From an uncultured virus (IMG/VR IMGVR_UViG_3300044715_001903) (Duplodnaviria > Heunggongvirae > Uroviricota > Caudoviricetes): a stretch of 64,000 nucleotides of DNA. The stretch lies in the IMG/VR virus record IMGVR_UViG_3300044715_001903, one strand, 5' to 3'. Shown piece after piece: positions 1-64,000 of this stretch; position 1 is the stretch's first letter, and each line of letters begins with the position of its first letter. A program made the position numbers and the translations under genes. The notes under the pieces were generated by a model that had not been told where the DNA came from, did no database searches, and was given only the letters and a program-made list of their open reading frames with translations.

Positions 1-147
1 CAAAATAAATCTACAGTAGCAATGCTGACAGTCATTTCTCTCCTATTTTTGAGATATATAGCCCAACTAACTAGACTAGCGCATTTGTCCTACTACTACA
101 AGGTGGTGGACAGTCTGCATATTACAACTCACTTTGAGCTTTTTAAT

Positions 148-1620
148 TTAGGTCGAACTCAGGTTCTGAATTAAGTGAAACTTCTCCAACAAATCTTTTC
201 TATCTTTGATAGTTAGCGCGATCGCTTGCCTCATCTTCTCCACCTTATCGCCACTCAACCCTAAATCTTCACGAATAAAACTATCCAAAGATTTATCAGT
301 TGATTCTAACTTCTCAATCAATAATTGTGATTGAGATTTATTAGTTTTTGGCGGTTCTACGAAACTTCTCTTATCCCGATTATAACCTGAGAAATTAGGT
401 AATTCAGGCATCGGAATCCACTCATTCAAGCCACCATGAAATATTGCTCTCTTCACTGGTGACTGTTGACATAATGCCTTGAGTTCATCAGATTTAAGAT
501 GCTTGTCACTGGGGATTATTTGCGCCTTCAGAACTTGTTCACAGGCTGCTAATTGAGATTCAGAAACAATCACGTAAGGGGTGAAAATTGACTTTGATCC
601 ACCATCAAAACCAATTCCTGAGTTATGAGCATTTTGAGAAACACCCCAAACTTTAATCCCTCTAGAGTCGCCTGAACTGCTATACCCAATCATCTTAGAA
701 ACCAGCCAATTCAATGCCCCCTTGACGTTAGTTAAAGTCCTATTAGTGGCGGCTAGTTCATTGAAAACTAACAACTTAATCCCAGTCCCCGCATCAAATT
801 CATCGTAGGTTTTCAAGCATTTTTGAACCCAATTATAAACAAATGTTGGGGAACATTCACAGACATTTAGCCGGAATAAATAATCAACTCTCCCATCAAA
901 ATAGCCAGTCTCCTTCGGATCATCTTTGGGGTCAACAAAAAACACAGTGCAATTAGGATGAATTTTTTTTACCCAGTCCAAGGCATTGCTGACAAAATAA
1001 TCTTTACCGACTCCAGGAACACCAATGATCAAGGAATTTTTCAAATCCTCAGCCATCTTTTTAGCTAAGTCCACAGGCTCTTTATCAAAGGTGAGAATAT
1101 TAGTTTTGGTAATTGGTAATTGGTGATTGGTGATTGGTAATTGTTTATTGTCGGTTGTCGGTTGTCGGTTGTCGGTTGTCGGTTGTTCCCTGGTTTCTGG
1201 CAACCTGCGGACAGAGGGTGAGAATTGCCTAGCCGTTTCAACAACGTCTAGAGCGTCATGGGTGGTTGGGTAGCCGTTCTCCCTAGCCCAAACCACCTGC
1301 TTTATCACTTCTTCGTCTCCCACCTGGTTGCGAAATTGGCGTAACTTATCCCCTTTTAAAACATGGGCAATGCAGCCATATTGATTAATGGCCACCTCAT
1401 TACGGTTGGTGGCCTGGGTTTTTTCCCAGGCCACCTGCATAGACCAGGCTGCGACCAGTAGACCAGTGGGAGGGAAACCGGTTGCGGATGCCGCAAACAA
1501 CCCGCCAATTATGCCGCCGATAATGATGTACTGGGAGTTATCATTTTCAATGGCTTCGGCTGCGACAGATTGCCATTCCTGGGCAGATAATTGGTTTTGC
1601 TTGGGGTTGAATGCGGTCAT
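148..1620 (-). CDS. Membrane-anchored P-loop ATPase (FtsK/HerA/TraD-like)
   Basis: N-terminal hydrophobic segments, Walker A GVPGVGKD, FFVDPK motif, Walker B-like LLVFNE, SQ motif. Confidence 0.7.
   Translation of the reverse strand: MTAFNPKQNQLSAQEWQSVAAEAIENDNSQYIIIGGIIGGLFAASATGFPPTGLLVAAWSMQVAWEKTQATNRNEVAINQYGCIAHVLKGDKLRQFRNQVGDEEVIKQVVWARENGYPTTHDALDVVETARQFSPSVRRLPETREQPTTDNRQPTTDNKQLPITNHQLPITKTNILTFDKEPVDLAKKMAEDLKNSLIIGVPGVGKDYFVSNALDWVKKIHPNCTVFFVDPKDDPKETGYFDGRVDYLFRLNVCECSPTFVYNWVQKCLKTYDEFDAGTGIKLLVFNELAATNRTLTNVKGALNWLVSKMIGYSSSGDSRGIKVWGVSQNAHNSGIGFDGGSKSIFTPYVIVSESQLAACEQVLKAQIIPSDKHLKSDELKALCQQSPVKRAIFHGGLNEWIPMPELPNFSGYNRDKRSFVEPPKTNKSQSQLLIEKLESTDKSLDSFIREDLGLSGDKVEKMRQAIALTIKDRKDLLEKFHLIQNLSST
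1106..1186. repeat. Heptamer tandem repeats (AATTGGT/GATTGGT, then CGGTTGT x5) in the ATPase linker
   Basis: Directly visible; resembles Nostocales STRR heptamers. Confidence 0.85.
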
Positions 1621-1631
1621 TTTCTAATCCT

Positions 1632-1814
1632 TTAATTTGTTTTTCTGACAATAAAAGCTTCAAAAGCCCTTGCTACAACTCTTTTTCCCCTTTCAGTCCG
1701 CGGACTTCCTAGGTCATCTTGATTCAAGACTACAGCCGCATTTCTTGCTAAATTCTCTGGTAGTCCTTCAGCGTAAAGTGTCTCGGCATAGATTCTAGTT
1801 CTTGATTTTTTCAT
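1632..1814 (-). CDS. Small hypothetical protein
   Basis: ATG at 1814 preceded by GGAG; lies within the operon. Confidence 0.55.
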   Translation of the reverse strand: MKKSRTRIYAETLYAEGLPENLARNAAVVLNQDDLGSPRTERGKRVVARAFEAFIVRKTN

Positions 1815-2124
1815 GTTTTTCTCCAAAAAATAACCAAAACACAACCCAAAAAACCATCAACATCCTTAGCCCAAAATTAATCCAAGTTCTAAGCGGAGAC
1901 TTCCAAAATATTCGCCAATGAATAATAGAATGGGCGGTTTTTGAAAGTGGTACAATATCCCTAACTGGCATCTCCCTTTCCAGATTTTGATAAGTTAAAT
2001 GATGAGCGTGATTGCTCTTTAACCAAGGGAATAAAATACAGTGATTAGATGTCATTCGCTGAACGTGCTTTGACTTCTTTTTCCACTCAGGGGACATGAT
2101 GCAGGCCAAGTATTTATTAGCCAT
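1795..2124 (-). CDS. HNH-like protein with C-terminal transmembrane helix
   Basis: SPEW...HAHHLTY...LSKTAHSIIH pattern; hydrophobic C-terminus. Confidence 0.5.
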   Translation of the reverse strand: MANKYLACIMSPEWKKKSKHVQRMTSNHCILFPWLKSNHAHHLTYQNLEREMPVRDIVPLSKTAHSIIHWRIFWKSPLRTWINFGLRMLMVFWVVFWLFFGEKHEKIKN

Positions 2125-2794
2125 TGCGAGTGTGAGCTATCCGCATAAAATACATGGTTTCGCTGAACCAAAACAACAAATTAATGATTATTTCAATAGC
2201 AAACAAAGTAATCATTAATAGGGCGATATTTCCCCAGTCTAGTCGTGTCCACTGTCCACTAACCAAGATAAACATTAACTGCCCAAATCCGCCTTTACAG
2301 GGAGGATAAACCACTGTGCAGATCAAAAAATCAATGGCATAAGTAAGTAATGCCAAATTCCGAGCATTGTTCATGGTCAGGGTTGGAAAACGGTTGTACC
2401 AGCCTTTCAAAGCTGCTAATGCCGGATCATCTTTAGCATCAACCTTAAACTTTTCAGCCCCTTGGTTTTCGCTGATGATCACTCTCATAAATGCTCTATC
2501 TCTCTTCAGTAAAATGGGGAAAACTTCAATAGTTTGAATGATTCCCCACAGAATTAAACCGATCAGCCAGTGCATTGCTGAACCGAGTAATGCAGCAAAT
2601 CCATTAACAATAGGAATCATTGCAATTATCTGAATCAAAGATGAATCGCTAGTTGAATTTCTGATTACCAATTTAACAGCTTGGGCGTAAGGATTGATAT
2701 TCAGAAAAGCAAACCAGATACCAGCCGCAACACAAAGCCAATAGAGAACTTTAACAAACTTATTAGCTTGGAATCTTTTAACTTCTTGCGTCAT
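2117..2794 (-). CDS. Multi-pass membrane protein
   Basis: Several hydrophobic helices; overlaps neighbouring genes. Confidence 0.75.
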   Translation of the reverse strand: MTQEVKRFQANKFVKVLYWLCVAAGIWFAFLNINPYAQAVKLVIRNSTSDSSLIQIIAMIPIVNGFAALLGSAMHWLIGLILWGIIQTIEVFPILLKRDRAFMRVIISENQGAEKFKVDAKDDPALAALKGWYNRFPTLTMNNARNLALLTYAIDFLICTVVYPPCKGGFGQLMFILVSGQWTRLDWGNIALLMITLFAIEIIINLLFWFSETMYFMRIAHTRNG

Positions 2795-3264
2795 GATCTT
2801 GGCAATAAATAACGTTTATTAGCCCGTTTTTTAGCAGCATCAATCAACTTTTGATTGCCAGTAAAAGCCATTTCTGCTACCACTGGAGTTTTGCCCATCT
2901 TGACAATTACCCCAGTATTTCCATACCCATCACAGACCACAGCCCCAGCCGACAAAGGTCGTTTCCTGGCTGCATCCATGACTGGTTTCCCTTCCTCCAA
3001 TGCAGTCAAGCTGTCGGGAGAATTAGAAGCAACTACCATAACGCAACCAGACCTATATCTGCTGTCAGCGATCGGCGCTTGTGACTCAATCAATTGCTGA
3101 GCTGCCATCAACCGCATCTGCCTAGTGCTGTTGTCCTGTGCCAGCTTTTGCACCTCCCCCATTGCCGTCATATTGGCTTTGAGGTTGGGGTAGGAGAAAG
3201 CAAAGCACACACACAACCCTAAAAACCATGCCGAAGTCATGGGATTGCGATTAAGCCACCTCAT
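2791..3264 (-). CDS. Membrane-anchored or exported hypothetical protein
   Basis: N-terminal hydrophobic segment; ATGA overlap. Confidence 0.7.
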   Translation of the reverse strand: MRWLNRNPMTSAWFLGLCVCFAFSYPNLKANMTAMGEVQKLAQDNSTRQMRLMAAQQLIESQAPIADSRYRSGCVMVVASNSPDSLTALEEGKPVMDAARKRPLSAGAVVCDGYGNTGVIVKMGKTPVVAEMAFTGNQKLIDAAKKRANKRYLLPRS

Positions 3265-3959
3265 GAAACTGCTGTTTTCAAATCGGTAGAGGGCTTCCTG
3301 TAACGCTTCAGTAGTGATGAAGCCAGCTTCTGTACATCCTTGATCGAAGTAACTTGGATAGTTGTTGGCTTTTTTTCGCCTTCCACCTCACCAGAAACTT
3401 CCGCCAAAAAGGCATCAGGATCAAAATCGGTTTCAGCAGTCAATTTTTGCTGACGTTCAGCAACCTCTGCTTCGCTACTACCGCCATATTTCTGAATAAT
3501 GTCGTCTAAGTGACTGGGATTGCTTAGGATGTTACTAAAGGCAACCAATGTTTTAGCACTGTCCTCGCTCAAACTTTGTAAGCGTTCATTAGCTAAATCA
3601 GCAGATACTTTGTTAAGTACTTGTTGCTCTAACTCATCCAAAAAAACTGCTTTAGCAATTCCCTTACTAACAACAAGTTCAACAATTTCAGTTAGGGCAT
3701 TTTCATTGATATTTAACTCAATAGCGCGACTGCTTGCCAACTGAATTGCTAATTCCTGAGTTTCTTGAACAGTGGCATGAGGAAGTTGTCTAACTGCATC
3801 CTCCGTAGCACCAAAAGCCACTTCTAAAGCTTCTGTAACGCTCGATTCAAATTGACCATGCTCATTAGGCGTAACTCCCAACAAATCTAAAGCCATCTTG
3901 ATTTGTTCTTGGGTATACTGACCTTCAAAAAATTCTTCTATTTCTGATAAGGTGAACAT
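3261..3959 (-). CDS. Acidic helical hypothetical protein
   Basis: 232-aa ORF coupled within the operon. Confidence 0.7.
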   Translation of the reverse strand: MFTLSEIEEFFEGQYTQEQIKMALDLLGVTPNEHGQFESSVTEALEVAFGATEDAVRQLPHATVQETQELAIQLASSRAIELNINENALTEIVELVVSKGIAKAVFLDELEQQVLNKVSADLANERLQSLSEDSAKTLVAFSNILSNPSHLDDIIQKYGGSSEAEVAERQQKLTAETDFDPDAFLAEVSGEVEGEKKPTTIQVTSIKDVQKLASSLLKRYRKPSTDLKTAVS

Positions 3960-4375
3960 AAACTTTCCTCAATTATTAACTTGGTAAACTTTTCTTGTTC
4001 TTTCAAATAAGCCTCACGGGTAAAGTTTGCAAGTGCAGTTTTTACCGCTTCTTCTACTATCCAAACCTTGCGAGTACCATTATTTAATAACCCAAAATAC
4101 TCGCCGATTTTTCCGATTACCCAAACTTGGTAGGGTACAATCGGGATTTGATGATCAGGGATGTCTCTTTGCTTTGCTAAATTCCTTAATTGAATTTGAG
4201 TTAATTTATACTCTGGAATCTGCAAAGCCACTCGTTCCCATCTGATCCAAGTCCGACAGCACACCCCAATCATGCGCTGCCCCTGAGATTGAGACATCGG
4301 AAAACCAAGGGGATTGGGGGTTAACTCTTTTTGTGAATGTGGTTTAAAAAGTTCATTTCTCCACAACTTAATCAT
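3938..4375 (-). CDS. Hypothetical protein, possibly DNA-binding
   Basis: HTH-like segment MSQSQGQRMIGVCCRTWIRWE. Confidence 0.55.
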   Translation of the reverse strand: MIKLWRNELFKPHSQKELTPNPLGFPMSQSQGQRMIGVCCRTWIRWERVALQIPEYKLTQIQLRNLAKQRDIPDHQIPIVPYQVWVIGKIGEYFGLLNNGTRKVWIVEEAVKTALANFTREAYLKEQEKFTKLIIEESLCSPYQK

Positions 4376-4578
4376 CGGGTAGTCAGTAGTACCTTTTCGA
4401 GGGTCACTGCACTGGCATTATCCGTGTCATCAACCCTGTCATGCTGTCTATCAGCAGACAATCCGTTAACAGTTAACGGATTGTCTGCTGACATGGTTAG
4501 AGCGGAAAAAATCCTACCAGAGCCGCGATGAAAGCTAAGGCTTTGGAGTTGTTGACGGCTGTAAACTGGGTATGACAT
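4372..4578 (-). CDS. Small leader ORF (PxYSxQQL N-terminus)
   Basis: First ORF after the promoter; N-terminus resembles that of 33485..34513. Confidence 0.45.
   Translation of the reverse strand: MSYPVYSRQQLQSLSFHRGSGRIFSALTMSADNPLTVNGLSADRQHDRVDDTDNASAVTLEKVLLTTR
4451..4491. repeat. Perfect palindrome, 20-bp arms with a 1-nt centre
   Basis: TCAGCAGACAATCCGTTAAC-A-GTTAACGGATTGTCTGCTGA. Confidence 0.95.
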
Positions 4579-4666
4579 GATAGTTATGACCTTTTCTTTC
4601 GTGGATTTGGTTCAGAGTCGGTAGCTAAACTTTGGACGGTGTGGCTATCGGCTTTGCTATTTCTCT

Positions 4667-4695
4667 ACTGTACAGCATCACTAGAAAAATGTCAA
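4667..4695 (-). promoter_or_regulatory. Sigma70-type promoter
   Basis: TTGACA-17 bp-TACAGT; the -35 box contains the TGA stop of the upstream HTH gene. Confidence 0.7.
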
Positions 4696-5003
4696 GTGTC
4701 ACTAGAAATTATTTTTGGAGAGTCGAATAACTCCTGTACATCCCTGCCCAGCACCTTACAAATATGGCGTAACAGCTTAAAAGAGACGTTATGAGGTGCT
4801 TTAGGAAGATGAGGATATTCCATAAGCTGAATATACTGCTGTGAAACCTTGCCCCCGCACTGTACCACCATTTCCGCCAATTTTCGCCGCGATAACCTAC
4901 CACGCATGGCTTTGAGCTTTTCGGCATGACTGCTTTGCCATACCACTGTATTCACCAAATCTAAATCAATCATAATAAATTCTTTACTAGCTTGACTTGA
5001 CAT
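4692..5003 (-). CDS. XRE-family HTH regulator
   Basis: LKAMRGRLSRRKLAE...VSQQYIQLME...LRHICKVLG. Confidence 0.8.
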   Translation of the reverse strand: MSSQASKEFIMIDLDLVNTVVWQSSHAEKLKAMRGRLSRRKLAEMVVQCGGKVSQQYIQLMEYPHLPKAPHNVSFKLLRHICKVLGRDVQELFDSPKIISSDT

Positions 5004-5096
5004 TGTACCATTATTTTTATAGAGTCTTATTAGTAAATAGTAAGCATGAAAATCCTAAATGACCCCTAGACTTCTATTTTTGCGGAGGGAGGCAAT

Positions 5097-6119
5097 ATGA
5101 AGGGAGAGCTTCTCAAAAGGTTTTTCAGAGCGATCGCTAGTTCAGACCAGGAAGCGATTGACAAACTTACATATCTAGTTATAGAAGAAGAGCGCAGCAA
5201 AGGGCATACTCTCCTTGCTGACCAGTTAGAGAATATTACTAAAAAGAAACCTAAAGATCAAGCTCCCGACTTGATCAAACCTGTTTCCTCTCTTGCAAAT
5301 GCCACACAAACGACAGGAGAAAACTTACAGGGTTTAAGCGAATTACCAACTAGTAAGCGTTTTAACCTTCCCCTGGTAACGACCATACCAAGGGATAAAT
5401 TGCGTCATTACATGGTATTGCCTGAAAAAATTGAAAAGCGTTTTCAAAGAATTGAACGGGAGTATGCAGCAAGAGATAGACTAGCTCATCATGGACTGCG
5501 TTATCGGCAAAAAATTCTCCTTTATGGACCGCCTGGGTGTGGAAAGACATTAGGAGCAGAACGTTTAGCTTGGAATACAGGTTTACCGCTTTTAAAAGTC
5601 CGGTTTGATGCAATGGTATCGTCTTTTTTAGGGGAGACAGCCAGTAATTTAAGACTTGTATTTGAGGATGCTGCAAAAAATCCATGTTTATTATTTTTAG
5701 ATGAATGTGACTCAATTGCTAAGACACGAGAAGATTCTCAGGAAGTGGGAGAAATTAAGCGAGTTGTAAATACATTTTTGCAAATTTTGGATGAATATCA
5801 ACCTCCTTCTGGACTTATGGTAGCTGCTACGAATTTGAATAAATCTTTAGATACTGCCCTTTGGAGAAGATTTGATGATGTGATTGCAGTACCCAAACCG
5901 GGAGAAAAAGAACTAGAATTTATACTAAGGGAAACACTATCTGCAATTGAAGTGGGATCTATCAACTGGCCAAGAATTATTGAACAGATGAAAGATTTTT
6001 CTGCGGCTCAAGCTGTGAGGGTTGCCCAAGATGCAGCTAAACGAGCGATTTTAGAGCGAGAGGGATTAGTGATTCAGGAACACTTAGAAGAAGCGATCGC
6101 TGAAATCAAGGTTTCTTAG
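5097..6119 (+). CDS. AAA+ ATPase (type usually paired with an S8 peptidase, IetA-like)
   Basis: GPPGCGKT, LFLDECD, AATN, LDTALWRRFD. Confidence 0.88.
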   Translation: MKGELLKRFFRAIASSDQEAIDKLTYLVIEEERSKGHTLLADQLENITKKKPKDQAPDLIKPVSSLANATQTTGENLQGLSELPTSKRFNLPLVTTIPRDKLRHYMVLPEKIEKRFQRIEREYAARDRLAHHGLRYRQKILLYGPPGCGKTLGAERLAWNTGLPLLKVRFDAMVSSFLGETASNLRLVFEDAAKNPCLLFLDECDSIAKTREDSQEVGEIKRVVNTFLQILDEYQPPSGLMVAATNLNKSLDTALWRRFDDVIAVPKPGEKELEFILRETLSAIEVGSINWPRIIEQMKDFSAAQAVRVAQDAAKRAILEREGLVIQEHLEEAIAEIKVS

Positions 6120-6183
6120 TTTTTTGAGAGTTAAATTTTTGGTGTTTGGAGAAAAAAATGGTTTAAAGTTCTCAGTGTCCTAA

Positions 6184-6894
6184 TTGGTGTACAATAATCC
6201 AGAATCAGCATCACGGCATCACCCACCCCATGAGATGATCATTCAAGTAGTCAGCACCCTTTTACAAAAATGCCGAGCCTCACTCTTACTCTCAAACTTA
6301 ATTCTTATTGCTTGTCCCGACACCTCCACTTTCGCCAAGTTAGCCAGGTTTCGGAAGGCTTTGCCTAATGCCTTGGTCTCATGCTGTGGGGAAGAAATCA
6401 AAACTTCCTTAATGCAAAAAAACGTAGAACATATCACAATAGCAACATTGGGAAGGATGACTACTTTCTCAATTGTTCTTGATAAAAGGGTGCTTGCTGA
6501 TATGAATAATCCCGTGATAGAGATTTCACCTAGACAACTAATATTAGTGCCGCAACTGGAGCTAATAAAAGAGTGCTTGGCATACGAAGGAGCTTGTGGA
6601 ATTATTGGGATGTCAAACCATACAGGGTATTTCAGTAATGCCCAGATTGTTTTGTCGTCCAATGCCCATCCTAATGATTGGCTAGGCAAAAAAATGTCCG
6701 ATTGGTGGATACAACCGGAACTCGACGAATACTTAGGACGACTTCGCCATGATGGAAAATTGGAAAATTACTCCTATGTAGCCAAAATGATGACGGGAGA
6801 AAATGCCCGTCTGACCGTTGATTCCAGGTTAATCGTCTGGAATGGCGAACCCGCTCGACTAGTGAAAACGATTTCCCGCGAACTCCTGAGCTAA
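6184..6894 (+). CDS. Hypothetical protein with possible C-terminal PAS-like domain
   Basis: 236-aa ORF; C-terminal pattern suggestive of a PAS fold; start uncertain. Confidence 0.5.
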   Translation: MVYNNPESASRHHPPHEMIIQVVSTLLQKCRASLLLSNLILIACPDTSTFAKLARFRKALPNALVSCCGEEIKTSLMQKNVEHITIATLGRMTTFSIVLDKRVLADMNNPVIEISPRQLILVPQLELIKECLAYEGACGIIGMSNHTGYFSNAQIVLSSNAHPNDWLGKKMSDWWIQPELDEYLGRLRHDGKLENYSYVAKMMTGENARLTVDSRLIVWNGEPARLVKTISRELLS

Positions 6895-7480
6895 TGTCCC
6901 ATAGAACAATCCTGCCCATGATGAGCAGGATTAATAATTCCACAGAATTGAATAATGTCCTCAGCATTACCAAAAGTTTCCCCAGTCTTGGGATTGGTAA
7001 GCACACTGCCTAAGAGAATCAGATCCGTTTCAAAATCCTCTGATTCTCTCCCCTCAGAAATATCAAATAAATCCGCAAATTCAACCCCACACTCCTCTGC
7101 CATTTGCCTAAGCGTCCAGCCCTGAGTCTCCAACTCCAATTTAATCAATCTAACTAAAACATCCATACTAGATCCTTTAAAACGCTCCGAAGCAACATCT
7201 ATGAAATCATAGATGCTTAACGGAACTCCTCTATCGCAGGTAACGATCCGCGATGCAGCATCGCAACTAAAGTATTGAATTGTGGTATGCCTTGAGCATT
7301 TTCAATGCTGTTAATAGTCCTGTAGTTTATAGACATTCCAGAAACTTCACTGACAATTTCCCCGGCTTGGCGAAGCGTTATTTTTTTAAGCTCCCTTGAT
7401 TCCCGGATAATTTCACCAAGCTTGGCAAGTCCCAGTTTAGTCCAGAATTTAAATTTTGTTGATTTTTCGACAAGGTTCAT
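6891..7480 (-). pseudogene. Tandem-HTH CI-like repressor split by a 1-bp deletion (ORFs 7217..7489 and 6891..7166)
   Basis: Both halves are XRE HTH-like; restoring GCATCGC (7258-7264) to HIP1 GCGATCGC fuses them with no stop. Confidence 0.7.
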
Positions 7481-7644
7481 GTTTTCCACCTCATGCCTAT
7501 TTTATATCAGCACAAGGCATAAGTCCTAATGCAACAAAAATCAAAATATTAAGAAATGTAACGTTTTCGCTTTGTCTATTGCGCTGGACAAAAATATGTG
7601 GGATATTGTCTATTGTGAAGCACAAAGGACAAACCCATAAAAAA

Positions 7645-7854
7645 ATGGCAAGCAGAAAAAATAGCCAACTTCAAGTACGAAGCCAGCCAACGACTCGTAT
7701 TCATCGTGAGGATAAAAACCGAGTTAACGAACTGGCCTCAGAGCTAAATGTACTCAATCTTGAAGCTTTACGAATCGTCCTAATGGCGGGTTTTGAAGCT
7801 ATCGAAAACAGAACGGTAGATATACACAGAATTAAAGAGGAATTAGCAGCATGA
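7645..7854 (+). CDS. Small DNA-binding protein in the Cro position
   Basis: Divergent from the repressor; first gene of the rightward early operon. Confidence 0.6.
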   Translation: MASRKNSQLQVRSQPTTRIHREDKNRVNELASELNVLNLEALRIVLMAGFEAIENRTVDIHRIKEELAA

Positions 7855-8681
7855 GTTTAGCGATCGCCAATGCAGAAAGACCCGAAAACATTCAAGCATT
7901 AATTGATAAATGGCTTGAACAGGAACGGAACGGCGTTAGATTTCCAGTTGATTTTGAAACTGCTTGGTATATAGCCGGATATTCAAGGAAAGATTCCGCA
8001 AAGCGTAAATTGTCCAAAATGACCGAGGGGACTGACTTCCACAGGCTTGTGGAGGTTAAGCAACGCCATCAAAGAGGGGCGGTAGAAGTTGAAGTATTCA
8101 CCTTAACTTGTGATGCCCTAAAACATTTTTGCTTATTAGCAGAAACAGAACAAGGTAGAGAAATTCGCCAGTATTTTGTTGAGTGCGAAAAGAAGTGGAA
8201 ATTGGTTGAACAACACCATCCAGAAATTGCACAAGAAATTAATCTTGAACTTCGCAAGATGGAAATGCAAACCGAGATCCTGAAGCTGCAAAATGACAAT
8301 CTCAGACTGCAAGGTGAATTACGGAACATTGACTCAACCATGATCACCCTACATGGTGTAGAACTAACCCTTGCACTCAGAGGTAAATCAGATCAACTGG
8401 TCCGAGTAGAAACAGTTGTAACCGAAGTTGTTAACCCAAAGACCGGAAACACAGACCGCATCCTTACCGCAGAACAACTCAAGAAAATCGTCAAGCAAAA
8501 CACAGGTCAAACCATCCCCTCAATGAAATGGTTCACTGACAAACTTCGGGAGAAAGGTAGAGACGATCTACTAGTCCCAGTTACCCGCCATCAAATTAGC
8601 GAGTACGTCACACCGGAAACTCTAGCCGAAGCGATCGCCCTAGTATTCGGTGAAAATCGTCAACTGCTACTGGGGGAATAG
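7851..8681 (+). CDS. Phage antirepressor-like protein (AntA/KilA-type N-terminus)
   Basis: FPVDFETAW..AGYSRKDSAKR...ETEQGREIRQYFVECEK followed by a coiled coil. Confidence 0.75.
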   Translation: MSLAIANAERPENIQALIDKWLEQERNGVRFPVDFETAWYIAGYSRKDSAKRKLSKMTEGTDFHRLVEVKQRHQRGAVEVEVFTLTCDALKHFCLLAETEQGREIRQYFVECEKKWKLVEQHHPEIAQEINLELRKMEMQTEILKLQNDNLRLQGELRNIDSTMITLHGVELTLALRGKSDQLVRVETVVTEVVNPKTGNTDRILTAEQLKKIVKQNTGQTIPSMKWFTDKLREKGRDDLLVPVTRHQISEYVTPETLAEAIALVFGENRQLLLGE

Positions 8682-8689
8682 GGGAATAA

Positions 8690-9052
8690 ATGACAACCCT
8701 ACACCAAGAAATGTCTACCAACCTAGCCAAAGTTTTACCAGTAGACATAGAGCTTATCAAAGAAGCAGTTCGCCAAGTTTTAGATGAACGTGGCATCTAC
8801 CCTTCTCCACCCCAAATAGACCGACGGGAATGGTACGACACCAGCGAAGCAGCCCGATTAATAGGACTGAAAACCTCTGATTGTCTGCGGAAATATGCTC
8901 GTGACGGAGTTCTCCGAATGGGGATAGAAGTCAGAGACAGACGACTAACCAACAGGGAAAAACCCCGATACCAATTCCACATCGAAAAATGCAAACAACG
9001 GCTGGGAGTCCAACCCGCCAAACGAACCGGCCGTAAAAAAAGCGCGGCTTGA
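8690..9052 (+). CDS. Excisionase-like HTH protein
   Basis: WYDTSEAARLIGL...LRKYARDG. Confidence 0.6.
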   Translation: MTTLHQEMSTNLAKVLPVDIELIKEAVRQVLDERGIYPSPPQIDRREWYDTSEAARLIGLKTSDCLRKYARDGVLRMGIEVRDRRLTNREKPRYQFHIEKCKQRLGVQPAKRTGRKKSAA

Positions 9053-9089
9053 CAGTCCACGCAATCAAAAAAAACATTCAACTCAGATT

Positions 9090-9482
9090 ATGACCCAAAT
9101 TACTTCACATCGTGGCAGTGTCCGCAAAATGTCTGTTGCCGAAAATCTTAACAAGCAGCAGAGAAAACTGGGATTAGGTAGAGGCGATCAATGCCTACCC
9201 AGCCTCGAACGAAACACAGACCCCAATGAAGCTCTAATCCCCTGCCTCCACGCCGCAGTATTAATGCGGATTCAGGAAATATATTGCCAGGGATTCATCA
9301 GCCAAGAACTGGCATCAGAAGCAAAAGCCACAGCAAACTTAATTGAAAAGCGCGGTTTCCATTACCGTAAAGAATTTCTAAAAACAGCTAGAGCTATGGC
9401 TATCCTCAGCTTTCAAAAAGATGGATATAAAGCATTTGGATTGTTCTTTAAATCGGAGTTAAACAATGAAATTCAGCTTTGA
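9090..9482 (+). CDS. Hypothetical protein
   Basis: ORF within the early operon. Confidence 0.55.
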   Translation: MTQITSHRGSVRKMSVAENLNKQQRKLGLGRGDQCLPSLERNTDPNEALIPCLHAAVLMRIQEIYCQGFISQELASEAKATANLIEKRGFHYRKEFLKTARAMAILSFQKDGYKAFGLFFKSELNNEIQL

Positions 9483-9636
9483 AAATGACCTAATTGAGTT
9501 CATAAAAGTTGAGCGCTCCTGGGAAGAAATAACCACCAAATTCAAGGAGTATTCGCTAACTGCAATATCTATTTGTCTCAGGCAATTAGAGGAAGAGAAA
9601 GTAATTAAGGTAAAAGTAAAATACCATGCAAACTAG
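9466..9636 (+). CDS. 56-aa winged-helix-like protein (below ORF track cut-off)
   Basis: GGAG RBS; MKFSFENDLIEFIK...LRQLEEEKVIK; fills the gap between neighbours. Confidence 0.45.
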   Translation: MKFSFENDLIEFIKVERSWEEITTKFKEYSLTAISICLRQLEEEKVIKVKVKYHAN

Positions 9637-9901
9637 CATTCCACCCCTAAAACTAATTCCACAAGAGCTACAAATTCCCCGTCCCCGCTCCACAACAGAA
9701 CCAAAATATTGGTTTGGCGACAGACTCCTAACGACTAGAGGATGGGGAATTTGCAACGGACTTAAAAAATGCAAATCATTAAATGAGTGGCTTTACTACG
9801 TAGATTTGGATAATGCCACACATCCTCAACCATTCTTCACCAAAGAAATAATTCTTCGATGCTTATCCCTGCCCAACCTCACCTTATGTAATCGTCCATG
9901 A
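9626..9901 (+). CDS. Hypothetical protein (PKYWFGD motif)
   Basis: ORF within the operon. Confidence 0.55.
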   Translation: MQTSIPPLKLIPQELQIPRPRSTTEPKYWFGDRLLTTRGWGICNGLKKCKSLNEWLYYVDLDNATHPQPFFTKEIILRCLSLPNLTLCNRP

Positions 9902-10080
9902 GCAAATTTATGATCTCATCATAAATTTGCAAAAAGAAGCCATCAAATATCTTGATGGTGCTAGAAGGCAACAAGCACTATTCTCGTAACCCTAAAGCAA
10001 TTCTGTGGTTCATAATTCAACCTCAAAAATAAAAAAGAATGCCCGTGAAATTCGGGCATAGTAATTACTTCCTTGGATAT

Positions 10081-10449
10081 ATGAATACAACAATTGTACC
10101 GCTCCCAAAGGAATTACAGGATCATGAAAAACAACCTGTTCAACATCAACTGGCACTATTCACAGCTTCAGTAGAGCCAGAAACAGTCAAGACAACAGAC
10201 AGTAACTTTCTAGATAACACAATTGAACACACGACTACTGTCTTGATAAGCCCAGAATCGCAATTCAAAAAAGGGGACAAAATCCAGTACAAACACCCCA
10301 AAGCAAGCGGGTGGGTAGAAGCAGTTTTTGAAAGTTTCTACATACCAGACTTAGCACCCAAGAATTCCCCACATAGCTTTATAGAAATCTTGGTCAAAGG
10401 CAAAGTGGTCAACGCTTACTCTCACCAAATCAGACCAGCATTTCACTAA
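10081..10449 (+). CDS. Hypothetical protein
   Basis: ORF with SH3/KOW-like C-terminal segment (FKKGDKIQY). Confidence 0.55.
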   Translation: MNTTIVPLPKELQDHEKQPVQHQLALFTASVEPETVKTTDSNFLDNTIEHTTTVLISPESQFKKGDKIQYKHPKASGWVEAVFESFYIPDLAPKNSPHSFIEILVKGKVVNAYSHQIRPAFH

Positions 10450-10477
10450 AAAGAGGAAGATTACGAGGAAGATTACA

Positions 10478-11050
10478 ATGCCAAATACAGCACAGGTACT
10501 CCAATTCATAGGAAGAAGAAACGGTTCTGTTAGAGTGCGGGAATTGCAGATATTTCCTTTTCCTTTAATTCAAAGTTTGGAGCGCTCCAAACTTATCAAA
10601 ATACTGAAAGAGGGCGGAGAATGGAGAATACAATCTGTATCGGCATTTGAAAAAAAAGAGGAAATAAATTCAATAATACCCCGACAAGAGAAAGTCGTTG
10701 AAAAACTGCCAAAACCAATAAAAGGGGAGAAGAGAAAAACAGCTAAAGCAAGAATATCTCCTACTAAAATCGAAGAAAAAAAGCCGAAAGTAGACATAAA
10801 AGCACAGGTGTACTCTTTTATTCTAGCATCTGAACATCCGCTATTTTCCAAAGATATTTTGGCATCTAAAATATGTGCCAAGGTCACACTTCACAAGTAC
10901 CTAAATCTTCTTATGGAAGAAGGGTCTGTAATAGCAGACGATAAACAGAAGGATAGACTTTATATTGATAAAGACAGAGCGCATCTACTCATTGAGTACG
11001 GCTTCTTAAAGAATCCAAGAAAATTATTGCACGTCCTTGGGGGTGTGTGA
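10478..11050 (+). CDS. Winged-helix-like hypothetical protein
   Basis: Basic ORF; KVTLHKYLNLLMEEGSV. Confidence 0.6.
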   Translation: MPNTAQVLQFIGRRNGSVRVRELQIFPFPLIQSLERSKLIKILKEGGEWRIQSVSAFEKKEEINSIIPRQEKVVEKLPKPIKGEKRKTAKARISPTKIEEKKPKVDIKAQVYSFILASEHPLFSKDILASKICAKVTLHKYLNLLMEEGSVIADDKQKDRLYIDKDRAHLLIEYGFLKNPRKLLHVLGGV

Positions 11051-11328
11051 TGGGGGAAACAATCAGAGTTGAACACTCCAAAGATTACACCATTATCTCA
11101 AATCTAGCCATTAGAGATGTTCGCTTGAGTCTTAGAGCAAGAGGTTTGCATCACCTACTTTTGAGCTATCCAAACGGCTGGAAAATAAATATCGACCATC
11201 TAACCGGTGAGTCGAAAATAGAGGGTAAAGATGCGATCGCCAAGTCGCCTAATTTTTTTATCTCAATTAATCGAAATTTCAATAACATTATGGATTTTGT
11301 GATAAGAGGTGCAAGATGGGTGTTTTAA
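11047..11328 (+). pseudogene. Truncated N-terminal HTH of a phage replication protein
   Basis: YTIISN..IRD.RLSLRARGL..LLLS.P.GW motif; similarity ends at HIP1 11233-11240. Confidence 0.6.
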
Positions 11329-11921
11329 AAGTTATCCAAAGCACAAAAGTGGTGTGCATTAACAGCAAGGTTTTTGAGTTAAATATCACACCAAATGCGT
11401 TCAGGCTTTATTGTCAGGTGTTATATGAAGCAGAAAAGCGTCAGGAAGATGAGGTCTATGAGATTGATTTTTTAGGCTGTGGGATAGACGATGATGGCGT
11501 AAAAATAGCGTATCAGGAATTATTCAATCTAGGACTTCTTGAATGTCTTGAGGGTATTGTCACGGTTGTTGATTTGTCGCCAACAAAACTAGATTCTCCT
11601 TTTGTAGTTCAAAAAAAAGTAGAACCTCCACAAGAAGAATTTGTTTATGTAATTCACGCCGTGGATTTGAATCTTTACAAGATAGGATGCACTAACAATG
11701 TAGCCAGAAGATACAAGGAGCTTAGACATCAGCAAATACCGTCAGATCTAGGATTAGTTGCAAGCTACAAAATAGAAAATGCGGCAAAAGTTGAAAATTA
11801 TTTACATAATTTCTTTGCAGAAAAAGAAGCTCACAGTGAATGGTTTCGACTAAATCGTAATGATTTATCCCTTATTGATTCAAAACTGAAATCAATGGGG
11901 GGCATCCGTGAACCAAATTAA
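11316..11921 (+). CDS. GIY-YIG (T5orf172-like) domain protein with N-terminal HTH
   Basis: FVYVI...YKIGCTNNVARR..EL...VENYLHNFF...SEWF. Confidence 0.8.
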   Translation: MGVLKVIQSTKVVCINSKVFELNITPNAFRLYCQVLYEAEKRQEDEVYEIDFLGCGIDDDGVKIAYQELFNLGLLECLEGIVTVVDLSPTKLDSPFVVQKKVEPPQEEFVYVIHAVDLNLYKIGCTNNVARRYKELRHQQIPSDLGLVASYKIENAAKVENYLHNFFAEKEAHSEWFRLNRNDLSLIDSKLKSMGGIREPN

Positions 11922-12993
11922 GGATCGCAGAGACTTTGCAATTGTCGTTCCCTCATATCTTGATGATTACGGATTAAGCCCTTACGAGTACAGGCTTTAC
12001 TCTCACATAGTCAGACGCGCCGGGAAAAACGGGTGTTTTGAATCTATTGGGAATATTGCCAAACATTGCTTGATGAACGAAAAGACGGTCAGGCAGTCAC
12101 TAAAGGTTTTACTGGGCGCGGGGATGATTGCAGTAGTTGAATCTAAAAAAGGTAAATCGGTAGTTTATGAAGTAACCCCGCATGAGGACTGGGTGACACC
12201 AGAAGAATTGCCAAACATACGGAATAAGCGCACCCCTACCAAATCAGGTACTACTACCCCTACCAAATCAGGTACTACTACCCCTACCAAATCAGGTACT
12301 ACTACCCCTGCCAAATCAGGTACTACTACCCCTACCAAATCAGGTACTACACCCCTACCAAATTTGGCAGACGAAGTATTTCCCTCTAAGGAAATCCCTT
12401 TCAAGGAAATCCCATTAAGTGAGAGAGAAGAACCCCCTACCCCCGAAGTTGAGGTTTTAACTCCAAAACCAATAAACCCAGAAATCCAAGGAAGTGCCTT
12501 AGACCAAATCGGTTTCCCTGACCAATCAAAACCAGAATCTTTGCAACAAACCGAAAATCTTCCGTTAGGACAAAATTCCCCCGCGCCGCTTGCAAAAGCT
12601 GAAACAACAGCAGATAGAGTTAGACGCACTTGGCAAGAAACCGGAATGTTGCCCAGTATCCCGATGGAATTAGAGGCATGGGTACAAATAGACCTTGGGA
12701 GTGAGATCGTGGCTTCCTACCGCAAATCTGGCAGGGTTATGACGATAAAGCAAGGGGATATCCAACCCACTTTTGCTTCTTACGTGGCCAGCCAGTGGAA
12801 AGGGAAGGACATTGACTATGGCTACAGCTACATCAGAAGCCTAGAAAAAGACCCGACTAAGTGGGAGACGTTGGCTGCCTTGGTAATCAAATGGCAAGCG
12901 TCTAAGTCAACCAATAATCACAACCTCAACATTACCCAAGAGGTTGAAAGAGCATCAAAACCAGTAGTTGATTTTGAAGGAATAAGACTATGA
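11908..12993 (+). CDS. Replication initiator (HTH N-terminus, internal iteron-like repeats)
   Basis: LDDYGLSPYEYRLYSHI...IAKHCLMNEKTVRQSLKVL; internal 24-bp repeats as in lambda O-type genes. Confidence 0.75.
   Translation: MNQIKDRRDFAIVVPSYLDDYGLSPYEYRLYSHIVRRAGKNGCFESIGNIAKHCLMNEKTVRQSLKVLLGAGMIAVVESKKGKSVVYEVTPHEDWVTPEELPNIRNKRTPTKSGTTTPTKSGTTTPTKSGTTTPAKSGTTTPTKSGTTPLPNLADEVFPSKEIPFKEIPLSEREEPPTPEVEVLTPKPINPEIQGSALDQIGFPDQSKPESLQQTENLPLGQNSPAPLAKAETTADRVRRTWQETGMLPSIPMELEAWVQIDLGSEIVASYRKSGRVMTIKQGDIQPTFASYVASQWKGKDIDYGYSYIRSLEKDPTKWETLAALVIKWQASKSTNNHNLNITQEVERASKPVVDFEGIRL
12232..12369 (+). repeat. 24-bp tandem repeat x5 plus a partial copy; candidate origin iterons
   Basis: ACCCCTACCAAATCAGGTACTACT units. 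Confidence 0.9.
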
Positions 12994-13553
12994 GCGAACA
13001 GAGCGAACAGTACAAGCGAGCGATCGCCGAACTAGAGACTTTCTATGGTGGCAACGTTCTCAATGGGGGAATACTCGAAGCTACTTGGATGAGTGAAATG
13101 CAAAAACTATCCATTCAACAACTTCAAGTAGCGATCGCCCGCTGCTTCAAAAAGCATCCTAGAAAATATAACTATTTCCCATCACCAGATGAAATTTTGG
13201 AATTGGGTAGAGGTTCGCTACCTGCTGAAAATTCAGAAATCTATGAAGTTCGCTCAATCAATGATCATCTTCAACTACCTCCTGAAGATGAACAAGAAGC
13301 TTACAAAGATGTGTTGATAGAGCGGCTTTACCTATGTTTAAAACTCAAGAAAAGAGTAGGTAAAACTGAATTAGAAAAACAGGATTTTTATGAAAAGTTT
13401 GAGTCATATTCCATTGAGGAATTATCAAACTTGTTGGAAATTGAGCGTCCATGCAGAAATTCTACACACATAACACCTGAACACGCCGCAACTCCAGAAG
13501 CACAAGAATACGCCCGTAAACTCCATCAATTGATTACAGGAAAAACTTTATGA
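12990..13553 (+). CDS. Replication accessory protein (helicase loader/inhibitor-like)
   Basis: Directly follows the initiator; W...L...AI..C.K.....FPSP.EI motif. Confidence 0.55.
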   Translation: MSEQSEQYKRAIAELETFYGGNVLNGGILEATWMSEMQKLSIQQLQVAIARCFKKHPRKYNYFPSPDEILELGRGSLPAENSEIYEVRSINDHLQLPPEDEQEAYKDVLIERLYLCLKLKKRVGKTELEKQDFYEKFESYSIEELSNLLEIERPCRNSTHITPEHAATPEAQEYARKLHQLITGKTL

Positions 13554-13632
13554 TGGTGATTACCAAAGAGAAGAAGGATTTCCAGAACGTTTATTTAATC
13601 CAACTCACACTTTTTAAATAGGAGAAAATTCA

Positions 13633-13842
13633 ATGACCGAATTATTTGAGCAATATTCAATCATTCACTTTAACCTCACCGAATCAGAGGTAGTTATGCA
13701 AATGGTTTTTCCTTATGGTGAATCATCAGTGGTATTAATTTCTTCTGATTTTTTCGCATTCTCTAGTGATAAAGAAGGGGCGATTAAAGCATTAGAAACA
13801 GCGATCGCACAAAACCAATTACTACCAAATCAAGAGGGATAA
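13633..13842 (+). CDS. Hypothetical protein
   Basis: AGGAG RBS. Confidence 0.55.
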   Translation: MTELFEQYSIIHFNLTESEVVMQMVFPYGESSVVLISSDFFAFSSDKEGAIKALETAIAQNQLLPNQEG

Positions 13843-13843
13843 C

Positions 13844-14596
13844 ATGAACGCAGAACAACTCAAGATCATTGCAGAAAATTCACCCCGTAAAGCCGCGGCA
13901 ATTCTAGGTGTTCACATCAGAAAGGTTCGATATCACAAGCAAAGAATGGAGGGGAAGAGTGTAAAACAGCCAAAAGAACCCAAAACAAACTACAAGAAAT
14001 GGGATCAAGAAGAGGACAATTATTTATTAACTTTCGGGAATGGCTCAACTTATCCAGAGTTGCAGGAAGCGCTTAAAGCGTCTCGGACCCAAATAGACCA
14101 TAGGTGCAAAATTCTTGGCGTTTCTCCAAAGAAACTAAAACATCACAAAACCCTCGCAGAAGAGGAAAAAGAGGTTTGTTTACAAGGGTATCCTCATCAA
14201 GTAGCGGAAAAGCTGGGAGTTTCCATCTCAACTGCTAGACGACGTAGAAGAGAGCTACTGAAAATGGATTATCGGCATTTTGACGCACGGACTTCAGTGC
14301 CATTACCGCCATCTACACCAACTAAATCGCTGATAAATTTTGTTAGTTTGAATGATGCTGAACAACCTAAAGAGCAAATCGAGGAAAGATTACACCATGT
14401 TTTGAAGGAAGAAAAAAACAAGATTGGGATTAATGAAATTTTGTCACAATTTCAAATGACCACCGGACAAATTCACCAGATGAAACTTATTTATTCCTAC
14501 AGCCCTAAATCGGCTGTGAGATATTGCGAAGTAATCAGAGAATATGCAAAGAACAAAACCGCATATTCGCCAGCAAGAATTAGGAATGACAGATGA
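13844..14596 (+). CDS. Multi-HTH DNA-binding protein
   Basis: KAAAILGV, WDQEEDNYL, QVAEKLGVSISTARRR. Confidence 0.65.
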   Translation: MNAEQLKIIAENSPRKAAAILGVHIRKVRYHKQRMEGKSVKQPKEPKTNYKKWDQEEDNYLLTFGNGSTYPELQEALKASRTQIDHRCKILGVSPKKLKHHKTLAEEEKEVCLQGYPHQVAEKLGVSISTARRRRRELLKMDYRHFDARTSVPLPPSTPTKSLINFVSLNDAEQPKEQIEERLHHVLKEEKNKIGINEILSQFQMTTGQIHQMKLIYSYSPKSAVRYCEVIREYAKNKTAYSPARIRNDR

Positions 14597-15273
14597 ACCA
14601 ATTAACTTTAGATTTTTCCGTACCAGAATCCACAAAACCAACTATGAAGCGCCATGATTTTGATAGGTACGACAGCCCTCACTGGTTCATCACTCATTTA
14701 CCCAATTACATCAAGCTAGAGGGCATAGTTGGCGAACCATGCAAAGGCAGTGGGAATATATCTAAATTGCTTGGATTTATTAAGCACGTAAATCATGTAT
14801 GGACTAACGATATAGATCCTAGTGTTGTTTCTGATTATCATCTTGATGCGGCTGATCCAAAATCATGGGAACAACTACCATATACGGATTGGATTGTCAC
14901 TAATCCGCCATTCAATGCAGCATTACCAATTCTCAAAAACAGCCTAAATCATGCGCGGTTGGGCGTGGTTTTCTTCCTGAGATTATCCTTTGTCGAACCA
15001 ACAGAAGAACGCGGACAATGGCTATTTGAGAACCCCCGTAACTTGGATTTAATTTACCCAAGATTTAAGTTTAGAAAGGATAAGAACAACGAACGGTGGC
15101 AGACGGATTCAGTGCCAATAATTGCTATGATTTGGCATAAAGATACGAGCGAAACAAGAGGATCTATCACTATCCCTCAATCGCATATCTTGGGGTTTCA
15201 TAATAACCCTGAGAACGCGCCAAGTTTTGATAGGCAAGTGGAGATTTTGCAACAAGTTCAAGCAAATAATTAG
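14593..15273 (+). CDS. Phage DNA methyltransferase-like protein (amino-methyltransferase)
   Basis: DRYDSP, EPCKGSG, IVTNPPF motifs. Confidence 0.75.
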   Translation: MNQLTLDFSVPESTKPTMKRHDFDRYDSPHWFITHLPNYIKLEGIVGEPCKGSGNISKLLGFIKHVNHVWTNDIDPSVVSDYHLDAADPKSWEQLPYTDWIVTNPPFNAALPILKNSLNHARLGVVFFLRLSFVEPTEERGQWLFENPRNLDLIYPRFKFRKDKNNERWQTDSVPIIAMIWHKDTSETRGSITIPQSHILGFHNNPENAPSFDRQVEILQQVQANN

Positions 15274-15286
15274 GAGAAAAATAATC

Positions 15287-15733
15287 ATGGATACATTACT
15301 AATTTCATTGCACCCGCGTCACAGTCAAAATATTGTATTAGGCAAGAAAACAATTGAGTTGAGGAAAACAAAACCAAGAATGAGAAAATCAGAAAGTCGT
15401 TTAGTCCAGAAGAAATCATTAGCATTTCGGAATATTCTCATTTACGAAACTACTCCTACTTCGGAAATTAAATTATATTGTCAGGCATGGGATTGTGGCG
15501 CATTATTAGCATCCGAATGGACTAAACACTCAACTGATTTATGCCTTTCTGCTGAAGAAATTGAGAATTATTTAGGATCTCGCATGGGTTACGGAATTAG
15601 AATTAGAAACCCTCGACAAATTACGCCTATCCCACTATCAAAAATGCGTGAGTTGGGTATAGCTCCACCACAAGGTTTCTGTTATTTAAATAATGAAATG
15701 ATTGAAAGATTAGGGATTAAATTTAATGATTGA
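15287..15733 (+). CDS. ASCH/PUA-domain protein
   Basis: LISLHP......I..GKKTIELRK...IYET.P...PPQGFCY. Confidence 0.8.
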   Translation: MDTLLISLHPRHSQNIVLGKKTIELRKTKPRMRKSESRLVQKKSLAFRNILIYETTPTSEIKLYCQAWDCGALLASEWTKHSTDLCLSAEEIENYLGSRMGYGIRIRNPRQITPIPLSKMRELGIAPPQGFCYLNNEMIERLGIKFND

Positions 15734-15832
15734 TGACTTAATCCCCTGGAATCCCGCCCATTTCGGACATACAGACTTTCAAAAAGAAGCCGATGGTAAC
15801 AGGGGCTTTTTATTGGCAAATATAAAAATAAA

Positions 15833-16510
15833 ATGCCAATTATCAGTAATCTTCTATCACTCAACCCCGACTCACCCATAGAACTGTTTGAAGTCAGCGG
15901 TTATAACCTAGCTACACCATCAGAAACTCTTTACATCTGCAACTATACCGGGGTGTCCTTTGAGGGTCAAGAATATGCCGCTATTGGTTTTGAGTCTGAA
16001 GGCTTTGATTTAGTTGGACAAGGTCCAATTCCCACGCCGCAACTCATAGTTTCAAATATTGGGCGTGTCGTCTCTACTTGGCTGGCTGAGTGCAAAACTA
16101 ACCCGAACTACCGACTAGAAGGAACAACAGTAAAACGGCGAATTACCCAACGGCAATTCTTAGATGGTGGTGAGAATGAAAATGCGGCGATCAAAGAACT
16201 TCCCCAGCAAATATTTGTAATTGAACAGATGGTCAGCGAAACCTATATTGCTGTTCAGTTCCGACTCGGATCGTCATTCGATGTCGAGGGTGTGACTTTG
16301 CCAGCCCGTCCGTTACTGCGGTCATGCTCATGGCGATATCGTTCCGCTGAGTGTGGATACTTGGGCGGTGGCTACACCCTCAACAATGCTCCTACCTCCA
16401 ACGCTGCGTTAGACCAGTGTGCCAAAACATTGACAGCCTGTAAGGTGCGGTTTGGGGCTGCGGTGGATCTGCCGTTTGGTGGTGCACCGGGGTTAAATAC
16501 TTATAGCTAA
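15833..16510 (+). CDS. Minor tail protein L (lambda gpL-like)
   Basis: C-terminal Cys cluster CSWRYRSAECGY...DQCAKTLTACKVRFG...PFGGAPG. Confidence 0.92.
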   Translation: MPIISNLLSLNPDSPIELFEVSGYNLATPSETLYICNYTGVSFEGQEYAAIGFESEGFDLVGQGPIPTPQLIVSNIGRVVSTWLAECKTNPNYRLEGTTVKRRITQRQFLDGGENENAAIKELPQQIFVIEQMVSETYIAVQFRLGSSFDVEGVTLPARPLLRSCSWRYRSAECGYLGGGYTLNNAPTSNAALDQCAKTLTACKVRFGAAVDLPFGGAPGLNTYS

Positions 16511-16568
16511 TACTTATGTTGATATTGACGGTTTCCAGCCTGTGTGTTTTTGCGGACACAGAACAAGA

Positions 16569-16982
16569 TCAAACATAATTATTCAAAATTTCTAATTCAC
16601 TTAACCGGAAGGTGGCCACAAGATTATCAGTTTCACTAAACGGCGATATTGACTCCCTACGACGGGGGAAATATTGCCGCATTTTGTCTATGGCACTATT
16701 GAATTTAGAATATTCTGCGAGGGTTCTATCTCCTATTGTTTTAACAGAAACCACCCACTCATACCGCTGTTCTTGCTGACTATTCAGCATTAGCGACGAC
16801 GACGAAACATTTTTAAATCTACCAATACTTACTTCCAGTCCACCTGTAACCGCGCCTTTTGGGGCTGATGGTGGTTCTACCCAAACAGCAGGTTGTCCGT
16901 TACCAAAAGTACCAAGTTCCTGCGCTAGTAAATCAACAATTGCGGCTCTAAGCTCTGGTACAGTGTGGATGTTTTTAATCAT
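16569..16982 (-). CDS. Putative tail terminator/completion protein
   Basis: Size, predicted fold pattern, coupling to the neighbouring neck-like gene. Confidence 0.45.
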   Translation of the reverse strand: MIKNIHTVPELRAAIVDLLAQELGTFGNGQPAVWVEPPSAPKGAVTGGLEVSIGRFKNVSSSSLMLNSQQEQRYEWVVSVKTIGDRTLAEYSKFNSAIDKMRQYFPRRRESISPFSETDNLVATFRLSELEILNNYV

Positions 16983-17263
16983 GATAATTTCATGGATTGC
17001 GACGCTTTCAATGTTCCACTACTAACAGGAACTTCATCTAAAAACCGTTGATTCAAATAATGTGCGGTTTGGATAAATGCCATATCTAAAGTAGTTTGGT
17101 AGTTACTTTTAAAAACTGCGGGTAAATTACTACCAGCTAACGCCCGATCAGTCCATCGGTTTCCTTGTCTCTCATGCAAGTCATAGGCGTAGGGTGCTGA
17201 CCATTGCCAATCGGCAATGGTTACGGTTAATCGTGGTGGTGTCCAGCTTCTCCAGATTGGCAT
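16979..17263 (-). CDS. Putative neck/tail completion protein (HK97 gp10-like motifs)
   Basis: APYAYDLHE and PVSSGTLKAS motifs; start placed at MPIWR. Confidence 0.5.
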   Translation of the reverse strand: MPIWRSWTPPRLTVTIADWQWSAPYAYDLHERQGNRWTDRALAGSNLPAVFKSNYQTTLDMAFIQTAHYLNQRFLDEVPVSSGTLKASQSMKLS

Positions 17264-17367
17264 TTTATTTTTATTTTTCCCATATCCCTCGACAATAAGC
17301 ATATAACCCTCTATTTTGAGGGTTTTTAGTCATCAAAAAAATATTTTAAAAATTTTTCCAAAACCCC

Positions 17368-17396
17368 TTGACAAATATTTGTTATCCTGTTACTAT
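17368..17396 (+). promoter_or_regulatory. Repeated sigma70 promoter, copy 1
   Basis: TTGACA-17-TACTAT with palindrome ACAAATATTTGT; AGGAG RBS downstream. Confidence 0.9.
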
Positions 17397-17432
17397 ATAA
17401 GAGTGAGAGAAAAAACAACAGGAGAAAGAACA

Positions 17433-17855
17433 ATGCTTGAATTAACAAATCAGAATCAGAGAATTATAGCTGGTTGCCTTGGAAATGGGGTCACTTTTGG
17501 GGATGTGCTTAATGATCAAACTGTGGCTCATGTTTCCTTTGAGGGGCAAATAACATGGCATTCTGATTACAAAAAAAAGATCGCAGAAGCTACTAAAAAA
17601 CACATTCAAGAAACATCACTAGAATATCAAAAACAAGCCATGATCCCTCTTGATGCCATTATCAGCCCTAGAGATCACAAGTTTATGGCCACTTACCTAT
17701 ATAAAAATTCTCAAGGTCAATACAAACATTTAGCAGATATCTACTACCCCAAAGGCAAGGACAAAGGGGGAGTTTATCTCAAAGTGTGGGAAGGCATTGT
17801 GCCACCTGAAATACTGGAAGAAATGAACCAGCTTTATAAATCCAATGGAGGATAA
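17433..17855 (+). CDS. Early cassette protein 1 (unknown)
   Basis: ATG after the promoter and RBS; terminator hairpin follows. Confidence 0.8.
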   Translation: MLELTNQNQRIIAGCLGNGVTFGDVLNDQTVAHVSFEGQITWHSDYKKKIAEATKKHIQETSLEYQKQAMIPLDAIISPRDHKFMATYLYKNSQGQYKHLADIYYPKGKDKGGVYLKVWEGIVPPEILEEMNQLYKSNGG

Positions 17856-18011
17856 AACCCAGCCCCCAAAAGGGGCATTTTATATCACGATAAAACCCTC
17901 AACTTTGAGGGTTTTTTATTGTTTAAAATTCGTGGCAGTCTGAGAAATTTTACTAACTTAATTCACGGTAAACTGTCACTTTTTAACTTTAAAAAAACTT
18001 TCCAAAACCCC

Positions 18012-18040
18012 TTGACAAATATTTGTTATCCTGTTACTAT
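18012..18040 (+). promoter_or_regulatory. Repeated sigma70 promoter, copy 2
   Basis: Same TTGACA-17-TACTAT block. Confidence 0.9.
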
Positions 18041-18073
18041 ATAAGAGTGAGAGTTCAATAAAAGGTAAAAACA

Positions 18074-18370
18074 ATGATTGATGTCTACTACAGTTGTCTT
18101 CTGGATGAAGAAAACTGCCCAGAAATCACTACAGCATCAAGAAAAAGGGCTTTAGAATTAGCTCAACAAAAAACTAGTAACCCTGTATCAGTAGCAGAAT
18201 TTGAAAAGGGGGAATATCTGTTATTTTATGAGAAAATTTCAGTTGATGAGACATTGCCTGAGAACAGGGGATATACTATAGAAGCCATTATCAATGACTT
18301 AACTCCTCAATGTAGTGATGCAGAATATTCCTCTCATAGAAAAGTTAAAGTTACCTCCCAAGAGTGCTAA
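18074..18370 (+). CDS. Early cassette protein 2 (small, acidic)
   Basis: Promoter-RBS-ORF-terminator unit. Confidence 0.8.
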   Translation: MIDVYYSCLLDEENCPEITTASRKRALELAQQKTSNPVSVAEFEKGEYLLFYEKISVDETLPENRGYTIEAIINDLTPQCSDAEYSSHRKVKVTSQEC

Positions 18371-18396
18371 GACTGAAATATTTGTCCTATTCTTAG

Positions 18397-18426
18397 TAAC
18401 CCAGTGCATAAAACACTGGGTTTTTT
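18397..18426 (+). terminator. Intrinsic terminator
   Basis: AACCCAGTG...CACTGGGTT followed by a T-run. Confidence 0.8.
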
Positions 18427-18476
18427 CATGTTGCCTAAGTCATCAAAAAATATTTTAAAAATTTTTCCAAAACCCC

Positions 18477-18505
18477 TTGACAAATATTTGTTATCCTGAT
18501 ACTAT
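18477..18505 (+). promoter_or_regulatory. Repeated sigma70 promoter, copy 3
   Basis: Same block. Confidence 0.9.
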
Positions 18506-18542
18506 ATAAGAGTGAGAGAAAAAAACAACAGGAGACAAAATA

Positions 18543-18806
18543 ATGTTTGTTACATTTGAAACCATAGAATCTAAACAAATCACAATTGACATCACTGGAG
18601 TAAGTGGCTGGGATAATGAGCAATTAACAAGATATGCCTGTGAACAATTGAATACAGACTACACAGATTATCAAGATAGAAGAAGTAGAAAACTGAAAAA
18701 AGGGGCAGTAGTAACTCCAATAAATTGGAGGCCTCTAAAAGTCTCTTGCAGACAAAAAATGCTTACCATAAAAAGACCACCTAGGAAATATTCAGTAGTT
18801 TTCTAA
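18543..18806 (+). CDS. Early cassette protein 3
   Basis: Promoter-RBS-ORF-terminator unit. Confidence 0.8.
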   Translation: MFVTFETIESKQITIDITGVSGWDNEQLTRYACEQLNTDYTDYQDRRSRKLKKGAVVTPINWRPLKVSCRQKMLTIKRPPRKYSVVF

Positions 18807-18823
18807 ACATAAAACCTAAGCAT

Positions 18824-18860
18824 AATACCCTGGATTAGTGATAGTCCAGGGTATTTTTTT
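18824..18860 (+). terminator. Intrinsic terminator
   Basis: AATACCCTGGA...TCCAGGGTATT followed by a T-run. Confidence 0.8.
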
Positions 18861-18898
18861 AGTCAAAAAAATATTTTAAAAAAACTTTCCAAAACCCC

Positions 18899-18927
18899 TT
18901 GACAAATATTTGTTAGTAGGTTACTAT
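18899..18927 (+). promoter_or_regulatory. Repeated sigma70 promoter, copy 4
   Basis: Same block. Confidence 0.9.
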
Positions 18928-18962
18928 ATAAGAGTGAGAGAAAAAACAACAGGAGACAAAAA

Positions 18963-19241
18963 ATGAAATTATCTACATTAGCATTAGACAACATCAAGAC
19001 TACAGCAAATATACTGGGGATGATCAAAAATGGTGTTTTACAGTTCCCTAGTGGAACTGTAATCAAATTAGCTTTTATGCTATCTGCCAGTATGCTATCT
19101 AGCAGATGCAAAATAGAAGAAGACCTATTGCCAGAAATATATAGGTGTGTAGAGACTTATAGTTATAAGGTGGTATCCCCACCTGAATCTACTGTCAAAG
19201 ATGATGAGATCATCATTTCTATATCTATAGAAATACCCTAA
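18963..19241 (+). CDS. Early cassette protein 4
   Basis: Promoter-RBS-ORF-terminator unit. Confidence 0.8.
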   Translation: MKLSTLALDNIKTTANILGMIKNGVLQFPSGTVIKLAFMLSASMLSSRCKIEEDLLPEIYRCVETYSYKVVSPPESTVKDDEIIISISIEIP

Positions 19242-19326
19242 TTAGTAACCCAGTGTCCTTATGCACTGGGTTATTTCATGTTGCCTAAGTCATCAAAAAA
19301 TATTTTAAAAATTTTTCCAAAACCCC

Positions 19327-19355
19327 TTGACAAATATTTGTTATCCTGATACTAT
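19327..19355 (+). promoter_or_regulatory. Repeated sigma70 promoter, copy 5
   Basis: Same block. Confidence 0.9.
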
Positions 19356-19387
19356 ATAAGAGTGAGAGAAAAAACAGGAAACAAAAA

Positions 19388-20362
19388 ATGAGAGTAGCAG
19401 AAATTAACACCACAGAACTAAATTTAGACCCCAAAAGATTTCAATACAAACTAGTCCACAATTCAACAGGTGCTACTGGTTCATTATCAGGAATTGACTC
19501 CTGGAATATCTATTTGTCAGGAATTGTATTGGTGTGGGAAGATTTTGGAGACATTTATGTGGTCAATGGTCACAACAGAGTAACCCTGGCCAAAAAGCTG
19601 GGGGTTCAAAAAGTTCTCTGTAGGTTCATTGATGCCTCTACTCATGTAGAAGCTAGGCTAGTAGGTGCACTGGCCAACATTGCAGAGGGTATGGGAACTG
19701 CCATTGATGCAGCCAAGTTTTTTAGAGACTCATCATATACCGTAAAAGACGTAAAAAACTTTGGCATTAATCCCAGGTTAAAAATAGTGCAAGATGGGTT
19801 AAGCCTGTCCAATCTGGTTAGTTTCCTGTTTGATAAGGTTATTACTGGCACTATTCCCATTGATAAGGGTGTGATTTTGGGTAGTGTAGGGACCAGAGAA
19901 CAGTTGGAAGTCTGGGAATTGATTAAGGATAAGCAGGTTAGCACCCCTGCATTGGATGAAATTATCGCAAATATCCTTAACCCTGCAACTGGGCAAATGT
20001 CCCTGCTTAACCTCTACATAGACAGTGATGATGAGCTAATAAGACTAGAGTTAATTGCCCTGGTAAGGGTCAAGCTACAAAGATCCAAAAAACTATTACA
20101 CTTAGTCTCAGATAACTCTCAATTCCTAGAGTCAATAGGAAACAACTTAAATCACACTGGCAACACATCAACTGGTGAGTTAACTCACTATGTGCTACAA
20201 ATTTTTGACCAGTTAAAAAATCAGAGTGGACCAGTAAGTGACATTCTCAGTAAAGGTGTCAATGCTATAAAATCAGGTCAATCAATGCCTGATGTGATAA
20301 CTGTTTGTGTTAATGAACTAATCACAGTTATTCCTAGAATGATCAACCAAAAAGTTGCTTAA
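19388..20362 (+). CDS. ParB/Srx-like N-terminal domain protein
   Basis: DPKRFQYK...LVW....YVVNGHNR..LA. Confidence 0.75.
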   Translation: MRVAEINTTELNLDPKRFQYKLVHNSTGATGSLSGIDSWNIYLSGIVLVWEDFGDIYVVNGHNRVTLAKKLGVQKVLCRFIDASTHVEARLVGALANIAEGMGTAIDAAKFFRDSSYTVKDVKNFGINPRLKIVQDGLSLSNLVSFLFDKVITGTIPIDKGVILGSVGTREQLEVWELIKDKQVSTPALDEIIANILNPATGQMSLLNLYIDSDDELIRLELIALVRVKLQRSKKLLHLVSDNSQFLESIGNNLNHTGNTSTGELTHYVLQIFDQLKNQSGPVSDILSKGVNAIKSGQSMPDVITVCVNELITVIPRMINQKVA

Positions 20363-20422
20363 CCAAAGGTTTAACCAGTTGACTACTTGTTACAAGTGGT
20401 CAACTTTTTTGTATGAGATAAA

Positions 20423-20941
20423 ATGAATAAACATAAACAGTTATCAATTTTTGACTTGTTTCCACAAGATGAGCAGGTGAGAGGCAAGGCAACTGAAACT
20501 CACCCCACACCACCACCTAGAAACTCAGTAATTGGCAAAATGAGGGCTATATCAATCCATGCTCCTCATGCTTATGCAATTTGCCTAGCAATAAAGCCCT
20601 ATGAGTATAGAAACTCTCCTACAAAGTTTCGGGGTTGGGTTTTGATTCATTCCAGTGGCAGCAAAGCTAGTGATTCAAGCTTTAAAGACTATCAGTTAGA
20701 AGACATCAGACACCTTGTTTCCAGGCAAGCTTTAATTGGTGCTGGTTTTATATCAGACTGCCAGAGGATGGAAGAAGGGGGCTTTGCCTATTTATTCAGT
20801 GAGGTATTGTTATTTGACAGCCCTGTTGAAGGGGTGAAGGGTTGCCAAAGCATATTTTGGGGGGACTGTAATGACCCTGCTAAAATAAAGGCTTTTGAGC
20901 AAGCTAGAGAAGAATTAAAGGCTTTTGATATTAGCCTTTAA
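20423..20941 (+). CDS. ASCH-domain protein
   Basis: AISIHAPHAYAI...KPYEYRN....FRGWVLIHS...ALIG...KGCQSIFW. Confidence 0.8.
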   Translation: MNKHKQLSIFDLFPQDEQVRGKATETHPTPPPRNSVIGKMRAISIHAPHAYAICLAIKPYEYRNSPTKFRGWVLIHSSGSKASDSSFKDYQLEDIRHLVSRQALIGAGFISDCQRMEEGGFAYLFSEVLLFDSPVEGVKGCQSIFWGDCNDPAKIKAFEQAREELKAFDISL

Positions 20942-20947
20942 TGTCCT

Positions 20948-20989
20948 GTAAAATAGAGGGTAATTAGTGCCAATTACCCTCTATTTTAC
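20948..20989. repeat. Perfect inverted repeat with 18-bp arms (terminator or regulatory)
   Basis: GTAAAATAGAGGGTAATT-AGTGCC-AATTACCCTCTATTTTAC. Confidence 0.85.
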
Positions 20990-20990
20990 T

Positions 20991-21464
20991 ATGAATTGGA
21001 TATACAGTATGCGTCCCGATGTGGCGTTAATGGTGTTAGATAGCCAAATTAATATACTATTTTCTCCAATAAAAATAACCGGAAAAGTCGCAATTCATAC
21101 GACATTTTATGAAGACAAGAAGGAACAAATAAAATGTGATCAAATGATTAGAGACATGGGGTACGAACCCGACCATATTCTCGAAGGTAGCTTAATGGGA
21201 TGGGCAAAAGTTAAAGAGTGTATTGTTTACGATGACAATAGCTTTATGGCAGATTACAATAAGCACCGCTCTATAACGCCAAATTTACAGCAATTTAGGC
21301 AAGATAATCAATGGTATGGCGATGTTTTTGGAGTGTATTTAGAAAATATAAATATTCCAGCATTGCCGATAATCTGGATAGGGGAATACCAAAAACCCGG
21401 TACATGGTGGCAGCCCGGAGTACCGTTAGACTCCATCGGCTGCAAGATTTTATTTGCAAGTTAA
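20991..21464 (+). CDS. Divergent ASCH-like protein
   Basis: YSMRP.VA...GKVAIH...GSLMGWAKVKEC. Confidence 0.55.
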   Translation: MNWIYSMRPDVALMVLDSQINILFSPIKITGKVAIHTTFYEDKKEQIKCDQMIRDMGYEPDHILEGSLMGWAKVKECIVYDDNSFMADYNKHRSITPNLQQFRQDNQWYGDVFGVYLENINIPALPIIWIGEYQKPGTWWQPGVPLDSIGCKILFAS

Positions 21465-22111
21465 GCGGCTCTTTGTGATCTTCGTCTATTGGCTATCTGT
21501 TTAATAAGTTGACCTCTAGCCGCCCTTGCTTCGCTAGGTCTAGGACGGACTGCTGGTGTTGGTGCTGTTGCTGATGCAGCCCTCCTAGAACCTCTGTTTT
21601 GATGGGGATCACCACTGGTGCTACCACCACCAGCATTGCCAGTCCTACCGCCACCACCGCCAGCATTAGCAGTAAGCCCACTTCTTCGTGCTTCTCTCAT
21701 TGTCCTCCTAGAAGTTGGGTCAAGAAATTCTGCTGTCGAATAACGGTTTAGCCTGTTACGTCTTCTGGCTGGGGTATCATTGTAAGCATCAAAGCCAATC
21801 CTCATCCTCCGTGGCGTACCTTGTCCACCTCCAATACCTCTAGCAACGTTAGCAATGCCGCCTCTAGTGCTACCGCCACCAGCATTGCCAGTGCTACCGC
21901 CACCAGCATTGCCAGTCCTACCGCCTCTTCGTGCTGTTTCTGCTATTACTTGCGGCCTACTACGTGTATCAGTAAAATCCCCCCTTTGTTGTGCTGGTGT
22001 GAAAAAACGGTTAATCCTGTTGCGAGTTCTAGGGTTCTCAAAATCAAGTCCAGTACTTATCCGTCGCCTACCTTGTCCGCCTCTAGTGCTTCTAGCAACG
22101 CCTCTAGCCAT
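21461..22111 (-). CDS. Arg/Gly-rich basic low-complexity protein
   Basis: Strongly basic with GRTGNAGGGST repeats; start placed at MARGV behind a GGGAAAA motif. Confidence 0.65.
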   Translation of the reverse strand: MARGVARSTRGGQGRRRISTGLDFENPRTRNRINRFFTPAQQRGDFTDTRSRPQVIAETARRGGRTGNAGGGSTGNAGGGSTRGGIANVARGIGGGQGTPRRMRIGFDAYNDTPARRRNRLNRYSTAEFLDPTSRRTMREARRSGLTANAGGGGGRTGNAGGGSTSGDPHQNRGSRRAASATAPTPAVRPRPSEARAARGQLIKQIANRRRSQRAA

Positions 22112-22158
22112 AACGGTCAATCCTAATTTTGTAAATATGTTTATCTTTAGTTTTCCCA

Positions 22159-22488
22159 ATGACGGTATTAGCAGAAAGTGATGCAGTTCACTACGAGTTA
22201 CTGACAGATGAGAGCGAGATTATCGGCAGCGTGTTTGCTGTTGACCAGTGCGAGTATATCGAGATAGTTGATTTATCCGTTGGACAAGAATTTCAAGGTC
22301 AAGGTTATGGGCGATCGCTCATGCAGATAATCTTTGACAATCACCCAGACACCATACTTTGTTTACGATGCAGCGCGTTCGACAATGGATTAAGTCAGGA
22401 AAACTTAGCGGAATGGTATAAACGGCTGGGATTTGTGGATGGTACACCATTTCATCAAGGTGATGGGTGGATGCACAGACCTATTTAG
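22159..22488 (+). CDS. GNAT acetyltransferase
   Basis: V..EFQGQGYGRSLM acetyl-CoA motif; WYKRLGF. Confidence 0.85.
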   Translation: MTVLAESDAVHYELLTDESEIIGSVFAVDQCEYIEIVDLSVGQEFQGQGYGRSLMQIIFDNHPDTILCLRCSAFDNGLSQENLAEWYKRLGFVDGTPFHQGDGWMHRPI

Positions 22489-23371
22489 CCGTCAGCCTGG
22501 CGCTAACTTCTGGGAACAAGTCACACAATTCTTTGAGTTGAACGGGTGCGTAACGCGCTAACCACTTATAATAAGTTCCACACAGAATTTCTGGGCTACA
22601 ATACCAAAGCGTCCGGGGAAATGGCTTGCCTTTTTTCTGCGGTATTTGGTGCATTGAGTAAATAGGTGAGATTGGTGCGTCCTCTTCCACTAGCAACGCC
22701 CAAACATCAATATCAAGCCAATCACCTATCGGGAGTCCACGCACATAGGGTAAATAGTCTTTTTTGTCCTGATCACGGAATTGAATTAGTCCTTCTCGAC
22801 TAATTTCAAACTGGCGTTCCATGCCTTCCGCGCCGCGATTTCCCCACATACACATTACATTGGGGTTTCCATCACCATAATTATGCTGAAATTGATAGAT
22901 GGCTTCGTAGGAAATGCTATCCCTCATTTCTCCCCAATCCCAAAAATTCAATGGTTGTCCATCTTTAGTTTTTAATCCGTAAGAATTACCCCAATCTAAA
23001 TATTTTTTAATAATTAATGGAAACGGGTCATCAGTTAAATACTCCTCATAATAAAACCCGTTACCAAATGAATTGATATAATCCTCCCACTCTGGCAAAA
23101 CATCATAGTGGTGCGGAAGTTCCGCACCGCAATCAATAATTAAATTACAATAATCAACCTCTGCTAATTCCAAAATTATTGCAGTTGCCATTGAGTCTTT
23201 ACCGTACCCAAACCACAATCCTGGTATGACATCCTGATTAATTTTAGGATCATCATACCAAGTCCGCACACGCTCAATGGTTTTGTTCTTGAGTGCCTGA
23301 AATTCATCAGTTTTCGCCCGTTTCGCTGCTTCTATATATTTCTTCTGCGGCAGTGCTTTCGATATTTCCAT
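22481..23371 (-). CDS. PAPS-reductase/PP-loop family protein (DndC/IbrA-like)
   Basis: FGYGKDS, D.GAELP, WGNRGAEGMER, PIGDW..IDVW. Confidence 0.8.
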   Translation of the reverse strand: MEISKALPQKKYIEAAKRAKTDEFQALKNKTIERVRTWYDDPKINQDVIPGLWFGYGKDSMATAIILELAEVDYCNLIIDCGAELPHHYDVLPEWEDYINSFGNGFYYEEYLTDDPFPLIIKKYLDWGNSYGLKTKDGQPLNFWDWGEMRDSISYEAIYQFQHNYGDGNPNVMCMWGNRGAEGMERQFEISREGLIQFRDQDKKDYLPYVRGLPIGDWLDIDVWALLVEEDAPISPIYSMHQIPQKKGKPFPRTLWYCSPEILCGTYYKWLARYAPVQLKELCDLFPEVSARLTAK

Positions 23372-23999
23372 CTCCCCAAATATCCCCTTCTAAAATGTTT
23401 TCAGGCCAAGTCAGTACATCTTCTTCTGTGCGCTGCACTTCTTCTTGGGTTTCTTCGCTGTCATCTTCTTCTTGGTCGTCACTTTCTTCTTGGGCATCAT
23501 GGATTAATTTCTCCAATTCTTCTAGTGGTAAATCAGCGTCTAGTTTCAATTGTTGAATACAAGCAAGTGCTAATTCTCGCGCCATTCTGTCTTGTGATTT
23601 TTGCAGAATAGCAACAATAAATGCCTTGCAAATATCTAACTGACGGCGGACATCCCCCATTTTTGATAGGCGAACCGCGCCATCCGCTAAAGCTAAAGTT
23701 CCCTGAAATGCTGCCAACATTCCGTTTAAATCAAGTCCTAAAAGCCGCAGTTTTAATTCTTCGACAAACTCAAAAGTTAGCTCCCCTTGTTCAACTAAAA
23801 TTTCACACGCTTGGAGCAAAGTTTTCCCTTCTTTGGAGAATTTCCCCGCGCCTTCAATTTGTGAAAGAATCCGACCATGGGCAGCATAAAAACTCTCACG
23901 GACAATGCTCTCAAAGTCATAATCTTGGGCATCCGTGAAAGCGTCGCGCCATTTCCCAGATAATCGTTTACCGTAGAGTCCGTTATTCTTCTTTGGCAT
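23307..23999 (-). CDS. Hypothetical helical protein with acidic tail (possible small terminase)
   Basis: Lies in the sigma operon next to an HGGxSTG-like gene; function inferred only. Confidence 0.55.
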   Translation of the reverse strand: MPKKNNGLYGKRLSGKWRDAFTDAQDYDFESIVRESFYAAHGRILSQIEGAGKFSKEGKTLLQACEILVEQGELTFEFVEELKLRLLGLDLNGMLAAFQGTLALADGAVRLSKMGDVRRQLDICKAFIVAILQKSQDRMARELALACIQQLKLDADLPLEELEKLIHDAQEESDDQEEDDSEETQEEVQRTEEDVLTWPENILEGDIWGDGNIESTAAEEIYRSSETGEN

Positions 24000-24288
24000 T
24001 ACGAACCAACCGGACTACTTGGGTAATTATCTTGTTGACTTCCTGCATCGCTTTTGAACGGCGACCATGCCTGATGTTGTTCTTTCCACATTTGGATTTA
24101 TCGCGTGGTCCGGTTGACTTCTCCCAAGGCCTATGTACTAAACATCGTTGACGTGCGGCTTCTATAAACTCAGGTGATAGGTTTTTCCGCTTGTACCTTT
24201 TAGGCGGATATTTTTTAGCCCTGAATGACTCCAAAAACTTGTCAGAATCCAACGTTTTCGGCTGTGATTGCTCCGTCTGTACTGTCAT
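23983..24288 (-). CDS. HGGxSTG-like basic phage protein
   Basis: RCLVH..WEKSTGPR...N.IRHG. Confidence 0.55.
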   Translation of the reverse strand: MTVQTEQSQPKTLDSDKFLESFRAKKYPPKRYKRKNLSPEFIEAARQRCLVHRPWEKSTGPRDKSKCGKNNIRHGRRSKAMQEVNKIITQVVRLVRNAKEE

Positions 24289-25213
24289 TTATTGCCACTC
24301 CTAACTCGGTGCTCATCATGTCTACTATCTTTAGAATTACCTGACTCCGATATTGCTGAACCATGCCCTCAGTTGAGATGCCAATTTTGGGTGCAAGTTG
24401 GTCAAGTTTAGAGCGAAAATTAGCTAAATCACCCTTATCTAAAAAGATAAAAAACTGTGTTTGCTCACCCTTCCCGGTGTAGTTAATTGACTGAACTGCA
24501 CCAACATCTGTCACATTTTCAGTTTCAACAATGACCTTTTCCGCAGGTGGTGGAGGTGTGTAATCGCTTCTACTGGGTGTTACGTCAATGGTAGTGCCAT
24601 CTTCACTCATTTGAGGATTTGGGTATTTCTCGTCATCAAAATCGTAACCCGTTTCTTCCTGTTCCTCTTCCGGTTCTTCTTTGCGAACTAGAAAGGCTCG
24701 CATAAAACTGTTAGCAGTTGAAGTATCCCAACCCGCTGTTTTAATCTGTCTTTTGGGCATTTGTGCCAAAATTGCGGCAATTTTACCGGGGTCATCACGT
24801 CCATCATGGCTAGTATTGTTAAGTCGAAGCAGCGCCGACTTTTGGGATAGTTCATCGAGCGTGACGGGAACGACGGGGATAGCAGTCCAATAATTAGCAC
24901 AAAACCGCTCTCGATGTTTTTCGGCTACTTTATCTCTCCCCGTCCCTTTGATCCACCGATCCCACTCTTTCAGGAAAAAATCTTCATCCTGTTGGCTTAA
25001 CCAATCCGCACCCTGAACCCTGCCATGTCCTGAGATGAGGTAGCCGAAACTACCGTCTAGGTTTCGCTGAATTGTGGGGTAAATCAACCATCCAAAATCT
25101 AGCAAGCTGTCACGAATCCAAGGCAAATCATTCTCTTCTGAATGTTCGCGGGGATTTTCAGGGTGGAATTTTGCCAATACGCTGGAGATTGGTAATCGTA
25201 AAACTTCACTCAT
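24242..25213 (-). CDS. ParB N-terminal domain protein
   Basis: HPENPREH...SLLDFGW..P...LISGHGRV...LNN. Confidence 0.82.
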   Translation of the reverse strand: MSEVLRLPISSVLAKFHPENPREHSEENDLPWIRDSLLDFGWLIYPTIQRNLDGSFGYLISGHGRVQGADWLSQQDEDFFLKEWDRWIKGTGRDKVAEKHRERFCANYWTAIPVVPVTLDELSQKSALLRLNNTSHDGRDDPGKIAAILAQMPKRQIKTAGWDTSTANSFMRAFLVRKEEPEEEQEETGYDFDDEKYPNPQMSEDGTTIDVTPSRSDYTPPPPAEKVIVETENVTDVGAVQSINYTGKGEQTQFFIFLDKGDLANFRSKLDQLAPKIGISTEGMVQQYRSQVILKIVDMMSTELGVAINDSTDGAITAENVGF

Positions 25214-26328
25214 TTTTTAGCAACCTCGACGGCTTCCTGAGATTTTTGCATAGCGCTGTTTAGCAGTTTTAACGCCTCGTCTAACTCTGGTGATTCACCA
25301 CAGTTCTTGATTAGGTAATCAGCGAGTGACGTAAATTTTGATGTAATCTGCCATTGTGATTGACTGGTACTCATTCGTTTTTTCGATAGATTTATTGAAT
25401 TATTGATAACATAATTTTTACTCCATAGGTAAGCGGTGCTGTGGTCAACTCCCAAATAAGTTTCACACCAATAACTAGATTTACCGTTAGCGATCGCCTC
25501 CAAAACTTTCAGCTTCACATTATTAGAATAGCCACGTCTCCCATTTGGCAATGGGTTCTCCCTGAATTGAGTCTGACAGGACTTGCACAAATAGCTTTGT
25601 TTCCCGTCACGTTTACCATTTTTAATAGTTTGATAGGATTTGCAGTTTGGACATTGAACACGCCCCGCAATAATTAACTTTAACTTTTGTAAAGACTCAG
25701 ATTTAATGCGGTGTAATTCCTTCAATTTAATATTATGGATTTGGCACAACATTTTGGCGGGGATATGGGTAATATATAAATCTTTGATGATTGTGGCGTG
25801 AAGTTCTGGCAACTTATCAAGCAGCGGGAGAATTGACTCTGATTCCTCTGCTTGCTCCGTTGTCAACTGTTCGGGTAGTTCAGGATTATTTTGATTGCAA
25901 GCTATCGCCGCCTCTTTGGCAACTTGTAAAGAGATATTTAGTTCAATGGCCGCTTGTTCATAAGTTACGCCATGTTTTTGCGCGTGTCGCTTCAATTTTT
26001 GGTGGGTTTCTTGGAGGGGACGCGGAACTTTTACCATCCGCGCTTTATCCCTGACAAATTGCGCCATTGCACCATAAATAAACGGCACGGCGTAACTGGA
26101 AAGTTTAATTTTCTTAGTAGGGTCAAACCTCTCCACCGCTTTGATTAATCCCTCCGCCCCAATTTGTATCAGGTCTTCTCTTGGGACTGTGCAGCAAGCG
26201 GTCATTTTACCTGCTATATGACCGACTAGCCCCATGTTAGTCTCAACTATTTTGTTTCTCAGTCGGATGTCCCTGGTTTGGTGAAAATTAATTAAAAGTT
26301 GCTGATTGTCTAAGTATGCCGCGTCCAT
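25210..26328 (-). CDS. Phage SigF/SigB-like sigma factor with C-terminal Zn-ribbon/HTH extension
   Basis: RNKIVETNMGLV, EDLIQIGAEGLIKAVERFDP, SSYAVPFI.G; then CPNC...YLCKSC. Confidence 0.88.
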   Translation of the reverse strand: MDAAYLDNQQLLINFHQTRDIRLRNKIVETNMGLVGHIAGKMTACCTVPREDLIQIGAEGLIKAVERFDPTKKIKLSSYAVPFIYGAMAQFVRDKARMVKVPRPLQETHQKLKRHAQKHGVTYEQAAIELNISLQVAKEAAIACNQNNPELPEQLTTEQAEESESILPLLDKLPELHATIIKDLYITHIPAKMLCQIHNIKLKELHRIKSESLQKLKLIIAGRVQCPNCKSYQTIKNGKRDGKQSYLCKSCQTQFRENPLPNGRRGYSNNVKLKVLEAIANGKSSYWCETYLGVDHSTAYLWSKNYVINNSINLSKKRMSTSQSQWQITSKFTSLADYLIKNCGESPELDEALKLLNSAMQKSQEAVEVAKK

Positions 26329-26714
26329 TTATCCCAAATTTAGTAATAACTTTTAAATTACCCAGTCCTGGCGTGTTTGTCACTGACCCCGAAACAGGAA
26401 ACCCTGTGCAAACTACAACTGATGTAGTAGTACAAGCATGGATGGAGGGTAACGCCGCAGTTAAACCCGAACCAGGGCAAAACCCAAATGTAGTTAACTT
26501 GCGCGGGTATGCTGTAAAACCCCGATTACTGCCAACTGAGTTGATCCGTAAACAGTCGGAAGCATCAGCCGTTTATGTTGACCCATTGACGGGGAATGAG
26601 CAAACGGGGAAATTTACGCTACAACCGCAGTTTGACGGAAAACGCCCCAGAGTTACAAAGGCTTTAGCCCGTGCTTTGGGGTCTGAATTACAAGGTACTT
26701 TTGAGTTTAGTTGA
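26316..26714 (+). CDS. Putative head-closure/neck protein
   Basis: Beta-rich with D.ETGNPV motif; assignment by pattern only. Confidence 0.45.
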   Translation: MPRPFIPNLVITFKLPSPGVFVTDPETGNPVQTTTDVVVQAWMEGNAAVKPEPGQNPNVVNLRGYAVKPRLLPTELIRKQSEASAVYVDPLTGNEQTGKFTLQPQFDGKRPRVTKALARALGSELQGTFEFS

Positions 26715-26987
26715 ACATTAAAAGCACCCTTTGAGGCGCTTTATTCACAAGGTGGAGAAATTCTTGCCTTACCTAATGGACATAAATTTTTTGACTCTTA
26801 ACTTTACAACAAGCAGGGCATTTTACACCCTCCAAATCTTCCCGTTCCGTACAAATTTTGATTTGAGAATTTACTACATCTTCATTTAAATAAAGCATAA
26901 AAAATGGGGTGATAGTTCACCCCATTTTTTTAACCTACTTTCATGCTTTTCTTGAATTTACTAGCATTAGTACAGGTTGTTAGTTGG

Positions 26988-27245
26988 TTAGTAAGGGGCG
27001 TTTTGAATCAACCATTGAATGTCCCCCTCATAGAGTTCCTGGTCTTCAGAGAACTCATTAACAAGATGACAAGCTTTGACAGCTTCACCTAGCAATTGTT
27101 TTGTTTGGCTCTGATCAGACATCCAAAATGTCCAGTTTTTTTGATTACCTAATTCAACCATTTTTGCAAAAATTTCTTTTGCATATTCACACACTTTAGA
27201 CCCCCATATCCAAGCACATATTAAATCAATTTCTACATTTTTCAT
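26988..27245 (-). CDS. Early cassette protein 6
   Basis: ATG behind promoter copy 6 with AAGGT RBS; hairpin downstream. Confidence 0.75.
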   Translation of the reverse strand: MKNVEIDLICAWIWGSKVCEYAKEIFAKMVELGNQKNWTFWMSDQSQTKQLLGEAVKACHLVNEFSEDQELYEGDIQWLIQNAPY

Positions 27246-27279
27246 GGTTTTACCTTTATTTCTCAACTCTCACTCTTAT

Positions 27280-27308
27280 ATAGTAACAGGATAACAAATA
27301 TTTGTCAA
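27280..27308 (-). promoter_or_regulatory. Repeated sigma70 promoter, copy 6
   Basis: Reverse complement of the TTGACA-17-TACTAT block. Confidence 0.9.
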
Positions 27309-27380
27309 GGGGTTTTGGAAAGTTTTTTTAAAATATTTTTTTGATGACTAAAAAACCCTCAAAATAGAGGGTTATATGCG

Positions 27381-27587
27381 TTATTCACCTTGTTTTTCTT
27401 TCTTCAATTTTGCCCGCTTTAGTCGCATATACTCTCTCATGTACTCTCGTTTGGCATCCTTGCGTTCGCGGTCTAATTCGCGTTCACGTTCCCTGACTTC
27501 AGGCTTCTGGCGATATTTCTTCCTCCGTGCCTTACCTTTTTCAGATCTTTCGTAATTCCATTGAGCTTTTCTTAAATTCTCGTCCAT
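27381..27587 (-). CDS. Small highly charged basic protein
   Basis: AGGAG RBS; YERSEKGKARRKKY. Confidence 0.65.
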   Translation of the reverse strand: MDENLRKAQWNYERSEKGKARRKKYRQKPEVRERERELDRERKDAKREYMREYMRLKRAKLKKEKQGE

Positions 27588-27667
27588 CGTGTTATACTCC
27601 TAATATTCCTGTTGAACTCTCACAATTTTCGCAGAGAAGACATAGCACCCCTCATGAGGGGTGCTAT
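27572..27667. repeat. About 95-bp imperfect direct repeat, copy 1 (ends in a 26-bp palindrome)
   Basis: Matches 29425..29521. Confidence 0.85.
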
Positions 27668-27707
27668 TGGTTTAGGGTTTCACTGTTTTTGACCTCTCTA
27701 CATTTAT

Positions 27708-27736
27708 ATAGTAACAGCCTAACAAATATTCGTCAA
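27708..27736 (-). promoter_or_regulatory. Repeated sigma70 promoter, copy 7 (variant)
   Basis: TTGACG-17-TACTAT with the same flanks. Confidence 0.8.
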
Positions 27737-27797
27737 GGGGGTTTTGGAAAGTTTTTCAAATCAGGGGAAAGCTTGCTAAAACAGGATAAATATCAGT

Positions 27798-29027
27798 ATG
27801 GGCAAAGCGTTAGAGGTTTTTGAAAAAACCTGTAAAAAAGGTAAAGCTTGCGGAAATGCTTGTATTTCCGCGCTTAAAAATTGTGCATCAAAGAAAACTG
27901 GGGAATCCACCAAGGAAACCGGAAAATCTACTAAGGAAACCGGAAAATCTACTAAGGAAACCGGAAAATCTACTAAGGAAACCGGAAAATCTACCAAGGA
28001 AACCGGAAAATCTACTAAGGAAACCGGAGAATCTACTAAAAAGACCAGGGGTTCTACTAAGGAAACCGGGGAATCCACCAAAAAAACTGGAGAATCCACT
28101 CAACCCACTAAAACCACACCTATATCATACAAAGTCGATTCTTCGGATCATAAGGCTTTGATGAACATAGGCAAGGATTTTTCTGATCAAACTATGGGGA
28201 AAGCACTAAAAGCATTACAAGATGCTCAAGCTGAGAAAAAGAATTTCTTTATGGACATAGAGAGGAATAACAAGAAAACCAAACAAGGAAAATGGTTCAA
28301 AAAAGATGAAAAACACGCAGCAAAATTGGATGAGAAAATGTTACTTGCCCAGAAAGAGCTTGAAGCGGCCGCAGAGGGAACGTTACAGAAATTAAAAGCC
28401 CATCATAAAATTGATAGAGAAGATGCAGAAAAATGGGCTAATTCACTTGTTTCTGACAAATTCACGCTCACAGGTAAAGACAGGGAAACAACTCTAACTG
28501 CCTTGGCGGATGCTTATATGATAACAGGCGGCATGGGTACGACAGAACTAAAAAAAGTAGTAAATATCGATACAGATAGAGCCTTTGCAAATCCATACAC
28601 TGGAGAACTAACTTTAGGAAGTAAGGGTCTAAAGATGCTTGACAAAGAATTAGCTCCAGACACTGAAAGTAGCCTTTCTTATCGTCGTGAGACAGTGTTC
28701 CACGAATACGCGCATTTTTCGGAATTTGAGAATAAGCAATTGGCTGTCGCGTCAAGAAAATTCATTGAAGATCGGGCTACGTCGTCTGAGCTTATGAAAA
28801 TAAATGATATAACTGGATTCAGCGGATACAGAGATAATGAGATGGCAATCCCAGACAACTTTATAGACCCCTATGTAGGGAAGATATATGGTCCTTCGGG
28901 TACTTGGACTGAGGTTGTTTCGATGGGAGTTGAAAGCTTTAAAACTCCCTTTCAGATGGCTTCCTTTTACAGGCGAGATCCAGAGCATTTTAATTTTATC
29001 TTAGGAGCGATTTTACATGAAAATTAA
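27798..29027 (+). CDS. Cys-rich N-terminus, repeat linker and zincin-like metallopeptidase domain
   Basis: CKKGKACGNACIS..C; TGKSTKE repeats; HEYAH motif; downstream EVVSMG. Confidence 0.75.
   Translation: MGKALEVFEKTCKKGKACGNACISALKNCASKKTGESTKETGKSTKETGKSTKETGKSTKETGKSTKETGKSTKETGESTKKTRGSTKETGESTKKTGESTQPTKTTPISYKVDSSDHKALMNIGKDFSDQTMGKALKALQDAQAEKKNFFMDIERNNKKTKQGKWFKKDEKHAAKLDEKMLLAQKELEAAAEGTLQKLKAHHKIDREDAEKWANSLVSDKFTLTGKDRETTLTALADAYMITGGMGTTELKKVVNIDTDRAFANPYTGELTLGSKGLKMLDKELAPDTESSLSYRRETVFHEYAHFSEFENKQLAVASRKFIEDRATSSELMKINDITGFSGYRDNEMAIPDNFIDPYVGKIYGPSGTWTEVVSMGVESFKTPFQMASFYRRDPEHFNFILGAILHEN
27894..28100 (+). repeat. 21-bp coding tandem repeat, about 10 units
   Basis: AAGGAAACCGGAAAATCTACT variants. 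Confidence 0.9.
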
Positions 29028-29415
29028 ACTTGAATATTGCCCGTTTGGTGACATAGGCAAAAAAGAATTTACTTTAGCAAGTGTTGAAGTTGAGACGGAA
29101 CATAATGATCCTTTCGAGTTCATTAATCCTGTTGTAAAAGTTCAAAGTTACCCAGCAGCAAGCGACCAAAAAAACAAGCTGAAAGCCGCCGCAGAAAAAG
29201 TAAGTGTCAGACAAAGCATAGAGAAAAGGGCTTTAGACGCTTGGGAAAGAGAGCTTGAGGTTTCGCGTGGATATCAGGGGCATTCTTATTCCCCGAATAA
29301 TCTAGACCTGTCGCACGCTGTTTATAACTTGCCTTCTTTTAAGGTTTTGAGTATAGAAGGCAATGAAGACTTTAAAAGTAAACTCCCGCGTATTCCGAAA
29401 GGAGCGGTTTCATGA
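29017..29415 (+). CDS. Hypothetical partner protein
   Basis: Overlaps the peptidase stop; AGGAG RBS. Confidence 0.7.
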   Translation: MKIKLEYCPFGDIGKKEFTLASVEVETEHNDPFEFINPVVKVQSYPAASDQKNKLKAAAEKVSVRQSIEKRALDAWERELEVSRGYQGHSYSPNNLDLSHAVYNLPSFKVLSIEGNEDFKSKLPRIPKGAVS

Positions 29416-29424
29416 GCAGGTGTT

Positions 29425-29521
29425 TTAAATTCTCGTCCATTGTGTGTTATCCTTGTTTTATTCCTGTTGAACTCTCACAAATTTCGCAGAGAAGACATAG
29501 CACCCCTTGATGAGGTGCTAT
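29425..29521. repeat. About 95-bp imperfect direct repeat, copy 2
   Basis: Matches 27572..27667. Confidence 0.85.
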
Positions 29522-29557
29522 GTCTATATTTAGGGAAAACTCCCAAAAAATCTTATA

Positions 29558-31048
29558 ATGCCATCCTGGGGAACATTACTAAGCCTTGAATCCACGATAC
29601 AGCAAGCCTTGGCGGTAGAATCACAAGGTGAGAGTAAGATCACGCTGTTTGAAGAATTTGAGCCTAATCCTGGCGGACAAACACGGTTTTTAGAGATAGC
29701 TGGCTGGGATAGCACCAACGATTTACCGCAGAGATGGACAGGCTTGCTTGGGGGTATAGGCGGGGGCAAAAGTTTCGCTGGTGCAATTTGGGCGTGTTCC
29801 CGTGCCTTACTCGCACCTGACGCTAGAGGTATGATCAGCGCAAATAGCTACGGGCAATTGAGTAGAGCCACACTTCTGGCATTGGTCGAAGTTTGCCGGA
29901 TGTTCAATATCCCCCTTGAACCTTGGCGTGAGTCGGCAGAAGATCAGGCATTAGCGATCGCCAATTGTCAACGCTGCTATATCGGACCGGATCGGGCGTT
30001 CGTTTACGTTCTGTCAGCGTCAGCTTTTAGTGGTTCAACTCAAGCGGGGCGCGGTTTACAAATCCGGTGGTTTTGGGGAGACGAGTTTGCATATACGCCG
30101 GAAAAGGCATTTTTAACAATTGATGGAAGATTGGGGCGTGGTCCAGGTACGCTCAAAGGTCAAGGAATATTAACCACGTCACCAGCCGGATATAACTATC
30201 TGTGGGATAAATTTGGAGATCCGACACGCAGCGACGACTTAAGACGGATTTACCAAATTGTTTCAATGTCGTCACTGGAAAATAAAAAATATTTAGGGGA
30301 GGATTATGTAGCTTCACTAGAGGCAAACTATAGCGATGAACTGTACCAACAGGAAGTTATGGGGCAGTTCATCAACACGGTACAGGGTTTAATTTACAAA
30401 TACTTTGACCGCACCAAACACTCGTTCCAGGATGAAGATGCCGAACTACTGGAATATGACCCGAATCTCCCTCTGCTGCTAACCTTTGACTTTAACCACA
30501 CGCCTATAGTTTGTTTAGCAGCCCAAAAACGCGGGAACGAAATTCACTTTTGCAAAGAGTGGTTTATGATGGACTCCGATATTTGGGAACTGACGGAAAG
30601 TATTGTGGATTGGGTGGAGAAATACGGCATCCCCCCAGAAATACAAATATTTGGGGATGCCACCGGACGCGCTAGAACTGCGGCTAGTCGGTTAAGTAGT
30701 TGGGATATCGTGTTTCAGGGCTTAGAACCACTAGCCGCAATGCGTGGCAAAGGTTATTTGGTTCGGAAATTTGCAGATGCCAACCCATTTGTTGTGAATC
30801 GGGTCCATTCTGTCAATCAATTGTTCCGCCAAAATCGCTGTTATGTCCACTTTGCGAATTGCCAAAACTTTATCAAGGATTTGGAACAGGTGACGTGGAG
30901 TGATGAGGGTATCAATAAAAACGATAACCCGCTACTCTCTCACCTGAGTGATGCAGCGGGTTATCTGATTCACAGTATTTATCCGTTTAAGAAGGAAACC
31001 AGGGAACGGAAAACTGGTAAACGTAAAATTAGCGGACTCGCAGGTTGA
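29558..31048 (+). CDS. terL: Terminase large subunit
   Basis: GGIGGGKS, WFWGDE, TTSP, nuclease motifs FDFN and HLSDAAGY. Confidence 0.93.
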   Translation: MPSWGTLLSLESTIQQALAVESQGESKITLFEEFEPNPGGQTRFLEIAGWDSTNDLPQRWTGLLGGIGGGKSFAGAIWACSRALLAPDARGMISANSYGQLSRATLLALVEVCRMFNIPLEPWRESAEDQALAIANCQRCYIGPDRAFVYVLSASAFSGSTQAGRGLQIRWFWGDEFAYTPEKAFLTIDGRLGRGPGTLKGQGILTTSPAGYNYLWDKFGDPTRSDDLRRIYQIVSMSSLENKKYLGEDYVASLEANYSDELYQQEVMGQFINTVQGLIYKYFDRTKHSFQDEDAELLEYDPNLPLLLTFDFNHTPIVCLAAQKRGNEIHFCKEWFMMDSDIWELTESIVDWVEKYGIPPEIQIFGDATGRARTAASRLSSWDIVFQGLEPLAAMRGKGYLVRKFADANPFVVNRVHSVNQLFRQNRCYVHFANCQNFIKDLEQVTWSDEGINKNDNPLLSHLSDAAGYLIHSIYPFKKETRERKTGKRKISGLAG

Positions 31049-31065
31049 GATACCTAATGGCGAAA

Positions 31066-31470
31066 TTACTCCCAATCAGTAACGTCAACATCAATGATCT
31101 CTGTCTTGTTCTTTGTCAAAAAGCTACCAATGCGGTAACTTATTTTGTGCTTAAGAACGATAAGAAAGTAGAAAGTCCCCCTAAAATTAAACAAAAAAGC
31201 ATAAGATACTGCATCTATGACAGACACTATAAATGATTTAGGCATTAAGTTCTGGTAGCAGTAGTCCGTATAAACGTCTACCATCTCCAAAGTAGAGTAT
31301 GTGTCGTATTGTGGGAATTGACGCTTACATTCATCTTCCCACGCTCCAAATGCTTTCATAGGTTCATAAGTAAAAGCATACCGGAGATACCACCAGCCGA
31401 ACTTCATTCTTTCCATTGTTTTAATCCTTACATTTTCCTTTTTTAATGCAATCTCCTGTTTGATCGTCAC
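31066..31470 (-). CDS. Hypothetical protein
   Basis: ORF at the end of the leftward recombination operon. Confidence 0.5.
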   Translation of the reverse strand: MTIKQEIALKKENVRIKTMERMKFGWWYLRYAFTYEPMKAFGAWEDECKRQFPQYDTYSTLEMVDVYTDYCYQNLMPKSFIVSVIDAVSYAFLFNFRGTFYFLIVLKHKISYRIGSFLTKNKTEIIDVDVTDWE

Positions 31471-31635
31471 GGGCTGCTATTGTGGGATTAGCAATATTGA
31501 GAATTGTTAAGATTGCTATTAATGCGATCACGATCTGTTTTAATTTCATGGTCACTCCTGGTGATAGGGGTAGGTTTTGCTTGGCGGCTGCCTTCCCTTT
31601 TGAATTGAATAGTTTTATGTCATCGCGGACGGGTT

Positions 31636-31902
31636 TTAGAAAGAATCGGGATCGAATTTTTTGTCTTCTGTTGATTTGAAATTTTTGATTAGATCCAATG
31701 TAAATACGGCAATATTCGCTTTGTGCTTATGGCTTTTCCCTCTTTCACGTATTGCTACTAGCAGCGGCAAGATTTGTACCTCCAGGGGTGGTGGAATTAA
31801 AAGTTTTGTCATTTCAGTAAATAAAACTTCAATTTCCCAGTGAGTAAATTTACCGTCGCTATTTTTAGCAATTTTTTCAAGCCAAAATTCTAAAGATTCC
31901 AT
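31636..31902 (-). CDS. Hypothetical protein
   Basis: GGAGG RBS. Confidence 0.6.
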   Translation of the reverse strand: MESLEFWLEKIAKNSDGKFTHWEIEVLFTEMTKLLIPPPLEVQILPLLVAIRERGKSHKHKANIAVFTLDLIKNFKSTEDKKFDPDSF

Positions 31903-31903
31903 T

Positions 31904-32071
31904 TTAAAAGTCCTCCTGTTCTTGTTCTTTCTTGCCCCCTAAAAGCTCTAATTCTCCAACTAAAATTACGGGTTTTGACCGTAATTCGCCTGTGCTTTTA
32001 TCCGTCCATTCCTCAAATTTTATTTGTCCAAGAATGCCGATTAATCCGCCCTTGCGGACATAATTGCCCAT
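31904..32071 (-). pseudogene. ssb: C-terminal half of a canonical SSB
   Basis: Reads MGNYVRKGGLIGILGQIKFEEWTDKSTGELRSKPVI...EDF; the N-terminal half is absent. Confidence 0.7.
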
Positions 32072-32075
32072 CACC

Positions 32076-32357
32076 TCAACTGATTTTAAACTCAGTTACT
32101 TTGGTTTTAGTGCCGTTACTTTTACTTTCTTTGCTGATAATGTTGATTGCACCAACCAAGACAATAGCTTGATTCTCATCAAGTTGCGCTATTAATTCAG
32201 CTAATTTGCCAAATCCCACACACTTAATCTGTTTGACAGACTCCGATTTACTAGCATTTTGAAATGCTAGTAAGAACTCAGACATAGGTTTGTTGTCATG
32301 GCTATATCTAAGTTGTGGAGGGGATGAAATGATGCCCGATAAAACTGCGTTATTCAT
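32076..32357 (-). CDS. ssb: SSB-like OB-fold protein (possibly truncated)
   Basis: MNNAVLSG...PQLRY...KCVGFGKLAE. Confidence 0.75.
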   Translation of the reverse strand: MNNAVLSGIISSPPQLRYSHDNKPMSEFLLAFQNASKSESVKQIKCVGFGKLAELIAQLDENQAIVLVGAINIISKESKSNGTKTKVTEFKIS

Positions 32358-32506
32358 TTATAGTCCTTTGCCGTCTAAATCCAAAAACAATATTTTCATG
32401 ATGTTTAGCGGTGGCGATTCCACCGCAATTACTTTACTTATTTAACAGCCAAAAAGGAAACTAGGGAGCGGAAGTCAGGGAAGAGACGGGTTAAGGGATT
32501 GGCGGA

Positions 32507-32728
32507 TTAGCGTGAAACATGGTCAGTGTAGTTTTCTGTATTATAAAAAGCGTCTAGGATTTCTCCAACAGCTTCATTAATTTTTTCGATCTGCTTCTGC
32601 CTAAATTCTAAAATCTTTTGACAATAGGCGGGATCGTCAAACTCATGTTCTCTGGCAACATCCGCCAAATAAGATAATGCGGACTTAATAGACTCATGAT
32701 CAATGCAATCAATTTTTGGATATGACAT
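32507..32728 (-). CDS. Hypothetical protein
   Basis: Coupled to erf. Confidence 0.55.
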   Translation of the reverse strand: MSYPKIDCIDHESIKSALSYLADVAREHEFDDPAYCQKILEFRQKQIEKINEAVGEILDAFYNTENYTDHVSR

Positions 32729-32730
32729 GA

Positions 32731-33435
32731 TTACGCAACCTCTGTTAAAACTTTAGGAAACTCACCTCTTAACACTTGTTGCCATTTTTGAACCGATGTT
32801 AAATCAGGGGATTTAACATTTTCTGTATAAGAATGAAGTGCCTGAAATTCATCCACGCCCTGAGAAATTGCCCAGTCAATGCACATATCTTTAATGAGTT
32901 GTTCAGCAGACTCTAGCTCTTTAATTGATGGAACTTGATAACTGGACAGCCAATTTATAACCCAGGCTTTCTCAACTTTCAGAAATTCCCTGATTTGCTT
33001 AATGGCATTGCCAATGGACAATTGTCTGCTGTTGACTGATTGTCTGCTGTTGTAGGTTTTCTGTGCGGTTTTATCATCCTTTGCGCTATTTGCATCGTCA
33101 TCTTCATCAGCCGTGATTGATAACAAAGCACAAACAGTATAGCGGCGGGCATAAGTCAAAGCCGCCCCTTTCTTTTGGCTATCCTGAATATCAGGAAGCT
33201 CATATTCACTGGTCAAAAATTCTCCTGACTCATGAAACAAATGAGTTTTTAATATGCTCCCTTTCTCCATGACTTGGACAATTGCCAATCCATGTTTACA
33301 AAGCACTGGAGTAACAGCGTCTAGAACTGAATCTAGAGATGCATAGGACACTTTAAAATGTGGATTGATTTTGTCTTTTTGTATGGACGGGAACTCAGCC
33401 CGTGCTTTTATCAATGCCTTAATTAGTTCAATCAT
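32731..33435 (-). CDS. erf: ERF-family ssDNA annealing protein
   Basis: NPHFK..YASL...HESGE...GAALTYARRY...DEDDD. Confidence 0.92.
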   Translation of the reverse strand: MIELIKALIKARAEFPSIQKDKINPHFKVSYASLDSVLDAVTPVLCKHGLAIVQVMEKGSILKTHLFHESGEFLTSEYELPDIQDSQKKGAALTYARRYTVCALLSITADEDDDANSAKDDKTAQKTYNSRQSVNSRQLSIGNAIKQIREFLKVEKAWVINWLSSYQVPSIKELESAEQLIKDMCIDWAISQGVDEFQALHSYTENVKSPDLTSVQKWQQVLRGEFPKVLTEVA

Positions 33436-33484
33436 TTTTCACCTTTAAAATATTTTTGAATAGGGGCAATTACGCCCCGTTTAA

Positions 33485-34513
33485 CTAAGCTGCTACTAAA
33501 TGGGTTAATCCGATCAATTCCTTGGCTACAAGCTGCCAATCATCCTGATAATCCTCACCATTCATAGTCCAGCCATGATCATCATTCAGGAAGATTGAAC
33601 CAGCGATCGCCCCATTAATTCTGAGTGTGTAAGATTGTCCATGATCATGGACAAAGTTTGAAAACTCGATATTCATGCTTATGTCTTCGATAATTGGCTC
33701 TATGCGACCAGTGGCACTGTGCATAATCACATTATTTACATATTCATCTTTGATGAATTGTTCTGCCTCTTCATACGAACTAAGAGTTTTTGATTTCTTT
33801 ACCATTTCTACATTCCAGGATTGATCTAAATATATAATTTTGGCAATGACATGATGTATGTTATTGTCGACGATGGCTTCATAATAGCCAAAGTCTGTAG
33901 GAGAAATAAAGCTGATTCTGGATGCTATTGCATTTTTAACAGCGAGTTGATGCTTGCATTCAGCGCCTCTAAAGTGATTATCCCCACACTCACAGCGCTC
34001 TTTTGGGATGGGGTGAGCAGGTGTGACGGTGTAGTAATTGCCATTCTTATGGTTGAGAGTGACAAACTTCACGAAACCATTTTCTGTGTGTTGCTCGATA
34101 ACTTCTACAGATGCGGCTTTTTCAGCCTTTGTTGCGGCTTGCACTTCTAACTCAACCTCTAACTCTTGTTGAGCCAAGGTTTGACTATCTACGAGTGTGT
34201 AGCCCTGCCATTTGCAGTGGCGTTCTGCTTGTTGGTAGGTTGTGGTGCGGTGGACAATCTCACCATTTACCAAAACCATGTAAGGCTGGGTAGAACCCTC
34301 AAAACTTTCACTTTCAAAATCAATAGTTGCTTCTACGACTTCAATTTTTTGAACCTGGGCGGATTGATGCTCAATAATGGCATCAATCCAATTTTGAATA
34401 AGTCTCTTGTCACCTGTGGGCAATACTCCCAAGTCAGAGGCGACTTTTTTAACTTTGATCATTCCTCTGTTGAGGAGTTGTTGACTGGAATAGGTTGGAT
34501 GTGCCATGATCAA
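33485..34513 (-). CDS. SWIM zinc-finger protein
   Basis: CECGD..FRG.ECKH. Confidence 0.75.
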   Translation of the reverse strand: MIMAHPTYSSQQLLNRGMIKVKKVASDLGVLPTGDKRLIQNWIDAIIEHQSAQVQKIEVVEATIDFESESFEGSTQPYMVLVNGEIVHRTTTYQQAERHCKWQGYTLVDSQTLAQQELEVELEVQAATKAEKAASVEVIEQHTENGFVKFVTLNHKNGNYYTVTPAHPIPKERCECGDNHFRGAECKHQLAVKNAIASRISFISPTDFGYYEAIVDNNIHHVIAKIIYLDQSWNVEMVKKSKTLSSYEEAEQFIKDEYVNNVIMHSATGRIEPIIEDISMNIEFSNFVHDHGQSYTLRINGAIAGSIFLNDDHGWTMNGEDYQDDWQLVAKELIGLTHLVAA

Positions 34514-34584
34514 TAAAACCTGATTGGTTAGAAAGCAGTCACCTTGTCCTGAGAAAACTTGTGGCTGCTTTTGTTTACTCTTCT

Positions 34585-34613
34585 ACTATAGCTGGTAACT
34601 ATAGACTTGTCAA
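34585..34613 (-). promoter_or_regulatory. Sigma70-type promoter
   Basis: TTGACA-17-TATAGT; the -35 box contains the stop of the upstream HTH gene. Confidence 0.75.
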
Positions 34614-34930
34614 GAGATTTTCCAAAAAAAATTTGAGACCTTGATCTGTAAGGCTTCGCAGATTTTAGCGAAGGTGTCAGCCCCTACTGTTACCTGTTTT
34701 CGCTTCAATAACCTGGGGTTTTCGATTTGCTGGATATAACCCTCGGCCACTCCAGCCATTTGTGCCAGCTTGGCGCGAGATAACCCTGCGGATTCCCTGT
34801 GTTGCCGTAACTTGGCGGCGTAATCTTGCCCCCAATTAAAAGATGCAATAGGCGTAATGTCCATCTCAATGCTTACCTTTATTTCATAGTTCATAACTAT
34901 AAAAATAATTCCTTTTAGCGTCACTGTCAA
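34610..34930 (-). CDS. XRE-family HTH regulator
   Basis: LRQHRESAGLSRAKLAQMAGVAEGYIQQIE; true start may be downstream. Confidence 0.85.
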   Translation of the reverse strand: MTVTLKGIIFIVMNYEIKVSIEMDITPIASFNWGQDYAAKLRQHRESAGLSRAKLAQMAGVAEGYIQQIENPRLLKRKQVTVGADTFAKICEALQIKVSNFFWKIS

Positions 34931-35036
34931 CTATAGCCTAATCTTGCTCATCCTCATCTTTTTCTTCAGGATGCAGTATTCGCGCTATCTTCAAAGCAAT
35001 CGAGTCTTTTGCGCCTTTTTTTCATAGAATTTCCTC

Positions 35037-35092
35037 TTGACACTCTCAGGGTTAAATCCGCTGAGTTTTACGCTTACCGCGAGGTCTTATAA
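35037..35092 (-). mobile_element. 56-bp IS200/IS605-derived miniature element, copy 1
   Basis: TTAT...CTCAG-hairpin-CTGAG AGTGTCAA; reverse complement of 42701..42756 with 2 mismatches. Confidence 0.65.
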
Positions 35093-35096
35093 AAAC

Positions 35097-35465
35097 TCAC
35101 CCAATTGATAGCCTCTGTCCTGCAGAAGAATTAAATAATATTCCGGTATAAGGGTAAAGCCGCGTTCTAATAGTTTTAATATTATTTGATGGCCGTAGCT
35201 GGTAGCCGTCTTTATCTATTTTTGACGGGTCTAAACTAAGTTCTTCAAATTCTGCGAGGATTGCTTGCACTCGCTCAACTTGAGCCGGCTCAAGATTAAT
35301 TTCCTCTATTGATGATTGCAGCCTATTCTGGATTGAAGTCCCATAACTGAATAAATCGGGCATAAGACGCGACTGACCACTACCACCGGATACTGCTGTG
35401 CTATTCCGTAAGGTGATTTCGTACACTTCGTAAAGCAATCCAATTTCGTGATCAGTCAGAGTCAT
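35097..35465 (-). CDS. Putative head-tail adaptor
   Basis: Position after the capsid gene; helical, 122 aa. Confidence 0.45.
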   Translation of the reverse strand: MTLTDHEIGLLYEVYEITLRNSTAVSGGSGQSRLMPDLFSYGTSIQNRLQSSIEEINLEPAQVERVQAILAEFEELSLDPSKIDKDGYQLRPSNNIKTIRTRLYPYTGILFNSSAGQRLSIG

Positions 35466-35791
35466 GATTGTTGCGCCTCGTAGCTAATGTTGTGATACCC
35501 AGTCCAGGAAACTACTGGGATTTTGGCAATTAGATCCCCTACATCGGCGTAGGGTCTGCCGTCTCGAACTTCCCTGGATTGGGCTGTTGTCAATCCCAAC
35601 TTTTCTGATAAATCTTTGATTGATGCGGAATTGATTTTAATTAGTTCCGCGCTGGGTTCTGTGGGTGCGGGTTGTGGTACAGGCTTTGGTTCATCGGGGG
35701 CGGTGATTCTGTACCCCATCGCCAAGAAGTTGTTCACCTGCATTTCATGGACTTGAACCCCTTGCCCATCTGGAGAAAAGAGGATAGGCAT
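35462..35791 (-). CDS. Helix-hairpin-helix (ComEA-like) domain protein
   Basis: IKINSASIKDL...GL...A...RPY..V.DL. Confidence 0.6.
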   Translation of the reverse strand: MPILFSPDGQGVQVHEMQVNNFLAMGYRITAPDEPKPVPQPAPTEPSAELIKINSASIKDLSEKLGLTTAQSREVRDGRPYADVGDLIAKIPVVSWTGYHNISYEAQQS

Positions 35792-35794
35792 AAT

Positions 35795-37114
35795 TTAGAG
35801 GGATAGGATTAAAGCGCATTTACGGAAGTCGGAAATTTTAGAACCAGTCAGCATATAGTAAGCATTTTTCTCGCTTACCGTGCCAGTATCATAATTCCCC
35901 CTAAAAACCTGAATTGTTAAGTTCGTGTCAGAGTCGGTGACACTTGCTCCTACCGCACCTGATCCAGGAGTAGGTTCAGCAATTCGGCGGGTGGCCATTA
36001 AAATACCTTCACGATGGTTGACGGTATTAATGGACGGAATACTGGGGATGCTGAATAAATCAGTGCCAGCAACAATATCAGTCGCGGTTAATTTTGTGCC
36101 ATTGGGGGCAAAAGGCACAAAACTAACAACGGGGGCAGTGGGAGTGGCTCTACTGATCCTTAGAATCACGCCAAAAGCTTTGACTGTATTACTTGTACCG
36201 ATTCTGGCGATTTGTCCTACTGCGACGCTGTTTGATAAAGCGGTGGTACAAGTCAGGGTTAGGTTGATAGCGCCGACGCTGGTAGTAGTAGTGTTATCAG
36301 CGTAGGTAAAGTCAGTATTGGATGCGGCTGATGCAATGGCTAGAGTCGCTTGTGTTCCGGCGTTGGTATCCAAATCGGTAATCGCACTCTGGGAACTGAT
36401 GACGTTGGATGCGCCGATGTTAAACCCAAAACGGGGTATGAAATTTCTCATACCGTCTTGAATCATTTGTCCACTACCAATGGTGGAGGCGGCAAAACCA
36501 GTTACCGCAATAGAGTCGGACAGGAACGCACCACCAGCCACAGGTGAAATTAGCGCGAAACGGTCAGCCTTGGGGACATTCTCTTTATCCAAAACCACAC
36601 CCGCACCAGTTAGCCCGCTGCTATTGAAGTTGGTTAGTTGCCCGGTGGTGGAATCTACACACGCAGATAAACCAATGGGAGCGTTAGCACCTAAAGCCAC
36701 AGATCCGGTTGTTGCCGTCCAAGTGGTAAACAATGAATTCATGTACTCATCGTTCGGCGTAGCGATCGCATCCGCCATTTGAGATCCAGTTTCTACCAAG
36801 TATCTCTCGATACTTTGACGGGGGTCTAGCCCGTAAGTCACCCAGCCATCAAACCACAGCCGCTCTAAAGCCACCGTACCGGAGAAGAAACCAGCCTCGG
36901 TGAAAGTACCAGCCGCAACGCGAGGGTTTAAGTCTGTAGCTCGTCGTCGTCTTGGACGGCGGATCTTAACCTCATTGCCAACTTCAAAAGCACCGGGTTC
37001 GTAATTTGTAATACAAACACGGGGATACATCGCCATTAAGTTCAATTGCGTTAACGCGCTTAGGGCAATGCGAGTTTCTAAAAGTGCATCGTTACCGGTA
37101 AATTGTGGAGGCAT
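35795..37114 (-). CDS. Major capsid protein (P22 coat-like)
   Basis: G..VKIRRP, LDKENVP..DRF, GFNI..SN motifs; follows the scaffold gene. Confidence 0.85.
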   Translation of the reverse strand: MPPQFTGNDALLETRIALSALTQLNLMAMYPRVCITNYEPGAFEVGNEVKIRRPRRRRATDLNPRVAAGTFTEAGFFSGTVALERLWFDGWVTYGLDPRQSIERYLVETGSQMADAIATPNDEYMNSLFTTWTATTGSVALGANAPIGLSACVDSTTGQLTNFNSSGLTGAGVVLDKENVPKADRFALISPVAGGAFLSDSIAVTGFAASTIGSGQMIQDGMRNFIPRFGFNIGASNVISSQSAITDLDTNAGTQATLAIASAASNTDFTYADNTTTTSVGAINLTLTCTTALSNSVAVGQIARIGTSNTVKAFGVILRISRATPTAPVVSFVPFAPNGTKLTATDIVAGTDLFSIPSIPSINTVNHREGILMATRRIAEPTPGSGAVGASVTDSDTNLTIQVFRGNYDTGTVSEKNAYYMLTGSKISDFRKCALILSL

Positions 37115-37141
37115 AAATTTTCTTTGTAGAAATTACTTGGA

Positions 37142-38008
37142 TTAAGCTTTCCCAAATTGCTGTTCAAGGAGTTGGTTATAGGCTTTCATGGCTTCGGGGT
37201 CTTTGTTGTAGTTGTCGTAAATTTCCTGAGCAGTCATTTTTGCAAAATCGTATGGACTCTTTTGAGGTGTAGGGCGACTACCGGGTGTGGCATCTGTTCC
37301 CGTTCCGGCTCTAGGAACAGCAAAATGGGCAAATTCTGTTTCCAGTATGTTTGGGAGAACATCTTTAAATTCAGCCTTAACGAGATCTCCAAATTTATCG
37401 GTAGATCTGATGTACAGTTTGTTAGCTTCTTTGTCCTCGATCAGCAATCCGCGCTTTTCCAGTAGGGTTAGTAAATCGCCTTCGGTGTTTGACCGTACCA
37501 AACCTAATGCCCGCATTTGATCCAATACTTCATTCCTCATGCGAGATTGCCGGTCCGTTTCTCTAAGAGCTTGAGTTTCCCTGTCCCGATCGTCAAGCTG
37601 TTGTTGAATCTGTTGGATCTGGGACTCATACTGTGATTTGACCTGCTCTGTTAAAGATGCTTTGATCTCTTCTATCTCATTGCCAGTTAATCGGGGTTCT
37701 CCGGCTGAGGTTGGGGTAGCTGATTCTTCTTCCTCTGTTTCCTGTCTCAACTTATTGAGAAAGTCAAGACTTGGGTTTATTGCTTCAAATCTCTCTTCCA
37801 ATTGATGAGCCATTTGCTCGGATAACTTGGTTGAAGATTCCGATATGGCATCAAAAAGTTTTTTAACATCTCGCTGTTGTTTTTCGATTATTTCAATCTG
37901 TTCGGTTAATGGCTTAACAGCCCCTTCTATCACCGCAGGAAGAATTGCAGGGATTGTGGATTTAATAGCGTCTTGGATGGCTGCAAGAATTTCGGGGTCT
38001 AATGGCAT
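37142..38008 (-). CDS. Capsid scaffolding protein
   Basis: Acidic coiled coil with GTG..PG tail, immediately upstream of the capsid gene. Confidence 0.75.
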   Translation of the reverse strand: MPLDPEILAAIQDAIKSTIPAILPAVIEGAVKPLTEQIEIIEKQQRDVKKLFDAISESSTKLSEQMAHQLEERFEAINPSLDFLNKLRQETEEEESATPTSAGEPRLTGNEIEEIKASLTEQVKSQYESQIQQIQQQLDDRDRETQALRETDRQSRMRNEVLDQMRALGLVRSNTEGDLLTLLEKRGLLIEDKEANKLYIRSTDKFGDLVKAEFKDVLPNILETEFAHFAVPRAGTGTDATPGSRPTPQKSPYDFAKMTAQEIYDNYNKDPEAMKAYNQLLEQQFGKA

Positions 38009-38080
38009 AAATTAAATTTAATTTTGTTTGTACCGTTATTGTTCCCATTGGGAAAAATAAGTCAAAACGAAAAAACTTTT

Positions 38081-38803
38081 ATGGCTTTATCGGATATCAA
38101 AGATTTGTTATCAGCCATTTGGGGGGTAACAAGAGATCGCATCCCTGTATTGTCCAACGGCAAAATCCCTGTAGAAGTTGGTAGCTTAAATGTCACGGTC
38201 GGCAATGCTTCTTTGGAGATCGCTAATGATGTAGGTAATCCTGTTCCAATTAATGATGCGGGGGGCAGTATTACAGTAGACGGTACATTTTGGCAATCTA
38301 CACAGCCCGTCAGTATTGCTACTTCTCCGGCAGGTTTAGCTTATGTATCTTCAGCTTCATTAACAAGACCCGCTAACGTCACAGCTTACACAGCTAATGA
38401 TGTGTATGGTGGTGTATTTGAACTTCAGAATATTGGTGCTAGTGGTGGGTTTATATTTATTGAAAGCTTAGATATTATTTTCAATATCACAGCAGTACCA
38501 GCAGGTATGAGTACCTTTACCTTGTATTTATACGGTGTTACCCCACCATCAGCTATAGCTGATAATCTACCATTTTCTATATCTTCTGGAGATAGAGCAA
38601 GTATTCTCAATCCCAGAGGTATAGCTTTATCTGCATCATTAGCTCAAGGTGGTGGTAGTGTAGTTGCTGAGGTGAGAAACCTAAACCAACTTTATAAACT
38701 AACTGGCACTTCTTTGTTTGGATATGTGGTGACAAGTGGTGCATTTACTCCGGCTGCAAATAGTGAAAGTTTTACAATTAGAGTTAGGAGTTTTGCACCA
38801 TGA
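38081..38803 (+). CDS. Virion fibre/decoration protein
   Basis: Small-residue-rich beta protein; TRPANVTAYTANDV. Confidence 0.6.
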   Translation: MALSDIKDLLSAIWGVTRDRIPVLSNGKIPVEVGSLNVTVGNASLEIANDVGNPVPINDAGGSITVDGTFWQSTQPVSIATSPAGLAYVSSASLTRPANVTAYTANDVYGGVFELQNIGASGGFIFIESLDIIFNITAVPAGMSTFTLYLYGVTPPSAIADNLPFSISSGDRASILNPRGIALSASLAQGGGSVVAEVRNLNQLYKLTGTSLFGYVVTSGAFTPAANSESFTIRVRSFAP

Positions 38804-39687
38804 GAACTTCTACTAGAATGGTGGTGTTGCGTGGTTTTAAATGTGTTCTTGATTTAATTTCTGTTATAGTCTCTGTCGCTTATGGATTAAGACGGCTTTC
38901 CAGGTTTTGGACTGGCGCAGCTATAAGAGTAATGAGAACTAGTGATGGTGCGGAGCTAGATATTGGTTTTATTGGAGAGGATTTAGATGTAGTTACATTA
39001 TTAGCATTTGTCGGTTTGGCCAACGGTGAGATTGTTATCTGGTATGATCAATCTGGCAATGGTCGTCATGCAGTTTCACCTACGGCGGCGAGCCGCCCGC
39101 GCATTGTCGTTAATGGCGTTTTACAAACGCAAAACGGAAAGCCGGAAATCAGGTTTGATGGCGTGGATGATTATTTAGCTGCCGCTTCTCCGCTTATTGA
39201 CACAACGCACAGTTTGTTTATTCTGTTCACACCGACGATTGAAAATGAATTTGGGACTGTTTTTGGGCAGTGGAAATCGGGGGAAAATGGCCGTTTTTAC
39301 GTTATTGCAAACCAAGTATCGGTTGGGCCTATTTCGGCTGGGCGCTTAAACGTAGCCAACACTTCATCGACGGGAGGCGGAGGCAGCGGAGGTTCAGCCA
39401 TAGATGTTGCTATTTCAAATACACTCACTTTGATCACATCTATATCAACCACCGGAAGCGAGCAGTGGAAACTGTTTAAGAACGGCGCGGAATGGGATAG
39501 CGCAACAATTTCGCGCGTCTATACGGGGGTCAATAGCGCGATAGGTTCGTTGAATGGAACTGGATCATTGTTCCCATTTGACGGCACTGTATCAGAATTG
39601 ATTTCGTTCCCCTCCGTCCTCTCCACCACCAACCGACAAACGCTTGAGCGTAATCAGGGTAAGTACTACAGCATCACAGTAGCTTGA
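38800..39687 (+). CDS. ConA/LamG-like (arabinofuranosidase-B catalytic-like) receptor-binding protein
   Basis: AYGLRRL...G.AIRV.R.SD.AE.DIGF, WYDQSGNG.H, FDGVDD. Confidence 0.75.
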   Translation: MRTSTRMVVLRGFKCVLDLISVIVSVAYGLRRLSRFWTGAAIRVMRTSDGAELDIGFIGEDLDVVTLLAFVGLANGEIVIWYDQSGNGRHAVSPTAASRPRIVVNGVLQTQNGKPEIRFDGVDDYLAAASPLIDTTHSLFILFTPTIENEFGTVFGQWKSGENGRFYVIANQVSVGPISAGRLNVANTSSTGGGGSGGSAIDVAISNTLTLITSISTTGSEQWKLFKNGAEWDSATISRVYTGVNSAIGSLNGTGSLFPFDGTVSELISFPSVLSTTNRQTLERNQGKYYSITVA

Positions 39688-39763
39688 GGAAAATCATGAA
39701 AATTTTGCAACTATTATTTACGATGCTGTCAATAGAATAACTATTAGTGGATAATTAAAAACC

Positions 39764-40195
39764 ATGACAAAACAACAATGGCTGCTTTCTCAAATTGAAC
39801 AATTCCCTGAACTATCTCCCAGGGAATTAACTTCATACCTCAACGATAAAGTATTAGTAGATAATCCAGTGCCAATAGGACAAGTATCTGTGACAACTAC
39901 CTTAGAGGAAGTTTCAGCAGTAGTCACAGATGCGGAAGTTTTGGCACTAGCTGAAAGTCCAGTCTATTTAAGGATATTGGATGCTATTACCCAAAATCGA
40001 CCTGATTGGATTGTTGGAAATTTAACTATTTTAAAACGTGGAGGTAAGTTAAGTCAGGCAAGTTTTGATGCTATCATAGCGTTACTGCAACGAACTGAAC
40101 CAGACCCCAATTACCAAGAGCAAATAAGTATAAGCCCTGCTGAGTTAGCGGGGTATAGGGCTATTTTAGTTAGTGATGTAGAAGAGTTGATTTAA
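39764..40195 (+). CDS. Hypothetical virion-associated protein, paralogue of 48862..49320
   Basis: Shared LN...L..NP, WI.GN...L..GG.LSQ.S.DAIIA.L..TE.DP.YQ.QI. Confidence 0.75.
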   Translation: MTKQQWLLSQIEQFPELSPRELTSYLNDKVLVDNPVPIGQVSVTTTLEEVSAVVTDAEVLALAESPVYLRILDAITQNRPDWIVGNLTILKRGGKLSQASFDAIIALLQRTEPDPNYQEQISISPAELAGYRAILVSDVEELI

Positions 40196-40257
40196 AACCA
40201 CTTAGAAATAAGGGGTTTACGAGACAAAAATCAAAACCAATCTTTAAGAGGTATAAA

Positions 40258-41085
40258 ATGACCAAGAATTATACTCCTGATCTCATTGAAGATTTAGGTA
40301 ATTTAGGTAATGGTATTCAACTAGGAATGATGTTAATTCCCGGTGACACTTTTATCATGGGTTCTCCACCAGAAGAATTGGAACACAGCGACAGAGAAAG
40401 TCCCCAACATTCTGTCACAGTCCAGCCCTTCTTTATGGGTAAATATCAAGTTACCCAAGCACAATGGCGATTTGCTGCTCAGTTGCCCCAAGTGAACAAA
40501 GAACTAGACCCAGACCCATCTTATTTTAAAGGTGATAATCTGCCTGTTGAGTGTGTATCATGGAATGATGCTCAAGAATTTTGTGCCAGACTTTCCCGAA
40601 TGGGAAATAAAACCTATCGTTTACCTACTGAAGCTGAATGGGAATATGCCTGTCGAGCAGGAACTAAAACACCGTTTCACTTTGGAGAGACGATAACAAC
40701 CGATTTGGCTAACTATGATGGTAATCACACTTATGGTCAAGGATCTAAAGGAGTTTATCGAAAAGAAACAACAGCAGTAGGGAGTTTTGGAGTAGCTAAT
40801 AACTTTGGATTGTACGATATGCACGGGAATCTAGACGAATGGTGTTTGGATGACTGGCATGATAATTATAAAGATGCACCCACAGATGGCAGTGCATGGT
40901 TTAGTAGTGATGATAAACTAAGTGACAAAACAGGACGCGCCGTACTGCGGGGCGGGTCTTGGTTCTACTTTCCTCAATACTGCCGTTCCGCGTCTCGTCG
41001 CAGCACCTATAGGGACGAGCGCACCCTCATCTACGGCAATCTTGGTTTTCGTGTTGTCTGCGTTGTTGAGAGGCCTTTTCTGTAG
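40258..41085 (+). CDS. FGE-sulfatase (C-type lectin fold) protein with DGR-type variable C-terminus
   Basis: FIMGSP, ESPQH.V, RLPTEAEWEYACRAG, FGLYDMHGN, VLRGGSW...GFRVVC. Confidence 0.92.
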   Translation: MTKNYTPDLIEDLGNLGNGIQLGMMLIPGDTFIMGSPPEELEHSDRESPQHSVTVQPFFMGKYQVTQAQWRFAAQLPQVNKELDPDPSYFKGDNLPVECVSWNDAQEFCARLSRMGNKTYRLPTEAEWEYACRAGTKTPFHFGETITTDLANYDGNHTYGQGSKGVYRKETTAVGSFGVANNFGLYDMHGNLDEWCLDDWHDNYKDAPTDGSAWFSSDDKLSDKTGRAVLRGGSWFYFPQYCRSASRRSTYRDERTLIYGNLGFRVVCVVERPFL

Positions 41086-41138
41086 CCCTTTACACTTTTC
41101 CTCTTTTGCCCTTGGTGGTGTTTTCTACCAAGGTTTCG

Positions 41139-42656
41139 TTAATCACTGCTTATAAAACCTGTATTCTCAGCAGTTTTGTTGTTAGAAATTTCCCCTAAAG
41201 CCTTTTCAATAGCGATCGCATCAAGGTCGTAGCTCCTAGCTGCACGCTTGACAAAATGCTTCTGAATTTCCTTTTTGAATGTTGGGGATGCTATAGCCGC
41301 AGCATCCATCAACTGCATATCTTGTAAAAGTTCTGTTAGACTAAAACCTAAAAATTCGTCATAACCTGTAATTTCCCAATCAACAACTTCCCCATGAGCG
41401 ATCGCCGCAGGTTTGAGAATTTGTAGCACAAATTCTTTGACACATTGCCCATATCGCTCTAATAAAATTTCTTCTGGTCTTCTATCTTCTGCCTTGGAAA
41501 CTCCCGACCGAGCAATTATAGCCGCACCATCCGACGCGCTCATGGCTATTTGTTGAAGTACGTCATAAATATCTCGCTTAATCTCAGAGCGATAACTAAT
41601 AGCGGTTTGGATATTTCCGCCGCTACGCTCAAATGATGTGATGGATTGCCCTGTTTTTAATGTTAAATAATATCCGTCCCCCATCTTCCGATTTTGCAGT
41701 GGATCATCATCTTCATCATCCACGCCCGTGATTATAGGCATTGAATAATTGCTTGTATAAAGCGCGTATTCTGCCGCCGCAGTTTGGTTAAAATAAGACT
41801 TTTGGCAATCAAATAATTGTGCCGCCATCCATAGTGATTTTGGTAAAGTCAAGGTAACAATCGGAAATTCAAATTTACCCCGGACATTAAAAATCGGTGC
41901 ATCTTCAATAACAGTTTCAATCGTGATTTCTTTGCGGTCTACTGTATCAATAAACGACTGAGGTGGCACTGGCTTATTATCTTTAGGAATCTTTTTAACA
42001 ATATATTTGGAGGTAAAAACCGCGCCATCTGCTAAACGATAAAAAACAGTAAAAGTATGCTGTGGAATTGGCGCACTATCCCATGTTTGTTGCACTAATT
42101 GGAATTGGTGCAATTTACAAAAACTAAATCCCTCCCGTCCGCTTTTCCAGTCCCACATTGCAGTCCTGGGGTGAAGGATTACATACGGGTTTAGCTCTCC
42201 CGATTCCTTTTGTTGCGCCAACGATACCGCGCCAACTGCCGATTTAGTATCTATTTGTGCGATCGCTTTACCAGTTGTCAATGCCATAAACATCGAGTTC
42301 ATCAAGAAAGTGTTGAACGATGCTCTACCGTCGTCGTCGCCTTCCAGTAATGCCCCATTTTTAAAAAACTCATTACTCCAAAACGGATCGGTACTTCCAG
42401 TGGGTACAGCCGGATTTTTAAAAAGTTCTGAGTTGAATCTGGATAAAATTGGTGAGATTTTATTACAATATGTGGCTAACCTTGTCCGTTCCTTCATAAC
42501 TCCCTCTGGCCTGCCGTCGGGATTAGGTAAAAGTTTCCGCTTCATGTCATCTGTCATGGAATCACCACCCTCAACTACTGCGGTTAGGAGTTCCCAGTAT
42601 TCGCAAAATTGGATGTGTTCAGGATGACGGCGTTTAAGTGCTTCTAATGTTGGCAT
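41139..42656 (-). CDS. Portal protein
   Basis: 505 aa; HPE....W..L..V.EGG...LLP......ER.RLA.Y.N; RSGVSK..D. Confidence 0.8.
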   Translation of the reverse strand: MPTLEALKRRHPEHIQFCEYWELLTAVVEGGDSMTDDMKRKLLPNPDGRPEGVMKERTRLATYCNKISPILSRFNSELFKNPAVPTGSTDPFWSNEFFKNGALLEGDDDGRASFNTFLMNSMFMALTTGKAIAQIDTKSAVGAVSLAQQKESGELNPYVILHPRTAMWDWKSGREGFSFCKLHQFQLVQQTWDSAPIPQHTFTVFYRLADGAVFTSKYIVKKIPKDNKPVPPQSFIDTVDRKEITIETVIEDAPIFNVRGKFEFPIVTLTLPKSLWMAAQLFDCQKSYFNQTAAAEYALYTSNYSMPIITGVDDEDDDPLQNRKMGDGYYLTLKTGQSITSFERSGGNIQTAISYRSEIKRDIYDVLQQIAMSASDGAAIIARSGVSKAEDRRPEEILLERYGQCVKEFVLQILKPAAIAHGEVVDWEITGYDEFLGFSLTELLQDMQLMDAAAIASPTFKKEIQKHFVKRAARSYDLDAIAIEKALGEISNNKTAENTGFISSD

Positions 42657-42700
42657 AGGGAAAACTCATAATGTTGTTGATAAGAATTTTCCCTGTGAGC

Positions 42701-42756
42701 TTATAAGACCTCGCGGTAAGCGTAAAACTCAGCGGCTTTAGCCCTGAGAGTGTCAA
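42701..42756 (+). mobile_element. 56-bp IS200/IS605-derived miniature element, copy 2
   Basis: TTATAAGACCTCGCGGTAAGCGTAAAACTCAGCGGCTTTAGCCCTGAGAGTGTCAA. Confidence 0.65.
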
Positions 42757-42764
42757 TTGTCAGG

Positions 42765-43340
42765 TTATAATATTTTTTCTGCTTGCAAATCATGGGAACT
42801 ATCGGCTAGTTCCCAACGAATTTCTTTTTCTAATAGAGAAATCCAGTTGGTTCTCTCTATTTGCGATCGCCAAGGAAACTTTTTGCTATTGGATACCTTT
42901 AGAGCATGAAAGGCTACGGATGCGATCGCATTTTTGGAGGCATTTCTAACGAATCCACTACTCTCGATCCTGTCACCGCAAAGATCAACGTCCCACAAAT
43001 AAGTAGGAGTGACAGTGCCATTAATGCCAGACCTGAATACACCGAAACGGTGTGTCTGGTTTTGATATTCTCGATTTCTTCCGGCGGAGAAATTAGATCG
43101 CCGTAGATTTCTGCCCAGGGTGGACAGGCTATCAAGGGCAATGATGAGGTCGTAATCTCCGACTCTGGGGAGAGGGATAATCCTGTATCCGTCCCCTTTT
43201 TTTCTGTCAATCTTGGCGACGGCGCAGTGGAATCCGTATTCCACAGAAACCAATGTGCGGTTTTGTGGTTTTGATTTGCCCGTGATTCTAAGCCATGCTT
43301 TGGTAATGAGCTTTTCAATTTTTTTTATCCAATTTTTCAT
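42765..43340 (-). CDS. Hypothetical protein
   Basis: 191-aa ORF. Confidence 0.6.
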   Translation of the reverse strand: MKNWIKKIEKLITKAWLRITGKSKPQNRTLVSVEYGFHCAVAKIDRKKGDGYRIIPLPRVGDYDLIIALDSLSTLGRNLRRSNFSAGRNREYQNQTHRFGVFRSGINGTVTPTYLWDVDLCGDRIESSGFVRNASKNAIASVAFHALKVSNSKKFPWRSQIERTNWISLLEKEIRWELADSSHDLQAEKIL

Positions 43341-43390
43341 AAGATTACCATTTAAGTAACAATGCTTAAAAAACTAAAATAATAATTTAA

Positions 43391-43720
43391 CTATTCTCGA
43401 TCTTCATTATCTAAGAATTTAGCATCTAAGAATTTAGCGATTTTAGTAGCTATGCCATCAGTAGGTGCGCCTAGTAAATAGGCTATCAATGATATTTGGG
43501 CGATCGCCAATACTTGGGGAATTTCTTCAATAGAAAATGATTTTATTTCTGGTATATTTTGGGGGAATTCAATCTCGATCCGAACAGTTTGCACCCCCAT
43601 CAATCCGATGATCATAAATGCGAAAAAATAACTATATCCTTTCCCAACACTAGAATCTTTTTTCATAATTAGTAAATAGCGACCACCCGTGATTGCGATC
43701 GCTAAAGCTAAAGAGTGCAT
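43391..43720 (-). CDS. Small membrane protein (holin candidate)
   Basis: Two hydrophobic helices and a charged C-terminus. Confidence 0.45.
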   Translation of the reverse strand: MHSLALAIAITGGRYLLIMKKDSSVGKGYSYFFAFMIIGLMGVQTVRIEIEFPQNIPEIKSFSIEEIPQVLAIAQISLIAYLLGAPTDGIATKIAKFLDAKFLDNEDRE

Positions 43721-43787
43721 CTATTGATAAATTGATTATAGCATTTTATTGACTGATATTACAACTTGTGCAGTCGTCTCCCAGGAA

Positions 43788-44129
43788 TCACAAAAACCTC
43801 CTGACCTGTTCAAATTTTCCACTAAAAGCAGCCGCCGTCACGCCCTGCTGCTGGATAGTCCACTCTTTGCAAATGTAAAGTTTTCCGTCGTCGGTAGTGC
43901 CATCAAGCGACAATCTGAATGGTGAACCCCGTCGCGTCCTCAAAAATTCATCTACTTCGGCAAAATTAATAATATTTACGTTGATATCCCACGCGCTGCT
44001 AATGGTATTAATGCCCTTGGTGGTACGTTGTTCTACCCCAACTTCACCATATTTAGTTTTGGCAATATCAGCGGTTTCGGTTTCTGGATTACTCCAAGTT
44101 GGGGTTAAGGGAATTATTGGGTAAGTCAT
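43788..44129 (-). CDS. Minor tail protein M-like (distal tail)
   Basis: KYG..G.EQR...GIN....W...FL..R.G.PF...YICKEW...FEQV. Confidence 0.8.
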   Translation of the reverse strand: MTYPIIPLTPTWSNPETETADIAKTKYGEVGVEQRTTKGINTISSAWDINVNIINFAEVDEFLRTRRGSPFRLSLDGTTDDGKLYICKEWTIQQQGVTAAAFSGKFEQVRRFL

Positions 44130-44413
44130 AGAATATTTACCTTATAACCAAGCGCCATTAACTTGACGCTTACTGTACTTGTGTCGTCAGCGTGTCTCAT
44201 CCCATTTACCTGAAACGTGAACGTCATAGGAGACAAGCAAACGCCCGTCAAGACACCATTAATAAGTAATGTTTTTAGTTCAGGAATAATCTTGATTAAG
44301 TCCAAAAACCACGATTCATCCAATAAACTGGAAATGGGTTTTCCCTTTATCACAACTTTAATTTCAGGATCTTCGCCCATATTGCCTATATTGTTTAAAC
44401 CTAAATAACTCAT
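44126..44413 (-). CDS. Hypothetical protein
   Basis: Coupled to the gpM-like gene; start uncertain. Confidence 0.4.
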   Translation of the reverse strand: MSYLGLNNIGNMGEDPEIKVVIKGKPISSLLDESWFLDLIKIIPELKTLLINGVLTGVCLSPMTFTFQVNGMRHADDTSTVSVKLMALGYKVNIL

Positions 44414-45023
44414 GATTACAATCTATTTACAAGGGGAACTTGCAGATTATTTTACCCCACAAATTACCGTTGCTGTATCTAGTGTTGCCGAAGCTATCGC
44501 AGCATTAAAAGCCAACTTCAAAGACTTTGCTAATTACTTGTTTGAAGCGGCTTCGTTTGGGGTAAATTATCAAATCCGGGTAGGGTATCAAGAGATTGGG
44601 GAGGAGCATCTAAAATGCCCAATTTCCAAAAAAGTCCAATCAATCCGCATTACGCCTATAATTGCTGGGGCTGGTGCGGCTGGCAGGATTATCGCCGGGG
44701 TGGCACTGATTGGGTTGGCTGTAGCGGCTTCGTTTGGGGTTGTTGGGCTATTGGGAGTAGCGCCGCTGACAGTTGGGCTAACTGGGGGCGCGTTGTTGTT
44801 TCAGGGCATTTCCGCGCTATTCAGTAGACAAGATTCACCCAGCGGGGATGATAAAAAATCCCTAGTGTTTGGTGGCACGTCAACAACCGTTAAAGAAGGG
44901 GGTCGCGTGCCGATTATTTACGGGGTGGCGTTGGTGGGGATCTACGTTATCAGTGCCAAGATTACAACTTCCTATGTTTCCGGTGGTAGTGGTGGAGGCG
45001 GTGGTGGAGGTGGTGGGAAATAG
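44412..45023 (+). CDS. Tail assembly protein I (lambda gpI-like)
   Basis: TIYLQGEL...EAI.AL...I.P.IAGAG...G..VPIIYG...VISA. Confidence 0.9.
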   Translation: MITIYLQGELADYFTPQITVAVSSVAEAIAALKANFKDFANYLFEAASFGVNYQIRVGYQEIGEEHLKCPISKKVQSIRITPIIAGAGAAGRIIAGVALIGLAVAASFGVVGLLGVAPLTVGLTGGALLFQGISALFSRQDSPSGDDKKSLVFGGTSTTVKEGGRVPIIYGVALVGIYVISAKITTSYVSGGSGGGGGGGGGK

Positions 45024-45218
45024 GCAATAAAAAACCCGCCATTGCTGACGGGTTTAACTATTTGCTTCTTGCTTTTTCACCCTCTTTCGCTGTTCTGGGT
45101 TTTGACTTCGGTGGTTTTTGCAATATCCTGTCCTATTTTGCGGAGACAGAGATTTGCAGCAAACGGTGTAGGGATTTTTTAAACCCTGGCAAATATTTAT
45201 CATGGGAGTAGCATTTTA

Positions 45219-45689
45219 ATGAATACCATGACATTTGATGTAGCTAAATTTGTTGATCCGAATATCGCGCACTCACCAATACTAATTTCTTCAACTAATC
45301 TCACGCCTAAAAAATGCGTCAAATTAGCTAATGGCAAATACGGCATTTATGATGCTGGAATATTTGCTAATATTGGGGATAATTGGTGGAATGTTGATGG
45401 GGGGCATATAAAGATTTTTCGCGCTCAATTTCTATTGCAATTACAAACTTTCTATCAAGATTTGGTTTATAAAAGCGCACACCCCGATAACTTTAAATTC
45501 CGCCATTTCTCAGGCGCTAATATTTCTGGTTTTGCATGGGAATTAGAGCGTGCATTAATCCCTCTCTATTTCCCAGACGGAATATATATCCCTGATCAAA
45601 ATGGTGATATATTCCGTCACATAGTGAGAAATTACAAGCTTGCGTCTGAGTTTATAGAAATAGAATTTAGATGCCAGGGACGAATATAA
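45219..45689 (+). CDS. Hypothetical protein
   Basis: GGAG RBS; preceded by a GGCAAA motif. Confidence 0.6.
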   Translation: MNTMTFDVAKFVDPNIAHSPILISSTNLTPKKCVKLANGKYGIYDAGIFANIGDNWWNVDGGHIKIFRAQFLLQLQTFYQDLVYKSAHPDNFKFRHFSGANISGFAWELERALIPLYFPDGIYIPDQNGDIFRHIVRNYKLASEFIEIEFRCQGRI

Positions 45690-46001
45690 TTTAACTGAAA
45701 TGGGGGTAACTTTAATGACACAAAAAATAATTTCAGCCTTGCGTGGCAAAGCAATCTATTAAGGAAAAGACTTCTGTCCATGAGAAGTTTTGGTAAACCA
45801 CTATATACTGAAGATGATCTAGAGTTCTGGACAAGCTACAAGTTTCTCGCGCTCCGTAATGGGAAAACAGTCGATGAGATTATTGACGAAACTTGGGATG
45901 ATTACTATACAGCACTAGAATATTAAACAGTCTTACCAATTAGCCATGGCGGTAATCATTTCCCATCCTGGCAAAAATAACCACAAACATCAATTGTGGT
46001 T

Positions 46002-48260
46002 ATGCCGAAAAAACAATTTAAAGGATTTGGCGGTAGTGGCGGCGGAGGCGGCAAACCTCCAGAAACCGCAGTATCAGGAACTTCCGTTTCAATCGCATCA
46101 GTTTTAGGGATTGTGTCAGAGGGAGAAATAGAAGGACCAATAGCTGGGCTAAAATCTGTCTACCTTGATGAAACTCCTATTCAAAATACCGACGGCTCTC
46201 TGAACTTCGACGGATTTACATGGGATTACAGGCTCGGAACTCAAGGGCAAAGCAGGATGCCTGGTTTTGGGGATGAAATAACCTCAGAAACTAGCGTTAG
46301 TTCTGAAGTGAAAAACCTACTCCCAGTTACCCGCACAATTACCAACGCCAATCTAGATATTATTCGTGTTCGATTGGGTGTGGTCCTACAGGAATATCCG
46401 CCAGATGGGGGCGTGCTGGGGTTAAATGTAGGGTTTAAGATTTTTATTAAACAGGGTGCGGGTGCGTTTGTTCTCGTTTATGAAGGCAATATAGGCGGAC
46501 GCTTTGCCACGATAACAGAATTTGAATACGCCTTTGCAGTTAATAACACCGGTGGCACGGTTTCAAGCTTCAGCGTCCGCGTAGAACGAACTACGCCGCA
46601 GGACGCAGACGAAACACGGTATCAACGGGTTTTAAGGTGGCAATCCTACACACAAGCAACTGAAGTTAAACTTGCATATCCCAACAGCGCATTATTTGGG
46701 TTTAGTTTTAAGGCGGCTCAGTTCCAATCATTGCCCCAAATATCCCTGAAGTTAGCAGGGCGGAAAATTCAAATTCCCAGCAATGCCACCCCTACCGCTA
46801 CAAGGGGGCTAACATTTAGCGGAACTTGGAATGGGACTTTTACTACGCCATCGGTAGCAGTGGCAGATCCGGCGTGGATTTTATATGACTTAATCACCAA
46901 TACTCGCTACGGACTTGGTAGATTTATCAATCAGTCCCAAATTGATAAATGGGCATTATACGAAATTAGCCAATACTGCAATGAGTACGTCCCTAATGGC
47001 TATGGCGGCACAGAGCATAGGTTTCAATGCCATTTATTGCTAGAGGGCAAAGACGAGGCGTACAAAGTAATTCAGCAGTTTCTATCAATATTTCGTGGCT
47101 TCTCCTACTGGATGTCTGGAGCAATCGGATTTGTGGCAGACAAACCCGGATCACCAGTGGCACAATTTACCCAATCTGATATTGAAGAGGGGATGTTTTC
47201 GTACACTCGCACAGGGCTGAAAACCAGACACACTATAGCATTAGTAACTTGGGCAAATCCTGACGACTTCTACCGTCAATCCGTAGAAGCAATTGACGAT
47301 CCTGATGGAATTGCTAAATATGGCGTAAGGGAAATTGAGCTATCTGCTTTTGCTTGCACGTCAAGAGGACAAGCGCGACGGGCTGGGTATGCCACGCTGC
47401 TAACTGACAGACTGGAGCAGGAAACCGTAACTTTTAAAAGCAGGGCATACGGGACTTATACAAAGCCCGGCGATATTATCAGGATCATGGACTCAAAAAG
47501 GGCTGATATCCGGTATGGCGGGCTGATCGCGGCGGCCACTACAACAGCAATCACTCTTGATAATCCTGTGGAAATTCTAGAGGATGAAACTTACACCCTC
47601 ACGGTAATGCTTGCTGATGGCACGGTTCACGAAAGAGTCGTTACCAACTCGCCAGGAACAGCCGCGATAATCCTCACTTTAAATTTAGCCCTATCATCAG
47701 CACCACCCCCGGAGTCAAACTGGATTCTCGCGTCATCTACGGTACAGCCGCAGTTATTCCGGGTTTTGAATCGTGTTCCAAGTGCTGGCAGCATGGAAAT
47801 GTTTCACGAAATTACGGCCATCGAGTACAATCCCGCCAAATATTCTCGAATTGAAAATGGCTGGAGTCTTGAGCCGTTGCCAGAGCGGCGTAATCCTCCC
47901 GTCGTTGTGTCAGTTCCTAGAAATATCACCTTTAGCTACCGAACAATTGACCTGTTTGATCTCAATGCAGTATGGGATTTTCCATTGCTAAATAGTAAGC
48001 GTGATCCATATATCACAGGCTACACAATTGAATTACGCCTTGGCGACGATGGTTTGTGGGGGAATACCAGATTTGAAACAAGTGCCTCAACACAATTTAC
48101 AAACATATCGGCTGGGAAATATTACGTCAGAGTCGCGGCAGTTGACATTAACGGCAGGTCATCGCGTTGGGTTGCTTCTAGTCCGATAAACCTGAATAAA
48201 TATAACTGGAATGCGACTTTCACTTCTCGATATGCCTCTGTTTTTGCAATGGAATTTTAA
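46002..48260 (+). CDS. Tail tip/host specificity protein J (lambda gpJ-like)
   Basis: SEGEIEG, YPNSAL, DPAWILYDL.TN.RYGLG, CTSRGQARR, C-terminal FN3. Confidence 0.93.
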   Translation: MPKKQFKGFGGSGGGGGKPPETAVSGTSVSIASVLGIVSEGEIEGPIAGLKSVYLDETPIQNTDGSLNFDGFTWDYRLGTQGQSRMPGFGDEITSETSVSSEVKNLLPVTRTITNANLDIIRVRLGVVLQEYPPDGGVLGLNVGFKIFIKQGAGAFVLVYEGNIGGRFATITEFEYAFAVNNTGGTVSSFSVRVERTTPQDADETRYQRVLRWQSYTQATEVKLAYPNSALFGFSFKAAQFQSLPQISLKLAGRKIQIPSNATPTATRGLTFSGTWNGTFTTPSVAVADPAWILYDLITNTRYGLGRFINQSQIDKWALYEISQYCNEYVPNGYGGTEHRFQCHLLLEGKDEAYKVIQQFLSIFRGFSYWMSGAIGFVADKPGSPVAQFTQSDIEEGMFSYTRTGLKTRHTIALVTWANPDDFYRQSVEAIDDPDGIAKYGVREIELSAFACTSRGQARRAGYATLLTDRLEQETVTFKSRAYGTYTKPGDIIRIMDSKRADIRYGGLIAAATTTAITLDNPVEILEDETYTLTVMLADGTVHERVVTNSPGTAAIILTLNLALSSAPPPESNWILASSTVQPQLFRVLNRVPSAGSMEMFHEITAIEYNPAKYSRIENGWSLEPLPERRNPPVVVSVPRNITFSYRTIDLFDLNAVWDFPLLNSKRDPYITGYTIELRLGDDGLWGNTRFETSASTQFTNISAGKYYVRVAAVDINGRSSRWVASSPINLNKYNWNATFTSRYASVFAMEF

Positions 48261-48263
48261 CAA

Positions 48264-48857
48264 ATGGCTACAGCACCATATATTGACGGAACTGGGACTA
48301 TAAGGCAACGGGCGTTATCTGCTACGTCAGCAGGGACGACGAACAATCCTGATGTCGCCATTTTTGAGATTAATGGGAGTATTACGGCATCCAACCCGTC
48401 CGTCGTTGCGACTGGGGGAACAGTGCCGGCAGACGCGACTTTGATCGGTGCTTCTGATGGTACGAATCTACAAGCTCTCAGGGCAACTAACGCAACACCT
48501 ATGGGGACTGAGCGAGGTCTAATCGTTAGGAACATTCCTGAAAAACCGACTATCACCCCTGTGTCCGGGACTATTGCAACCAGTGGGGATAATACTATTG
48601 TTGCCGCACCTGGTAGTGGACTTTCAATTTACATTACTCACTTAGTTTTGCAAAATGAATCTACAACGGCAACAACGATAATTCTGAAGGGTTCTAGTAA
48701 TTTACTTCGATGCTTAGGGCAAACCCAAGGAAGCGGTTTAGCACTGACTTTTCCCGAAAGAAGGGAGATAAAATTAGCCACAAATACCGCACTAATTTTA
48801 AATTTAAGTGGTGCTAATTCTGTTGGCTATTCAATTGGATATTACACGGGGGCTTGA
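48264..48857 (+). CDS. Virion fibre/decoration protein
   Basis: Thr/Gly/Ala-rich beta protein immediately after gpJ. Confidence 0.65.
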   Translation: MATAPYIDGTGTIRQRALSATSAGTTNNPDVAIFEINGSITASNPSVVATGGTVPADATLIGASDGTNLQALRATNATPMGTERGLIVRNIPEKPTITPVSGTIATSGDNTIVAAPGSGLSIYITHLVLQNESTTATTIILKGSSNLLRCLGQTQGSGLALTFPERREIKLATNTALILNLSGANSVGYSIGYYTGA

Positions 48858-48861
48858 TAAA

Positions 48862-49320
48862 ATGACATCGAGAATTGAGATTTTACAAACTGAATTAGCT
48901 AATATGGAATACGCCGATTTAGTGACAGCACAAAATTATCCGGCTATTGCTAATCTGTTAAACAATCGTCCATTAATAGCAAATCCAGATACGCAAACAG
49001 AAGTACCTAAAATACCGACAATTGAGGAAGTAATTACTTTGGTTAAGCCGCAAGAAGTGTTTGCAATATACGAAACTAAAACCTATGACCGGGTGTTGGA
49101 TGCACTTCAACAAAAAAATTTAACTTGGATAATTGGCAATACTCAAGCACTGCTTGCAGGTGGTGTTTTGTCTCAATCTTCCTATGACGCTATTATCGCA
49201 AAACTAGGAGAAACCGAACTAGACCCAAGCTACCAATCACAAATACCCGGACAATCACGCGCTGAAGATTTAGGGGTTTACCCTGTCAATGCTTCACAAG
49301 TTCAAGAGGCACTTAATTAA
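48862..49320 (+). CDS. Hypothetical virion-associated protein, paralogue of 39764..40195
   Basis: See paralogue. Confidence 0.75.
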   Translation: MTSRIEILQTELANMEYADLVTAQNYPAIANLLNNRPLIANPDTQTEVPKIPTIEEVITLVKPQEVFAIYETKTYDRVLDALQQKNLTWIIGNTQALLAGGVLSQSSYDAIIAKLGETELDPSYQSQIPGQSRAEDLGVYPVNASQVQEALN

Positions 49321-50280
49321 ATGCCTTACGATTACATTAATTTTAGTTGCATACTTGATTCTGTTTACGGTACGCCGGGGCTTTATGCAGATTTAACAGC
49401 CTGTGAAAATGCCGTAAATGATGGCAGCGTTAAACCCGTTTTAATTCTTAACCCGTTGTGGAGTGCATCCAAAAAAGCATCACTCCCACTATTAATAAAT
49501 AAGCTAGGTGACGGATATCAGCAAACGGTTTTTCAAGGCGTTGATCAGATAAATGAAGAATGGTCTATAACGTCGCCTGTACTGATTGGGTCACAGGTGA
49601 ATGATCTATTAAATCAACTGCGGACTTTATCAGGAACTTCATTTTTATGGAGCCCTAACAATGGCGTGATTGATTACCAAGAATTTACTTGTGAACAATG
49701 GCAAAACATAAGATTGGGGGTGGATCAATATCAAATCACAGGAATATTCAAGACAAGTAAATTATCCAGTGGAACTCTAGTTCTACCTCCGGGACATTAC
49801 TCTGATGTCTATTTTAGCAACCTCCTAGGATATTACAATTCGAGCCTAGGGAATATCCTCCAATTTACAGGGGAAGCGACACTGCCTGAGCCAGATTTAA
49901 CCCCAGTCGCGTCTATCTTAGGCGCATGGCTCACAAATCCAATGACGGCTATCGGGAACGGCTATTGGTCGGATCTACAATCTATTCCTCTGCAATGGGT
50001 TTTGTTCACAGAAAACGCGATTATTTACCCTATTAACCTTACTCAAAAATTGAATAATGCAGTAATTGAGGCTGGAATAGACAACGCCATTTTTATCTGG
50101 TTGAATGGAGAATTTAAATATGGCGCAACAGCCGAAGGTGGTGCATCCCCCCAGGAATACCAGATTAAGTTAGGAAGCTTAAACCCCGGCACTCATTATA
50201 TCCAAGTTCTCCGGTCTGATAACGGAGGACAAACAGGCTATTTTTTCCAGTTGCGCGGATTGCAGTTCATACCTGATTAA
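49321..50280 (+). CDS. Second gpM-like protein fused to a carbohydrate-binding-like domain
   Basis: LGDGYQQ....G...W...F.WSP...C..W; C-terminal IDN...IWLNG...L.PG.H. Confidence 0.7.
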   Translation: MPYDYINFSCILDSVYGTPGLYADLTACENAVNDGSVKPVLILNPLWSASKKASLPLLINKLGDGYQQTVFQGVDQINEEWSITSPVLIGSQVNDLLNQLRTLSGTSFLWSPNNGVIDYQEFTCEQWQNIRLGVDQYQITGIFKTSKLSSGTLVLPPGHYSDVYFSNLLGYYNSSLGNILQFTGEATLPEPDLTPVASILGAWLTNPMTAIGNGYWSDLQSIPLQWVLFTENAIIYPINLTQKLNNAVIEAGIDNAIFIWLNGEFKYGATAEGGASPQEYQIKLGSLNPGTHYIQVLRSDNGGQTGYFFQLRGLQFIPD

Positions 50281-50303
50281 TTGTCAAATTACAGAAAAAT
50301 ACT

Positions 50304-51086
50304 ATGAGCATATTAGGAAGCGGGTTATTGACAAGCGTTTCTTCTCCCCAACCAGATCCCAATCCTAACGTTGATCCATATTTAAATAGTGTTGTATTGC
50401 TTCTTAAAGGCAATGGCACTAATAATACGAATATTGTTGATAATTCTAGTTTTAATCATTCAATCATGAACCAAAACGGAGTAATTAATACAATTAACCC
50501 TAAAAAGTATGGTCTTGGTAGTTTGTTTTTTTCGGGTGCTAACCACCTCACCCTAGGTTCTGATTTTGTGTCTAATTTTGCTCCCTTTGCAGGGAGCAAA
50601 AAAACTATAGATTCTTTGATCAAAATAACAGAACCAGCGACATATTGGGTATCAGGCATAATCGGGAATTATAGAGCTGTAGCGGCTAATGGTCGCTGGC
50701 GAATGGGTTATACTACTTCATCTCTATTAATAGAAAATCCCACGATATCCCTACACTTCACTTGGACTATAAGCCCAGGTACTGAGACTGAAGTAGTTTT
50801 TACTCAACCTTATGTAAATGATTTCAATCATTTAGCCGCTTGCATAGATTCTACAATACCTCAAGCAACTATTATCTATCTTTGCATTAATGGAGTAGTT
50901 CAAGCTTTTAACAATAATAACTTTGCAAGTCAAACAACTTTATACAATGCCCATGCCCATACTATTGGCGGAGGCATGGATTACACAACTGCCATAAAAG
51001 CTCATGTAAATGTTTTGAGGCTTACTAAAAACGTCAGGTACACAGGTAATTTTAATGTTGAAACAGACACTTACCTAAATATTTAA
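50304..51086 (+). CDS. LamG/ConA-like virion protein
   Basis: DPY.NSVVLLL.GNG...D.S; KYG.GSL.F.G; LRLTK..RY..NF. Confidence 0.75.
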   Translation: MSILGSGLLTSVSSPQPDPNPNVDPYLNSVVLLLKGNGTNNTNIVDNSSFNHSIMNQNGVINTINPKKYGLGSLFFSGANHLTLGSDFVSNFAPFAGSKKTIDSLIKITEPATYWVSGIIGNYRAVAANGRWRMGYTTSSLLIENPTISLHFTWTISPGTETEVVFTQPYVNDFNHLAACIDSTIPQATIIYLCINGVVQAFNNNNFASQTTLYNAHAHTIGGGMDYTTAIKAHVNVLRLTKNVRYTGNFNVETDTYLNI

Positions 51087-51123
51087 AAAGGGAAAACTAA
51101 AGGCAGTCATATAAATACATCCT

Positions 51124-51837
51124 ATGCCTTTAGTTATTGCCCGCCCCTCAGTTGTTGAAACTACGCTGGGAATTACCTTCCAGATTGGTGAATTACCCAC
51201 GCAAACAGTCGGCAACATTGTTATCAGTTCTAGAACACCGCCCTCCTACACAATCACCACCTCTGCATCTGCACTATCTGGCGCGGAATCTATTAATGTG
51301 GCAGCCTTGCCAGTGGCGTTGGATGCTGGGACTATCCTAACCTTCGGAAGTACCACAGTGACAGTCAGTAATCGCGCTGCCGCTGCTGCAACGTCAATCC
51401 AAACCTTGCCGCTATCAGCCTCAGTTGCCAGCGCGGCAACTGCAACAACTAAAGCCCTTGTGTTCGTCGCAGGGTGCACAAACGCTACCATTACACCCCA
51501 GATAAAAAACTCCGACACCACTAATTATTTAAGTGGCTTAGGCATGGAAAAAGTGACGGTAGGTAATGCCAAGACAATGGCTTTAGACTTCAACCTAGTC
51601 TATGGAGACCTAGGCGGTGGCATTCTTCGGAAGATTGCTCATCAAGACGCTTTTGCTGGGCGTGAGTTTTATTTTAGGCTGGCATTCCCAAGCGGTGAAG
51701 CCCATGAGGGTGTAGCCTTACTTGAATCGGCATCACCTCAAAACCCAGTTCAGGAAAAACGGGCTTTCAGTTGTAGCGCACAGATCCAAGGTGATAGCTA
51801 TTTCTATACACCCCCGACAACTGTAACTATTTCCTAA
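51124..51837 (+). CDS. Major tail (tube) protein
   Basis: Position before the tail chaperones; DTTN...G.EK, F.L.FP.G...EG.A. Confidence 0.7.
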   Translation: MPLVIARPSVVETTLGITFQIGELPTQTVGNIVISSRTPPSYTITTSASALSGAESINVAALPVALDAGTILTFGSTTVTVSNRAAAAATSIQTLPLSASVASAATATTKALVFVAGCTNATITPQIKNSDTTNYLSGLGMEKVTVGNAKTMALDFNLVYGDLGGGILRKIAHQDAFAGREFYFRLAFPSGEAHEGVALLESASPQNPVQEKRAFSCSAQIQGDSYFYTPPTTVTIS

Positions 51838-51840
51838 TAG

Positions 51841-52104
51841 ATGACATTGCATAAATGCCTCCACTCAACCGGACATACAGTAGCGTTGATTAATTGTAAG
51901 CTGCGCTCAGATCACTTGATTTGTGGTGCGGCTTATTTCACATCTGGACTACCTGTAAATATGCCTGTGTACAGTTTATCTGGTGAGAAAATCTGTTTAA
52001 TTGTCGTACCAGAAGCCATTAGGAAAAATCCCACTTTTACCCGATTACTCTCACCACAAGACGATATAAGGATAGAATATGCAGAACCCCTGGGGAATCC
52101 CTGA
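51841..52104 (+). CDS. Hypothetical protein
   Basis: ORF within the tail operon. Confidence 0.55.
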   Translation: MTLHKCLHSTGHTVALINCKLRSDHLICGAAYFTSGLPVNMPVYSLSGEKICLIVVPEAIRKNPTFTRLLSPQDDIRIEYAEPLGNP

Positions 52105-52867
52105 GATAGTTGTTATTGCTGGTTTTCCGCTGCCTAAAATGGGCGGATTAAACCCAGAAGAAAAAGATTATATGGCAGATAAAATCCGTAATGTGCAATT
52201 CCAAGAAATTGCTCCATTGGCGGAAATTGCAGATATTGTTGTTGAGAAAGAAAAAATTTCCCAACAAGAAGCAATTGGTTTAATTCGCAGAACTTTAGAA
52301 GGAAACACGGGTAAAACTGAGGAAGAAATAGACCGATTGCTTACATTTGCGATTGACTACCGCAACGAACTAGGTAGAATTAAAAAGCCTGAAATGATGG
52401 TTGAGCGACAATCTCAGGAAGTTGCAATCATGATTTTAAAATCACGACTTGCGCCTGATTGGATATTGGCTAATATTGATAATCTCAAAGCATCATTCCG
52501 CTGTTCGCCTGACAAGGAAAAATGCTCTCAATTGATGGCAGTTCCCGAAGAAAGATGGATGTCTGATCAAAACAGAGATGATATTATCCGTCAAATTGTC
52601 CGCAAACTTCCCCAAAACTTATACTCACAATTATTCTCATTCACGTTAGGCGAAGAGAGGGAATGGGCGGAATTGCCAATATTTACAGTTGAACAAGAAC
52701 CAGAGGAAGTAACGCTGGGGGAGCAATCAAAAGGCTTCAAGAGTACCAAGAGCTCACGGAAAAAGAACGTGAGTTCTACCGAGAGTCCTATTACACCATC
52801 CAGTATTTTGGAGTCACAGACCCCAGTTATCACAGAAGAAACTTCCACCGCGTCCCTTGTTGGGTAA
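52079..52867 (+). CDS. Tail assembly chaperone (gpG-like)
   Basis: Follows the tube gene; slippery site near its 3' end. Confidence 0.7.
   Translation: MQNPWGIPEIVVIAGFPLPKMGGLNPEEKDYMADKIRNVQFQEIAPLAEIADIVVEKEKISQQEAIGLIRRTLEGNTGKTEEEIDRLLTFAIDYRNELGRIKKPEMMVERQSQEVAIMILKSRLAPDWILANIDNLKASFRCSPDKEKCSQLMAVPEERWMSDQNRDDIIRQIVRKLPQNLYSQLFSFTLGEEREWAELPIFTVEQEPEEVTLGEQSKGFKSTKSSRKKNVSSTESPITPSSILESQTPVITEETSTASLVG
52717..52723 (+). other. Putative programmed -1 frameshift site GGGGGAG
   Basis: The -1 frame is open from here through ORF 52876..53145. Confidence 0.7.
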
Positions 52868-52875
52868 TTCGGGAA

Positions 52876-53145
52876 ATGGTGGAAAGTTTGTACCGTCAGT
52901 ACAAATTGCACACCAATTTAGAATCAAGTGCGATCGCTAAAATTGGCGCGTCGTTCTCTGAGAAAGCGACATTACAAGACTTCTTGCCATTTCCAGATAC
53001 GGAACAGGGGCAAAAGCAGAAAATACCAATGTCGCGGGAAACAGCACAAATTTATATTGAGTTGCGCGACATTGGTATTCTTCCTCCCCGTGTGCTTGGG
53101 GCATTTGCAGATATTGAGGGAGAGATTGAGAAATTAGTTAAATAG
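52876..53145 (+). CDS. gpT-like portion of the frameshifted tail chaperone
   Basis: In the -1 frame of the upstream gene; DFLPF motif. Confidence 0.65.
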   Translation: MVESLYRQYKLHTNLESSAIAKIGASFSEKATLQDFLPFPDTEQGQKQKIPMSRETAQIYIELRDIGILPPRVLGAFADIEGEIEKLVK

Positions 53146-53189
53146 CGTGTTAGATTTACAACACTTCTTTTATTTTGCGGATCACATTT

Positions 53190-53870
53190 ATGACCAAATA
53201 TTTTCTAGACACAGAATTTATAGAGGACGGAACGACTATATCATTGATATCTATAGGGATTGTCTGCGAGGATGGCAGAGAATTTTATGCCGTCAATAGG
53301 GATTGTGATTTAACTAAAGCATCCCAATGGGTAAAGAATAATGTAATTTCTAAGTTACCTCCCAAAGATCCGTTGCCTATTGAGGTTTCACCACGTCTTT
53401 GGGAGGAATCAAAAGTATGGAAAACGAAGGCTGAGATAGCGGAAGAAGTTGCTAATTTCTTCTATTGCTATGGTGAAGTAGAATCAGTAAAACCAACCGG
53501 ATGGAATAAATTTCTACTAAAAATTCAATCTCAATCTCCAATTTGGCTAATCAGGTTAATGCAAGCAACCCAGGTGTTTGCTTATCATTCAAAGACTAAA
53601 ACAAAATACAGCTTAGGGATTGGTAGAGCAAAGCCTGAAATATGGGGTTACTATGCAGATTACGATCATGTCGTATTCTGCCAATTATTTGGGGCAATGA
53701 TTGCATTGCCAAATGGATTTCCTATGTACACAAAAGACATCAAGCAGTTGTGTGATGACTTAGGTAATCCTGAACTACCAAAACAAGAATCTGGTGAGCA
53801 TAATGCTTTAGCTGACGCGAGACACAATCAAGTCATGTATCAATTTTTGATGAATTTAAAGCAGGGTTAG
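53190..53870 (+). CDS. DEDDh 3'-5' exo(ribo)nuclease (Rv2179c-like)
   Basis: FLDTEF, ISIGIV.EDGREFY, YADYD.V, HNALADA. Confidence 0.85.
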   Translation: MTKYFLDTEFIEDGTTISLISIGIVCEDGREFYAVNRDCDLTKASQWVKNNVISKLPPKDPLPIEVSPRLWEESKVWKTKAEIAEEVANFFYCYGEVESVKPTGWNKFLLKIQSQSPIWLIRLMQATQVFAYHSKTKTKYSLGIGRAKPEIWGYYADYDHVVFCQLFGAMIALPNGFPMYTKDIKQLCDDLGNPELPKQESGEHNALADARHNQVMYQFLMNLKQG

Positions 53871-53954
53871 GGGATAGTCGTATGACTGTCGCAACAACCG
53901 CTACACAAGTGGCGGTTTTGTTGTTACAATGGTGATTTTATTTTACGATCGCAC

Positions 53955-54563
53955 ATGACCTTCAATGTAGATATCCCCCACTTCAAATGTTTTATTAACA
54001 AGTCATTTCTTTATGATTGGGATTTACAGCAAACAGGATGCGTACCCGTCCGGGTATTCGGCATGACTTCTATTCCTGGTCGGGCAGTTGGGTTTAATTT
54101 AGTTACTAACCAGGGAGCGCAATTTGCTAGAGTCCCAATTCATGCTCTCGCTTGGAGAGAAGATTGCGAGCAACTACCATTAGATTGGTTGCAATTGTGG
54201 GATTGCTTGAGTTATCAGCCATGTGCGATCGCCTATTCCTACCTTTCCGAACTACGTTGTAAAACCATTCTCAAAGATGGAAAATGGTATGACGGTGAGT
54301 ATATGTTCACAATTGATTGGGTTGGTGGAGATTGGGCGGAAGATCCAAGCGAACATAAATGTGGCCATGTTTTAAAACTTGATAACGGTTGTTTCGCCAT
54401 TCAACCCAACAACCGAATAATCTGGTTTGACCCCAGTTTTATTACTGAACCATTAACGAAAAATCCTGGCTACAAAATCCATGCTCACAGATACAATAGC
54501 GAATCTTCTGGATGGATATCAGAAAATAATGGCAATTTTTTCTATGAGATAATTCGATTATAG
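53955..54563 (+). CDS. Conserved-looking phage hypothetical protein
   Basis: QLWDC.S, Y.FTIDW, EHKC.H...LDNG.FA.QPNNR. Confidence 0.75.
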   Translation: MTFNVDIPHFKCFINKSFLYDWDLQQTGCVPVRVFGMTSIPGRAVGFNLVTNQGAQFARVPIHALAWREDCEQLPLDWLQLWDCLSYQPCAIAYSYLSELRCKTILKDGKWYDGEYMFTIDWVGGDWAEDPSEHKCGHVLKLDNGCFAIQPNNRIIWFDPSFITEPLTKNPGYKIHAHRYNSESSGWISENNGNFFYEIIRL

Positions 54564-54642
54564 CAATTTTAGATGATCTAATCCTAGCTTTTTAAGGGAA
54601 AAATCATTCAAATGCCTATAACATTGAGGCGGGTTTATTCCT

Positions 54643-57600
54643 ATGACTTCCCTTGGTACTCTTGAACTACAGCTAACGGCCAACCAAGCCGCACTATACC
54701 AACAATTGAATCAAACCAAGGCTTACGCCACGCAGGTAGCCAAGGGTATTGAGAAGCAGATAAACCAAGCCTTTGGAAGTGTCGGAGGAAACAGGCTAGG
54801 AGGTTTAAACCAAGCAACTGCTCAAGCTGCGAGTGCCGGACAGGCCGCGGGGAGAACTTTCACGGATAGATTCAAGAACGCAGTTGAGCCGATTAAGGGC
54901 ATTTTAAGCAATGTCTTTAATGGTGTTTTTGTTGGGGCTGGGATTGGGGCGTTTAACTCAATTACTGGTGTAGTTGGTTCGGCACTGGGTGCGGTTCAAC
55001 AATTCGCGGGTGAGATTTTCAATGTTACCAAAGACTTCCAAAACTTTGAATCTTCACTAAAAACCTTCCTCAAGGGCAATCAAAAAGAAATTGATGATTT
55101 TGTCGGCAAGTTAGAGAAGTTTGCAGCTACTACACCGTTTGAGCTAAAGGATTTACAGCAAGCAGCAATCCAAAACTTAGCAACCGGTGCAAAACCAGAT
55201 CAGATTATCAAAGACCTCAAAACCATTGGTGATGTCGCCGCAGGTGCTAACGCCAGACTTGGCGACTTGATGGAAGTTTACGCCAAATCACGGACTGAGG
55301 GGAAATTACAGAATGAAGACATTGACCAATTTACGGGGCGCGGGGTGCAGCTTCGGGCTGAACTTGCCAAAATGCTAGGGGCAAAGGAATCTGAAATTAG
55401 ACAACTGGCCACAGACGGAAAACTAGAATTTCGTCACCTTGAGGAAGCTTTACGCCGCATGAGTGCTGAGGGCGGGGCGTATTTTGGGGCAATGGAGAAT
55501 AAAGCAAAAACTTTAGAAGGTCGTCTATCCAACGTCCAAGATACTTTTTATCAGTTCCAGAAATCAATCGGCGTGGCATTTGAGCCGATCATGAATTTCA
55601 TTGTCCAGACATTTGGTGATATTGTGTCTGGCTTGACATCTTCTAACGGAATCATGAAGGATGTCCGCAAAGAATCTGAGAAATTAGTCGGAACTTTTAA
55701 AGCTAATCCGCAGTTGGTTCAATCCCTAAATAAAGCTATTCAAGAGTTAGTAGCGGGTGCGTTTAAATTATTATTAGACGGGATAACAAGTTTCACCAAA
55801 TATTTAGAAACTAACCCGAATATTATCAGGGATATGTCTACTGCCTTTAATGATTTTTGGGGAGTAGTTAAAGTCGTTTTTGACGGGTTAAAATTTATTT
55901 TTGATGGGATAAATTTAATTGTTGGTGGTATCCAAGCAGGTGCTAGAGGCGCGGCTGATATTTGGGTTGCCAGTGAACCAACTTTAAATAATATTTGGCA
56001 GAAAACCATTGATATATCAAAAGCGATCGCTGATGGAATTGTTGCGGCATGGAATACCTGTGTAAATTTAGTTAAATCATTGATTAAGTTGATTCAGTCC
56101 TTATTTAATGGTGTTGTAAATCTCACAACTAACGGCATTAATTTGTTGAATGCAGGGCTAAAAACCGCAGTTTCAATTACTCAAGCTATTGGCGAAAATA
56201 TTGGTAAATGGACATCAAATATTGGTAGTGCTATTCAAAAAGCTGGGGAATTTGCAAGTCAAGGAATACCGGGAATTGGCAGCGCGTTTCAATTAGCTAC
56301 CAAGAAGGCTGAGGAATTTTGGAAATGGGCAACAGGACAAAATCAACAACCAACGACACAGCCGCAAGCACAGCTACAGGCATCGTCACCTAACTCTGGT
56401 AATGGTAATAACATAATAGGGAACATCGTTCAGGGCGTGCAAGGTTTTTTTGGGTTAGGATCACCCGCGAACCCCAAAAGCAAGGTAATCATGCGCCGCA
56501 CTGGGCAAAAAGACGAAAACGGGCTAGAGAAAATAGCCTTGGTAGTTTATGACGATCAAGGACGGGCGATCGCTCAACACACTGTAAATAGCGGTACTCG
56601 TCGCACCCAAGGAATGTTCGGGGCAGGTGGAACTACTCAAAGCGGATCACTAGCACCTGTTGAATATGGCACTTACAATATTGGTGGCGAAGTTGCAGGG
56701 ATGGGAGCAGGAGTTGGATCAAGATTTATTCCTGTAAATCCCACTTTTCGCACTCAACGATCTGCAATTGGTTTTCACTTAGATGCAAACCGACAGACAG
56801 CCCCAGGGAGTGCTGGGTGTATTGTTTTTGCCAACCAACAAGAGTTTGACAGTTTCCGAAATGCTCTCAAGCAAAGTGGCGCAAAACAATTGATTTTTGA
56901 TGAAGGGAAGGGGCAAGTAGGTATTGTGAACGCCGTCGTCGGGACAGAGCTTAATAGCTTTAAGCCTATCCAAGAAGCAGCGAAAAATGCACTACCCACA
57001 GGTGCGGGTTTATCGTCTCGCACTGCCAATATTGTGCGTGGTAAGAATGAGGAGATTTTCGGTAAAGCTGGCGTGACAGATAGCTTAGTTGCGCTAGTTA
57101 AAAAATCAGAAGGTTTTGCAGCAACACCATACTTTGATCGAACTCAATACTCGGTTGGTTTTGGGACTAAGGCTAAATCAACAGGCGATCGCTTAACAGT
57201 TGAAGAAGCAAACCAACGGCTATTAAATGAGTTACTTTACAAACGTTCTCGCGTTCAGAAAATGGTCAAAGTCCCCATCAACAATAATCAATTGGATGCT
57301 TTGACCTCGTTCGCTTTTAACGTGGGTGAAGGGGCATTAGGAGAAAGTACCCTACTCAAAAAACTAAACTCTGGAGATTATGCAGGTGCGGCTAAAGAGT
57401 TTCTGAGGTGGAATAAAGGTGAACATCGCGGAGTTAAACAAGCATTGCCAGGATTAACCAAGCGGCGTAACTCTGAGATGCAATTATTTCTGAGCCAGTC
57501 AAATACTACACCTGCTCAACAAGCAGCTATTGGAGAACGGAGAACGGGGAACGGGGAATTAGCGCAAACCCCAGGTGTCGCTCAAGGTGGCAATGCCGAA

Positions 57601-59754
57601 GATCAACGGAATTTATTAGCAGCACGGCGTAAACTTGCAGAAACCAAATATCGAGAAATTAAAGATGAGATTGACGCGGCTACTAAACAGGCTGATAACG
57701 CTCAAAAACAGCAGCGAGAATTAGATGCTAAAAAACGTGATCAACTAGACAAAGAAAAACGGGCTGAGTTTGCAGCTTACGAGGCTTTAGCCCCAGATGA
57801 TGAAGCTAAAAAGATTATTCAGAAACGCGCCAAACAATACGAGATTGATAACAGGTATCAGGAGAATTTGATCAAATTTTCTCAGGAACGCGAGGATCTT
57901 CTTGATGCCAGAAATAAGAAATTAGAGATTTTGGCAGCGGCTAAAAAGCGTGGTGAAACTGTTACGCCGGATGATGCTGGCGTGGATTACTCCAAAGCAA
58001 TTAATCAGTTAGATGAAATCATCAAATCTCAGAAACAGTTGCGAGACTTGGAGTTAGAAACCAATAATTTAAACCAGTCCAGTGCAGAAAAAGAAATCGA
58101 GAAGAACAAGGATCGTCAGCGAGAAATTGAAAAGTTATCTCGCGTCCATGAAGCGTACATTAATCAGTTGAAATTGCAGCAATCATTAGTTGGCGATGAT
58201 GCGACAAAACAGGGTATCCAATTAACAATTGATAAGGCGCAGATTGAATACAGTGCTAAGGCCGCATTAATGCCACTGCAAAATCAACTTTATGATTTAC
58301 AGGATCGGAAAGTTTATTTGTTGGGTGAGGGGGGATTGAAAAAAGATTCTGAGGAAGTCAAGCGGCTTCAGAAAGATATTAATAATTTAGTTGCTCAAAT
58401 TCATTCAATTGCTAATAAGGGTGGCGTGGATTTAAAACTATTTGAGAATCAGCGTAAACAAATTGAGTTGCAAAATCAACGGCTAAGGGAGTCGGAAAAA
58501 CAGGAAATTGAACACAACAAACAAGTTCTTGAGCTTAATAAAGAAATTTCTACCGCACGGACTCAACAACAAAAAGCTGAGTTACAGTTTCAATTAGATA
58601 AAATAAACGCAATTCAACAAGAAAAGCAGGTGTTAACCACTCTCAAGCAGGAATATGATGATTTAACCCAAGGACGCGAGAAATTAATCAATGAAGGCAA
58701 ACTAGACGCTGCTAGTGATGTAATTAAAGTTTTAGACGGTAAGATTGCTGACTTAAACGAAAAAATTAAAATATTGGGCGAACAGTCAAAATCAAGTTTT
58801 GAAACCCTTACCAGAGAAGGACAAAAAACCATTGAACAAGGCAGGTTTGCGGATCTAGAATCTGCGCTTTCTAAAGAAGCATCAATGTTACCAGCACAAA
58901 CTGGTTTAATTCGCAGACGTGGTGGCAATGAATATGAAGTCTCCGCATTAGAAGCTGAAGCCGCAAGAATGGAGGAACAATTTAGATATAAACAAGAATT
59001 ACTACAAATTGAACAACAAATAGCCGCCGCGAAAGGAAAAGCCAACGAGTACACAGAGCAAGAAATAGCTGCACTACAAGCCAATGCCGAAGCAATTAAC
59101 AAGATTAATTTAGAGGGTATTTCTCAACAAGTGAAAACACTCGGCAAAGACTTATTAGATGTTGGTAAAAACGCCCTCGGTTCATTCTTTGGTGACATCA
59201 TTTCTGGGTCTAAATCTGCGGGGGATGCCTTCAAAGACCTGATCGGAAGCATCGCCCAACAATTAACCCAATTGGCGGTTAACTCCCTTATTTCTAGTAT
59301 CTTTGGTGGAGGTGGTGGTTTGTTCGGCGGTGGAGGCGGTAAAGGCGGTGGGATACTGGGATTTAGTGAAGGATATGTCCCCAATTACGCCACAGGAAAT
59401 AGTAACCCCATATCAGAAGCACTAAACCGCGAGAGGGTTCAGTCAGGGGGCAGGAAAGCAATACTGGGCGTGTTTAATGAAGATGAGATGATATTGACCG
59501 CAGAACAATCTAAGCGTTTTCAAGAACTGCGATTAGACAAAATATTGAATTTTGCGAATGGTGGTATTGTCGGAGGTGGTCAAAATTTAAGTAATGAAAT
59601 CGGGTCTAAAAACATGAACATAAATATCCCCGTCACTGTAGAGGGCGGCGGGGATAGCTCGGTCAATGTTCCACAATTGCAAAATTCTCTAAGATCAGTT
59701 GTGTTGGCGGAAATTCAGAAACAACAGCGTCCGGGCGGGGCGTTGAATAGGTAA
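54643..59754 (+). CDS. Tape measure protein with internal L,D-transpeptidase-like and GH24 lysozyme domains
   Basis: FAATTPFEL tape-measure domain; H..SAGC motif; EGF...QLDALTSFAFNVG...GLTKRR; long coiled coil. Confidence 0.92.
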   Translation: MTSLGTLELQLTANQAALYQQLNQTKAYATQVAKGIEKQINQAFGSVGGNRLGGLNQATAQAASAGQAAGRTFTDRFKNAVEPIKGILSNVFNGVFVGAGIGAFNSITGVVGSALGAVQQFAGEIFNVTKDFQNFESSLKTFLKGNQKEIDDFVGKLEKFAATTPFELKDLQQAAIQNLATGAKPDQIIKDLKTIGDVAAGANARLGDLMEVYAKSRTEGKLQNEDIDQFTGRGVQLRAELAKMLGAKESEIRQLATDGKLEFRHLEEALRRMSAEGGAYFGAMENKAKTLEGRLSNVQDTFYQFQKSIGVAFEPIMNFIVQTFGDIVSGLTSSNGIMKDVRKESEKLVGTFKANPQLVQSLNKAIQELVAGAFKLLLDGITSFTKYLETNPNIIRDMSTAFNDFWGVVKVVFDGLKFIFDGINLIVGGIQAGARGAADIWVASEPTLNNIWQKTIDISKAIADGIVAAWNTCVNLVKSLIKLIQSLFNGVVNLTTNGINLLNAGLKTAVSITQAIGENIGKWTSNIGSAIQKAGEFASQGIPGIGSAFQLATKKAEEFWKWATGQNQQPTTQPQAQLQASSPNSGNGNNIIGNIVQGVQGFFGLGSPANPKSKVIMRRTGQKDENGLEKIALVVYDDQGRAIAQHTVNSGTRRTQGMFGAGGTTQSGSLAPVEYGTYNIGGEVAGMGAGVGSRFIPVNPTFRTQRSAIGFHLDANRQTAPGSAGCIVFANQQEFDSFRNALKQSGAKQLIFDEGKGQVGIVNAVVGTELNSFKPIQEAAKNALPTGAGLSSRTANIVRGKNEEIFGKAGVTDSLVALVKKSEGFAATPYFDRTQYSVGFGTKAKSTGDRLTVEEANQRLLNELLYKRSRVQKMVKVPINNNQLDALTSFAFNVGEGALGESTLLKKLNSGDYAGAAKEFLRWNKGEHRGVKQALPGLTKRRNSEMQLFLSQSNTTPAQQAAIGERRTGNGELAQTPGVAQGGNAEDQRNLLAARRKLAETKYREIKDEIDAATKQADNAQKQQRELDAKKRDQLDKEKRAEFAAYEALAPDDEAKKIIQKRAKQYEIDNRYQENLIKFSQEREDLLDARNKKLEILAAAKKRGETVTPDDAGVDYSKAINQLDEIIKSQKQLRDLELETNNLNQSSAEKEIEKNKDRQREIEKLSRVHEAYINQLKLQQSLVGDDATKQGIQLTIDKAQIEYSAKAALMPLQNQLYDLQDRKVYLLGEGGLKKDSEEVKRLQKDINNLVAQIHSIANKGGVDLKLFENQRKQIELQNQRLRESEKQEIEHNKQVLELNKEISTARTQQQKAELQFQLDKINAIQQEKQVLTTLKQEYDDLTQGREKLINEGKLDAASDVIKVLDGKIADLNEKIKILGEQSKSSFETLTREGQKTIEQGRFADLESALSKEASMLPAQTGLIRRRGGNEYEVSALEAEAARMEEQFRYKQELLQIEQQIAAAKGKANEYTEQEIAALQANAEAINKINLEGISQQVKTLGKDLLDVGKNALGSFFGDIISGSKSAGDAFKDLIGSIAQQLTQLAVNSLISSIFGGGGGLFGGGGGKGGGILGFSEGYVPNYATGNSNPISEALNRERVQSGGRKAILGVFNEDEMILTAEQSKRFQELRLDKILNFANGGIVGGGQNLSNEIGSKNMNINIPVTVEGGGDSSVNVPQLQNSLRSVVLAEIQKQQRPGGALNR

Positions 59755-60174
59755 TTATCTGTGCAGTCTCAACTTCAAATCCCAACCCTGATCCTTTAAT
59801 TGTTGATGGGAAAACGTTTCGCTCCCACGTCGCCCTATCTCGACGCTATAAAAAACTGATTTTGGGATATTCTCAACCCGAAAATTAAAAATACATCTTA
59901 CCGCTGAATGTTCTTCGGGTTGTTTACCTGTCTCTGTTTTCCCGACGGCAATAACTGTCCCCGACTCGTTTTTGATGATTACCGGGATTTGACCCATTAT
60001 GTCGATAAATCCATTTCGCCCATAACACTCACCCCTACTATTTACGCCCATGCCAGATGAGATTAATTCCAAGTATCCAGTCAATGTATCGCCATTTTGT
60101 GCATTTTGTGCGATCGCGTAAGGGCTAGGTATTGCGACCATTAACATAGTTCCGACAATTATTTTGTGCAACAT
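59755..60174 (-). CDS. Exported hypothetical protein (moron-like)
   Basis: Signal peptide; convergent with the tape measure gene. Confidence 0.65.
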   Translation of the reverse strand: MLHKIIVGTMLMVAIPSPYAIAQNAQNGDTLTGYLELISSGMGVNSRGECYGRNGFIDIMGQIPVIIKNESGTVIAVGKTETGKQPEEHSAVRCIFNFRVENIPKSVFYSVEIGRRGSETFSHQQLKDQGWDLKLRLHR

Positions 60175-60560
60175 AAATTAGATCAGATTGGTTGTTTATC
60201 CAGAATACCAATCTGATTTACCAGTTTTACGGATATTTATCACCCCATACCCAAAGAACAGGGAATGAACATTCTACGTAATTCCCAATGAAAAGTAAGC
60301 CAAGATACATCAATAAACCCAATTACACCCAAAAAGTAACGTTGTTCACTATCTGTAAGGTTACTCGATATTTATCACGGTAGTTGCTAGATTTCAGCAC
60401 ACATAAGGCATACACGCATTTTTTGTATGCCTTTTATCCCTCATAATTAAATTTAAAAATCCTCCAAAGTCTTATACAAAAGCACTTTGGAGGATTTTAA
60501 ATTATTTTAATAGAAACTAAATGGCCGTTGACTTCACGCCATTTGTTTAAGTAACTGTGC

Positions 60561-60592
60561 AAAAGACAGGGTATCTAAGTACCCTGTCTTTT
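60561..60592 (-). terminator. Intrinsic terminator
   Basis: AAAAGACAGGGTA-TCTAAG-TACCCTGTCTTTT. Confidence 0.75.
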
Positions 60593-60597
60593 AAAAA

Positions 60598-61029
60598 TTA
60601 TGAATTGTGCAACGCCGATCTCTCGGCGTGTTTCTGTTCAATGGTAGGTGAAACACCTACCCACTGCTCTTTGTCTATTATTATTCTCTTTATCCGCACC
60701 AGTCCAGTGTAGGAGAAAATCGGTTCTCCGTCAACCACTTCCCGTGTGGTCTGGGGGATAAGGAAGGTCCTTATCCCCGCGTTAAGCCAGTCTATTTGGA
60801 GGTTTAGTGGTGCAACTGCTACCACTATTGAGTCAGCCGAGATCGTATGGCATACTATCTCTTGAACGCTATCTGTGTCTTGAGCAAGAATTATCTCGCT
60901 GAATGTGATAGTGTCGCCAGTGCGGCGAATATCTTTGATCGTCCCTCTAACCTGGTTTATAGCACCACCCCCCAGGTCTTCGACCATTTTAGGGTCTATT
61001 TTGTGCCGACTGAAAAAATAAACACTCAT
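60598..61029 (-). CDS. Hypothetical protein with Csx16-like N-terminal motif
   Basis: VYFFSRH...IVVAVAPLNL; AGGAG RBS; family assignment tentative. Confidence 0.5.
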   Translation of the reverse strand: MSVYFFSRHKIDPKMVEDLGGGAINQVRGTIKDIRRTGDTITFSEIILAQDTDSVQEIVCHTISADSIVVAVAPLNLQIDWLNAGIRTFLIPQTTREVVDGEPIFSYTGLVRIKRIIIDKEQWVGVSPTIEQKHAERSALHNS

Positions 61030-61132
61030 TCATTTTGAACTCCTAATGTTATGTTTGCGAATAAACCGCCAAGATATAAGCAAATATTACTTGTATCTTG
61101 GCGATCGCGGAACTAAGAAGCTCCGCAAAAGT

Positions 61133-61495
61133 CTAACCCCACTCCAAAAACTCTATTTTCATCTTTACAGATTGCTTGAACAGTCTGTAGTCAAACTTAG
61201 ATGACAGCATCAGGTTCGATTCATAGGGCTTTATGCCTTTACACCAACTAACAGATATGTGAGGATATTTGTTAGCGCAGGGAATATGATCAGGAAGTTT
61301 GACAGCTACAGCTTGTATTTTGCCGTTCCAAGCTTCATATAAAGTTGTGGCTTGGAACTCTTCGCCTATCCAGTGTGTCCAGTTTTCCCGATGCACCCCA
61401 AACTGAAGGGTTATATGGCGGGGACTCCCAACGGGGTAGCGTTGGGGAATTAATAGGGGTGTCTGGATGACAGCCCACAAAATTCCTTTAGTCAC
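61133..61495 (-). CDS. 2H-phosphoesterase fold protein
   Basis: Two Hx(T/S)-hydrophobic motifs: HITL and PHISV. Confidence 0.75.
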   Translation of the reverse strand: MTKGILWAVIQTPLLIPQRYPVGSPRHITLQFGVHRENWTHWIGEEFQATTLYEAWNGKIQAVAVKLPDHIPCANKYPHISVSWCKGIKPYESNLMLSSKFDYRLFKQSVKMKIEFLEWG

Positions 61496-61850
61496 CTAAA
61501 GAAACCAGTGAATAAATAATATCCGCTTTTATGTCCTCCGTCTGTTGCTCCAGTGGCAACCCTACCAACTCTGAATCAAGCAGACTAACCCTAACACCGA
61601 CTTTGAACAACTTGATCAAGGTCAGTCCACCTACCGAATCAGCGATTATGTGGTCGCCTTTATTTAGGATGATTTTAACCTCTTTCACGAGGTCTTTATC
61701 GTCGTAGCAGTGTTCAAATTCCTCAACTACGAGGACACCTTCCCTGATATAGAAATAAAAGGTGTTACCTTGACTTTCCCTCTCGTAGGAAAAGTCGGGA
61801 TTAATCCCTAACTTCTGGTTAAATTCCTGACTTAAAAACGAGTAGATCAT
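61488..61850 (-). CDS. Acidic hypothetical protein
   Basis: GAGG RBS before the ATG at 61850. Confidence 0.65.
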   Translation of the reverse strand: MIYSFLSQEFNQKLGINPDFSYERESQGNTFYFYIREGVLVVEEFEHCYDDKDLVKEVKIILNKGDHIIADSVGGLTLIKLFKVGVRVSLLDSELVGLPLEQQTEDIKADIIYSLVSLGD

Positions 61851-61884
61851 GTTTATTTCCTCTTGTGGGGTGAAATTGTGACTT

Positions 61885-61940
61885 CCCACGACTACCAGGT
61901 GGTAGTTTCGTCCGGTAGTCAGCCGGACTCGTCAGGCGGG
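61885..61940 (-). ncRNA. Type I hammerhead ribozyme
   Basis: CCCGC CUGACGA GUCCGG-cugacua-CCGGAC GAAA CUACC-accu-GGUAG UC GUGGG: full core, three stems, GUC cleavage triplet. Confidence 0.9.
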
Positions 61941-61944
61941 CTAT

Positions 61945-63096
61945 TCAAACTTTATGCCCCTCTCTTGACTCTTGTTTGAGCCACTTCTCAAAGGGCTTAA
62001 CAACACCGTTCTTTATCTTCTGATCGTGCCTGTACTCGTCGTACCTTTTTTCTTGTTGCTGCTTAATTTCTTCTTGTTGCGCGAGCAACTCACTTGCCCG
62101 TCTGCGTTCAGCCAATAGGCTGTTTATATGGTTCATAATCTCATCTCTATCTGAACCCAAGGATTTAGATTTCCTGGTGCGTTCAGCCAACCCACGGGTG
62201 CGGTCTTCACATTGTTGCCACACTGTCCCATCTTGGGTGTCCCACCAGAATGAATAAATGTAATCATCACCAATCCAAAAGCGATTGACGCTGCCCTTGG
62301 AATAAACCTCTTTCTGAAACCACTCAGGCATGGGTATGGCGGACTCAGCCGCTTTTATGGCTGCTTGTCTTGCTGCTAAATCTGCAGCATCAAAAGCCGC
62401 GTTCTTTTGTTTTCGATTTTCAATGTCACTAACAAACAGTTCCCATGTCATTTTTTCTCTTTTGCAGTGTTCATAAATTAAAACCTGTATTCTCCCCACT
62501 ACTTCCTGTTCAGTAGGAATAGTGTATGTTTTCTTATTTTCAGTAACCCAGATGATAGTACCATCTGAGTGTTTATATTCATATTTTGTGTATACGTGTT
62601 TGTCAACAGAATCGGCAAAGCCAAAACCGTCCATTTGGTCATAAGTAGCTACTTCTTTATCACGTCCGGTAGCTTTAAAAACTTGACCGCAATATTTACG
62701 GTCTAATTCGTGTATATAGTAGCTAATCCCGGAAGATAAACCTGAACCGAAGAAGCCCCAAGCACCTCTTGTTTGGTACTTGTGCCAGTCATCTAACTTA
62801 TTAAACCCATTCTTAATGTCAGACAACAAAGCATCTTTTACTTCTAATTGCTCTTGCTTTTCTTCACCCCAGGAAACACACTGGGATAGTCTGTCGCAAT
62901 CAAAATCTATGCTGCCGTAAATTTCAATTTCTGTTTCTTCCCAGTCAAGTTCATCAGGGTTAATCCCTGTTGCAATAATTCCATCAACTAAAGATCCGCC
63001 AAGGATCTTATTTAATTTCTTCTGAATAGTAAAGTGTAAATCCTGAGCATTAATCTTAAACATTTTTTCTTCCTCATTTATATCAATTTGAATCAC
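61945..63096 (-). CDS. Hypothetical protein flanked by 64-bp direct repeats
   Basis: 383-aa ORF; start may be the ATG at 63063. Confidence 0.75.
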   Translation of the reverse strand: MIQIDINEEEKMFKINAQDLHFTIQKKLNKILGGSLVDGIIATGINPDELDWEETEIEIYGSIDFDCDRLSQCVSWGEEKQEQLEVKDALLSDIKNGFNKLDDWHKYQTRGAWGFFGSGLSSGISYYIHELDRKYCGQVFKATGRDKEVATYDQMDGFGFADSVDKHVYTKYEYKHSDGTIIWVTENKKTYTIPTEQEVVGRIQVLIYEHCKREKMTWELFVSDIENRKQKNAAFDAADLAARQAAIKAAESAIPMPEWFQKEVYSKGSVNRFWIGDDYIYSFWWDTQDGTVWQQCEDRTRGLAERTRKSKSLGSDRDEIMNHINSLLAERRRASELLAQQEEIKQQQEKRYDEYRHDQKIKNGVVKPFEKWLKQESREGHKV

Positions 63097-63155
63097 CTCG
63101 TCTACCCAACGAGGTGGTAGTTTCGTCCGGTAGTCAGCCGGACTCGTCAGGCGGG
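63095..63155 (-). ncRNA. Degenerate hammerhead copy
   Basis: Identical 5' core and stem II, but GAC at the cleavage triplet and a broken stem I. Confidence 0.55.
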
Positions 63156-63308
63156 CTATTCAAACTTTATGCCCCACTCTTCTAGCTGGGCTAAAGCCCA
63201 AGTGCAGCCATTTTTGGCTGCTTCTTCAACTGAAGTGATCGCTTCAAGCGTTATATATTCTGCAGTTGCTTCCATTTGGCAGTTGTTCTCAACTTTTACT
63301 AGCTTCAC
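63156..63308 (-). CDS. 50-aa leader ORF (below ORF track cut-off)
   Basis: AAGGA RBS, GTG start, ends ...EEWGIKFE directly before the hammerhead copy. Confidence 0.5.
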   Translation of the reverse strand: MKLVKVENNCQMEATAEYITLEAITSVEEAAKNGCTWALAQLEEWGIKFE

Positions 63309-63341
63309 TTGTTTCTTTCCTTTGCTTTACCCTATATTTAT

Positions 63342-63370
63342 AGTCTACTAGAGTTATTCTAGTTTGTCAA
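63342..63370 (-). promoter_or_regulatory. Sigma70-type promoter
   Basis: TTGACA-17-TAGACT overlapping the 3' end of the upstream small gene. Confidence 0.7.
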
Positions 63371-63590
63371 GTGGTTTTTCAATTATTTTAGAAGATATTT
63401 TCAAAATAACTGAGGACGCTCTAGGATCACGATCTAGCAGTGCTTCTAGAAATTCCCCATACATAGGATAAATATTTTCTTTTTGCCGGAAGAAAAAGCC
63501 GGCTTCTATCAAAACCTTATCCCAGGCTGCTTTTTTGTCTTTTGGCAGTCGGCATTGAATCCGAACTTTGTCTTCATTAGGTCTGGACAT
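63354..63590 (-). CDS. Small putative DNA-binding protein (RHH-like)
   Basis: MSRP...VRIQCRLP...W pattern; GGAG RBS. Confidence 0.5.
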   Translation of the reverse strand: MSRPNEDKVRIQCRLPKDKKAAWDKVLIEAGFFFRQKENIYPMYGEFLEALLDRDPRASSVILKISSKIIEKPLDKLE

Positions 63591-64000
63591 TTGGGATTAA
63601 CTCCACTAGATATATCTGAACTATAGACTATAGCAGAAAATCTGTAGATGATCCGACATTTGAATTGCGGCTTTAGTTTTGCTTAAATGCTATTCTCCAT
63701 GTTGCGGATCAGCTTACCAGATGGACAATCTCCATAATTATCTGTTTCAATGGGTATTATTTGGTAGGGGTTTATATTGAGTAACCGCAAAAACTCAACT
63801 TCTCTGATTATCGTCTTTGACCCTACCCCACCCACCGGCACACGAACCGAGTAGCCGTCTCCCAATATCCACCATACATAAACAACTCACTCATCCGCCC
63901 TTCACCTAAATTGTGGAGGGCTTTGCCATTTTTAGGATCTAGCAAAATTGCGGAGTGGTGAGTCTGTGTGCCAGAAATGCACATCAATATAACATCATTA

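Follow-up and report, generated by a model that had tools for sequence, protein, structure and literature searches.

The window analysed here, a stretch of DNA 64 kb in length, belongs to a lake siphophage of Nostocales and contains on its forward strand a CG-purged block of five promoter cassettes with six genes (17291..21011). Each cassette begins with a cloned copy of the same sigma70-type promoter, TTGACA-17-TACTAT. The first copy, P1 (17368..17396), is AT-rich upstream and precedes cassette gene 1 (17433..17855; 140 aa, no family match, CG 1 observed/11.6 expected), after which come two terminator-like hairpins (17856..17920) and a spacer (17881..18011) that is probably untranscribed. P2 (18012..18040) stands before cassette gene 2 (18074..18370; 98 aa, CG 0/11.5), P3 (18477..18505, hairpin 18392-18432 upstream) before cassette gene 3 (18543..18806; 87 aa, CG 0/10.8), and P4 (18899..18927, hairpin 18822-18862 upstream) before cassette gene 4 (18963..19241; 92 aa, CG 0/8.4). 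The last copy, P5 (19327..19355, hairpin 19243-19282 upstream), precedes both an early ParB-like gene (19388..20362; 324 aa, CG 3/35.4) and ASCH-a (20423..20941; 172 aa, CG 1/18.9), which retains an intact KPYEYR motif, is purged across lineages and constitutes our candidate eraser. A strong hairpin (20948..20990) closes the purged unit, the next CG lying 26 nt on.

Beyond it, on the same strand, lies ASCH2 (20991..21464), a paralogue without the K/E/R motif that is unpurged (CG 18/13.7), followed on the reverse strand by a low-complexity Arg/Gly-rich protein (21461..22111), which in most relatives is encoded directly 3' of the PP-loop gene. A forward GNAT acetyltransferase (22159..22488) matches Acetyltransf_7/10/1 and not Mom. 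The remaining genes run in reverse: a PP-loop enzyme of CysD/PAPS-reductase fold with normal CG, the candidate writer (22481..23371); two conserved ORFs of 230 and 101 aa (23307..24288), terminase-small-subunit-like by position, where the protein of relative L184 matches a TerS PHROG; a late ParB-like protein (24242..25213); and a phage sigma factor, the first gene of the module operon (25210..26328). The candidate writer and eraser genes both adjoin the purged block. Further along the reverse strand are a detached cassette (26892..27308), composed of promoter P6 (27308-27280), a gene for 85 aa (27245-26988; CG 1/6.5) and a terminator (26932-26892), and an empty cassette (27640..27736), in which a promoter copy with CG in its -35 box (TTGACG) is followed at once by a terminator. 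At the latter site the relative G003 has a CG-free gene for 77 aa.

Extent and limits of the CG purge

Between 17300 and 21000 there are 8 CG dinucleotides (17582, 17888, 17931, 17966, 19741, 19750, 19966 and 20630) against 120.6 expected from base composition (Poisson P 5e-41), close to the 8 per 3.7 kb, with about 100 expected, that the first-pass annotation had counted by hand. The CG-free run placed there at about 17970-19740 extends exactly from 17967 to 19740, the return of CG near 21010 occurs at 21012, and the GC dinucleotide, said to remain common, is at its normal level (114). The windowed count which the same annotation called for gives at least 97 CG in each of the 212 other 3.7-kb windows of the stretch. 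The flanks, however, are not rich in CG as had been claimed, but ordinary (observed/expected 65/72 and 63/76). In the detached cassette, described as equally depleted, a single CG (26999) falls within 26849-27378.

The purge extends over every codon position and follows what is transcribed: the transcribed portions of the main block and the detached cassette together hold 6 CG vs 126.8 expected, whereas the 131-nt spacer from terminator 1 to promoter 2 keeps 3, of 2.9 expected, and so accounts for 3 of the 8 in the block. Its boundaries coincide with terminators here and likewise in the relatives G004, G007 and G418. The CG-purged set consists of the seven genes behind the six cloned promoters. 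The earlier proposal that the bias follows the promoter class holds for these six copies, which have 0-1 CG within 300 nt downstream, but not for the nine other promoter-like sites among the 15, which are followed by 3-23 CG. That unrelated genes share the bias is borne out also by G003, G004 and G007, in which unrelated genes are purged too, while 66 of 73 loci carrying distant homologues of the gene at 19388 are unpurged. Together these counts support the view that the bias tracks the transcription unit, not the origin of the gene.

Comparison of the window with G003 separates the early genes from the late ones. Of the synonymous differences, none of 11 and none of 31 alter CG state in the early genes, against 60 of 84 and 22 of 36 at matched neutral sites, and the late genes display no such gap (73/111 vs 182/276; 63/133 vs 63/141). 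On this comparison, the CG purge is held by purifying selection, which is still acting.

Motif avoidance in relatives and the associated module

Judged from the relatives, CG avoidance is one clade's form of a wider rule, of which the commoner form is a strand-biased avoidance of GTK. The coding strands of 13 ASCH-a genes from more distant, non-CG module phages contain 11 GTG and 14 GTT, with 55.4 and 64.2 expected; the reverse complements on that same strand are CAC at 78/71.3 and AAC at 75/111, with AAC at 0/12 in G014. This milder AAC deficit, reporting on the opposite strand, fits a mark on duplex DNA better than an RNA target. The GTK purge is individually significant in 11 of the 13 genes, and the two without it (L181, 7/9.3; L189, 10/13.3) count against the mark model set out below. 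In the same phages GTK is normal in ASCH2 (113/108) and in the PP-loop genes (348/313). A broader second motif, GTD, was narrowed to GTK after GTA proved common in L183, L185 and L186.

The purge travels with a module that comprises the ParB protein, the cysteine-less PP-loop enzyme, the Arg/Gly-rich protein and the two ASCH genes, and that adjoins the purged block; this association, with its GTK form in relatives, appears to be described here for the first time. Four module-bearing records are CG-purged. Module-less relatives lack the purge in two lineages, one represented by an incomplete record (66%); in one of the relatives concerned, G009, the slot behind the sigma factor is occupied by TerS-like, ParB and Mom genes (PF25680, E 1e-45). 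The run-length scores of L176, L183 and L186 (10-14) overlap those of module-less controls. Stand-alone copies of ASCH-a on host chromosomes (n=24) are likewise unpurged (GTK 217/234, CG 319/396), even though 23 of the 24 retain KxxE[YF]R.

The CG records are united in the PP-loop and ParB trees (support 100/100 for four, 99 for the three of the ParB tree), whereas the trees of ASCH-a, ASCH2 and five backbone proteins contain no strongly supported CG-only clade. Such concordance is weak evidence, because the switch from GTK to CG is one event, and the CG and GTK records differ at 19 PP-loop columns, a difference confounded with ancestry. ASCH2 was dismissed as specificity factor because the CG records do not fall together in its tree, and the GNAT as universal writer, not being found in G007, G014 and G418. 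Among 401 genomes of the order, and again among 401 of the phylum, a single one has the PP-loop enzyme, the same centre genome both times; of 5 genomes picked for their ASCH-a copies, 1 has it. Among 50,697 annotated phage records we found no DNA match to the block, no PP-loop homologue and no cultured phage with the enzyme; the best terminase matches are at about 26% identity and ASCH-a has only a 38-residue match.

A putative transcription-blocking mark and its candidate genes

How could a late gene module impose a motif rule upon early genes? The best model overall, to which we assign a probability of roughly 0.6, is that the late ParB/PP-loop module adds a bulky mark to progeny DNA around packaging, probably as protection from host nucleases, at a short motif. 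That motif would be CG in this clade; most relatives would instead use 5'-MAC-3' as read on the template strand, or GTK as read on the coding strand. Since such a mark on the template strand would stall host RNA polymerase, genes read from freshly injected DNA would have to stay motif-free from promoter to terminator. ASCH-a, read early, would then be the most likely agent to strip the mark and open the rest of the genome, although we put this erasing function at slightly less than even odds; that a mark on the DNA exists at all seems somewhat more probable than its absence. The first-pass annotation had offered two explanations, a polymerase-blocking modification of CpG in incoming virion DNA or a CG-directed host defence. 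The former is now favoured because the purge accompanies a phage gene module and host ASCH-a copies are unpurged.

The predicted model of ASCH-a (pLDDT 91.8) retrieves the ASCH domain of TRIP4 by Foldseek (E 7e-7, TM 0.72); its residues K23, E26 and R28 are invariant across 50 homologue rows, and the catalytic Lys and Glu of the GKER octapeptide, absent in ASCH2, are present in it. ASCH proteins of GKER type deacylate ac4C via a Lys/Glu dyad, the substrates assayed being tRNA and nucleosides, not acylated DNA (bioRxiv 10.64898/2026.02.27.708502); Glu-type ASCH proteins, according to a report cited there, lack this activity. The PP-loop enzyme aligns with CysD (1zun_A; Z 15.2, rmsd 3.0 over 171 residues) and, among 28 homologues, has G57-K58-D59 and E182 invariant and no cysteine in any invariant or nearly invariant column.

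Regarding the chemistry of the mark, the leading guess, albeit a doubtful one, is N4-acyl-cytosine made through an acyl-adenylate: the two template motifs share a cytosine, and N4-acyl-cytidine is a substrate that ASCH enzymes hydrolyse. A coding-strand G is equally common to both motifs, which counts against the cytosine argument. Three further observations bear on the marking model. Exclusion of the motif from promoter cores, as expected of a DNA mark, is not significant (0/5 vs 12/31, p 0.15); the motif is tolerated in promoters of purged cassettes (TTGACG in G007; 26039 in G418), which counts against a mark; and so does, for the model, a U-tailed hairpin (20372-20412) between P5 and ASCH-a.

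Carried to its end, the marking model would amount to a reversible armour of phage DNA, in which a ParB/PP-loop writer acylates (or peptide-links) cytosines at a switchable motif during packaging, the injected genome is untranscribable until released by a motif-free ASCH eraser, the whole acts as an early/late timing switch with its target readable from the purge, and the eraser has been captured by Nostocaceae hosts, perhaps to strip the armour. We advance this complete scenario only tentatively, as probably not correct in all its parts. If true, it would add a phage DNA modification that comes with a dedicated eraser, give ASCH proteins a substrate in DNA, and allow transcription-blocking marks and the motifs they target to be recognised from sequence alone in phages that are uncultured; the GTK-to-CG switch offers a natural pair for specificity mapping. 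The hosts are Nostocales cyanobacteria, probably with bloom formers among them.

Alternative readings and known systems

An unlikely variant, which overlaps with the marking model and leaves its gene logic unchanged, replaces small base acylation with a backbone adduct formed by adenylation, or with covalent attachment of the Arg/Gly-rich protein. The PP-loop fold without conserved cysteines would suit it, as would the adjacency of the Arg/Gly-rich gene at most loci and the precedent of DndC in the phosphorothioate system, a PP-loop ATP pyrophosphatase with the ParB-family partner DndB (PMC10853773); but the ASCH K/E/R motif would have no role unless the link were an amide, and the Arg/Gly-rich protein shows no invariant residue beyond Met1. 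Slightly less probable is a target in RNA, whereby a motif-specific RNase or mRNA modifier of phage or host origin acts on CG or GUK in transcripts at the start of infection, sparing those early phage mRNAs that lack the word. This explains equally well why the bias is stranded and why its limits fall at terminators, agrees with the non-significant promoter-core test and has precedents in CmdT, which modifies GA dinucleotides in mRNA (PMC11618068), and in ZmASCH, a single-strand RNase cited in bioRxiv 10.64898/2026.02.27.708502. However, AAC is low on the coding strand too, and the link with a module in the packaging slot is left unexplained. Moreover, were ASCH-a the nuclease, host copies with the motif intact would be expected to show a purge or to have disappeared, but the 24 are unpurged, and L176 possesses an ASCH-a of the CG-clade type yet is GTK-purged, as its PP-loop clade is.

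Improbable, too, is a host defence against CG or GTK DNA in transcribed incoming genes, for instance by an enzyme that modifies single strands in the transcription bubble, with ASCH-a and its neighbours read first as counter-defence. The motif could indeed track the host group, given that two small Nostocaceae genomes have an ASCH-a of CG type (CG 1/26.7) and that an 87% homologue carries a Dolichospermum label. Yet the GTK rule is the same across phages of 32-47% GC, with or without HIP1, and with PP-loop identity of 42-68%; the G009 lineage, which lacks the module, has genes in common with CG phages (zero branch length separates its head protein from that of G003) and has four promoter-like sites with no purged cassette behind any; and restriction would hit both strands and the whole genome.

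A selection-free origin, whether through mutation (5mC deamination, transcription-coupled) or through acquisition from a donor poor in CG, is very improbable, for the slight rise of TG (223/190) and CA (225/189) in the cassettes is matched by AG (230/196) and CT (174/147), 36 AGR vs 1 CGN arginine codons require C-to-A changes, no new CG was gained at about 50% synonymous divergence, and the purged genes are mutually unrelated, with CG-normal distant homologues and relatives that purge another word. Depletion by 5mC deamination is accordingly rejected, as there is no specific TG/CA excess and the loss follows transcription units; so are codon bias and an origin in one CG-poor donor, by the codon and dinucleotide counts and the synonymous comparison with G003. 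A methyltransferase-like gene (adenine/cytosine) at 14593, not found in the fragments of G003, G004 and G007, was discarded as the cause because unpurged G009 and G010 have it.

The phage pair IbrA/IbrB joins a PAPS-reductase-like protein to a ParB-like one, the former being defined by a C-terminal DUF3440 domain; the PP-loop enzyme of the window matches only PF01507, with no DUF3440, and hence falls outside that definition. In T5 and T7, first-entry regions are poor in restriction sites. The cassettes resemble these in that first-expressed DNA lacks a motif, but their purged units are scattered on both strands, bounded by terminators and strand-biased in relatives. Avoidance of restriction sites was therefore rejected, the pattern being neither genome-wide on both strands nor one terminal block.

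Mom is a GNAT that acylates phage DNA at N6 of adenine (PMC7824862, in the part available). It resembles the present case in the acyl mark, here proposed, and in the sister lineage with TerS-like, ParB and Mom genes in the same slot; the differences are that a PP-loop enzyme takes the place of Mom as candidate writer, that the Mom-bearing relative is unpurged and that the available part of PMC7824862 mentions no eraser. The Mom-family GNAT (PF25680) was found only in G009, not in the window. The Dnd phosphorothioation system likewise pairs a PP-loop ATP pyrophosphatase with a ParB-family protein (PMC10853773), but the enzyme here is phage-borne and without the DndC cysteine dyad; among the 91 proteins of the window, beyond which the genome may extend, no Dnd family is matched. 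With the ASCH amidohydrolases YqfB, TthASCH, TRIP4 and EOLA1, ASCH-a has in common the fold and the Lys/Glu/Arg motif of GKER type, although their known substrates are the ac4C nucleoside and tRNA (bioRxiv 10.64898/2026.02.27.708502), and phage DNA would be a predicted one. A title-level search of the literature retrieved no description of the purge or the module, although a 2013 paper on base modification in phages may mention the latter.

The cassettes themselves are shuffled between near-identical contigs, with 3 to 6 promoter copies in altered order, and G005 and G003 differ by inversion of the segment that lies between opposed promoter copies; assembly error in repeats is possible in both cases. 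In their architecture, a repeated strong sigma70 promoter and a stem-loop terminator around small ORFs, they recall the PeSL cassettes of the T4-type phages RB49 and phi1, in which strong sigma70 promoters and stem-loop terminators accompany small non-essential genes (PMC2839356). The available part of that paper reports no purge of a motif, whereas here one word is excluded from every cassette that is filled, and a module resembling a modification system adjoins the cassettes.

Exclusion of CG from the early cassettes

The CG depletion noticed in the first-pass annotation is real, strongly selected and broader than was then seen. Its count is exact, with 8 CG in 17300-21000 and none in 17967-19740; base composition predicts 120.6, where about 100 had been estimated, GC dinucleotides are normal, and sliding along the sequence gives at least 97 CG in all 212 other 3.7-kb windows (P ~5e-41). 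The return of CG near 21010 (the next lies at 21012) and the single CG of the detached cassette (26892..27308, minus strand) were likewise correctly read; the flanks, described as CG-rich, are ordinary in CG. Under a codon-randomized null, each of the seven purged ORFs retains 0.00-0.15 of the expected CG (pooled, 6 vs. 103.2), the median being 0.91 over 95 window ORFs. Every reading frame is affected: GCG, ACG, CCG and TCG are all absent, arginine is encoded by AGR 36 times and by CGN once, and C precedes a G-starting codon in 5 of 306 cases, otherwise in 165 of 678.

The seven genes are driven by six cloned copies of a TTGACA-17-TACTAT promoter, in units closed by hairpins, an array resembling the PeSL type (PMC2839356). 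Transcribed parts hold 6 CG versus 126.8 expected, and the sole spacer 3 versus 2.9; a seventh promoter copy, with no gene, has CG within its -35 box. The earlier claim that the bias follows promoter class survives in that unrelated genes of relatives are purged too, but not as a general rule, for unpurged DNA lies behind nine other promoter-like sites in the window. A very basic 68-aa ORF (27381-27587, minus strand) has a presence pattern unique among window genes, occurring in the window and related records G003, G004 and G007 and not in G014, G015, G016 and G418.

Three comparisons lead us to reject donor composition, codon bias or deamination as the cause. Among 73 loci homologous to the early ParB-like gene (19388..20362, plus strand), the purged ones are the seven at 79-100% identity, the 66 distant ones being unpurged. 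Purged ORFs recur in related phages, where it had been proposed to look (5 of 70 in G003, 8 of 64 in G004, 3 of 33 in G007), and many are unrelated to those of the window. Finally, about half of the neutral synonymous sites differ between the window and G003; at CG-forming sites of early genes, none of the differences (0/11 and 0/31) involves CG, with no comparable gap in late genes.

A second excluded word and its phage setting

In relatives without the CG island, long GT-poor runs cover the homologue of ASCH-a (20423..20941, plus strand in the window). Motifs were counted in every ASCH-a gene found adjoining the PP-loop module, excluding L182 (partial) and L190 (near-duplicate). Observed/expected counts in the 13 non-CG genes are GTG 11/55.4, GTT 14/64.2, GTA 52/75.8, GTC 45/48.7, CAC 78/71.3, AAC 75/111 and CG 254/271; the deficit of GTK (GTG or GTT) is singly significant in 11 of them, and not in L181 and L189. 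In the four genes of CG type the counts are CG 2/75.7 and GT 73/81, and the genes for PP-loop enzyme and ASCH2 (20991..21464, plus strand) have normal counts in both groups. In G418, a complete record of 105.9 kb, the stretches that lack GTK span ASCH-a plus several small cassettes, which lie on both strands, and stop at terminators. GTK is absent from the next 250 nt at 3 of 33 scanned promoter-like sites, a scan that overlooked some purged ones; genes behind similar promoters that we take to be helicase- and polymerase-like are unpurged. Additional GTK-poor small genes (0-3 each) lie upstream of or near ASCH-a at L183:13045-15207 and L185:10865-11698, forming a longer early operon. At L176:2496-2927, an ASCH-a of CG-clade type has no GTK and is poor in both CG (6/16) and MAC (2/11), possibly a swapped or transitional gene.

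What the purge goes with is the phage context rather than the ASCH-a protein itself. Of 389 Nostocaceae genomes, 35 carry homologues; among 30 loci examined, 24 (within L203-L228) are stand-alone host copies, unpurged (GTK 217/234, CG 319/396), the others being two known prophage copies (GTK 0/11.6), two long fused copies (GTK 3/13.0) and two CG-free loci (1/26.7). The host copies sit at differing chromosomal sites, and 23 of 24 cluster together among phage copies (SH-aLRT 87); they are possibly captured erasers. Records without the module (G009-G012, a single incomplete lineage, and G017) have no purge: in none of them does the best run score exceed 14 (CG) or 10 (GTK), versus 18-92 in 10 of 13 purged records, those of three short purged loci overlapping these controls. 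In G009, a sister lineage, the module slot behind the sigma factor (L132:15729-17461) holds a TerS-like gene together with ParB and Mom. The CG records group as a single clade when PP-loop sequences (100/100) or ParB sequences (99, three records) are used for the tree, and do so with neither ASCH-a nor ASCH2; none of five quick backbone trees strongly supports a CG-only clade, and G009 is intermixed in two. Since a single switch is involved, this concordance is no more than suggestive.

The late module and a proposed mark on packaged DNA

Late ParB (24242..25213), TerS-like ORFs, the PP-loop enzyme (22481..23371) and an Arg/Gly-rich gene (21461..22111), all on the minus strand, face ASCH2 and ASCH-a, an arrangement kept down to ~40% identity. 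The PP-loop enzyme has a CysD/PAPS-reductase fold (Z 15.2, rmsd 3.0, 171 aligned), in which GKD is invariant and no cysteine is. ASCH-a matches the TRIP4 ASCH domain, dsDNA being bound in some matched entries, and its K, E and R are conserved in 50 of 50 alignment rows; its paralogue ASCH2 (probability 94%) lacks all three. According to bioRxiv 10.64898/2026.02.27.708502, GKER-type ASCH proteins strip ac4C from tRNA via a Lys/Glu dyad, and some bind DNA. The purge singles out neighbouring genes as candidates for writer and eraser. On the features tested here, the window system falls outside Mom, Dnd and IbrAB; by analogy, it may act as Mom-type armour plus an eraser. No published description of purge or module was found in the literature searched, which was largely open access. 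Elsewhere (14593-15733), a methyltransferase-like gene precedes a third ASCH-like gene, both unpurged and present also in G009.

These data establish a selected ban on a short word in first-read genes, bounded by transcription, strand-biased and tied to a late module in a DNA-modification slot. Bulky adducts block transcription chiefly from the template strand, and we infer, with a probability of about 0.6, that DNA receives a mark at packaging which stalls RNA polymerase when on that strand. As the replication initiator and remaining genome retain the motif, the mark would have to be removed before the rest is read; ASCH-a, the gene whose purge recurs across lineages, may be the eraser, at slightly less than even odds, and would then open the remaining genome to transcription. 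For the chemistry, N4-acyl-cytosine leads tentatively, because CG and template MAC have cytosine in common and because PP-loop adenylation followed by amide formation would be the ASCH reaction reversed; alternatively, the adduct may be on the backbone or a peptide. Against such a mark are two module-linked ASCH-a genes that are unpurged (L181, L189), a non-significant motif test of promoter cores (p 0.15) and the fact that both words also share G on the coding strand. An origin of the purge at the RNA level, for which CmdT (PMC11618068) offers a precedent, is improbable, and host defence, raised in the first-pass annotation, slightly more so. The proposed mark/eraser mechanism is directly testable.

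Phage, host and other features

The window carries a siphophage gene set (terminase, portal, tape measure, lambda-like tail genes, sigma factor, O-like initiator, ERF). Its terminase relatives (81-84%) sit on contigs with Nostoc, Tolypothrix and Aetokthonos labels, in loci that look like prophages because host genes adjoin, among them what is presumably RbcL. Given these relatives and an ASCH-a homologue at 87% labelled Dolichospermum, the host is probably a small-genome member of Nostocales.

A SWIM-domain/ERF/SSB operon (32076-34507, minus strand) is about half CG-depleted. Its first gene (CG 23/35.7; homologues 23/39 in G004, 20/31 in G003, 27/32 in G009), homologous to the portion fused with ASCH-a in G014, G015 and L179, is perhaps a second-wave gene. 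Contig L003:1-4732, 99.7% identical to the window, connects 46000-50434 to 13692, reflecting either a gene-order difference among near-identical strains or misassembly. A 73-nt direct repeat (97%; 61894-61966 and 63109-63181) brackets a 383-aa ORF (61945-63096) in the manner of a mobile element, and a 56-nt inverted repeat pair (96%) lies 7.6 kb apart (35037-35092 and 42701-42756). Internal repeats occur in the O-like replication gene (24-nt tandem, iteron-like, 12208-12355) and in a 409-aa ORF (21-nt, 27849-28120).
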